DNA from: Eledone cirrhosa
Taxonomy: Eukaryota
Direction: 5' to 3'
Assembly: GCA_964016885.1 (NCBI GenBank)
Contig: OZ024743.1
Span: 46,810,001 to 46,874,000, forward strand
DNA length: 64,000 bases
In this document: positions 1 through 64,000 of the stretch, one piece after another
How positions within the stretch are numbered: position 1 is the stretch's first letter
How the letters are laid out: every line of letters starts with the position of its first letter
Made by a program: the position numbers and the translations under genes
Notes under the pieces: model-generated
Seen by the model: the letters and a program-made list of their open reading frames with translations, nothing else
The model's database searches: none
Told to the model about the DNA's origin: nothing

Positions 1-19
1 GCTTCCAACACAATCTCTG

Positions 20-76
<57 letters not shown>

Positions 77-2299
77 CAGTCTGCTCAGATTCTGATATAG
101 CCTGCTCTGTTGTTGTTGAGATTTCCAAATGATCGGGTGAAATTCCAACATGGTGCTCTTCTGATGTCAACACAATCTGTTGCTGTTCATTTGACTTACA
201 AACAATTTCTTCTTTCTGTTGTTGTCCAGATTCCAACAAAATTCGTTGTTGCTGAGTAAATGTAGAGTCGGATACAACCTGTAAGAGTTGATCTGATTCT
301 GTTAGAATAGGTTGCCATTGTTCACACTTTGGCAAAGTCTTCTGCTGTGATTGTTCTTCAGATTCATAATTTTGTTGTTTCTCATCAAATTGTTGTAGTT
401 CCTGCTCTGTTTCAGTCATGAACTGTGTTTGTTCAGGAATATATTGCACTTGCTGTTCCTCAATATACTGTGTCTCATGCTCTGACTGAGGTATAAACTG
501 CAGCTGCTCGGGTGAAGTCAAATGAGATGGTAATTCTTCTGATACACAGTGCAGTTGCTCTTCTGCGATAGATGCTTGCTGTTCTTCTGATACATATTGT
601 TCAGCTGCCCTAAACTGATCGTGCTGTTCCTGCAGTTCAAACTCCATGTGTTTCTCAGATGAAAATTCTGTCTCCTGATCTCCAGACTCAAACTCACTTT
701 GTTGATCATGAGAAGTAAATTGCACTTGCTGTTCCTCCGAGATGTACTGAACTTGTTGATCCTCTGAGATGTACTCAACTTGTTGTTCCTCTGAAATGAA
801 CTCGACTTGTTGTTCCTCCGAGATGAACTCAACTTGCTGCTCTCCTTGCAGATGTAAGAATTGAACATGCTGCTCATTGGGTATTTGCACAAACTCCATT
901 TGTGGTTCTGCAGATATTGTTTCAAACTGCATTTGCTCCTCTTCAGATATTGACTCGATTTGAACTTCTTGAGCTTCAGACTCTGCCCCAACAAACTGAG
1001 AAATTTGTTCAGATTCTGTTGCAAGCTGAGGTAAGACTTTTGCTGGAGATTGTTCTTCAGAAACCAATGCCAACTGCACTTGATCCTCTGATGATACAAA
1101 AGAGATTTTCTGTTGTTCAGATTCAACAATGATTGCTTCTTTCTTTTTAGATGATTCACATTTCTTTTCTTCTTCTTCTTCTTCTTCTTCTTCATCTTCT
1201 TCATCTTCTTCTTCTTCTTCGAGTTGTTCTTTCGATACAAACTGCTGTAAATGTACCGATTCTTGTAGCTCTTGCTGCTGGAGTGACTTTTGTAAAATGT
1301 ACTCTGAAGTAATTTGCTGTTGCATGTTGGAAATCTCTTGCCATTCTTGCTTGGTTTCTTGTCTAGAATCTGCTTCAGAAGATTCTGATTCGAGATATTG
1401 TGGTTGTTCCATTTCTGGGTTAACAGTATGTTCATATTCATGATCATAATGGGGAACTGGTTGTGTTTGTTCAGATTCCGCCATTGGTACTTGTTGCTGG
1501 CTTGTATCTGATTCAAGACTTTGCAAGTTTTCTGATCCTGGTGTGACTGGCTTTGATTCAGATATAGCCAATTGAGAATGTGACTCATCTTCCTGTTGTT
1601 GAAACTCTGACTCACAATCTTGAATTTCTGACAGAGATCTATGAGAATTACCCATTTCAACATCATCCACATCAGTAACAGAATCTTGAAGTTTAGCATC
1701 ATCAATAGGCTGAATTTTTGGTTCCACTTCATGTTGTTGTGAACCATCAACCTGTGGCTCTGGAGATAAATTTGGTCTTGTATCTGGCAACGGGAATTGT
1801 TGTACATCCTCTTGTTGCTCTGATACAAGTAAAACATCTTGTGTTTCAAATTGCTGAACTTGTGTCTCAAATTGTTGTGGCTGTTCGGTTTGCTGTTCGA
1901 CAGTTGTTGGGTGAAATAATACTTGTTCATAACTGTGTACTGTTGATAACTCTTGTGAAGAGTCTGTTTCCTGCTTCCATAACTGGCTATTTTTCGATAT
2001 CTCTGGTTGTTCCTTATCTTCAAGAGATTGGCATGAAAGTGAAGGAGATTGTTGAGATGTATTAGAAGGAAGTGGAGGAGATACCAAACATTCTGAAGGA
2101 TTAGCTTGACTTGAACATAATTGTTGATCTTGCTCTTCTTCATTCGTTTGCTGGAGAATTTTACTTTCAGAATTACTCTGCTGTTCAGATTGTACATCAG
2201 CACCATCATTACTTTCTAGGAGATATGTGGTTGCAGAATCAGCTAATTCTTCAGGTTCTTGGTGTTTCTCCACCAGCTTTTCTTTTTCCGTTAATTGGG
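1..2299 (-). CDS. Large internal exon of a host gene; Q/E-rich low-complexity protein, runs off the left edge
   Basis: Acceptor TTTCTTTTAATTTTGTAG| precedes 2299 on the minus strand (phase 1). The frame reads QLTEKEKLVEKHQEPEELADSATTYLLESNDGADVQSEQQ... and the same frame gives EQQVEFISEEQQVEYISEDQQ (about 720-845) and polyQ-PEIVLE at the window start. It is not in the ORF track, consistent with no stop before position 1. Confidence 0.85.
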
Positions 2300-2733
2300 C
2301 TACAAAATTAAAAGAAACAATAACAATCACATATATTAGCACATTTACACATCAAATCAAGGTTTTTTGATGGTGTAAAATACAATTAAAATAAAATCTC
2401 ATGAAGTAAATATTGGTTAGGACAAAAGAATACAACATCAGTGATACTCTGGTAGAGTATTATTGATGATGTCGCAGGTGTGTGATGAAAGAACTCTGAG
2501 AGACTATATAAATATATATTTATATCTATATTTTTAACTGTTGATCAATCAATGATAAACATTGATTACCAACTGAATTAACTAAGAGGATATAAAAGAT
2601 ACGAAAGCAAAAACAAACCCAAATAATATATTTCTTGCAATATTATAACAACATGATCCTCCCCAAATATAACTATTTTTGTTTCCAACACATTATTTCA
2701 TATCAAAAACCTGGCAAAACAGATTCATATATT

Positions 2734-2764
<31 letters not shown>

Positions 2765-2814
2765 GTACACATATATCTATATATACATATATACATACAT
2801 ATATATATACATAG

Positions 2815-5800
2815 ACAAACACACCTCGTGGACGAGAATGCGAGCATTCCTCTTTGTTTCGGCCGCGGATGGCCAACATAACCCCATCTCCCCCCGCTCC
2901 CCACCGTTCCCACCCTCCAAACGCAATCCAAAACTTCAGAGTTGGTACCTTGAATGTAGGCACCTTAAAGGGTCGCTCTAACGAGGTTGTAGAAATGCTT
3001 GAACGTAAGGAGGTTGATGTTTGTTGTATTCAAGAGACCAGGTGGAGGGGTGGATCTGCTAGATTCATTGTGGGTAGAAAACGATGCTATAAGCTTTTCT
3101 GGGTGGGAAATGACAATGGGCTGGGTGGAGTAGGATTCATGGTAGCAGAAAAGTGGGCAGATAAGATAATAGACGTAAATAGAATGAACGACAGAATAAT
3201 TAAAATAAGACTTGTCCTCAATAGAACTACGGTGACAGTAATATCCGCGTACGCACCCCAATCCGGACTGCCCAGCACTATAAAAGACAGATTCTATGAG
3301 ACACTGATGCTCACTACCTCCCAAATAACCGACAGTGACTATATAATTATTGCAGGCGACCTAAATGGTCACGTTGGACAACATTGTGACGGCTACGATG
3401 AAATCCATGGAGGCTATGGGTTTGGTACTAGAAATGAGGACGGCTCCAGAATCCTGGAATTCTGTGACGCAAATAACCTAACTATCTGCAACACTAACTT
3501 CAAAAAACGAGACAATCACTTGATCACCTACAGATCAGGGGAACATACCAGCCAGGTAGATTATATCCTTACCAGGAGACGTGACAGAGTGACTGTTGTA
3601 AACACTAAATCCCTCCCCCATGAAGATTGCACCTCCCAACATAGACTGATAATTAGCGACCTAATAGTCAGGACGAGACGTACTAGACAACAGAAGAGGA
3701 CTATCCTCAGGAGAAAAATATGGAAGCTAAAAGACCCCACAGCCAAAAATAAATTTCAAAGCATATTACTTGATGCTTTCGACAGTAAGGAAGAGCATTT
3801 AGAGTCGGACAATATAGAGGGACAGTGGGAATTTCTGAAAGCAAACCTGCTGATGGCGACAGATGAAGTCTGTGGCTGGAGCAGGCCTGTTGGCAGGAGG
3901 AGAGTAACTTGGTGGTGGAACAGTAAGGTGGAGGAGTCAATCAAGGCCAAAAAGCAGGCTTGGAAAGTATGGCGGGATGGGGGAAGTAGAGAAGACTATC
4001 AAGTGGCCAGGAGGGAAGCTAGAAGACAAGTGTACTTCGCAAGAAGGGAAGCAGAGGAAAGAAAGTTCAAGCATGTTCTACAACGCGAGGACCAAAAACG
4101 TGAGGTGTTCAGGATTGCTATGCAATGTGTCAAGGAAAACAGTGATATTGTCGGGGAGAAGTGTGTACTTAATGATGACGGCGTACTTGCCATCACCGAC
4201 GCTAATAAGAAGGTAGCTTGGAAGTGTCACTATGAAAGGCTACTAAATGAGAATAAATGGGAGAAAGACAGTCTCCTCCACATCGACCCAATAGAGGGAC
4301 CAGCAGTGTTAGTCGAGGGTAGTATAATAAGTAAGGCAATCAAAGATATGAAGACGGGTAAGGCGGCTGGGCCTTCGGAAATAGTTGCCGAGATGCTGAA
4401 GGCATCTGGTACGGTGGGACACACCATGGTCACCCGGATAGTCAACCAAGTCATACAGAATGGGGCTGTTCCGAAGGACTGGCGTAGCAGCATCATCGTT
4501 AACTGTTATAAGGGTAAAGGAGATGCCCTAGTTAGGAGTAACTATAGAGGCATTAAATTAATCGACCAGGTCATGAAGGTCACGGAAAAAGTAATAGCGC
4601 AACTAATCAGAGAGCGAATTGATCTAGATGAAATGCAGTTCGGGTTTGTGTCAGGAAAAAGTACCACAGACGCTCTTTTCATTGTACGACAACTACAGGA
4701 GAAGTACCTAGCTAAAAGTAAACCCCTATACTTAGCTTTCGTCGACTTGGAGAAAGCCTTCGACAGAGTCCCCCGTTATCTGGTGGGCTCTTAGAAAACT
4801 AGGTGTTGATGAATGGCTTGTGAGAGCTATACAAGCCATGTATGAAGAAACAGTCAGCAAGGTTAGAATTAACAACGAATATAGTGAAGAGTTTAGTGCA
4901 AAAGTTGGTGTTCATCAGGGCTCTGTTCTTAGCCCCCTACTATTTATTATTGCCCTCCAGGCTATCACAGTGGAGTTCAAGACCGGCTGCCCATGGGAAC
5001 TCCTATACGCAGATGATCTAACGCTCATAGCTGAAACAATCGCCGAGCTAGAGAAGAAATTCCAAACATGGAAGCACGGCCTAGAATCAAAAGGCCTTAA
5101 AATTAACCTGGCTAAGACTAAAGTTCTAGTTTGTAAGAAAGAAAATAAGTCGGCGGTCCCCTCCGGGAAGTGGCCATGCTCAGAGTGTAGGAAAGGCGTA
5201 TGTAGAAACTCCATTTTGTGTCCCAAATACAAAGTTTGGGTGCATAAAAGATGTAGTGGGATCACAGGTAAGCTAACTAAGAACATAGATTTTACATGTG
5301 GCCGGTGTTATGGGGCAATAAGTAGCAGCAAGTGCCCAAAAAATACTAGCTCTTTCAACTGCGCAGAGGGTTCTATAGAAATAGTGGACAGCTTCCGTTA
5401 CCTGGGTGACAAAATCAGCAGTGGGGGAGGGTGCTCTGAAAGTACAGTAGCTAGAGTCAGAACTGGGTGGAAAAAGTTCAGAGAGCTCATACCACTATTA
5501 GCCGCTAAAGGGTTCTCCCTAAAAATGAAAGGCAGGTTGTACGATGCCTGCATACGAACAGCAATGTTGCATGGCAGTGAGACCTGGGCATTGTGTGCAG
5601 AGGATATACGCAGACTAGAGAGAAACGAAGCTTGCATGCTCCACTGGATGTGTAATAGTAATATACGTGAACGGCAAAGCATAAACGAACTAAGGGTGAA
5701 ATTAGGAATAAGAGGGATCAGATGTTGTTTACTCGAGAGAAGGCTACGTTGGTATGGTCACGTTGTGCGCATGAAGGACGATAGCTGTATAACAAAGTGC

Positions 5801-6360
5801 AGGGCAATAAAGATAGACGGTGGCCACGGAATAGGCAGACCCAGAAAAACCTGGGACGACCTCATAAATTCCGACCTCACACACTTACACCTCACCAAGA
5901 CAATGTCACTGGACCGAGACCTTTGGCGGTACTCAGTAATAGAGAAGACCCGCCTTACCTAAATACAAAGTAAAACCTACTACAGTCAGTAGGCATCTCT
6001 AACAAAATACACCCCCGTCCCTCCACCCCCACCGCATCCACACCGCCCCTTTCAATATAAAGTTATGTTGGTGCCACAACATCCAGGCCGAAACAAATGA
6101 GATCGTGTAGGTGTCACGTCAAAAAAACACACAGTTCACGCTGTAATGTGGCCGTGTAGGCAACACGGTAAAAACCTCCCAGTCCCACAGTGTAAATGTG
6201 GTTGGTGTTAGGAAGGGCATCCAGCTGTAGAAAACCCGCCAGATAGTCCTATGCGAGCAAGATAACCACTCTTGTCTCAAGTGGGAAAACCCTCCGTCCA
6301 AACCCATGCAAGCATGGAACACGGACGTTAAACGATGATGATGATGATGATGATGATGAT
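2815..6360 (+). mobile_element. RTE-clade LINE, family A, near full length (APE endonuclease + RT + PHD-like finger), one frameshift
   Basis: ORFs 2854-4794 (GTLNVGTL, IQETRW, SAYAPQ, GDLNGH, SQH, QFGF, FVDLEKAFD) and 4820-5962 ([19 protein letters not shown]). 3'UTR ends in a (GAT)n tail at about 6334-6360. Confidence 0.95.
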
Positions 6361-6693
6361 AGACACATATATATATATATACATACACACATGTACACAT
6401 ATCTATATATACATATATATATACATAGACACATATATATATATATATATACACATATATATATGTATATATATATGTATATATATATGTATATATATAT
6501 GTATATATATATATATATAGATATACACATATATATGTATATATATATATGTGTAAAAACTTAAAAACGGTAAAAACTTGAAAAATTAAAACCACAACTG
6601 AATACTAACCCATACAATTACTAATACTCTTTTATTCCTAATTAAACCATTTTTCAACTGTGAACAATTTGTCAGCATTTTCTATTCCGTTTA

Positions 6694-6727
<34 letters not shown>

Positions 6728-6760
6728 TATACACATATATACATGTATATATATATATAT

Positions 6761-7962
6761 AAGGCGCCGGTCCCTTCCGGGAAATGGCCATGCTCAGTGT
6801 GTAGGAAAGGCGTAGGTAGAAACTCCATTTTATGTCACAAATGCAAAGTATGGGTGCATAAAAGATGTAGTGGGATCATAGGTAAGCTAACTAAGAACAT
6901 AGATTTTACATGTGGCCAGTGCTCTGGTGCAATAAGTAGCAGCAAGTGCCCACAAAGTACTAGCTCTTTCAATTGCACAGAGGATTCTATAGAAATAGTG
7001 AACAGCTTCTGTTACCTGGGTGACAAAATCAGCAGTGGGGGAGGGTGCTCTGAAAGTACAGTAGCTAGAGTCAAAACTGGATGGAAAAAGTTCAGACAGC
7101 TTATACCACTATTAGCCGCTAAAGGGTTCTCCCTAAAAATGAAAGGCAGGCTGTATGATGCCTGCATACGAACAGCAATGTTGCATGGCAGTGAGACCTG
7201 GGCATTGTGTGCAGAGGATATACGCAGACTAGAGAGGAACGAAGCTTGCATGCTCCGCTGGATGTGTAATAGTAATATACGCGAACGGCAAAGCATAAAT
7301 GAACTAAGGGAAAAATTAGAAATAAAAGGGATCAGATGTTGTTTACTCGAGAGAAGGCTACGTTGGTATGGTCACATGATGCGCATGAAAGACGACAGCT
7401 GTATAAAAAAGTGCAGGGCAATAAAGATAGACGGTAGCCATGGAGTAGGCAGACCCAGAAAAACCTGGGACGACCCGATAAACTCCGACCTCACACACTT
7501 ACACCTCTCCAAGACAATGTCACTGGACCGAGATCTTTGGCGGCACTCAGTAATAGAGAAGACACGCCTTACCTAAATACAAAGTAAAACCTACTACAGT
7601 CAGTAGGCATCTCTAACAAAATACACCCCCCGTCCCACCACCCCCACCCCATCCACACCGCCCCTTTCAATGTAAAGTTATGTTGGTGCCACAACATCCA
7701 GGCCGAAACAAATGAGATCGTGTAGGTGTCACGACAAAAAAACACACAGTCCACGCTGTAATGTGGCCGTGTAGGCAACACGGTAAAAACCTCCCAGTCC
7801 CACACTGTAAATGTGGTTGGAGTTAGGAAGGGCATCCAGCTGTAGAAAACCCGCCAGCTGTAGAAAAAACCAGACAACCACTCTTGCCTCAAGTGAGAAA
7901 ACTCCTGTCCAAACCCATGCAAGCGTGGAACATGGACGTTAAACGATGATGATGATGATGAT
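6761..7962 (+). mobile_element. RTE family A, 5'-truncated
   Basis: ORF 6743-7576 C-terminal RT region; same 3'UTR and (GAT)n tail. Confidence 0.93.
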
Positions 7963-8059
7963 ATATATATAATGCATATATATATATATATATATATAAT
8001 GCATATATATATATATATATATATATATAATGCATATATATATATATATATATATATAA

Positions 8060-8094
<35 letters not shown>
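7961..8094. repeat. [TAATGCA(TA)n] interrupted microsatellite
   Basis: Four TAATGCA units separated by variable TA, between two tail-to-tail RTEs. Confidence 0.9.
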
Positions 8095-8096
<2 letters not shown>

Positions 8097-10850
8097 TCAT
8101 CATCATCATCATCAACGTTTAACGTCCGTGTTCCACGCTTGCATGGGTTTGGACGGGGGTAGTCCCACTTGAGGCAAGAGTGATTGTCTTGCTCGCATAG
8201 GACTGTCTGGCAGGTTTTCTACAGTTGGATGCCCTTCCTAACACCAACCACATTTACAGTGTGGGTCTGGGAGGTTTTTACCGTGTTGCCTACACGGCCA
8301 CATTACAGCGTGGACTGTGTGTTTTTTTGTCGTGACACCTACACGATCTCATTTGTTTCGGCCTCGAAGGCGCGGCACCAACATAACTTTACATAGAACG
8401 GGGTGGTGTGGATCGGGTGGGGGTGGGGGTGGTGGGACGGGGTGTATTTTGTTAGAGATGCCTACTGGCTGGAGTAGGTTTTACTATATATTTAGGTAAG
8501 GCGGGTCTTCTCTGTTACTGAGTACCGCCAAAGGTCTCGGTCCAGTGACATTGTCTTGGAGAGGTGTAAGTGTGTGATGTCGGAGTTTATCAGCTCGTCC
8601 CAGGTTTTTCTAGGTCTGCCTATTCCGTGACTACCGTCTATCTTTATTGCCCTGCACTTTGTTATACAGCTATCGACTTTCATGCGCATCACGTGTCCAT
8701 ACCAACGTAGCCTTCTCTCGAGTAAACAACATCTGATCCCTCTTATCTCTAATTTTTTCCTTAGTTCGTTTATGCTTTGCCGTTCACGTATATTACTGTT
8801 ACACATCCAGCGGAGCATGCAAGCTTCGTTCCTCTCTAGTCTGCGTATATCCTCTGCACACAATGCCCAGGTCTCACTGCCATGCAGCATTGCTGTTCGT
8901 ATGCAGGCATCGTACAACCTGCCTTTCATTTTTAGGGAGAACCCTTTAGCAGCTAATAGTGGTATAAGCTCTCTGAACTTTTTCCAACCAGTTCTGACTC
9001 TAGCTACAGTACTTTCAGAGCACCCTCCCCCACTGCTGATTTTATCGCCCAGGTAACGGAAGCTGTCCACTATTTCTATAGAACCCTCTGCGCAATTGAA
9101 AGAGCTAGTAGTTTGTGGGCACTTGCTGCTACTTATTGCACCAGAGCACCGGCCACATGTAAAATCTATGTTCTTAGTTAGCTTACCTGTGATCCCACTA
9201 CATCTTTTATGCACCCATACTTTGCATTTAGGACATAAAATGGAGTTTCTACCTACGCCTTTCCTACACACCGAGCACGACCATTTCCCAGAAGGGACCG
9301 CCGCCTTGTTTTCTTTCCTACAAACTAGCACTTTGGTCTTAGCCAGGTTAATTTTAAGTCCTTTTGACTCTAGGCCGTGCTTCCATGTTTGGAATTTCTT
9401 CTCTAGCTCGGCCATTGATTCCGCTATGAGTGTCAGGTCGTCTGCGTATAGGAGTTCCCATGGGCAGCCTGTCTTGAACTCCTCTGTTATAGCCTGAAGG
9501 GCAATAATAAATAGTAGTGGACTGAGAACAGAGCCCTGATGGACGCCAACTTTTACGCTAAACTCTTCACTATATTCGTTGTTAATTCTAACCTTGCTGA
9601 CTGTTTCTTTATACATGGCTTGTATAGCCCTCACAAGCCATTCGTCAACGCCTAGTTTTCTAAGAGCCCACCAGATAATGGAGCGGGGGGACTCTGTCGA
9701 AGGCTTTCTCCAAGTCGACAAAAGCTAAGTAGAGGGGTTTACCTTTAGCTAGGTACTTCTCCTGTAGTTGTCGTACTATGAAAAGAGCGTCTGTGGTACT
9801 TTTGCCTGACACAAACCCGAACTGCATTTCATCTAGGTCAATTCTCTCTCTGATTAGTTGCGCTATTACTCTTTCCGTGACCTTCATGACCTGGTCGATT
9901 AATTTAATGCCTCTATAGTTACTCCTATCTAGGGCGTCTCCTTTACCCTTATAACAGTTAACGATGATGCTGCTATGCCAGTCCTTCGGAACAACCCCAT
10001 TCTGTACGACTTGGTTAACTATGCGGGTGACCATGGTGTGTCCCACCGTGCCAGATGCCTTCAGCATCTCAGCAACTATTTCCGAAGGCCCAGCCGCCTT
10101 ACCAGTCTTCATATCCTTGATTGCCTTACTTATTATACTCCCCTCGACTAACACTGCTGGTCCCTCTATTGGGTCGATATGGGGGAGACTGCCTTTCTCC
10201 CAATTATTCTCCTCATTTAGAAGCCTTTCATAGTGACACTTCCAAGCTACCTTCTTATCAGCGTCGGTGATGGCAAGTGTGCCATCGTCGTTTAGTACAC
10301 ACTTCTCCCCGACAATATCACGGTTTTCCTTGACACATTGCCTAGCAATCCTGAACACCTCACGTTTTTGGTCATCGCGTTGTAGAACATGCTTGAACTT
10401 TCTTTCCTCAGCTTCCCTTCTTGCTAAGTACACTTGTCTCCTAGCTTCCCTCCTGGCCACTTGATAGTCCTCTCTACTTCCCCCATCCCGCCATACTTTC
10501 CAAGCCTGCTTTTTGGCCTTAATTGACCCCTCCACCTTACTGTTCCACCACCATGTTACTCTCCTCCTGCCTACAGGCCTGCTCCAGCCACAGACTTCGT
10601 CTGTCGCCAACAGCAGGTTTGCTTTCAGAAATTCCCACTCTCCCTCTATATTGTCCGACTCTAAATGTTCTTCCTTACTGTCGAAAGCATCAAGTAATAT
10701 GCTTTGAAATTTATTCCTGGCTGTGGGGTCCTTTAGCTTCCATATTTTCCTCCTGAGGATAGTCCTCTTCTGTTGTCGAGTACGTCTCGTCCTGACTATG
10801 AGGTCGCTAATTATCAGTCTATGTTGGGAGGTGCATTCTTCATGGGGGAG
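8094..10850 (-). mobile_element. RTE family A, 5'-truncated in the endonuclease, 1-bp frameshift
   Basis: ORFs 9660-10871 and 8492-9721; (CAT)n at the left end. Confidence 0.95.
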
Positions 10851-11372
10851 ATATATATATATATAATGCATATATAGTAATAATAATAAAATTGAAGACT
10901 AAAATCCAAAGAGGGCTCGATAAGGATAAATATATATCAAATATATAAGAACCGTAGAGCAAATATTTATTAAAATAACAGATTAAAGTTTAAGCAAAGA
11001 ATCGCTGCTTTCACCCTTAACGGGATCTTGTCTCCGAACATTCGTGTATTTATATGTAGGTATGTGTGTGCGCTTGTTATATACGTATTTATTTACTTAT
11101 ATACGTTTATATAATTATTTATTTATTTGTACACAAGCATACACACACACATATTTATATGTGCGTGGTTTTGTATACCTATGGTAAGGTTTTGCGTATG
11201 CTTGTGTATGTACATATTTGTTTGCGTGTATGTATTTATTTATTTCTATTACTTCTGTATTGTATTTATTTACTTTGTTCTTAACTCTGTAGCGGAGATT
11301 CATTTGGTCTCCTACTTCTACTTTACCATTTAGCTGGTTTTGTCTTTGCGTGCTAATGTTCTCCACGCTCCA

Positions 11373-12471
<1,099 letters not shown>

Positions 12472-12474
<3 letters not shown>

Positions 12475-13919
12475 TCATCATCATCATCATCAACGTTTAA
12501 CGTCCGTGTTCCACGCTTGCATGGGTTTGGACGGGGGTAGTCCCACTTGAGGCAAGAGTGATTGTCTTGCTCGCATAGGACTGTCTGGCAGGTTTTCTAC
12601 AGTTGGATGCCCTTCCTAACACCAACCACATTTACAGTGTGGGTCTGGGAGGTTTTTACCGTGTTGCCTACACGGCCACATTACAGCGTGGACTGTGTGT
12701 TTTTTTGTCGTGACACCTACACGATCTCATTTGTTTCGGCCCGGATGGCGCGGCACCAACATAACTTTACATAGGACGGGGTGGTGTGGATGGGGTGGGG
12801 GTGGTGGTGGTGGGACGGGGTGTATTTTGTTAGAGATGCCTACTGGCAAGGCGGGTCTTCTCTGTTACTGAGTACCGCCAAAGGTCTCGGTCCAGTGACA
12901 TTGTCTTGGAGAGGTGTAAGTGTGTGAGGTCGGAGTTTATCAGCTCGTCCCAGGTTTTTCTAGGTCTGCCTATTCCGTGGCTACCGTCTATCTTTATTGC
13001 CCTGCACTTTGTTATACAGCTATCGACTTTCATGCGCATCACGTGTCCATACCAACGTAGCCTTCTCTCGAGTAAACAACATCTGATCCCTCTTATCTCT
13101 AATTTTTTCCTTAGTTCGTTTATGCTTTGCCGTTCACGTATATTACTGTTACACATCCAGCGGAGCATGCAAGCTTCGTTCCTCTCTAGTCTGCGTATAT
13201 CCTCTGCACACAATGCCCAGGTCTCACTGCCATGCAACATTGCTGTTCGTATGCAGGCATCGTACAACCTGCCTTTCATTTTTAGGGAGAACCCTTTAGC
13301 AGCTAATAGTGGTATAAGCTCTCTGAACTTTTTCCAACCAGTTCTGACTCTAGCTACAGTACTTTCAGAGCACCCTCCCCCACTGCTGATTTTATCGCCC
13401 AGGTAACGGAAGCTGTCCACTATTTCTATAGAACCCTCTGCGCAATTGAAAGAGCTAGTATTGTGTGGGCACTTGCTGCTACTTATTGCACCAGAACACC
13501 GGCCACATGTAAAATCTATGTTCTTAGTTAGCTTACCTGTGATCCCACTACATCTTTTATGCACCCATACTTTGCATTTAGGACACAAAATGGAGTTTCT
13601 ACCTACGCCTTTCCTACACACCGAGCACGACCATTTCCCAGAAGGGACCGCCGCCTTGTTTTCTTTCCTACAAACTAGAACTTTGGTCTTAGCCAGGTTA
13701 ATTTTAAGTCCTTTTGACTCTAGGCCGTGCTTCCATGTTTGGAATTTCTTCTCTAGCTCGGCCATTGATTCCGCTATGAGTGTCAGGTCGTCTGCGTATA
13801 GGAGTTCCCATGGGCAGCCTGTCTTGAACTCCTCTGTTATAGCCTGAAGGGCAATAATAAATAGTAGGGGGCTGAGAACAGAGCCCTGATGGACGCCAAC
13901 TTTTACGCTAAACTCTTCA
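12472..13919 (-). mobile_element. RTE family A, 5'-truncated, 28-bp deletion variant at the ORF end
   Basis: ORF 12830-14131 (RT from EEFSVKVG to RLASRHL); (CAT)n tail. Confidence 0.95.
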
Positions 13920-13937
13920 TAATGCATATATATATAA

Positions 13938-13985
<48 letters not shown>

Positions 13986-13997
13986 GCATATTTACAT

Positions 13998-14228
13998 AGT
14001 TTACTCAGCTGTAGAAATGAGATGATAGGGACTGGGGTCCATATCATTCCACTGCAAAGTGGTCGTGGAGGTGCCACGGCAAAAAAGCACCCAGCACTCA
14101 CTGTAAATGAGGTTGGTGTTAGGAAGGGCATCCAGCTGTAGAAATCAAGCCAGAATCAGTTCCCGTCCCACCCTTGCAAGCAGGGAAAAAGCGGACGTAA
14201 AATGAAATGAAATGAAATGAATGAAATG

Positions 14229-14230
<2 letters not shown>
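13998..14230 (+). mobile_element. 5'-truncated SINE (CORE remnant + RTE-B-like tail), (TGAAA)n tail
   Basis: Matches the 3' part of the SINEs at 49391-49706 and 49914-50240. Confidence 0.85.
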
Positions 14231-15327
<1,097 letters not shown>

Positions 15328-15854
15328 TCATCATCATCATCATCATCAACGTTTAACGTCCGTGTTCCACGCTTGCATGGGTTTGGACGGGGGTAGTCCC
15401 ACTTGAGGCAAGAGTGATTGTCTTGCTCGCATAGGACTGTCTGGCAGGTTTTCTACAGTTGGATGCCCTTCCTAACACCAACCACATTTACAGTGTGGGT
15501 CTGGGAGGTTTTTACCGTGTTGCCTACACGGCCACATTACAGCGTGGACTGTGTGTTTTTTTGTCGTGACACCTACACGATCTCATTTGTTTCGGCCTCG
15601 ATGGCGCGGCACCAACATAACTTTACATAGAACGGGGTGGTGTGGATCGGGTGGGGGTGGGGGTGGTGGGACGGGGTGTATTTTGTTAGAGATGCCTACT
15701 GGCTGGAGTAGGTTTTACTATATATTTAGGTAAGGCGGGTCTTCTCTGTTACTGAGTACCGCCAAAGGTCTCGGTCCAGTGACATTGTCTTGGAGAGGTG
15801 TAAGTGTGTGATGTCGGAGTTTATCAGCTCGTCCCAGGTTTTTCTAGGTCTGCC

Positions 15855-15856
<2 letters not shown>
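15328..15856 (-). mobile_element. RTE family A, short 3' fragment
   Basis: [11 protein letters not shown]...TRLT plus 3'UTR and (CAT)n. Confidence 0.92.
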
Positions 15857-16443
<587 letters not shown>

Positions 16444-16453
16444 AACGAGTAAG

Positions 16454-16549
16454 ACCCCGACGGTTGAGCTCAAGCCATTTCGACGGCTAATTCTGAACTA
16501 AATGAAAATTTTTATCCTGGTATATGAATAGCCGAGCTTCTCAGGGAGT
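16454..16549 (-). ncRNA. Hammerhead-like motif in pLTR (degenerate copy)
   Basis: CTGAGAA...GAAA-TGGC-TTGAGCTCA-ACCG-TC|GGGGT; stems partly mismatched. Confidence 0.45.
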
Positions 16550-17678
16550 AATTCCATATATGGTAAAAGTGATTGTCACAAGGATTGGTCAAAAGTTTGT
16601 TGTTGAGACATAATAATTTTATCATGGCAATTTGTGGAGGGAGGGGGTAGCTGAACCTGCCAGTAGAAGAAAGAGGGAGAGGGGGTGGAGGAAACCCAGT
16701 CGTGCGTTGATAGCCAACTACAGCTGGGCAGGAGGTCAAAGAAGATACTAGGGAGGGGAGGAAGTCGAAACAATAAGTAAAACAATATGGGGTAAATATA
16801 TAGAAAAATACCGAGTGTTAAAAAACAATTAAATGCAAAAAAAAATTGTTTTTTAATTTCTGGTTACTATAACCTAAGGACAGCTATCAAATCTCTCACT
16901 GGTACTGCTAGACTAAAGAAAGGTTTACTAGGTGGGACGGAATTATGAGACCCTTTTAAGAGGTATAAGTAATCGACTGAGTATATCTTACGGTGACGGG
17001 TCAACAAGTGGGGGGGCCAAAATACTAAAGAAACTACCACAAAATAATAATTCAGAGTCCCGAGACCAGTACGAAATAAAGGTTTCTACCTAAAGGTTTC
17101 TACCCAGTGCAAAAAAAATAAACTAATACGAAATAATAATTCAGAATCCCGAATAAGAATACTAATACTAACTCTAAGGGTGTCGCCACGATACAAAAAT
17201 GTTAGTGCAAACTACATAAATGCTCGTACGAAGTATATGTAAAATTTGATACGGAAAATTAATTCAGAACCCCCCCACCCCCCCCACCCACCCAAAAATA
17301 CTGATATACGAGAAATTAAAGCAAAGATACCACTAAGAAATACAGAAGGCACGGAAAAGGGGCAGCCATCGGATAAGAAGGCAAGTATCCGGGGTCTAAC
17401 ACTTCTGCTATAAAAAGCGGAGTCGGCCAAATCTATCATAGAATAGGAGAACGGGGTGGGGATACTGAGGCTACAAAGGACCGAGGGCCTGCCTCGGGTG
17501 GGCTAGAAAGTAAAAGGACGACAAAGAAAGAGGACTGGGGTGGAAGGACTAGGGAGGGATGGGGGGGAAGAAGGAAATATAGAGGAAGTGATAAAAAGAT
17601 ATAAAAGATCTTAGGTCTACCTTTGCAAGCAGGGGTTACCCATTACAAAATCGGTAAGTGGGGTGTTATAGCCCTAGT

Positions 17679-18859
17679 CTACCTCCCTGGGTCATTATGG
17701 AGTTTGAGGGCGAGGTAAGTCCTACGCAATCTGTATTTACATGCAGTTACCAGTTCATCTTTCTTGTTTAGGAGTTGGTCCGTCGAAAACAGCATTTGTA
17801 AAGTTTCCTCCGAGCATAAATTGCACGGACGGCGTCCTCCCGTGTAAGAGTTGGCTCTGGACAGTAAGCTCCAAGTGAGATCATAGGTAATATTGTTATC
17901 CTTGAGGTCCCATATGTGGCCCGAAAGTGTAGTGGCATGACGCTGGGCCGGGTTTCGGAAGGTATGTCTGTGTTGGTATAGCCGGGTCTTGAAGTCACAT
18001 GCAGTTAATCCTATATAAGCTTTGTTGGAGGTGTCCGTCCTCACGTTGCACTGGTAGATCACATTACGATCTCTGCATCTGTTGTCGAGGGGGAAAATGG
18101 ATCCATCAGGACAGTTGCACCTCCTGGTCGGCTCTCCACTGCTATTTAGGTTATTTCTTCCATAGGGTTGAGTTTTTTGTTGTTAGAGGAGACGATGTTT
18201 TGTGCAAAGTTTGGTGTGGTGCTGTAGGAGAGTTTGATGGTATTTTTGTTAATTATGTTGTGGTAGCGGTGTTGTAGTGGGAAGTGTTTTTCAATGAGCC
18301 TAAAGAAGATTTTCCTGATAGGAGTTGTCACCTCGGCGTTGTGGGGAGGATTAAATAATGTTACGTTGCCTGAGCGGCGGTGTCGCCTACTGGTTCCGCT
18401 AATGGAAGCTGAACAGTAGGATATTTCCTCCCGGAAACCACTCCGCTTGAGGGCCTGGTTGTAATAAGGCGCATGTTCCTCGAATATCTGCTCATTAGCT
18501 GACAAACGAGATATGCGGAGGGGGATGTTTTTAACCAGGTTATTGGTGATGTTCCTAGGATGGTTTGACCGGCGGTGGATGTAGTGCAGGTTGTCATTAG
18601 ATTTCCTGTATGGGTAGAACAGATCATTATCGAGGTCAAGGGTAACGTCCAGGAAGTTTACTCGGGTCAGGGACGTTTGTAGGGTTATTTTAAATCCCCA
18701 GTCACGGAAGAAGCTGATTAATTGTTTACGGACCCGATCTGTACTACTGGGGTTGTACCCTTTAAGGGTAAGGAGCCCATCATCACGGTACAATCCACCG
18801 CCGAATGCAGGAAACATATCGGTGAGTTTGGCTATTAGGAATAATCCTATAAGATCTGT
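17679..18859 (-). pseudogene. PLE reverse transcriptase C-half + Cys linker + GIY-YIG endonuclease (frameshifted)
   Basis: GLYRDDGL, VNFLDVTL, YRK, SNHP (18146-18817); CNC...PLDNRC linker; VIYQC..YIGLT..FKTRLYQH..CNLCSEE..LLN (17679-18062). Confidence 0.88.
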
Positions 18860-19134
18860 ATTTTTCTATATATTTACCCCATATTGTTTTACTTATTGTT
18901 TCAACTTCCTCCCTCTCCCCTTCCCCCTCCCTAGTATCTTGTTTAACCTCCTGCCCAGCTGTAGTTGCCACTATCAACGCACGACTGGGTTTCCTCCACC
19001 CCCTCTCCCTCTTTCTCCTACTGGCAGGTTCAGCTACCCCTTCCCTCCACAAATTGCCATGATAGAATTATTATGTCTCAACAACAAACTTTTGACCAAT
19101 CCTTGTGACAATCACTTTTACCATATATGGAATT

Positions 19135-19230
19135 ACCCCCTGAGAAGCTCGGCTATTCATATACCAGGATAAAAATTTTCATTTAGTCAAGAATTAACCG
19201 TCGAAACGGCTTGAGCTCAGCCGTCGGGGT
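19135..19230 (+). ncRNA. Type I hammerhead-like ribozyme in pLTR
   Basis: Stem I ACCCC/GGGGT, core CTGAGAA (A at position 8), long stem II, GAAA, stem III ACGGC/GCCGT with palindromic TGAGCTCA loop, GTC cleavage triplet. Confidence 0.6.
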
Positions 19231-19325
19231 CCTACTCGTTCCTATTACCCACTCTGCTACCCTAAGTATTGAGTACTTTGGTGCGTTATGGTTCACCTGG
19301 TTCCTTACTAAATTTGCTTTGTTAT

Positions 19326-19568
19326 ATACATATATATATAATGCATATATATATATATATATAATGTATATATATATATAAATATATATATATAATGTAT
19401 ATATATATATAATGCATATATATATATATATAATGCATATATATATATATATATATATAATGCATATATATATATATATATAATGCATATATATATATAT
19501 ATATAATGCATATATATATATATATATATAATATAATGCATATATATATATATATATATATAATATAA

Positions 19569-19605
<37 letters not shown>

Positions 19606-19656
19606 ATGCATATATATATATATATATTATAATGCATATATATATATATATATATA
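19326..19656. repeat. [TAATGCA(TA)n] array
   Basis: Seen directly. Confidence 0.88.
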
Positions 19657-20059
19657 AGTATTGAAATTTCCGTTGAAAACAGAAAAGGTCATAGAAGTGA
19701 AGAGTGCTCTATGTAAGTACCAGAGCAAAATTTAATGTATAAAAATCAATACAATATAATTACCTCATTACCAGAGGTTTCTCAGACGAGGCAATATAAA
19801 ATATGGCTAAATACTTGGAAAGTCTCATCAAGAAAATCAAAAAAAAAATTATATATATATAGACAAATGAATTACAATAGCCATATGAAATATATAAAAA
19901 TCTTTCAAGAAATATAGTTAGGTGTGTGTATATGTATGTATATACGCTCACAGATGTACATATATGTGTATGTACAAATGTATACGTATAGTGAAAAAGT
20001 GTGCGTAAATATATGTGTTAGGGCAAGTGTATCTGTGTATCTGTAAGCTACAGACAGAC

Positions 20060-20431
<372 letters not shown>

Positions 20432-20432
<1 letters not shown>

Positions 20433-21694
20433 TAAGTAGCAGCAAGTGCCCCAAAATACTAGCTCTTTCTATTGCGCAGAGGATTCTATAGAAATAGTGG
20501 ACAGCTTCCGTTACCTGGGTGACAAAATCAGCAGTGGGGGAGGGTGCTCTGAAAGTACAGTAGCTAGAGTGAGAACTGGATGGAAAAAGTTCAGAGAGCT
20601 TATACCACTATTAGCCGCTAAAGGGTTCTCCCTAAAAATGAAAGGCAGGTTGTATGATGCCTGCATACGAACAGCAATGTTGCATGGCAGTGAGACCTGG
20701 GCATTTTGTGCAGAGGATATACGCATGCAGCAGCTGTGCTGAAACAGCAAGCAAACAGCCACAGGAAACAAGTACCACCAATCTCTGGGAGGGCCCTGTA
20801 GAAACAGTAGACAGCTTCTGCTACCTAGGTGACCGAATTAGCAACGGAGGTGGGTGCTCAGAAAGTACAATAACTAGGGTAAGAACGGGATGGAAGAAGT
20901 TTAGGGAACTACTACCACTGCTAGCTGCAAAAGGCTTCTCCCTCAGAATGAAAGGCAGACTGTATGATGCGTGTATCCGAACAGCAATGTTGCATGGTAG
21001 TGAGACCTGGGCGCTGAAGGTGGAAGACTTACGTAGATTAGAGAGAAACGAAGCCTGCATGCTCCGATGGATGTGTAACAGTAATATACGTGAACGACAA
21101 AGCATAAATGATTGAAAGAGAGACTGAGCATAAGAGGAATCAAATGCTGTGTGCAGGAGAGGCGGTTGCGCTGGTATGGACATGTGATGCGTATGAAGGA
21201 TGACAGCTGCATAAAAAGGTGCAGAGCACTAGAAGTCGATAGAAACCGCGGAGTGGGGAGACCCAAGATGACCTGGGATGAGGTGATAAAAGCCGACCTT
21301 ACCCAATTACACCTCTCAAAGGCAATGACACACGACCGTGACTTCTGGCGTCACGCAGTAATACAGATTACCCAACCTCCCATGGGTACATGCTGAAGCA
21401 TATAAACAATATGCCCCCCTCCCCCCCCCACCGCAAGGTGGTCGTGGAGGTGCCACGGCAAAAAAGCACCCAGCCCACACTGTAAAGTGGACGTGTAGGC
21501 GCCACGAAAAAGCACCCAGCACTCACTGTAAATGAGGTTGGTGTTAGGAAGGGCATCCAGCTGTAGAAATCAAGCCAGATCAGTTCCTGTATGAGCAAGG
21601 CATGGTCAGCCGACCAGACACTGCACACAACAGGACAACCCGTCTAACCCATGCTAGCGTGGAAGAACGGACGTAAAACGGTGATGATGATGAT
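20432..21694 (+). mobile_element. Chimeric RTE: family A segment fused to family B 3' half
   Basis: A sequence to ...GAGGATATACGCA (about 20725), then B sequence TGCAGCAGCTGTGCTG... through the B 3'UTR and GAT tail. Confidence 0.9.
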
Positions 21695-21698
21695 ATAA

Positions 21699-21732
<34 letters not shown>

Positions 21733-21763
21733 GCATATATATATATATAATGCATATATATAT

Positions 21764-22251
21764 ATATCTATCTATCTATCTAAGGCAGGTAAAATTCCCG
21801 AGATCCATGGGCGCGTTCTCTCCAGCGGTCTCTGTCCCTCATTATCGCTGCCATGCTCTGGTTTCCCAACAGACCAGTGTCTGTCCTTAGGGCATCATCA
21901 TACGTTAACCTTGGTCTTCCTCTTCTAGTGTGTCCATGCAGGGGCTCCCAAAGGAGCACTGAGTGCAATGTCAACTCTGGATGTCGGTGAGCATGTGGAA
22001 GTCGGACCTTCGTAGAGACTTGAAGGTCTGCCTCTTCATTGCTGTAGTGGAGTCTGTGCTGCTGTATGGGTCTGAGACTTGGACACTGACTAAGAAACTC
22101 ACTCAGATGGTGGATGGGTGCTACACGAGAATGCTGAGGATGGCTCTGAACATTAATCAGTATACACTGAGAGATGAAAAACTCAGAGCTGTATGGGAGC
22201 ATACCAAAAGTCAGCTCAAAAGTGACACAGAGGAGACTGAGGTTAGCTGGA
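21764..22251 (-). mobile_element. Third RTE-like LINE 3' fragment with 5' inversion, (TAGA)n tail
   Basis: Minus strand: HAHRHPELTLHSVLLWEP..RGRPRLTY..MRDRDRW. Plus strand, about 21996-22251: VESVLLYGSETWTLT..RMLRMAL..RRLRLAG. Confidence 0.82.
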
Positions 22252-22419
22252 TATGGATATATATATAATGCATATATATAATGCATATATATAAATATAT
22301 AATGCATATATATATATATATATAGATATATATAATGCATATATATATATATATAATGCATATATATAAATATATAATGCATATATATAAATATATAATG
22401 CATATATATAAATATATAA

Positions 22420-22455
<36 letters not shown>

Positions 22456-22457
22456 GC

Positions 22458-23670
22458 TCTAGTTTGTAGGAAGGAAAATAGGGCACCGGTCCCATCCGGG
22501 AAATGGCCATGCTCAGTGTGTAGGAAAGGAGTAGGCAGAAACTCTATTTATGTCCCAAATGCAAAGTATGGGTGCATAAAAGATGTAGTGGGATCACAGG
22601 TAAGCTAACTAAGAATATAGATTTTATATGTGGCCGGTGTGCTGGTACAATAAGTAGCAGCAAATGCCCACAGAATACTAACTCATTCCATTGTCCAGAT
22701 GGTTCTATAGAAATAGTGGACACCTTCCGTTACTTGGGTGACAAAATCAGCAGTGGTGGAAGGTGCTCTGAAAGTACAGTAGCTAGAGTCAGAACGAGAT
22801 GGAAAAAGTTCAGAGAGCTTATACCACTATTGGCCGCTAAAGGGTTCTCTCTGAAAATGAAAAGCAGGCTGTATGATGCCTGCATACGAACAGCAATGTT
22901 ACATGGCAGTGAGATCTGGGTATTGTGTGCAGAGGATATACGCAGACTGGAGAGAAACGAAGCTTGCATGCTCCGCTGGATGTGTAATAGTAATATACAT
23001 GAATGACAAAGCATAAACGAACTAAGGGAGAAATTAGGAATAAGAGGGATCAGATGTTGTTTACTCGAGAGAAGACTACGTTGGTACGGTCACGTGATGC
23101 GCATGAAAGACAGCTGTATAAAAAAGTGCAGGGCGATAAAAATAGACGGTAGCCACGGAGTAGGCAGACCCAGAAAAACATGGGACGACTTGATAAATTC
23201 CGACCTCACACACTTACACCTCTCCAAGACAATGTCACTGGACCGAGATCTTTGGCGCTACACAGTTATACAGAAGACCCGCCTTGCCTAAGTACAAAGC
23301 GAAACCTTCAGTCAGTAGGCACCTCTAACAAAATACACCCCCGTCCCACTACCCCCCACCCCATCCACACCACCCCCTTAAATGTGAAGTTATGTTGGTA
23401 CCACAACATCCAGTCCGAAACAAATGAGGTCGTGTAGGTGTCACGACAAAAAAACACACAGTCCACGCTGTAATGTGGCCGTGTAGGTAACACGGTAAAA
23501 ACCTCCCAGTCCACACTGTAAACGTGGTTGGTGTTAGGAAGGGCATCCAGCCGTAGAAAACTCGCCAGACAGTCCTATACGAGCAGGACAACCAATCTTG
23601 CCTCAAGTGTGAAAACTCCCGTCCAAACCCATGCAAGCGTGGAAGATGGACGTTAAACGATGATGATGAT
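22458..23670 (+). mobile_element. RTE family A-related, 5'-truncated, more diverged
   Basis: ORFs 22572-23006 and 23094-23291; GAT tail; flanked by ATAATGC direct repeats. Confidence 0.92.
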
Positions 23671-23672
23671 AA

Positions 23673-23720
<48 letters not shown>

Positions 23721-23739
23721 GCATATATATATATATATA

Positions 23740-24501
23740 CTAGCAGCAGTACCCAGCGTTGCCTGGGTAGCTAAAATAATATCTGCTTTGATGAAAAGGT
23801 GTTGATCTTAGTGACTGTTTCTCGATGACTCATCTATGGCCACACACAGCCATGCGGTGGAGGATGGTGATGACCTCTATCACTGAGAAACGCGGGTGAC
23901 TGACGAATGGGCATGCTGGGAGAGAGAGGTAATGACCTCTCACACTAAGCCAAATTTCCTCACGCTACTTGATTGGAAACCGATGAATTCTCAAATACAC
24001 AACTAAAAGCTCAGATGACGTCAGTGGCCATTTATAAGAAGTGCAATGATAGGTTCTATTGTAGTATAAAAATTGAACCAAATAAATTGATTTATATGTG
24101 AGGTGGAGCCGAAGTTTCCAATTTGAACGAAATCGCTTGGAAAATGTGAGAGCTATAGCCGAAAATGTGGAAATTTGAGCAAAAAGGTGGTATTTTCAAA
24201 TATTTAAGCGGCTGCCACACCGTTCCTGAACAAACGATCCAAAATGTAAAGCCACTTTAAGACGTGAAATAATCAGATCTAGCATAGTGTAAAATTTGAA
24301 GAAAGTAGGTTGATTAATGTGGGAGCTAGAGCCGAAAAATTGGAAATTTAAGTCTAAAAGTGGTATTTTTGAATATTTAAGCGGCTGCCACGCCGTACCT
24401 AAACAACAAATGCAAAATATAAAGCCATTACAGGATGTGCAATGATAAATTCTATTTTGCTTTAAAATTTGAACGAAATCGGTGGCAAAATGTGGGAGCT
24501 A
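23740..24501 (-). mobile_element. Non-autonomous Helitron-like element 3' part with internal ~173-bp tandem repeat
   Basis: Minus-strand end ACCCAGGCAACGCTGGGT hairpin then CTAG|T at 23740; repeats start near 24120, 24293 and 24466. Confidence 0.65.
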
Positions 24502-25112
24502 AAATACAAATTTAGGAAAGCCCTTCAAGATGTGTATGACGAAAAAGAAGACAATTTAGAGTTGTATGACATAGATAATAACTGGAATTTCTTACGTGAC
24601 AACTTACTGCAAGCCACTGATGAAACTTGTGGCTGGAGCAGAGCTCCAACCAAACAGAGAGTGACCTGGTGGTGGAACAGCACAGTAGATAGGGCCATTA
24701 GAGACAAAAGACTAGCAATGTTCTGCGACGGGAAGATCAGAGGCGTGCGGTGTTCCACATTGCAAGGCAGTGTGTCAATGCAAATCAGGATGTTGTTGGA
24801 GATAAATGTGTCCGGAACGATGCCGGTGTACTTAGTGTCACGAATGATCAGAAAAAGGAGGCCTGGAAATGTCATTATGATTGACTGATGAATGTGGAGA
24901 ATGAATGGGAGACAGAGAAATTACCCTCAGTAGATCCGACAGAGGACCAGCTATTGAGATTGACGAATATAGGGTCCAAGAGGAGATTAAGGAAATGGAA
25001 AATGGTAAGGCTGCTGAAACGTCGGGGATAGTTGCTGAGATGCCGAAGGCACTAAACTGGTTGCACGCATCATCAATCAGGCTATATATGGCGGTGTCAT
25101 CCCAAAGACTGG
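24502..25112 (+). pseudogene. Old RTE fragment
   Basis: NWNFLRDNLLQATDETCGWS..RVTWWWNS, GKAA..SGIVAEM; stops and frameshifts. Confidence 0.8.
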
Positions 25113-25253
25113 GCTCAACACGGCCCTTAGCGCCTCATTTTTTTCTTGCATGCATTCTTCTGTTCAATTATTTTTTTTCACTGATGTGCTCTTTCAGCAT
25201 TTATTCCTACTGATTCAATAATCTGTATCATCTTACGTCTAGAGGGGGAGTAT

Positions 25254-25556
25254 TGTAGTGACATACATTCCACAGGCTCACATGCATTCTCTGTGCATGA
25301 TTTGGCTCAGCTCAGCCAATCAGCACCAGTAGAAGAGAATGTATCTCTACGCACCCTGAGGGAAAAATTCCCGCGTTGATTTGAAGAATCAGCCTCTCGC
25401 ATCCTGAACTTCAAAGGAGCAACGCGTACAACATGTAACGGTGAGATTTTGCACTTTGGCCTGCCGGCCTTCCTTGGGCCTGGCACATTCCCTTTTGTAA
25501 CCTCATTTTATGTGTAACTTCAACCATACAAATTGACAAACATTATTTGTGCTACA
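25254..25556 (+). mobile_element. LTR (3' LTR remnant with PPT)
   Basis: PPT AGAGGGGGAG then TGTAG...CTACA termini, 303 bp. Confidence 0.6.
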
Positions 25557-25574
25557 ATATAGAGTTACGTCCCT

Positions 25575-25651
25575 TTATGATCTGAGTTCAAATCCCGCCG
25601 AGGTTAACTTTGCCTTTCATCCTTACAGGGTCGATAAAATAAAGTACCAGT
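25575..25651 (+). mobile_element. SINE fragment (B-box + Nin-like domain)
   Basis: GAGTTCAAATCC followed by GCCTTTCATCCTT..GGGTCGATAAAAT..GTACCAG. Confidence 0.6.
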
Positions 25652-26269
25652 AATGCATAGTCAGAAATTTGAACGCTCCGAAAGGAGTTGTTACGGCAGT
25701 TTTAGGTATATTTGCCGGGTTCATTATAAATGGTGACCTGTGACTTGAACGAACACGCAACAAATTATATTCGCAATCCGACAAGAAACAAACAAGCATT
25801 TTTGTACAACAAATATAAAAGAAAGAAAGAACGCTGTCACAAAGAACAAAAAAACTGAACGTTTTGTTGTTTAGAACAATTATTTCATTATCATTATATA
25901 TATCATTTGCCTGCATGCACAAACACATTTTGCATCGACATGTATTACATCGAAATGCATTATTTATTAACAAAAAAAAAAAATTACCGGTAAATTGTTC
26001 CATGTACACATCGTGCGTTATAATTTTTTTTTTCACTGCATCTCAAAATTTGTATTTTGCACATAAATCCTCCTGGATTCTGATTGGGTGACGCAATCTT
26101 CAAAAATTTACCTGTATTCCGGAGCGTTACAAATGGCCATTATACGTCTTCTGCGTTTGTTTGCCAGCTAATTTGATTTAAAGGCAACGCCTTTTTGAAA
26201 AATATAAGAAAAAATTTTTTTTTTATTCTTAACATTTTCCTCTCTGATTTTTTTTAACATTTTCCTCTC

Positions 26270-29200
26270 TGCCGCCCGGTGTTCAGGCGATTTTAGCGCC
26301 TATGATGGAGACTACCACAGTCGACCAGCTAGCGGCTTCGGCCGACAAAATTATAAGTTTCACTGGAAACCCTGCCTCCTACGTTGCACCTCAGCCACCG
26401 GCTGCGGTCTCTTCGTTCTCTCCTGCCTCCTTCGTTGCACCTCAGCCACCGGCTGCAGTCTCTTCGTTCTCTCCAGCAGCTGCTGTCCACACAGATCAGT
26501 CACTTGCGTCTGTGGCAATACTTCAAGCCATAGAGCAACTCACCAAAGGGGTGAGAAAATTGAGTACCTCCAGGGCTCAATCGCCCAGACGTCGCTTCCA
26601 GAGCCGTTCGCCCTCGCCACGCCGCCACCACACAAGCAAGCCAGGACTGTGCTACTACCACAGCCATTTTGGCGCGGTGGCACGCTCTTTAAACAGCCCT
26701 GTTCGTTTTCCATCCAGGGAAACGGATTTCAGGAGACCTGAGCATGGCATAGTCTCCTCTGACGCTCCCAAATAATCGTGCGTTCTTTATAACTGACACG
26801 TTTTCCCAAGCTCGATGTCTAGTGGATACAGGCGCTGCTTGCAGCATATGGCCGCTAAAACTTCTCAAAGAGAAGCCGCCAGTTTCATCCATTTCTCTGC
26901 AAGCCGTAAATCATTCTATCTCCACGTATGGTCAAATTTCTCGTTCTTTGAACCTGGAATTGCGAAGAGACTTCACGTGGATTTTCACGGTCACTGATTT
27001 GCCTTACCCTATTCTAGGCTCGGATTTCCTGCACCACTATAACCTCTTAGTGGATATGCGCAGATGCCGGTTGTTGGATGCTAATACGGAACTCTCCGTT
27101 CCGGGTTTGAAATCTACTGTCTTATCTATCAGCCCAGTATTCTTCATCGCCGCTTCAGAGGACCCTTTCCAGTCGCTTCTAAATTCCTTCCCGGAATTGA
27201 CAAATTTGAATTTTGTGGTGAGCAAGCCTACTCACTCCACAAAACATTATATCAAAACTTCTGGCGCTCCTGTATTTTCTCGCCCTCGCCACCTCCCTGC
27301 GGAGAAATTGAAAGCAGCGATGGCTGAATTTAACCACATGCTACAGCTGGGGATCATACGCCCATCCTCAAGTTCGTGGGCCACTCCTTTGCATTTGGTT
27401 CCAAAGCGTTCCGGTGATTGGCGTCCCACTGGGGACTTTCGCCGGTTAAACGCAATGACGGTACCCGATCCCACACATACAAGATTTCGCGTCTTCGCTT
27501 CATGGATGTAAGACATTCTCCAAATTGGATTTGGTCAAGGCTTACCACCAGATTCCAATGAACCCGTCAGATATACCTAAAACTGCCATAACAACTCCTT
27601 TCGGAGCGTTCGAATTTCTGACTATGCCTTTCGGTTTGCGAAACGCAGCCAGTACTTTCCAACGTTTCATGGATGAAGTTGTGCGCGATTTGGACTTTGT
27701 GTATAACTACATTGATGACATTCTCGTAGCAAGTGCCTCACCCGAGGAACATGTCACTCACCTCCGTCTACTGTTTGAGCGGTTTCAGCAGTATCAAGTG
27801 CGAATTAACCCGGCGAAATGTGTTTTCGGTGCGTCTTCACTTGTCTTCTTGGGCCATATCATCAGCCCAGAGGGAATATCACCACTGCCTGACAAAGTGA
27901 AAGCTCTGCAAGACCTTCAACCATCCACTTCACTTTGCCAGCTACGACATTTCCTTGGTCTGCTGAACTACTACAGACGTTTTATCCCACACTGTGCAGA
28001 TCTCCTGTCTCCTTTATCCGACCTGTTACGTAACAGGAAAAGGAAAAATGAATCCATCACACTGGACACGAGTCAGCTAAAAGCCTTCGACGAAGTGAAG
28101 CAGGAACTCGCGGAGACATCACTGCTTGCACATCCTGTGTCTGGTGCCCAGTTTTTACTGGTCGTTGATGCATCGGGCACAGCTGTAGATGCAGTTTTGC
28201 AACAGCATCACCAATAACAACTACAACCTCTCGCGTACTTCTCGAGACTACCGAAACCGGCAGAGACATGATATAACACGTTCGACCATGAACTCCTGGC
28301 TATGTACCTCACAGTGAAACACTTTCGGCATTCACTGGAGGGTCGTCAATTTGCGATCTACACTGATCATTGTCCGCTTACATTCGCACTGCGTTCTAAG
28401 CTGGATAAATATTCACCTCGCGAAACTAGTCATTTGGACTTCGTTTCGCAATTTACCAGCGATATCTGACACATCTCTGGTGAGCAGAATGCGGCGGCAG
28501 ATGCCTTGTCTCGCCTCCCAATCAATTCCCTGTCATCACCTTCGGATATTGACCTTCAACGGATGGCCACAGAACAGCCACCTCTGGACACCTTGGATCT
28601 TTCGTCTCCTGAATTTGCAACTGGCAAATTTTCATATCAACCTGTGCCCACTTCGGACACACAGATTATTTGTGACACCTCGTCCTCTAGTTCCAGCGAC
28701 TCATCGTCGTGCAGTTTTCGAGACCTTGCACACCCTGGAATATCGACCACAGTGAAGCTCATTTCGGCTAGATTCCTCTGGCTGAATATGAGGAGTGACA
28801 TCACTGACTGGACACGTTCCTGCTTGTCCTGCCAGAAGTCAAAGGTGCACAAACACATCCTCGCACCCCTCGGAACTTTCAGCACTCCAGACGCTCGGTT
28901 CAGTCATGTCCATATAGATCTCGTTGGACCATGGCCGGTCAACCAAGGATTTACCTATCTCCTGACCTGTATTGATCGCTTCACACGTTGGCCTGAAGCC
29001 ATTCCTTTAAGTGACATTTCGGCGGAATCTGTAGCGCGAGCTCTAGTATCGGGTTGGATATTGTGTTACGGAGTTCCAACCACTGTCACCACAGACCGTG
29101 GTGGACAGTTTGAGTCCCATCTCTTCGGAGAACTTTCAAGGATCCTGGGAATTAAGCGCATCCGAACGACTAGCTATCATCCAGCTTCGAACGGAATGAT

Positions 29201-30490
29201 AGACCGCTTCCACCGCCAATTGAAAGCCGCATTGCGCGCTTATCTGGATCAACAGCAATAGAGCGAGTATGTACCAATTGTCCTTCTTGGCTGTCGTGCA
29301 GCTATCAAGGAGGATCTAGGATACTCCCCAGCTGAACTGGTTTACGGAGTACCTATATCTTTGCCGGGTCAGATGTTGACCCCAATGGATTTACCTGAAA
29401 CAGATCCAGCTCTGCATGTGAACAGACTGCAATCTTATTTTGACAATCTTCCGCCTATGAACCCTCCGGCAACAGACAATAAAGTCTTCGGACCCACGTC
29501 TTTCTACGGAAGGACGCCGTGAGAGCTCCTCTCACGTCACCTTATACTGGTCCTTATCGTGTGCTTGCACGCACAGATAAACTGTTCACTCTGGACATTG
29601 GTGGTAAAAAAGAGACTGTATCTATCGATAGGGTGAAACGGGCCTTTACAGACACTCTCCACAAGAGCCCCTTATTCCCCCTACATATACTCTGCATCAG
29701 CCAACACACGCTACACATGCAACATTGCACACACCTTCTCCACCTACACCTACATATGTCACCACCACACATAATGGTCGCCAAGTACATTGGCCCAAGA
29801 AGCTTTGCAAGACTCTATATATATGAACTATGCTATATAGAGCAAGCTTTTTGAGTTCTTGTCCTCTCTTGTATTTATATTAAATGCATTAATTAATGTG
29901 AACTTTGGACTATTTCTGCTGTTCAGTATTTTTTTATGTTCCTCTTTTTCTCTGAAGCAAAACGCAGACATTCCTGTGAAATGAATATTTAGTTTTCTGT
30001 GAATTGATATTGTTTATTATATATTTACTGTTATATATTTTTTTTCTTTCTTGCAACTGCTACCCTTTTTTCTCTGTCGGCTTTCAGCCTAAGCAGAGGG
30101 TGATGTAGCAGTAATATATATCCTTTGTATTTTCCTTCGGCGGAAGAAAAATGTTACGGAAGTAAATTGGCTGAAGTGTGAGCCAATCAAAACCTTCGGC
30201 GTAGCGATACAAGTAACTGGACTACTTAGACAAGAGAACGGAAGTTAAGACAGAAGATCAGTCTCCAGAAAAATCTGCTATCATCAAAACGTTGATTCTT
30301 CGATACGCCATATCCTGTCGTATCTCACACATGGAAATACAGGCAAAATGAGTTTCACAGTGTGAAGCAAGAATAAATGAAGTACATATTTGTAATGGAG
30401 TTTGTCTATTTAATGCTTTCTGATCTAATGACTTACATTCTTCATTATAGTTTTTGAGTTTTAGGTTCACAAATAAAGACTGAAATTGCC
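26270..30490 (+). mobile_element. Degenerate Ty3/Gypsy element (CsRn1-like): gag C-term, PR, RT, RH, IN, PPT + probable 3' LTR
   Basis: CYYHSHFGAVARS(C)KQPC CHCC motif after a 1-nt correction; DTGA; [23 protein letters not shown]; VDAS; HPG..C..C, HIDLVGP, TDRGGQF; GPY. PPT then TGTAG at 30104. Right end uncertain. Confidence 0.88.
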
Positions 30491-30495
30491 ATTTA

Positions 30496-30574
<79 letters not shown>

Positions 30575-32699
30575 GATAACAAGTTATCGTTATAGGTAAT
30601 CCAGTTAGATGTTGTGAGTACTCTGTGTCGATTAGCGGCCTCTAGACTCACCTGATCAATGAAACAATTGTTAATACTTGAAATAAAGCCCCTTGTTGTA
30701 CAGCCAACCATGTTACTCTTCAATTTTTCACTATATATATATATATATATACACGCATACATATATATTTGTATATATTTAAAGAAACACAAAACAGGCT
30801 TCAAGCAACTAGCGAGTTTGTAAATAGGTAGTAACATGTGCTTACGCCGTATTTGACTAAATAAAATGAGTTAGTTGCGGTTTTAACAAATCCTCTGAAT
30901 GGAAAAAAGGACGGTATTTTTAAAATCCCAACTAACAGTAGGTAGTAGTGACCAGAATACAGCCTTGATAAGGAGCAAAAGCTCCAAAACAATTGTCAAC
31001 TGCTTTCTCTCAGCTGTAACATAAGGCTGACGTTGGTCATCTAGAAAACACACATGCTGATTGTGAGGCTGTTTGTTTGCAAACAAACCAAATACTAATA
31101 ATATTATAATATGATTATTAATGTTCACTCAAGAATACATTTAGGTATCGACCAACTATAGTGTAATCAACCTAAAGCACTCCATGTCATGGGTATCATA
31201 ATATTCAACTTCAGTTTATCACTTCCAATCTTTTATCTACATTTCAAAGGCATCACAATGTCATTCGGTAACAGTCATACAAAGTATTGTCATCAGACAG
31301 GTGTTTAAATGTAAACGATGTTTTGTTTTTGTTTTTGGTTTTTGATATACCTGCTGTCAAAGGGATGTTAACATTTCAGGTTCCAGCTGGCATACACTAT
31401 ATGAATGAAGATGCTGGCAAACTACAAGCAGGGGAGTGGGAGCTACTGCAGTGACTATAGGTGAAAGTAGGTCAGTGTACTAAAGTAGTCATTCATTCTG
31501 GCTCTTAAAGGGGTTGTACAACAAATGTTTCTTCTGAGATTTTTCTATTTTTTATCAATATACTTTCATCAATAACTCTCAGCAGTTCTTACTCCTATTA
31601 CTATCACTTTGGCATCAATAGGACTTTAGAGAATGGTCATTTATCTAAAGTATAGGAGCATGGTTCTGAGCGTGTGTGAGAGCTAAATCTTAATATAGTG
31701 GATTCACATCATCATATCCATGCGCACATATGCATGGTCATATAGCAGTAGTAGTATATTCACATACATGCAAGTACATGGGAACAATCAATCACCCACA
31801 TATGCCCACATGCAGACATACACACAACCCATATAAGTCCACACATGCATATGCATGGTTCGACACACATCTGTAGTGTAGTAGGTATTAAATAAAGAAG
31901 TGTGGTGTTAGCAGAACTATGTAAGGGAAATGAAGGAGTCCAGCATACTAGCAGATTGCAAGGTGATATCAGTGATGTTCACATAGATGAGGGAAAGTTA
32001 AAAATTATATGCTAACCAAGGAATTTCAAGGGTTTTGATATTTTGTGTCTACATGTGTTAAAGGAGGAGGAGATAAAAGAAAAAGAAAAAATACTAGTCA
32101 TAAAGGGTCCACAGAAACACAAAGATCTGAGAGATGCTGCAAGTGAGATGGCCAGCAATGTAGTCAGGCCGATTGAACAAAATTAAACACTATAACACAG
32201 CAATGGTAAAATAAGGAGCCACCAGGCAGACTCCAATAAGAAAGAAGTAAATAAACAGAACTAGGAGAAACAGAGACCCTGAGAAAATAAAAGCCAAAGT
32301 ATTCTATAAGTTTTTCAAGAAAGAAACCTGTTGGCATGGAGAAGCAGCACCTGCTCATCTCAAATACTCCAGCTGAAACCAGCACGGGCAAACAACACAG
32401 TACACAGGGTCACTGCCCAGGAAATATGCTGATGTTGCACATATTATACCAATGAAGAGGAGACAATATGCAGATTCGGTACTGACTGTAGCAGCAGAAC
32501 AGCAATCTTTTTTAGACATAAAAGAAAACATTTATACAATTGATATGGCTACATCAGCTACAAAACCTATGTCATTCACACCAACATTCAAGACCACCAC
32601 AAATAAAGGGCCCAAGATGGCCACCACTGACACCCCACCAATGTCATATCAGCAGCCACTACTGACACCCAAAATATCACACCAGTGTTACTGCTAAAT

Positions 32700-34620
32700 A
32701 TCAGAGGCTGGTAAAACTTACCAGCATGAGTAAAATCCCCTACCTGAGAGACCTAGCCACAAGCAAATATGCACCTGACAGCTAGCATATCAGATGCAGA
32801 AATACAAATACCAGTTGCTTATATTTCGTACTGACAGGAGGAAAAGAATTCATGGTGAGGCTGTTTGTATATTCGTGAAGATGTCACACCCTTATTACTG
32901 TTTTCACATTCCAGAAAAATCCTTATGAGATGGAGAATGAAGATCTCAAACCAGCTAAATATACAACTAAAGAACAAGACAGAATCTCATTTGAAGCAAA
33001 CACTGTTTGAAATTGAAACTGAACTCAAACTTTCCCATGAAAAGGAGAGGGCAAAAAGAAAAGTAAGGGCTTTGGAAAACAAAAACAAATGCTTAGGCCA
33101 TTTCTAAATTCACAAAAAAGACCGCCTCGGTACACTAAGGCCAATTTCCATAAAAACGGCAGACCCTCATGTGAGTTACTGAGCAATATAAAAGTGTTTT
33201 CATACCACCAATAAGGCACATGCAAATAAGTAAACCAGATGAGTTCTTTGACACTACAGCACTACACAGAGAAATGGCAACCATCAATTACATAGGTATA
33301 AAGGAGGAAGATGTAATATCAGCCATAAACGAAATGAAATCAAATTCAGCTGCTGACCCTGCTGGATTCCCAACAGTTGTCCTAAAAACGAACCTTAGCA
33401 AATCCACTGCAGATCGTCTTCTAAAGTCCCCTTGCAAGTGGTAAACTACCTGGAAAGCTAAAAGAAGGCATATGTCCTATCCATAAAGAAGGAAACAGAG
33501 CAGATGCTGAAAACTACAGACCTGGAACAAATTGTCAGAAGGAAACTGATCATGTTCCTAGAGGAAAATGGCCTACAAACTGACACCCAGCAGGGCTTTC
33601 GCTCAGGAAGATGCTACCTTACACAGCTCTTACAGCATTATGACTGGGTGCTGAAACAGCAGCTAGACCATTCAAATATGGAAGTGGTATATCTCAACTT
33701 TGCGAAAGCCTTCAATAAAGGTGATCATGAAACCACGTAATTTCGGCATAGTTGGAAAATTTTATGAATGGCTTCAGAAGTCCTTTTGCAGCCAACAGGA
33801 CCCCCAAAGGAAACATCAATAACAAGTGGTGTGTCCCAGGGAACTGTCTTGGGACCATTGCTGTTTGTGGTGGCTCTCTCACATATGCTCTCTGTAGTAC
33901 AAACAGCCTTCCCTCACTAACTAACAAAGGTAGCACAGGCAATCAAAAAAGATATGGATGCCATATACAAAGGGGCTGAGGACAGCAATATGCAGTTTTA
34001 TGCCAGAAAATCTCATGCCCTCTGCTTTCAACCTGCAGACACAAGGTCTCTTCAACAAAGCTAAACCAGACCAGGAAAAATTGAAATCTCTGAGTATTGA
34101 CATGAGCAATGATGCATTGTTTCATGCACACATCACCAAAATAGCAGCAATGTGCAGACAACTGGCTGGTTGGATTCTGCGGACTTTCAGGACAAGAAAC
34201 CAGGAAACCATGTTGTTCCTCTGGAGGAATTTTCTCCTCAGCCTACAGGACTATTGCTCCCAAGAAGATTGTCTCAATGAAGGAGATGAACTACTGGGAG
34301 AGGCTGAAAGAACTAAAGAACTTTTTCCTGGAACGAAGACAGGAGAGATATACAGTGATATACATATGAAAAATACTGGAAGGACTAGTGCCAAACTTTG
34401 GGATTGAGAGCGAGATCAACCCTCAAACAGGACACCTCTGTGTAGTGCCAAAGGCCCATTCTACACATGTCGTGCAAGGACCAGATACTGCAATATACTG
34501 AGGTTTAAAGGCCTCCAGTTTTTTAATAAGATGCCTAAAAATCTGAGTGGATGTAGATGTTTTCAAGAAATATCTCAAAATTCTGTTAACCAAAATCCAA
34601 GATGAACACAGCATGAGACG
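32700..34620 (+). pseudogene. Old CR1-like LINE relic
   Basis: QQGFRSGRCYLTQLL, VYLNFAKAFNKGDH, AGWILRTF; heavily disrupted. Confidence 0.7.
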
Positions 34621-34800
34621 AAGTACAATAAGGGAAGCAGTGACAAACCCCCTCCAACATCAATGGCCAACCAAGGAAGGATGGCTATAGAAAGTATAGT
34701 GGCAATGACGATGTCTCAGCATGGCTGAGGCCAGTTGGCTGGAGCAGGTAAAAAAGTAATAAGTATGTGTGCATATATGTGTGATATATATATATATATA

Positions 34801-35040
34801 TAATCACTTAACGTCCACTTTTCCCTGCTTGCAAGGGTGGGATGGGTCCTCTTCAGCACAGCATCTCTCCATTTGTCACGGTCCTTCGTCATCTCCTCTG
34901 TGAGCTTCAACGATCTGAAGTCAGCTCTAACCACCTCAGCCGATGTTTTTTTGTGATCTTCCTCTACTGTGTCTTCCTTCCACTGGGATTTGTTGGCACT
35001 TCTTCACCCAGCAGTCATCATCCATGCACATCAAAATATT
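34801..35040 (-). mobile_element. Old RTE 3' fragment
   Basis: VVRADFRSLKLTEEMTKDRDKWRDAVLKRTHP, then a 3' stem-loop ending GGACGTTAAG. Confidence 0.75.
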
Positions 35041-35499
35041 AACAGCTAGCCCACCATTTCCAGACAATTTTCACCATAAAATGCCTTTTATCAAAAATAT
35101 TTTTATTCCATGTCAGACCATGCCTCATCTCCTGTTACTTATTCCCTGTAGCCCATCCTCATGAATCGTCACGAAGGTGGTTTCTATGGAAATTAACTCA
35201 ATAAAGCTGTATATTGAAATGGTATCAGTGGCTTGTTGTGTACTTTAGTGTGAGCATCTTCACATAAACAACGGGGGACCTCTGTGAGGGAAACTTTCTG
35301 CCTCAAAAACAATGACACCTGCTGATGTAATAAGGCCATGTTGAAGGAATGCATTAGGTCAATAAAAGCCAGACTACTTCAATTGTCACAGTAACAGTGA
35401 TTGATAGTATTACTATTTCCTATTGTATTTTGGTTTTCTTTTCTTCTTTTTGGAATTATGAAACTATATGCCCATATTTCGAAAATCAAATCCGTTTTT

Positions 35500-37228
35500 C
35501 TAGAGCCTTTCATATTGCAAGGCAGTGTCTCTGTGTGAATCAGAATATTGTTGGAGAAAAGTGTGGAATATGACACTGGTATACTTAGTATCACTGATGC
35601 TCAAAGGAAAGAGGCTTGGAAATGCTACTATGAAAGGCTGATGAATGTGAAGAATGGGTGGGAGGAAGAGAAACTAACCCCTGCTGTTCCAACAGAGAAA
35701 CCAGTTATAGGGTTAAAGAAGCAATCAAAGAGATGAAAAATGGTGAAGCTGCTGGACCATCTGAGATAGTCACTGGGCTGCTGAAAGTATCTGGAGAAGT
35801 AGGAACTGCACTAATCACTCGCATAGTCAATCAGATAATACAGGACAGGGTCATACCCAATGATTGGCCAGGGGAATATAACTAATGAACCTGGTTATGA
35901 AAGTGACAGAAAAGGTTCTAACACAACTAATTAAAAAAAAGAGTGAAATTAGATGAGATGCAATTCGGTTTGAGCTAGAGAGGAGCACCAAAGGCCCTCT
36001 TTTTAGTCAAACAACCACAAGAGAAGTTTCTTGCTAAGAGTAAGCCCCTATAACTACCTTTTTTTTTATCTAGAGAAAGCTTTTGACAAAGTACCACGAT
36101 CTATCATCTTTGATCGTTAAGGAAACTGAAGAGTATAGATAAGTGGCTTGTGAAAGTAGTGCAAGTCATGTACAGAGGAGCTGTCAGTAAAGTGAAAGTA
36201 GGAAATGAGTGCATCAAGATTTAGTCTTCAGTCTACTTCGATTTATCATAGTCTTCCAGGTCATAACAGAGGAGTTTAAGCCTGGCTGTCCATGGAAACT
36301 TCTGTATGATGCTAATGATCTGGTTCTCCTAGCTGAATCTGTGGAAAAACTAGAGAATATATTCCAGCTGTGAAAACATAACTTAGAATCAAAAGGATTG
36401 AGAGTAAACTTAGCAAAAGCCAGTGTTAATAAGCAGAAAAGACAGAGCCCTGATCCTATCAGGGAAATGGTCTTGCTCCAATATGTAGAAAAGGAGTAGG
36501 CAAAAATTCTATATGATGTACACCAGATAGCAGGTAGACTAATAGGAAAAGAAGACTGTATGCAGTAGATTTTCAGGGATAATTCATAGTAAGAGTGCCA
36601 GTGATATAAACCTTTCCCAATCCTAGGTAAGATCCACAGAAGTGGTTGATAGCTTCTGCTACCTAAGTGATATAATTAGCAATGGAGGAAGGTATTCCGA
36701 GAGCATAATAGCTAGAATAAAGGACAGGATGGAATAAATTTAAAAAACTACTTCTTGGCAACAAAGGTTCTCTTTCTACAAGCGAAAGGTTGGCTGTATA
36801 ACGCTTGAGTGCAAAGTGCAATGCTGCATGGTAGTGCAACATGGGCAGTAAATGCAGAGGCTGGTGAGAAATGAAGCAAGCATGGACAACAAAGCATGAA
36901 TGAACTGAGAGAGAATCTAGGTATAAGAGGAATCAAATATAGTGTACAATAAAGAAGATTGCACTGGTATGGCCATCTGATATGCGTGGATGATGCACGT
37001 TAAACGATAATGATGATGATGATGATCGTTGGGTGAAGAAGTGCCAAGAAACCCCAGAGGACAACCAAGGAAGACCTGGATGGAGGTAGTGAGAACTGAT
37101 CTCAAATCACTGAAGCTCACAGAGGAGATGGTGAAGGAACATGACAGGTGGAAAGATGCTGTGCTGAAAAAGACCCGTCCAACCTATGCAAGCATGGAAC
37201 AGCAAATGTTAAATGATAATGATGATGA
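35500..37228 (+). pseudogene. Old RTE relic (RT, PHD-like remnant, GAT tail)
   Basis: KEAWKCYYERL, GPSEIV, LEKAFD, GCPW, GKWSCS, RGQPRKTWMEVV; nested GAT-tailed stub at about 36995-37027. Confidence 0.8.
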
Positions 37229-37310
37229 ATGCCTTTATTGAAATTACATTTATCATGATCCCAAAATTAATTTTTTCATTAAGCCCATTATATCTATATA
37301 CACGAGTCAA

Positions 37311-37679
37311 CACAGGCATGGCCATGTGGATTAGAAATTCACTTCACAAACACAAGGCACTGGCTTTAGTCCCACTGCATGGAATCTTGTGCAAGAGTCT
37401 TTTACCATAGCCTCAGGTTGACCCAAGCCTTGTGAGTGAAATTGAGTAGACAGAAACTGTCAGATGAACTGTACCTATAATTCAAAGAACCGGCCTTGCC
37501 AGCCAAATCCACTTGAGAATTTCATTAAGTTGGCATTAGGTAGGGCATCCAGCTGTAGAAACCAAGCCAAAATACAGATTCGTATGAACATGACGTGGTC
37601 TCCGGACCAGACTTGTCTCAACATAACCCGTCTAACCCATGTAAGCGTGAAAAATGGACATTAAATGATGATGATGATG
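37311..37679 (+). mobile_element. Old tRNA-derived SINE with RTE-type tail
   Basis: tRNA-like head GGCATGGCCATGTGG; shared GGGCATCCAGCTGTAGAAA core; (GAT)n tail. Confidence 0.7.
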
Positions 37680-40159
37680 TCCATGGAATATTTTTCACAC
37701 TAATTTAATGAATAGATTGAACAACAAGACACTACAACAAGACACTCATGTCGTGTGTTTTTTTGCCCATATTTATGCTTATACTGGTTAAAATAGGTAT
37801 TGTTTGTATTTATGTTGTGTCCATTTACGACCCATAACCTAGTGGCTCAATAAAATTACATAGCAGACTGAAATAAGGATATGGTTTCTGATATGATCAA
37901 CTAAACTCTTAAAAGAAGTGCCCCAGCATGGCTGCAGTTCAAAGAACTCCACATGAAATCATACATAATTTGATTTATAGTGTGTATTAAGCAGGCTCCT
38001 TGAATATTAAAATAGTTTGTATTAACTTATTCACACCATATGCCTAACTATATCAAGGAAAACCATTTCAACTCAGTAATACAGTGTCCTCACACAAATC
38101 CCAGACTCAGTTGGCAGTACCTAGAATGGGCTCCTACCCCAGAATATGGAATTCCTCTTCTCACCTTCAAAATTCCAGGTTGTTAACCAGCCCAAATTGA
38201 GAGAGAAAGGATGGAGCACAAGGCCAGCAACCTGCCTTCAGTAATCAAATTCCTACAGAAATTATGAGAAAGTCACCTGATGGCTCCTAGGGAAAAAAGG
38301 ACCTAACAAACACAGCATTTAATGCCATTAACCCTTTTAATACCAACCTACTTGACATTGACTCTAGTTTAACCCTTTAGCGTTTACATTATTCTATATT
38401 TACTATTGTATTTTCACCATAAACGCTTTCACATAATTATCTCATATAATATCAAATCTATGAGATCTTGATATTAGGTATTTTGAGAACAATACTTTAA
38501 CATAAACATGAGTAGCTGGTTACAGTCAGTTTGAACAGAAAGAGGTGAGAGAATTCTGGCCAGATACGACCGGTTTAAATGCTAATAAGTTAATGGTGCA
38601 AAACTGTCCATTTTTAAATATATTTAGACTTAAACCTATTCTCAAAATTATACCTAGGAGCCTACTGTCATGTTCCAAACAACAGCTTAACTCTTTAAAT
38701 ACCAACCTAGTCAAAAAAACAGCTCTATTACAGTGTTCAAATTTAAATTGAAATCTTGGACTGAAATATCATTATTACATGGAAGCTAATATTAAATTTC
38801 AGTAGTTAATTATTTCTTTTATTATTGAGTTGAGTTATTTCACTAAAATCACTCATAATTCTTGCTTAGTTTCATAATTAAAACACAAAAGCAATACATT
38901 ATTTTGTTAGAAATATGATAAAGAAAGGGTTAATAATGACATGGTTAGTTATTTTACTCAATGCTTCAAAATGCCTGCTTATTTAAAAAATTGATTATGA
39001 ATAATGTATTTTGTGAGGAATATGACCACGAATAGGTTAATATTAAAACAAAAATTAACCGCTTTAAGCTTGTCAAAAAGCTTGTCATAAACAGTTTCAA
39101 CAGCTAACTAACACAACTTGAGCTTAAGAACAGATAATTTATGTGAATGAAATAAAAAGATGATAGACAGAAAGCTTAGTTTCTGGCTATGCCAACATGG
39201 TATGAGTAGTTACTGACAGAATAGATACTGTTTGATAAAGTACATTTCTCAGCTGACTATCAAAGAATATAGGCTCATCTAAATTGATTACTGAATAATT
39301 CATTTTCAACTCTTAACATCCTGTAAGGATTTAGCAGAAAATATCTAAAAACAGATTGGTTAATTTAAATATTTATAGTATATTTATTAGTGGACAGGCC
39401 ATTGTAAAAAAATTGCAGTATCAAAATAGAGACATCAATTTTTTTAATGTGATGCAGTCATAATGCTGTTTTATAATTTTCATATTACATGGTGTTAAGA
39501 GTTAAAATAAAAATGTAGCAAATGTTTGAATTTTCCATATATCAATGTACTGTTTCATGATAGCTAAGTGGTTTTACATTTTACATTAACCTTTCTGATA
39601 ACAAACCACACTGATTCCACATACAAAACTTTTTGTTTTAAAATGATTATATTTATCTAAAAACTTTCCATCATAATTTTATGTAAGAACCTTTGTTAAG
39701 TTATACTCCAAATACCAATTTAGTATCAAGAAAGTTATTGTACTAAATCCCTCCAAATGTTATATGAAAATGAAAATTATGGGCAGTCTTTCATGAGAAA
39801 TATGGTAATGAAAATGTTAACATATAAACATGTGATGGTCAAATGGATAAGTATGGAACATCTGATAAACATACAGGTAGTACTGCTCCAACACGAGATG
39901 TGCTGCTGTTGCTCACACTGGTATACTAGACCACATCCAGAAAAAAAAACACTCAGCCATGCACAAACCACTATACTCATTCCTTCCTGCTTAAAATGTC
40001 AACCTTCTGGAACTCCCTCCCAGCTTGTGTCTTTCCACAAAAATTTGGAGCTAGAATAATTTAAATAGAACATCAATCTCTGGTTTCAGAGGCCCTAACA
40101 TATGTTTCAACATATTTTAAAGAATAAAAACTCATGCAAGAAGTGAAAATTATGTATGA

Positions 40160-40630
40160 TTTTTAAGCTTATTTTATGCTACTTTTAAATATGAATTGCA
40201 TTTTTGTCAATTTTCAAATTTTTGAAGTTAAGATGTCAAAACAGGATTTTCTAAACTTAAATATTTCTATGAGTTTAAAGTCAGCCACAATGAAGCACAA
40301 ACAGCTAGAAACATCAATGAAATTGGGGTCCAAGAAAGCGTTAATGAATGCAGATTATAACAATATAACAATATATTTACAAGAGTATTTAAGCAGAATT
40401 TTAAAGCCGCCATGGCCTCTAAAATAAAGCAACATTATTTAACCATTTCTTATGAAAGCCATTGCCTGTTAATTCATTCTTGAATGGATTAACTTGGCTG
40501 TGGATCACCAAACAGTCGCCATAACCTTCTTTTGCTTTGGGAAGAGTTTAAGAGCTTAATCTCAGACCAACTACTGTGCTGAACGTCTTTGATTGTTGTA
40601 TATGATCCACTTTTCATTGAACGTTACAAT
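40160..40630. mobile_element. Mariner transposase fragments (N-term on +, catalytic region on -)
   Basis: Plus strand: FYEFKVSHNEAQTARNINE. Minus strand, about 40490-40630: IVTFNEKWIIYNNQRRSAQ..KKVMATVW. Confidence 0.65.
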
Positions 40631-42456
40631 GTGATAAAAATAAAAAGGGCTAAAAGTAAGTAACAAGGAGAGTTTTGTGTGGTTTAGTATTAAAAGGTAC
40701 AAACTAATGAAATGTGACTATTATATTTAGGAAAGCAATACAACTTACTCCCGGTTATAATATATTTTCAATAGCATTTGAGCAGAATGCTAAAGCTGTC
40801 CAGGGCTCTAAAACAAAGCAACATTATTTAACCATTCTGCTACTATATTTATTTTATGCAAGACACTGCCTGTTGATTTTTAAATATTTATGAAAATGAT
40901 TAGGAATTTGGAGGTTCTTACACAAAATTATGATGGAAGGTGTTTAGATATATAAACACTATAAAATGAAGTTTGCTTTCATAAAACCAGTATCAAAAGG
41001 GTTAAATATGTGTTGGAGTAGTCATTAATCATATGTAACTATATTTTAAAGTTCTTGCAAATATAAAAATTAAATTGTATTTCAGCTTAAAACATCCAAA
41101 ATGTTTCAATTAATTTCAATTGTAAAATGTTATATTCAGATGATTTTGTGACATGAAAACTTTTGAAGAGGTGTTTGAAATGTCCAGCAACAGATACTGC
41201 TAAACATTCTTAATGATATGTTTACAATCATGTCACACAAAAAATTCCAGTTCTTGATTCTACGTTGATTTAACCATTTTGTTATCATATTTTCAATGAA
41301 AAACACTACTAATAATTTCGAAATAATTTTGTAAATAATGAATCATTTGAAGGGATTTAGTAATATAATTAAATATTTTGAAAGTTAAAGTATGCTCCAA
41401 ACACAAAGACTCATCAAGCTTATCCTAGTTTCCTTTGCTCTACGCCAATTCATTGCATAACTAATCCCCAGCTGTTACCAGTACTCATTTCGTTTCAGCT
41501 GAGAAGACTGGAGCAACATGAAATGGTAATGTCTTAGTCAAGGACACACCCCACCATCCAAGCCATGAATCTAGGCTGTGCACTTTCACATTGTAATATA
41601 ACATCATTTTCTCTGCTAGAAAGAGTTAGTCAGGTTGCAACAGAGTCAGTAGCATATTGACCTTTCAGATTAACTGCATTTTATCGTGGCACCAACACGA
41701 TAAATACGTTTATCCTTAACATAAACAGTGTGACACAATATGTAATAAAGCTGGAATTTTAAATTACTATTAGTCCATCCAACTGGCTTCCACACAGTTT
41801 CTATCTTCCAAATTCCGCTCATAAGGCTTGGATCAACCTAAGGCTATGGTAAATATATTGCCCAAAATGTAATGCAATGGGATCAAACTTTTAGCCTTTA
41901 AAATATAGAATTGTGGGGAGTCTGGATTTCCTTGCCACCCCTCATTCACTGGACTAGCACCAAACAATCATCATCACATACATTATTATCATTATTCCTA
42001 AACATACGATCCTGGTTGAAGACATTTCAATAAAGACCTTGGGAAACTACCCACAATACTGATCAGCTACAAAATACTACAGCAAAAAATAAAATGAATG
42101 AAAAAAAAAAAATGAAAAAAAATAATGTTCTTATGTTTCAATTAAACATTTAATAATTTGGGGAATCCCAAAGAATAGAGCTCGAAATAAGAAAACGAAA
42201 ATATCTTGTCAGATTCAACAAATCCACTTGTGTATATTGACACAGGAGTTCCCTGATCTACTTGTGTGTGTGTGTATATATAGTTTTAAAAAAACACAAT
42301 AACGTTATTAGGTTCACGCTTGAAAGGAGAAAGTTGAACGTATCGGACGTTAGTACTTCATATCTGGTTAACCAATGTCTTGTCAGCAAACATGTATATG
42401 CGTGTGTGTCCTCGTTAACATTTACTGTTTATATGTTCCGTAACTTAGTGGTTCGA

Positions 42457-42497
<41 letters not shown>

Positions 42498-42904
42498 GAT
42501 AATATACGTACTAGGCTTCAAAAAATAAATACTGGGGTCGATATAATCGACTGAATGAATCTCTTCAAGGAGATACGCAAAATGGCCAGTCTAATGACTA
42601 AAACCAGTAACAGAAAGAAATATGAGAGGACCATGCGAAATGAAGCCGGTGAATGCGATGTGATATTTTCATTTTCTTGTTTCAAGATCTATTGTCATGG
42701 ATATCCATAAATCTTTGAAGAAATTAGTTTTATTTCTGATGGCAGAAGACGAAAGATTGAGGAGATGAAGTTTGAGCCAAAAACAGAATAACGTGAGAGA
42801 GAAAGCGTGTAAAATATGGACATTTGTCCGTGTGTCCACCACAGAAAATAGTCCTTTATCAATATAATTTCTACTCCTCAGTCTAAATATTTTAAACAAA
42901 AGAT

Positions 42905-43272
42905 GGTAATCCTTTGTTTTAAGATCACAAACAACTTCCAGGAATTTCTGTAAGTAAAATTACTTCTTTTTTTTTTCTAATTTAATAAAAAAAATAATTA
43001 TAATCTACACCTTCGAAAATGTGTCTCTGAAAAATATGCATTATTAAGAAAATTGTGATAGCAAAGTCAGGTGGACGAACTAAACTGTAGTTGCGCGCAC
43101 ACACACAGATACATGACAACATAACTACAGTTTAGTTCCCCCACCTGACTTTGTTTCCTCATAACTTTCTTAATGAAATTTTACAGCTTCATTTTCGAAG
43201 GTTTTTTAATTTTGGTTTTCACTCACTAAAATTACCGAAAGTTATCTATGATCTTTAAATAAAAAGGATTAC
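42905..43272. mobile_element. Palindromic MITE/foldback
   Basis: Inverted pairs CAAAGTCAGGTGG..GAACTAAACTGTAGTT / AACTACAGTTTAGTTC..CCACCTGACTTTG, CTTCGAAAATG/CATTTTCGAAG and GTAATCCTTT/AAAGGATTAC. Confidence 0.7.
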
Positions 43273-43745
43273 TCGGAAGTGATAGAAATTGAAATGTTTT
43301 GGCGTTAGAACCTTTTTGTTTCAAATTGAAAAAATATATCAGTGACTGCAGTTCTAATTAAGAATCGGAAAAAAAACGGATAGCCTGAGGGAGTGGGAGT
43401 AATGACATAAACACATATATGTTTAAATTTAAATAAATTAGATTCTTGCTTTAATAAAATGAAACAAACTTTACATGTTTAATTACCCAAAATTAATACT
43501 TAAATATTTTCATATAGTCTTAAAAAGGGTAAAGGGCAAAATATAACAGTTCAATTTTGGATTTTGTGTATTAACGATAATTAATTTAAAGTGGCTCCAG
43601 TTCAGAATTATAAGCGGCTATATGAATTTATTAAAGGATAACAGTTTACATCTCTCCGTCTACCAAATTCTGCTCACAAGGCATCGGTCAATCTGACAAG
43701 ACACCCAAAGTGCCGCGCAGTGATATACACACACACACACACACA

Positions 43746-43828
43746 CTTTTATTGGTTTCAGCCAGTAATATGTAGCTATAGTGGGGCATCGCCTGATAGG
43801 GATTTAGTCGATCATACCGAACACAGTA
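43746..43828 (-). mobile_element. SINE 3' tail
   Basis: Homologous to the plus-strand SINE tail at about 42528-42615 (TACTGGGGTCGATATAATCGACT...AAACCAGTAA). Confidence 0.6.
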
Positions 43829-43973
43829 GATATATATATATATATATACCAAACCCATTATATATATATATACCAAACCCAGTATATATATATATATACC
43901 AAACCCAGTATATATATATATATATACCAAACCCAGTATATATATATATATATATATAACTGATATAAAGTAA

Positions 43974-44785
43974 TCTATATATATAAAACTGAGGTTGTCT
44001 GTCTGTCTACTAAAACCTTCGGCACACATCTCCTCTTAAACCGTACGTTCAAATTTCGGTGAAATTGCTACACTTATAGATGAAGGTCCGGCGGAACCAT
44101 CGGTCAAATAAATTTTCAAATAAGTTCTTGTTTTTGATTATGTCATCTATCTATATGTGGTTGTCTGTCTGTCTATCGATTTTTGGCACACATCTCCTCT
44201 TAGAATCTCTGACGGAATTGCACCGAAATTGCTATACCTAGCGAAGACATCGGAAAAAAAATATTTCAAATTGACCAACCCTATGTGACGAAATCGAATC
44301 TAATGTATCGATTTTTGAGCGTAAGTGACGAGTTATTTCCCTTTGTTCTGTTTACATTGAGCGTCTTACGTTCTGTTTACATTTTCTGCGTGCAAAAATT
44401 AAAAAAATTACGCTGGCTTTCTCAGCGTTTAAAATGACATTAACACAATACACGAACAGTTGTCGAGCCAGCAAAATTTTGACCTGCAAAATTCATCAGT
44501 TCGAACACTAAGCTTCCGTTTTGCTTCATTTCCATTTAAAAGCCTTTTAAAACAATATTTTTACTTGAAAACAAGTCTATTTAAAGACTACGTAAAACAA
44601 GCAAATATTTCGTAAAAAAAAGCAAAAATTATATAAGTTTATTTAAAATATATGTATCTGTAAATTTCGTTAGGCGTGCAGACAGACAGTCGTGCAGACA
44701 GACTTCAAGCCAAAAAAGAAACTTAACATTGTAACTTTAACACAGCTACTGAGCGACCCCGAGCAACGCCGGGCTTTACTGCTAG
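43974..44785 (+). mobile_element. Non-autonomous Helitron
   Basis: A|TCTATATATATAAAA start, (GTCT)n, 3' hairpin CCCGAGCAACGCCGGG then CTAG|T; 5' segment repeated at about 44146-44200. Confidence 0.8.
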
Positions 44786-44848
44786 TACACAATATATTAA
44801 TAAATGGAAACTATATATATATATCTCGAACCCAGTATATATGTATAT

Positions 44849-44990
44849 ATAACAAAGGAATTGTGGTAAGGAACCAGATGGACCATAACGCACCAGAGTA
44901 CTCAATACATAGGGTAGTAGAGTGGGAAATAGGAAAAAAAATGACCCCGACGGCAGAGCTCAAGCCGTTTCGACGGCTATTTCTGGTCCA

Positions 44991-45024
<34 letters not shown>

Positions 45025-45044
45025 CGACGGCTATTTCTGGTCCA

Positions 45045-45048
<4 letters not shown>
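44849..45048 (-). mobile_element. Solo PLE pLTR 3' fragment (same family as 16441-19325)
   Basis: Reverse complement aligns to about 19180-19325, including the GAAACGGCTTGAGCTC..GCCGTCGGGGTC half-hammerhead. Confidence 0.8.
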
Positions 45049-45094
<46 letters not shown>

Positions 45095-45125
45095 TGGGTT
45101 TGGTATATATATATATAATGGGTTT

Positions 45126-45158
<33 letters not shown>

Positions 45159-45245
45159 TGGGTTTGGTATATATATATATATATATCTACTGTGTTCGGT
45201 ATGATCGACTAAATCCCTATCAGGCGATGCCCCACTATAGCTACA

Positions 45246-48200
45246 ATCAAACCTAGCATGCCATTTCCACTGCTGCTGCTACTACCTGCCTAACTAACTC
45301 TCTCCTCCTCTGGCGCATCCCAACACACACTGCCATTACCCCACCACCACTGTTCTTCTAGCCCTCAATTTTCCCACCGTTATGGATGGATGAGCTGGGA
45401 ATACACGAGCAACTCTGAATCAATAGATGAAATATGAATCTGCGAGCTACCAAGCACCCACGTGAAGCGCCAACCCAGAGACCCTCCCCTACGAGTGTCG
45501 ACAAATGCCCAAAACTCCGAGTTGGTACCATCAATGTAGGCTCAATGAAAGGAAGAGCAGGAGAAATCGTAGAAATGCTAGAGCGAAAGGAAGTTGATGT
45601 ATGCTGTGTGCAAGAGGCTAGATGGAGAGGAGGGTCTGCTAGAGTCCTTGTAGGAAAAAGCCAGTGCTACAAATTTTTCTGGGTGGGAAATGACGATGGG
45701 ATGGGTGGTGTAGGTATACTATTAGCTGACAAGTGGGTAGATAAAGTAATCTCAGTGTACAGGGTAAATGCAAGAATCATTAAACTCAGACTAGTCCTGA
45801 ATAAGACAATTACCACAATAATATCAGCTTACGCACCCCAATCGGGGCTGCCAGACGAACTTAAGGATAGGTTTTACGAGTCCCTAATACACACTACTGC
45901 TCTAACAGACGACAAGGACTTCCTAATCATTTCAGGAGATTTTAACGGACATGTAGGTAAACACTGCGACGGCTTCAATAGAGTACATGGAGGCCATGGA
46001 GTTGGCACAAGGAATGAGGAAGGATTCAGACTTCTAGAATTCTGCGACGCCAATGACATGTCGATATGTAACACAAACTTTAAAAAACCCGACAACCACC
46101 TGATCACCTATAGATCAGGGGAGCACTCTAGTCAGTTAGATTTTATCCTCATCAGAGGACGTGACAGATGGACGGTCGTAAACACAAAAGCCTTCCCTAG
46201 TGAGGAATGTACATCCCAACATAGCTTAGTTGTCAGCGACCTCACGGTCAGAACTAGACGAGCCCTGAAACAGAGGCCAACCTGGAGAAGAAAGATCTGG
46301 AAGCTGAAAGTCCCCTCAACCAGTAACTGATTTAAAGATATTTTACTCAACGCCTACGACAGTAAAGAAGAACAGATAGAGACATTTAACGTAGAAGAGA
46401 ACTGGGAGTTCCTAAAAAATAACTTACTAGAGGCGACGGATGAGGTTTGTGGCTGGAGTAAGACCTCAAGCAGGAGGAGAGTGACTTGGTGGTGGAACAA
46501 TAAGGTAGATGAAGCAGTCAAGGCCAAGAGACAGGCGTGGAAAGAATGGAAGAACGGGGGGAGCAGGGTACATTACATAGAGACCAAGAGGGAAGCTAGG
46601 CGACAAGTATACTTAGCTAGGAGGGAAGCAGAGGATAGAAAATTCAAGCATGTTTTACAACGTGAGGACCAGAAACAGGAGGTATTCAAGATTGCGAGGC
46701 AGTGTGTCAGAGATAGTTGTGATGTCATTGGAGAGAAGTGTATCCGGAATGATAAAGGTGAGCTTGCCCTCACAAGTGCTGAGAAGAAAGATGCATGGAA
46801 GAGTCATTATGATAGATTACTAAATGAGGAGAATGCATGGGAAGAAGAGACCCTACCCCACGTAGACCCTATAGAGGGACCAGCAGTACAAGTCAGCGGC
46901 AGCGTAGTAAGTAAGGCAATCAGAGATATGAAGATAGGGAAGGCAACCGGTCCATCGGGTATAGCTGCCGAGATGCTGAAGGCATCTGGGTCTGTAGGTC
47001 ACACTATAACCACACGTATCGTTAACCAGGTAATACTAGAGGGGGCCATACCAAAAGATTGGTGCAGTAGCATCATTGTCAACTGCTACAAAGGTAAAGG
47101 CGATGCACTAGATAGAGGAAACTATAGAGGTATAAAGTTGATGGACCAGGTCATGAAAGTAACAGAAAGAGTTATAGCACAGCTGATTAGGGACCGGGTG
47201 AATATAGACGAGATGCAATTTGGGTTTGTACCAGGGAAAGGCACCACTGATGCCCTCTTCCTTGTGAGGCAATTACAGGAAAAGTACCTAGCTAAAAGTA
47301 AGCCACTCTACTTGGCATTTGTCGACCTTGAGAAAGCCTTTGACAGAGTTCCACGTGCAGTAATCTGGTGGGCTCTTAGAAAACTAGGAGTAGATGAATG
47401 GCTTGTGAAAGCGGTACAAGCCATGTATAGGGGAGCAGTCAGCAAAGTTAGGATTGGCAATGAGTATAGCGAGGAATTTAGCGTACAGGTTGGGGTCCAC
47501 CAGGGCTCTGTTCTTAGCTCTCTCCTGTTCATCATAGTCCTGCAGGCAATAACGGAGGAGTTTAAGACCGGATGCCCATGGGAACTCCTGTATGCTGATG
47601 ACCTCGCACTCATAGCTGAATCTATGGTAGAACTAGAGAATAAATTCCAAACCTGGAAGCAGGGACTAGAGAGAAAGGGCCTCAAAGTCAACATGACAAA
47701 GACTAAGGTCCTTGTAAGTAGACGAGAAAACAGAACCCAGATCCCCTCAGGGAAATGGCCTTGCTCAGTATGTAGGAAAGGTGTAGGTAGGAACTCCATT
47801 CTCTGCCCCAAATGCAAACAATGGGTACACAAGAGATGTAGCGGGATCTCAGGAAGCTTAATTAAGAATGTAGGATTCACATGCAGCAGCTGTGCTGAAA
47901 CAGCAAGCAAACAGCCACAGGAAACAAGTACCACCAATCTCTGGGAGGGCCCTGTAGAAACAGTAGACAGCTTCTGCTACCTAGGTGACCGAATTAGCAA
48001 CGGAGGTGGGTGCTCAGAAAGTACAATAACTAGGGTAAGAACGGGATGGAAGAAGTTTAGGGAACTACTACCACTGCTAGCTGCAAAAGGCTTCTCCCTC
48101 AGAATGAAAGGCAGACTGTATGATGCGTGTATCCGAACAGCGATGTTGCATGGTAGTGAGACCTGGGCGCTGAAGGTGGAAGACTTACGTAGATTAGAGA

Positions 48201-48847
48201 GAAACGAAGCCTGCATGCTCCGATGGATGTGTAACAGTAATATACGTGAACGACAAAGCATAAAGGAATTGAGAGAGAGACTGAGCATAAGAGGAATCAA
48301 ATGTGATGCGTATGAAGGATGACAGCTGCATAAAAAGGTGCAGAGCACTAGAAGTTGATGGAAACGCATAAAAAGGTGCAGAGCACTAGAAGTTGATGGA
48401 AACCGCGGAGTGGGGAGACCTAAGATGACTTGGGATGAGGTGATAAAAGCCGACCTTACCCAACTACACCTCTCAAAGTCAATGACACACGACTGTGACT
48501 TCTGGCGTCACGCAGTAATACAGGGTACCCGACCTCCCATGGGTACATGCTGAAGCATATAAACAATATGCCCCTCCCCCCCCCCCCCGCAAGGTGGCCG
48601 TGGAGGTGCCACGGCAAAAAAGCACCCAGCCCACACTGTAAAGTGGACGTGTAGGCGCCACGAAAAAGCACCCAGCACTCACTGTAAATGAGGTTGGTGT
48701 TAGGAAGGGCATCCAGCTGTAGAAATCAAGCCAGATCAGTTCCTGTATGAGCAAGGCATGGTCAGCCGACCAGACACTGCCCACAACAGGACAACTCGTC
48801 TAACCCATGCTAGCGTGGAAGAACGGACGTAAAACGGTGATGATGAT
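45246..48847 (+). mobile_element. RTE family B, full-length-like; one nonsense codon plus a 38-bp deletion/duplication
   Basis: ORFs 45434-46330 and 46481-48322 are in the same frame; APE, RT (YADD), PHD-like finger; 3' end GGACGTAAAACGGT(GAT)n. Confidence 0.95.
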
Positions 48848-48891
48848 ATATACCGAACCCAGCATACATATATATATATATATATATATAT

Positions 48892-48994
48892 AGTTTTAAT
48901 ATAGATGAGATTCATCTATATTAAAACTGTATTACTCTGCTATGTATTGAGTACCTTACTTACTGCGGTTACCTCCGATTCAACCCGGAATAAC
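48892..48994 (+). mobile_element. Mini PLE-like terminus with foldback
   Basis: AGTTTTAATATAGATGA-gat-TCATCTATATTAAAACT hairpin, then ACTCTGCTA..GTATTGAGTAC as in the PLE tail at 19250-19277. Confidence 0.55.
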
Positions 48995-49112
48995 ATATAT
49001 ATATATATATACCGAACCCGGCATATATATATATATACCGAACCCGGCATATATATATACATACCGAACCCAGCATATATATATATATATATATACATAC
49101 ATACCGAACCCA

Positions 49113-49151
<39 letters not shown>

Positions 49152-49288
49152 GAACCCAGCATATATATATATATATACATACCGAACCCAGCATAAATAT
49201 ATATACCGAACCCAGCATAATATATATATACCAAACTCAGCACATATATATATACCGAACTCAGCACACATATATATACCGAACTCAG

Positions 49289-49336
<48 letters not shown>

Positions 49337-49390
49337 ACTCAGCATATATATATATATATATATATATATACCGAACTCAGCATATATATA

Positions 49391-49706
49391 TCATCATCAT
49401 CATCACTTTACATCCGCTTTTCCCTGCTTGCAAGGGTGGGACGAGAACTGATTCTGGCTTGATTTCTACAGCTGGATGCCCTTCCTAACACCAACCTCAT
49501 TTACAGTGAGTGCTGGGTGCTTTTTTGCCGTGGCACCTCCACGACCACTCCAGTCCCTATCATCTCATTTCTACAGCTGAGTAAACTGGAGCAATGTGAA
49601 ATAAAGTGTCTTGCTCAAGGAAACAACACATCACCCGGTCTGAGAATTGAACTCACAACCTTTCGATTGCAAGTTCAATGCTCTAACCACTAAGCCATGT
49701 GCCTCC
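49391..49706 (-). mobile_element. Full-length tRNA/CORE SINE with RTE-B tail
   Basis: A box TGGCTTAGTGG, B box GTTCAATTC, CORE-like CCTTGAGCAAGACACTT..CAGTTTACTCAGCTGTAGAAATG, GAT tail. Confidence 0.9.
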
Positions 49707-49880
49707 ATATATATATATATACCGAACTCAGCATATATATATATATATATATATACCGAACTCAGCATATATATATATATATACCGAACTCAGCATATAT
49801 ATATATATATATACCAAACTCAGCATATATATATATATATACCGAACTCAGCATATATATATATATATATACCGAACTCA

Positions 49881-49913
<33 letters not shown>

Positions 49914-49916
<3 letters not shown>

Positions 49917-50240
49917 TCATCATCATCATCATCATTTCATTTTACGTCTGCTTTTCCCTGCTTGCAAGGGTGGGACGGGAACTGATTCTGGCTTGATTTC
50001 TACAGCTGGATGCCCTTCCTAACACCAACCTCATTTACAGTGAGTGCTGGGTGCTTTATTGCCGTGGCACCTCCACGACCACTCCAGTCCCTATCATCTC
50101 ATTTCTACAGCTGAGTAAACTGGAGCAATGTGAAATAAAGTGTCTTGCTCAAGGAAACAACACATCACCCGGTCTGAGAATTGAACTCACAACCTTTCGA
50201 TTGCAAGTCCAATGCTCTAACCACTAAGCCATGTGCCTCC
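49914..50240 (-). mobile_element. Second near-identical SINE copy
   Basis: As the previous copy, with a few substitutions and a different tail. Confidence 0.9.
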
Positions 50241-50441
50241 ATATATATAAATACCGAACTCAGCATATATATATATATATATACCGAACTCAGCATATAT
50301 ATATATATATATATACCGAACTCAGCATATATATATATATATATATACCAAACTCAGCATATATATATATATATATACCGAACTCAGCATATATATATAT
50401 ATATATATACCGAACTCAGCATATATATATTACCGAACTCA

Positions 50442-50478
<37 letters not shown>

Positions 50479-50489
50479 GAACTCAGCAT

Positions 50490-50951
50490 AAGACAATGTC
50501 ACTGGACCGAGACCTTTGGCGGTACTCAGTAACAGAGAAGACCCGCCTTACCTAAATATATAGTAAAACCTACTCCAGCCAGTAGGCATCTCTAACAAAA
50601 TACACCCCGTCCCACCACCACCACCCCCACCCGATCCACACCACCCCGTTCTATGTAAAGTTATGTTGGTGCCGCGCCATCGAGGCCGAAACAAATGAGA
50701 TCGTGTAGGTGTCACGACAAAAAAACACACAGTCCACGCTGTAATGTGGCCGTGTAGGCAACACGGTAAAAACCTCCCAGACCCACACTGTAAATGTGGT
50801 TGGTGTTAGGAAGGGCATCCAACTGTAGAAAACCTGCCAGACAGTCCTATGCGAGCAAGACAATCACTCTTGCCTCAAGTGGGACTACCCCCGTCCAAAC
50901 CCATGCAAGCATGGAACACGGACGTTAAACGTTGATGATGATGATGATGAT
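50490..50951 (+). mobile_element. RTE family A short 3' fragment with 20-bp TSD
   Basis: TATATACCGAACTCAGCATA at 50471-50490 and 50951-50970. Confidence 0.92.
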
Positions 50952-50969
50952 ATATACCGAACTCAGCAT

Positions 50970-51030
50970 ATCATCATCATCATCATCATCAACGTTTAAC
51001 GTCCGTGTTCCACGCTTGCATGGGTTTGGA
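50970..51030 (-). mobile_element. RTE family A 3' stub
   Basis: (CAT)n plus the last ~40 nt of the 3'UTR. Confidence 0.85.
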
Positions 51031-51084
51031 ATAAATGCTCTGAGATAGCGATATATATGTGAATATAGACATAGAATATTCGAA

Positions 51085-51345
51085 AATATATATATATATA
51101 TACATATATATATACATATATATATACATATATATATATACATATATATATACACATATATATATACATATATATACATATATATATATATATACATATA
51201 TATATACATATATACATATATATATACATATATACATATATATATACATATATACATATATACATATATATATACATATATACATATATATACATATATA
51301 TATATATACATATATATACATATATATATATATACATATTTATAC

Positions 51346-51378
<33 letters not shown>

Positions 51379-51685
51379 CATACATATATACATATATATA
51401 TATACATATATATATATATACATATATATACATATATATATATACATATATATACATATATATATATATACATATATATACATATACATACATATACATA
51501 TATATACATATATATACATATACATACATATACATATATATACATATATATACATATATATACATATATATACATATATATACATATATATACATATATA
51601 TACATATATATATATACATATATATACATATATATATATACATATATATATATACATATATATACATATATATACATATATATAC

Positions 51686-51716
<31 letters not shown>

Positions 51717-51773
51717 CATATATATATATATACATATATATATATACATATATACATATATATATATATCTAC

Positions 51774-51804
<31 letters not shown>

Positions 51805-52000
51805 CATATATACATATATATATATACATATATATATACATGTATACATATATATATACATATATATACATATATATATATACATATATATACATATATA
51901 TATATATCCATATATATACATATATATATATACATATATATATATACATATATATACATATATATATATACATATATACATATATATATATACATATATA
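51085..52000. repeat. (TA)nCA compound microsatellite
   Basis: Seen directly. Confidence 0.95.
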
Positions 52001-53168
52001 ATTAACCTGGCTAAGACCAAAGTACTAGTTTGTAGGAAAGAAAACAAGGCGGCGGTCCCTTCTGGGAAATGGTCGTGCTCGGTGTGTAGGAAAGGCGTAG
52101 GTAGAAACTCCATTTTATGTCCTAAATGCAAAGTATGGGTGCATAAAAGATGTAGTGGGATCACAGGTAAGCTAACTAAGAACATAGATTTTACATGTGG
52201 CCGGTGTTCTGGTGCAATAAGTAGCAGCAAGTGCCCACTAAATACTAGCTCTTTCAATTGCGCAGAGGGTTCTATAGAAATAGTGGACAGCTTCCGTTAC
52301 CTGGGCGATAAAATCAGCAGTGGGGGAGGGTGCTCTGAAAGTACTGTAGCTAGAGTCAGAACTGGTTGGAAAAAGTTCAGAGAGCTTATACCACTATTAG
52401 CTGCTAAAGGGTTCTCCCTAAAAATGAAAGGCAGGTTGTACGATGCCTGCATACGAACAGCAATGTTGCATGGCAGTGAGACCTGGGCATTGTGTGCAGA
52501 GGATATACGCAGACTAGAGAGGAACGAAGCTTGCATGCTCCGCTGGATGTGCAATAGTAATATACGTGAACGGCAAAGCATAAACGAACTAAGGAAAAAA
52601 TTAGAAATAAGAGGGATCAGATGTTGTTTACTCGAGAGAAGGCTACGTTGGTATGGACACGTGATGCGCATGAAAGTCGATAGCTGTATAACAAAGTGCA
52701 GGGCAATAAAGATAGACGGTAGCCACGGAATAGGCAGACCTAGAAAAACCTGGGATGAGCTGATAAACTCCGACCTCACACACTTACACCTCTCCAAGAC
52801 AATGTCACTGGACCGAGACCTTTGGCGGTACTCAGTAACAGAGAAGACCCGCCTTACCTAAATATATAGTAAAACCTACACCAGCCAGTAGGCATCTCTA
52901 ACAAAATACACCCCGTCCCACCACCACCACCACCCCCACCCCATCCACACCACCCCGTTCCATGTAAAGTTATGTTGGTGCCGCGCCATCGAGGCCGAAC
53001 CAAATGAGATCGTGTAGGCGTCACGACAAAAAAACACACAGTCCACGCTGTAATGTGGCCGTGTAGGCAACACGGTAAAAACCTCCCAGACCCACACTGT
53101 AAATGTGGTTGGTGTTAGGAAGGGCATCCAACTGTAGAAAACCTGCCAGACAGTCCTATGCGAGCAAG
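52000..53168 (+). mobile_element. RTE family A, 5'-truncated, 3'UTR interrupted at 53168
   Basis: INLAKTKV...TRLT (end of ORF 51059-52861); 3'UTR stops at GCGAGCAAG. Confidence 0.93.
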
Positions 53169-53242
53169 GAATATATATATATACGCTTGCATATATATAT
53201 GCAAGCGTGGAACACGGACGTTAAACGTTGATGATGATGATG

Positions 53243-53246
53243 ATAT

Positions 53247-53315
<69 letters not shown>

Positions 53316-53502
53316 TACATATATACATATATATATACATACATACATATATACATATATATATATATACATACATACATATATACATATATATATACAT
53401 ATATACATATATATATACATATATATATATATACATACATATATATATACATATATATATATACATATATATATACATATATATATATACATATATATAT
53501 AC

Positions 53503-53553
<51 letters not shown>

Positions 53554-53608
53554 CATATATATATACATATATATATATATATACATATATATATACATAT
53601 ATATATAC

Positions 53609-53639
<31 letters not shown>

Positions 53640-53660
53640 CATATATATATACATATATAC

Positions 53661-53695
<35 letters not shown>

Positions 53696-53755
53696 CATAC
53701 ATATATACATACATATATATATATATATATACATACATATATATATATATATATA

Positions 53756-53789
<34 letters not shown>

Positions 53790-53821
53790 TACATACATAC
53801 ATATATACATATATATATACA

Positions 53822-53875
<54 letters not shown>

Positions 53876-53888
53876 CATATATATATAC

Positions 53889-53921
<33 letters not shown>

Positions 53922-53942
53922 CATACATACATACATATATAC

Positions 53943-53973
<31 letters not shown>

Positions 53974-54121
53974 CATATATATACATATATATATACATAT
54001 ATATACATATATATATATACATATATATATACATATATATATACATATATATATATACATATATATATACATATATACATATATATATACATATATATAT
54101 ATACATATATATATACATATA
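53243..54121. repeat. (TA)nCA compound microsatellite
   Basis: Seen directly. Confidence 0.95.
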
Positions 54122-55828
54122 TCATCATCATCATCATCACCGTTTTACGTCCGTTCTTCCACGCTAGCATGGGTTAGACGGGTTGTCCTGTTGTGGGCAG
54201 TGTCTGGTCGGCTGACCATGCCTTGCTCATACAGGAACTGATCTGGCTTGATTTCTACAGCTGGATGCCCTTCCTAACACCAACCTCATTTACAGTGAGT
54301 GCTGGGTGCTTTTTCGTGGCGCCTACACGTCCACTTTACAGTGTGGGCTGGGTGCTTTTTTGCCGTGGCACCTCCACGACCACCTTGCGGTGGGGGGGGG
54401 GGGGGCATATTGTTTATATGCTTCAGCATGTACCCATGGGAGGTCGGGTACCCTGTATTACTGCGTGACGCCAGAAGTCACGGTCGTGTGTCATTGACTT
54501 TGAGAGGTGTAGTTGGGTAAGGTCGGCTTTTATCACCTCATCCCAAGTCATCTTGGGTCTCCCCACTCCGCGGTTTCCATCAACTTCTAGTGCTCTGCAC
54601 CTTTTTATGCAGCTGTCATCCTTCATACGCATCACATGTCCATACCAGCGTAACCGCCTCTCCTGCACGCAGCATTTGATTCCTCTTATGCTCAGTCTCT
54701 CTCTCAATTCATTTATGCTTTGTCGTTCACGTATATTACTGTTACACATCCATCGGAGCATGCAGGCTTCGTTTCTCTCTAATCTACGTAAGTCTTCCAC
54801 CTTCAGCGCCCAGGTCTCACTACCATGCAACATCGCTGTTCGGATACACGCATCATACAGTCTGCCTTTCATTCTGAGGGAGAAGCCTTTTGCAGCTAGC
54901 AGTGGTAGTAGTTCCCTAAACTTCTTCCATCCCGTTCTTACCCTAGTTATTGTACTTTCTGAGCACCCACCTCCGTTGCTAATTCGGTCACCTAGGTAGC
55001 AGAAGCTGTCTACTGTTTCTACAGGGCCCTCCCAGAGATTGGTGGTACTTGTTTCCTGTGGCTGTTTGCTTGCTGTTTCAGCACAGCTGCTGCATGTGAA
55101 TCCTACATTCTTAATTAAGCTTCCTGAGATCCCGCTACATCTCTTGTGTACCCATTGTTTGCATTTGGGGCAAAGAATGGAGTTCCTACCTACACCTTTC
55201 CTACATACTGAGCAAGGCCATTTCCCTGAGGGGATCTGGGTTCTGTTTTCTCGTCTACTTATAAGGACCTTAGTCTTTGTCATGTTGACTTTGAGGCCCT
55301 TTCTCTCTAGTCCCTGCTTCCAGGTTTGGAATTTATTCTCTAGTTCTACCATAGATTCAGCTATGAGTGCGAGGTCATCAGCATACAGGAGTTCCCATGG
55401 GCATCCGGTCTTAAACTCCTCCGTTATTGCCTGCAGGACTATGATGAACAGGAGAGGGCTAAGAACAGAGCCCTGGTGGACCCCAACCTGTACGCTAAAT
55501 TCCTCGCTATACTCATTGCCAATCCTAACTTTGCTGACTGCTCCCCTATACATGGCTTGTACCGCTTTCACAAGCCATTCATCTACTCCTAGTTTTCTAA
55601 GAGCCCACCAGATTACTGCACGTGGAACTCTGTCAAAGGCTTTCTCAAGGTCGACAAATGCCAAGTAGAGTGGCTTACTTTTAGCTAGGTACTTTTCCTG
55701 TAATTGCCTCACAAGGAAGAGCGCATCAGTGGTGCCTTTCCCTGGAACAAACCCAAATTGCATCTCGTCTATATTCACCCGGTCCCTAATCAGCTGTGCT
55801 ATAACTCTTTCTGTTACTTTCATGACCT
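54122..55828 (-). mobile_element. RTE family B, 5'-truncated, intact RT ORF
   Basis: ORF 54423-55823; (CAT)n tail. Confidence 0.95.
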
Positions 55829-55829
55829 A

Positions 55830-56572
55830 ATAATTAGTAATAAAATGTATCATACCTAAACTGTTCCTAAATTCCTCGACTACGTAGTTTCGTGGCATAA
55901 ACAAAAACAATATATCAAAGATATAGAGTCCTTGCGAGGTCTGCCGACTTATCAAGAGGATACCTCATTTTACTAGTCTCAAGAACGCGTCTACACGACG
56001 TGAGAAAGAATCCCAAAAGGCGGAGGGGGAGATAGTCACGCGATATAACGGTCGAGAAACAGAGCTAAGCCTCTTATAACCACGAAGAAAATACCACGGA
56101 GGCGGAGGGGGTATTCATATCGAGGCCGTAGAAGAGGTAGTGAAGAAGGCGAGAAGTGTGAGTAATGGAAGCTTTCCAGTTGTCCCCACACTTCAAAGAT
56201 TGCTCGACCAGAGGGAGTTATTAATATATTTAGAAACACACAGATACATGCGGACACACACATATATACATGAATGCATCCGCACCCAACTGTGAGTTAA
56301 GGGTGCCAACTTCACCGATGTTGCTCAATGAATGACTGGGACAGACCAATTCAGTTTGAACCAGACTGAACCAGTATCAGAGTTAAAAATACATTATGAA
56401 GAGAGAAGAAACATTTAGATATAATTAGTAATCTCGCAAGGACTCTATATCTTTGATATATTGTTTTTGTTTATGCCACGAAACTACGTAGTCGAGGAAT
56501 TTAGGAACAGTTTAGGTATGATACATTTTATTACTAATTATATCTAAATGTTTCTTCTCTCTTCATAATGTA
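55830..56572 (-). mobile_element. Non-coding hammerhead-bearing (retrozyme/PLE-like) element, 591-nt unit plus inverted arm
   Basis: ATAATTAGTAAT at 55830 and 56421. 56433-56572 is the reverse complement of 55830-55938 continued by 56390-56420. Confidence 0.7.
55873..55960 (-). ncRNA. Type I hammerhead ribozyme, U3-A8 variant
   Basis: TCCTC-TTGATAA-GTCGGCA...TGCCAC-GAAA-CTACGTAG-TC|GAGGA. Confidence 0.7.
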
Positions 56573-56778
56573 TATATATACATATATATATACATATATA
56601 TATACATATATATATACATATATACATATATATATATATATACATACATATATATATACATATATATATATACATATATATATACATACATATATATATA
56701 CATATATATATATACATATATACATATATATATATGTATATATATATATATGTATATATATATATGTATATAAATATG

Positions 56779-56810
<32 letters not shown>

Positions 56811-56887
56811 CATATATATATATATATGTATATATATATGTATATATATATGTATATATATATATATATATACATATGTATATATGT

Positions 56888-56981
56888 ATCACTCTTGCCT
56901 CAAGTGGGACTACCCCCGTCCAAACCCATGCAAGCGTGGAACACGGACGTTAAACGTTGATGATGATGATGATGATGATGA

Positions 56982-56982
<1 letters not shown>
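56888..56982 (+). mobile_element. RTE family A 3' end (continuation of 52000-53168)
   Basis: ATCACTCTTGCCTCAAG... to (GAT)n. Confidence 0.85.
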
Positions 56983-58798
<1,816 letters not shown>

Positions 58799-58851
58799 AA
58801 TAAAATAAAGTTAAATAAAAGTCAAATGATTAAAATTTAGCTTCGTTTATT

Positions 58852-58906
58852 ACTGCTATATATATTTCAGTGACAGCCATCTTTGGCTGTGACCTCTTCA
58901 GGCAGT
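58852..58906 (-). ncRNA. Minimal type I hammerhead ribozyme
   Basis: Inverted copy of 59119-59173. Confidence 0.8.
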
Positions 58907-59118
58907 TTGAATAAGTATGGTATAGACAAGTACATATGTTGTTTAGGTGTATGATATTGTCAATACTCTGATATGCCCAGTTCCTTGCTGGGTTGTTAAT
59001 TCACTGGGAACAGTTCCCCAGTGAATTAACAACCCAGCAAGGAACTGGACATATCAGAGTATTGACAATATCATACACCTAAACAACATATGTACTTGTC
59101 TATACCATACTTATTCAA

Positions 59119-59173
59119 ACTGCCTGAAGAGGTCACAGCCAAAGATGGCTGTCACTGAAATATATATAGCAGT
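59119..59173 (+). ncRNA. Minimal type I hammerhead ribozyme
   Basis: ACTGC-CTGAAGA-GGTCACAGCCA-aaga-TGGCTGTCACT-GAAA-TATATATA|GCAGT. Confidence 0.82.
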
Positions 59174-59322
59174 AATAAACGAAGCTAAATTTTAATCATT
59201 TGACTTTTATTTAACTTTATTTTACACTACTCCGGAGTAACCAAACCAACCTGCGCACTTGGTCGAGTGCTCCAGCCTGCATACTGAGGTGTTGGTATAC
59301 AACCAACATAAACTCTAAATCT

Positions 59323-59403
59323 ATATATATATACATATACATATATATATACATATATATACATATATATATATACATATATATATATACGTATATATAC
59401 ATA

Positions 59404-59435
<32 letters not shown>

Positions 59436-59886
59436 CATATACATATATATATATACATATATATACATATATATATATACATATACATATACATATATAT
59501 ATATACATATATATACATATATATATATACATATATATACATATATATATATACATATATATACATATATATATATACATATATATACATATATATATAT
59601 ACATATATATACATATATATATATACATATATATATATACGTATATATACATATATATACATATATATATATACATATATATATATACATATACATATAT
59701 ATATATACATATATATATATATACATATATATACATATACATATATATACATATATATATATACATATATATACATATATATATATACATATATATACAT
59801 ATATATATATACATATATATACATATATATATATACATATATATACATATATATATATACATATATATACATACATATATATATAT
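59323..59886. repeat. (TA)nCA microsatellite
   Basis: Seen directly. Confidence 0.95.
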
Positions 59887-61425
59887 CATCATCATCATCA
59901 TCATCAACGTTTAACGTCCGTGTTCCACGCTTGCATGGGTTTGGACGGGGGTAGTCCCACTTGAGGCAAGAGTGATTGTCTTGCTCGCATAGGACTGTCT
60001 GGCAGGTTTTCTACAGTTGGATGCCCTTCCTAACACCAACCACATTTACAGTGTGGGTCTGGGAGGTTTTTACCGTGTTGCCTACACGGCCACATTACAG
60101 CGTGGACTGTGTGTTTTTTTGTCGTGACACCTACACGATCTCATTTGTTTCGGCCTGGATGGCGCGGCACCAACATAACTTTACATAGAACGGGGTGGTG
60201 TGGATGGGGTGGGGGTGGCGGCGGGAGGGGTGTATTTTGTTAGAGATGCCTACTGGCAAGGCGGGTCTTCTCTGTTACTGAGTACCGCCAAAGGTCACGG
60301 TCCAGTGACATTGTCTTGGAGAGGTGTAAGTGTGTGAGGTCGGAGTTTATCAGCTCATCCCATGTTTTTCTAGGTCTGCCTATTCCGTGGCTACCGTCTA
60401 TCTTTATTGCCCTGCACTTTGTAATACAGCTATCGACTTTCATGCGCATCACGTGTCCATACCAACGCAGCCTTCTCTCGAGTAAACAACATCTGATCCC
60501 TCTTATCTCTAATTTTTTCCTTAGTTCGTTTATGCTTTGCCGTTCACGTATATTACTGTTACACATCCAGCGGAGCATGCAAGCTTCGTTCCTCTCTAGT
60601 CTGCGTATATCCTCTGCACACAATGCCCAGGTCTCACTACCATGCAACATTGCTGTTCGTATGCAGGCATCGTACAACCTGCCTTTCATTTTTAGGGAGA
60701 ACCCTTTAGCAGCTAATAGTGGTATAAGCTCTCTGAACTTTTTCCAACCAGTTCTGACTCTAGCTACAGTACTTTCAGAGCACCCTCCCCCACTGCTGAT
60801 TTTATCGCCCAGGTAACGGAAGCTGTCCACTATTTCTATAAAACCCTCTGCGCAATTGAAAGAGCTAGTATTTTGTGGGCACTTGCTGCTACTTATTGCA
60901 CCAGAACACCGGCCACATGTAAAGTCTATGTTCTTAGTTAGCTTACCTGTGATCCCACTACATCTTTTATGCACCCATACTTTGCATTTAGGACATAAGA
61001 TGGAGTTTCTACCTACGCCTTTCCTACATACCGAGCACGACCATTTCCCAGAAGGGACCGCCGCCTTGTTTTCTTTCCTACAAACTAGAACTTTGGTCTT
61101 AGCCAGGTTAATTTTAAGTCCTTTTGACTCTAGGCCGTGCTTCCATGTTTGGAATTTCTTCTCTAGCTCGGCCATTGATTCCGCTATGAGTGTCAGGTCG
61201 TCTGCGTATAGGAGTTCCCATGGGCAGCCTGTCTTGAACTCCTCTGTTATAGCCTGAAGGGCAACAATAAATAGTAGGGGGCTGAGAACAGAGCCCTGAT
61301 GGACGCCAACTTTTACGCTAAACTCTTCACTATATTCGTTGTTAATTCTAACCTTGCTGACTGTTTCTTTATACATGGCTTGTATAGCCCTCACAAGCCA
61401 TTCGTCAACGCCTAGTTTTCTAAGA
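59886..61425 (-). mobile_element. RTE family A, 5'-truncated, 28-bp deletion variant
   Basis: LRKLGVDEW...RLASRHL; (CAT)n tail. Confidence 0.95.

Positions 61426-64000
<2,575 letters not shown>

Follow-up and report, generated by a model that had tools for sequence, protein, structure and literature searches.

The array of 12-bp units at 43817-50970 of the window (the whole 64,000-nt stretch of Eledone cirrhosa analysed here, C4:46810001-46874000) is probably a single-locus minisatellite that derives from a transposable element (TE), grew by misalignment of TA tracts and was later filled by TA-seeking elements. In the window we located 34 copies of the unit, all in + orientation and separated by TA tracts of 7-42 nt plus inserts, and 86 further units lie on the minus strand at about C4:46553163-46556107, 300 kb from the nest, so that window and far array together hold 120 head-to-tail units with a median period of 30 bp. 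A first-pass annotation of this DNA had called the motif private and had proposed a genome search for the unit plus TA. Across the 3.0-Gb genome, two such patterns returned 38 and 46 matches, all 84 of them in the window nest or the minus-strand far array and none at unlinked loci, with 0 matches for the reversed-pattern controls; the motif is accordingly private to one locus, a part of which, the far array, lies outside the window. With 10-100-bp head-to-tail units at one locus, and with a unit homologous to part of a dispersed repeat, the array has the marks of a TE-derived minisatellite. The nest is composed as follows.

43748-43829: left piece of an old SINE-like dispersed repeat (profile positions 13-101), with the motif inside at 43815-43829
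43814-43834, + strand: edge unit CCGAACACAGTA, the "ancestor" of the first-pass annotation, with a likely derived A at 43823
43849-43958, + strand: four units, CCAAACCCATTA and then three CCAAACCCAGTA, with TA tracts of 14-22 nt
43974-44786, + strand: young non-coding Helitron-like element with TC...CTAG ends, between A and T
44825-44851, + strand: unit TCGAACCCAG followed by TATATAT-G, the signature that also opens the far array
44852-44992: very high-copy repeat fragment, likely Penelope-like by a presumed label, 86% to window 19190-19322
44968-45076, + strand: second nascent capture, a tandem duplication with an exact 54-bp period
45093-45245, - strand: inverted copy of the left flank, the edge unit and three units, joined to the 5' end of LINE A
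45246-48847, + strand: RTE-type LINE A, truncated in its 5' UTR, with a (GAT)n tail; Pfam endonuclease, RT and PHD, ORF broken
48848-49391, + strand: 13 units, CCGAACCCAGCA/CCGAACCCGGCA and then CC(G/A)AACTCAGCA
48893-48994: short hairpin-headed repeat fragment (z -8.4)
49392-49914, - strand: tRNA-headed SINE with an RTE-type 3' end (49392-49706), plus six units
49915-50490, - strand: second SINE copy (49915-50240), plus eight units
50490-50950, + strand: 5'-truncated RTE-type LINE B between two units, 99.3-99.5% to window copies
50951-50970, + strand: last window unit
50971-51030, - strand: 60-bp 3' end of LINE B, its tail abutting the last unit
51026-51085, + strand: piece of a dispersed 310-bp satellite (30-mer with 19,324 matches at no more than 2 mismatches)
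51086-64000: TA zone interrupted by C, free of units, in which more LINEs and other inserts lie; continues past the window

Small corrections aside, the places and variants of the units had been annotated correctly: CCGAACACAGTA stands at 43817, the unit (T)CGAACCCAGTA at 44826 and the CCGAACCCAGCA/CCGAACCCGGCA units at 48853-49218. Four units are indeed present at 43849-43940, the first of them reading CCAAACCCATTA instead of the sequence given, and among the late units (49255-50970) the reported CCGAACTCAGCA is found in 16 of 20, the others being three CCAAACTCAGCA and one TCGAACTCAGCA. Missed had been the inverted copy, the 54-bp duplication, the pair of SINEs with the same fourth-unit variant and the 86 far units. 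The growth history is read from one assembly, a read overlay of 43000-45600 having left repeats out and given no piece spanning the nest, and some single unit variants may be sequencing errors; one 714-bp contig of the overlay is identical to the unique left flank, and overlay runs with small shares were set aside.

Source of the unit and the far array

The motif belongs to an old dispersed repeat, which we take to be a SINE. Positions 43748-43832 match 16 other loci at 74-84% identity, and the family majority at the motif is TATCGACCCCAGTAC (18 family copies). In a profile built from 13 copies the motif falls at positions ~82-99 of ~186, in the middle of the repeat, and so lies inside it and not, as first described, at the edge of an old SINE tail. 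The broader proposal, that flanking DNA beside a TA tract became the repeat unit, was borne out, the motif being a piece of the SINE-like repeat. ARAGORN found no tRNA in 42000-52000.

The edge copy had also been regarded as a visible ancestor, but it carries a derived base. At 43823 it has A, where the family has C in 8, T in 7 and A in 3 of 18 copies, an unsplit local paralog has C at the equivalent position, and the A is absent from all other 119 units. On this comparison the edge copy is likely a mutated end unit and CCGAACCCAGTA the root of the array.

The left half of the old repeat precedes the window array, and its right half follows the far array. The latter has a 200-N gap 50 bp from its start, and at its end comes the right part that is missing beside the window array, matching positions 108-144 of the profile (4.0 bits, a score that 0 of 100 shuffles attained). 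The unsplit paralog, ~1 kb beyond the far array, matches the left flank of the window array at 177 of 234 positions and the right flank of the far array at 100 of 122, scores that were reached by 0 of 3000 random genomic windows for either flank. No right half of the old repeat was found in the scanned end of the window contig (best score 42.5 versus 121). Moreover, the signature TCGAACCCAG-TATATAT-G occurs both in the 44825 unit and where the far array begins. Because the paralog matches both flanks and each flank supplies one half of the old repeat, the window array and the far array read as having once been one locus.

Growth of the array

The unsplit paralog and the repeat family suggest that a TA tract first arose inside the old repeat just after CCGAACCCAG, and the ATA before the motif could then have paired with this tract, by replication slippage or break repair, to yield unit-TA-unit. 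From there on, and in keeping with the pattern of the array, any two tracts could misalign, by which units would have been copied or lost singly or several at a time and, likely on one occasion, as a 520-bp block, new variants spreading as local runs nested inside older runs. The growing TA field would have received at least eight element types, a pattern that is visible at the locus although the enzyme is presumed; one RTE insertion would have been completed by fold-back copying of the nearby left flank, and the array would continue 300 kb away across scaffold gaps. As a likely route, a break or stalled end in TA would re-anneal to a different tract, giving fold-back where this happens on the same strand and duplication where it happens in register; slippage and nick-induced repair would give similar products. 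Duplication between short direct repeats is a model of minisatellite birth summarised in PMC3389668 (Ahmed and Liang 2012), whose account covers the Haber-Louis and Taylor-Breden models. For human cells PMC13645644 describes breaks at TA repeats and their repair through microhomology, for yeast PMC11724301 describes fold-back insertions, and for R2 PMC11371274 describes snap-back synthesis on nearby DNA with snap-back 5' junctions. These human, yeast and R2 repair routes may by extension apply to the nest.

Variant order records growth in the form of local runs, neighbouring window units differing by 0.58 bases compared with 1.45 in shuffles (p = 0.0002). The first-pass annotation had gone further and read the order like a ticker tape, with an ordered mutation gradient from the edge copy. 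That units were added at one end from the edge copy at 43814, position standing for age, is very unlikely, even though variants occur in runs. Within the window a gradient appears only from the presumed root CCGAACCCAGTA (rho 0.61), whereas from the edge unit rho is -0.03, and in the joined array the distance from CCGAACCCAGTA gives -0.03 and that from the edge unit a weak 0.25, units being not independent and the p-values of such gradients not strict. Against a one-way tape stand also the block duplication described below, a CpG G-to-A change that recurs on different unit backgrounds, and the ancestor-like units found at either end: once the two arrays are joined, CCAAACCCAGTA is present at both ends and the last unit equals the root CCGAACCCAGTA. 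Further in, TCGAACCCAG-TATATAT-G brackets an inner block, inside which lie the CAGCA variants and the unit-free C-interrupted zone. Growth looks nested, in local bursts within older runs, and not one-way; matching older variants lie on both flanks if the two parts are joined as we infer.

Neighbouring periods of the far array are equal in 17 of 82 cases, versus 7% in shuffles (p = 0.0002), and units were therefore copied together with their TA tracts; in the window part the autocorrelation of periods is not significant (p = 0.06 and 0.14). Flank duplication was not specific to TA in our sample, occurring at 63 of 1273 TA tract ends, 5 of 152 CA and 4 of 43 GA tract ends, and the sample thus does not single out self-complementarity as the driver of unit gain.

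Three structures in the window bear on how segments were copied. The inverted copy at 45093-45245 is identical to the left flank in its non-TA part (59/59) and meets the RTE 5' end via a 2-nt microhomology. Where the present left edge passes directly from the edge unit to CCAAACCCATTA, the inverted copy has one unit more; since it is longer by this unit without an insert, a unit was lost or gained without insertion. We rejected the inverted copy as an RTE 5' UTR, as 27 of 29 other LINE A copies carry a different common upstream sequence and the other two start in TA. An adjacent inverted copy of the flank was seen in none of these 29 copies, 4 of which have other inverted repeats within 1.5 kb. 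At 44968-45076, secondly, 24 bp from the end of the high-copy fragment plus TA were doubled once with no insert between, a duplication present in 1 of 16 related copies. Thirdly, the SINEs at 49392 and 49915 are 98% identical to each other versus 96% for the next best (40 scored of 2947 candidates). SINE and units are likely an approximately 520-bp block duplication, because the two SINEs are mutual best matches, have one private substitution in common and are each followed by CCAAACTCAGCA as the fourth unit. They differ at 6-7 places, four of them in the variable 3' end, and with differing 3' ends an independent insertion of sister copies is possible.

Artefacts of assembly, from fold-back reads or a second haplotype, might in principle mimic the inverted copy, the block duplication or the far array, the last of which begins close to a gap where the scaffold join is demonstrably incomplete. 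We give this next to no weight, given that the copies differ in unit order and bases, that the far array has its own variants and the sole right flank found genome-wide, and that a microhomology marks the junction of the inverted copy with a truncated RTE. As a second haplotype in particular the far array was rejected, no second right flank being found in the genome.

Inserted elements and an apparent target-site duplication

The element at 43974-44786, presumably Helitron-like, is 97% identical to the best 39 other copies of 1745 candidates, with private substitutions at 2 of 652 positions; its subterminal hairpin is no better than in shuffles (z -0.13). For the high-copy fragment, whose depth in the read overlay is very high, Pfam has no family for the frames at 17682-18865, and the Penelope label is therefore unconfirmed. 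LINE A carries 0.1-0.4% private substitutions. Its 5' end has 1341 candidate matches, and of 29 other copies 27 reach further 5'. An APE endonuclease and an RT in one frame, followed by a microsatellite tail, are found here as in RTE elements, with frames that are broken in these copies, and we assume LINE A and LINE B to be of the RTE clade. The hairpin-headed family has one copy in the far array, with different ends (94% to C4:46553643-46553731). By the Rfam tRNA model SINE copy 1 scores 27.7 bits, below the gathering score of 29, and SINE copy 2 scores 34.8 bits; otherwise Rfam returned many sub-threshold microRNA matches to TA and nothing else. The sequence at 51032-51085, considered as the flank of a rearrangement, turned out to be the satellite piece.

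Divergence from the family majority is 0.1-0.4% for the Helitron-like element and the LINEs and 1% for the SINEs, with no positional trend, and 2-4% for the two short fragments (from 4-8 rows). On the octopus scale of PMC13282606, if that scale applies, the inserts would be ~0.3-3 million years old. The suggested comparison of unit order with the ages of inserts yielded no ordering, and it has little power because all well-sampled inserts lie within 0.1-1% of their families.

A perfect 20-bp target-site duplication (TSD) had been reported around the RTE at 50490-50950 and taken as evidence for a copying mechanism. The 20-mers at 50471-50490 and 50951-50970 are identical, but the 20-mer is the array unit itself and occurs 12 times in the window, which is not what a TSD, single-copy at an empty site, would show. 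Duplications of similar length are likewise rare elsewhere in the families. For LINE B, 1 of 37 junction rows has at least 8 non-TA bases in matching flanks, namely the 50490 site (~9-10 of the 37 rows do not show the true 5' end); for the SINE this holds for 2 of 28 outside loci, one an 8-mer and one in low-complexity DNA; and for LINE A, 1 of 19 3'-end loci in unique DNA has a 45-bp flank duplication (L065), offset by 27 nt, 4 loci not showing the true 5' end. Furthermore, an RTE in an unrelated 26-bp minisatellite (L064) has the same apparent TSD, and 111 of 118 intervals between units contain no insert. From these insert-free intervals and the rarity of non-TA duplications it follows that insertions did not make most units. 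Growth in which every RTE or SINE insertion duplicates one unit is therefore largely refuted as the main source and extremely unlikely overall, notwithstanding the exact 20-21-bp match on either side of 50490-50950, the LINE A copy with the 45-bp duplication and the RTE-clade TSDs known in plants and vertebrates according to PMC6007223. Rather, the locus shows how insertion into an existing array creates an apparent TSD.

A related proposal dispenses with the insert: RTE endonuclease or cruciform cleavage would cut TA tracts, and repair would copy the adjacent unit without cDNA. It draws on the dense young RTE activity in the nest, on duplicated or inverted flank at RTE 5' junctions (44968-45245, L070 and L079), on orientation flips within arrays (L079, and a G-patch in the C zone) and on the precedent of R2 snap-back synthesis given in PMC11371274. 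We nevertheless hold it to be distinctly unlikely, as the 86 units of the far array are interrupted by a single internal insert and by no RTE, duplication of non-TA flank is rare at completed RTE insertions, and L170 and L189 are, in the stretches listed, plain minisatellites with short TA spacers and no nearby RTE. Misalignment of TA tracts is the reading that we prefer.

Scaffold context and comparable systems

A 323-kb block, itself free of gaps, stretches from the gap at 46556159 to that at 46879585 and carries KMT2C/MLL3 on the minus strand (PDB 2yuk, E 3e-11; exons). The FYRN, FYRC and SET exons of KMT2C lie on the unplaced 93-kb contig C1325, and the scaffold join at the left gap is therefore not a true adjacency. 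On the right, the end of the block falls within a young TA-inserting element of 3.6 kb, which the gap 5.6 kb past the window interrupts, so that the nest runs into the right gap; the last 3 kb before this gap, considered as ordinary DNA, are this young element. With the block reversed, the nest and the far array would come together as one locus spanning at least 29 kb. The right-hand contig also starts in TA, and a real inversion of ~416 kb therefore fits as well. We consider it somewhat probable that the arrays were split by mis-orientation of the contig, and a real inversion of ~416 kb has a little under an even chance. Among the matches listed, no KMT2C exon was recognised 126 kb to the left or 114 kb to the right of the block, and both of its orientations are therefore possible; a protein search with one exon gave no match. 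A scaffold error is hereby flagged: KMT2C has its 3' end on a contig that is unplaced, and the 323-kb contig bearing the rest is possibly reversed. On a wider and rather unlikely reading, the compound TA arrays of this genome would be thousands of self-recording break hotspots that capture adjacent flank, grow in nested inside-out bursts resembling centromeric layered expansion in miniature, pull in TA-seeking elements and flip blocks, and this nest would be the breakpoint of a real ~416-kb inversion carrying the whole of KMT2C/MLL3.

TE-derived minisatellites (PMC3389668) and clusters of TEs in TA (PMC5907723, PMC8449440) are known already, and the locus is largely a clear, well-preserved but ordinary case of repeat birth and growth. 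Like the minisatellites of PMC3389668, it has a unit from a SINE-like repeat, local duplication and a start between short direct repeats; here, in contrast, a TA tract of free length makes up at least half of the period, the unit measures just 12 bp and many elements use the array as a landing field. The SaTars of guayule and rice (PMC5907723) and the pineapple Ac-mMITEs (PMC8449440), as portrayed there, likewise have unrelated elements adjacent and TA-linked, often without a clear TSD, whereas at our locus retroelements dominate and the linker is a compound array whose private unit records its lineage. With the RTE-clade LINEs and SINEs of PMC6007223 and the octopus RTE-2_OV of PMC9115989, which we liken to our elements by the features those sources mention, they have in common a single endonuclease-RT frame, a repeat tail, a SINE with a common 3' end and a tail matching the first target bases, informative TSDs being rare in the present sample.

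The inverted copy resembles the fold-back insertions of PMC11724301 and the R2 snap-back junctions of PMC11371274 in that nearby flank is inverted via microhomology; compared with the lengths given in those accounts it measures ~150 bp, not mostly 5-34 bp, its source lies up to 1.4 kb away and its start is in a TA tract. New variants inside, with older ones pushed to both flanks, recall the layered expansion outlined for centromeric satellites (bioRxiv 10.1101/2021.07.12.452052). Here the array spans a few kb and not megabases, shows no sign of centromere function, and its symmetry rests on the cross-gap join. In the literature searched, which took in a minority of the subscription journals, we found no description of private-unit TA arrays in octopus.

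With its donor family and unsplit paralog, with both of its flanks and its runs of variants, and with an earlier edge frozen as an inverted copy, the locus is an unusually complete record of minisatellite birth. The window itself holds a second nest of the same architecture, the TAATGCA nest, as the first-pass annotation had recognised, with the ATGC spacer occurring 92 times at 7972-22419. In a survey of 58 evenly spaced 10-kb stretches of the genome, TA-spaced unit arrays were present in 6, or in 4 under a stricter rule, and if they are as common as this sample suggests, such arrays could serve to measure how units turn over and how TA breaks are repaired in a mollusc. Some of the surveyed arrays are plain minisatellites; L150 and L079 combine runs of variants with RTE inserts and with tracts that are long and variable.

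KMT2C/MLL3 and markers around the 323-kb block

Three coding features bear on the gap-free 323-kb block that carries the nest together with KMT2C/MLL3.

G000:C4:46806658-46812351 (window part 3-2351), minus strand: open frame of 1898 codons, rich in Q, E and S, followed closely by the first conserved KMT2C/MLL3 exons
G000:C1325:7046-23500 (L265-L267), plus strand: KMT2C PHD, FYRN, FYRC, SET and stop exons, on an unplaced contig
G000:C4:46512778-46527008 (L251-L252), plus strand: TCP-1/cpn60 chaperonin gene, 26 kb from the far array

The 1898-codon frame is likely a very large lineage-specific exon. The nest is located another 41 kb upstream, or within a first intron. The unplaced contig with the KMT2C 3' exons belongs beside the 323-kb block, at its left end. 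The chaperonin gene, which we take to be CCT5-like, can serve as a synteny marker for the question of whether this block is a mis-oriented contig or a real inversion.

RTE-type LINEs and their broken ends

In LINE A the 5' UTR is a tandem array of monomers, each about 380 bp long and varying in number (L066, L071, L081 and L083, upstream of the match). L079 and L080 break off at the same base as the LINE A copy in the window. Broken RTE ends recur between TA tracts, and strand flips occur within a CATT-spaced array (L079, L080, L070). Inside LINE A, a 38-bp duplication adjoins a deletion (window 48328-48403), and part of a LINE B 3' end is replaced by short TA tracts (window 53170-53200); both look like repair scars.

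Other repeats and inserts

Window 51026-51085, also L235: piece of a 310-bp satellite (19,324 matches)
L054:2551-5584 and L276-L280: young 3.6-kb non-coding element
Window 26753-29258, plus strand: Gypsy-like LTR retrotransposon pol fragments (RT, RNase H and integrase domains)
Window 58870-59165 and 55830-56570: two inserts with long inverted repeats in the C-interrupted TA zone

Arrays of the 310-bp satellite are dispersed and frequently flip head-to-head, and its minus strand contains the words CTGATGA and GAAAC, which we presume to resemble the hammerhead ribozyme motif. The 40 scored copies of the 3.6-kb element (of 1659 candidates) are near 100% identical; the element encloses a 221-bp inverted repeat and captured pieces of old repeats, and each of the five copies inspected has TA on one or both sides. 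The first of the two C-zone inserts forms a near-perfect hairpin around window 59015. In the TAATGCA nest (window 7972-22419), the ATGC spacer occurs 92 times, and a reversed patch lies near 20200-20400.
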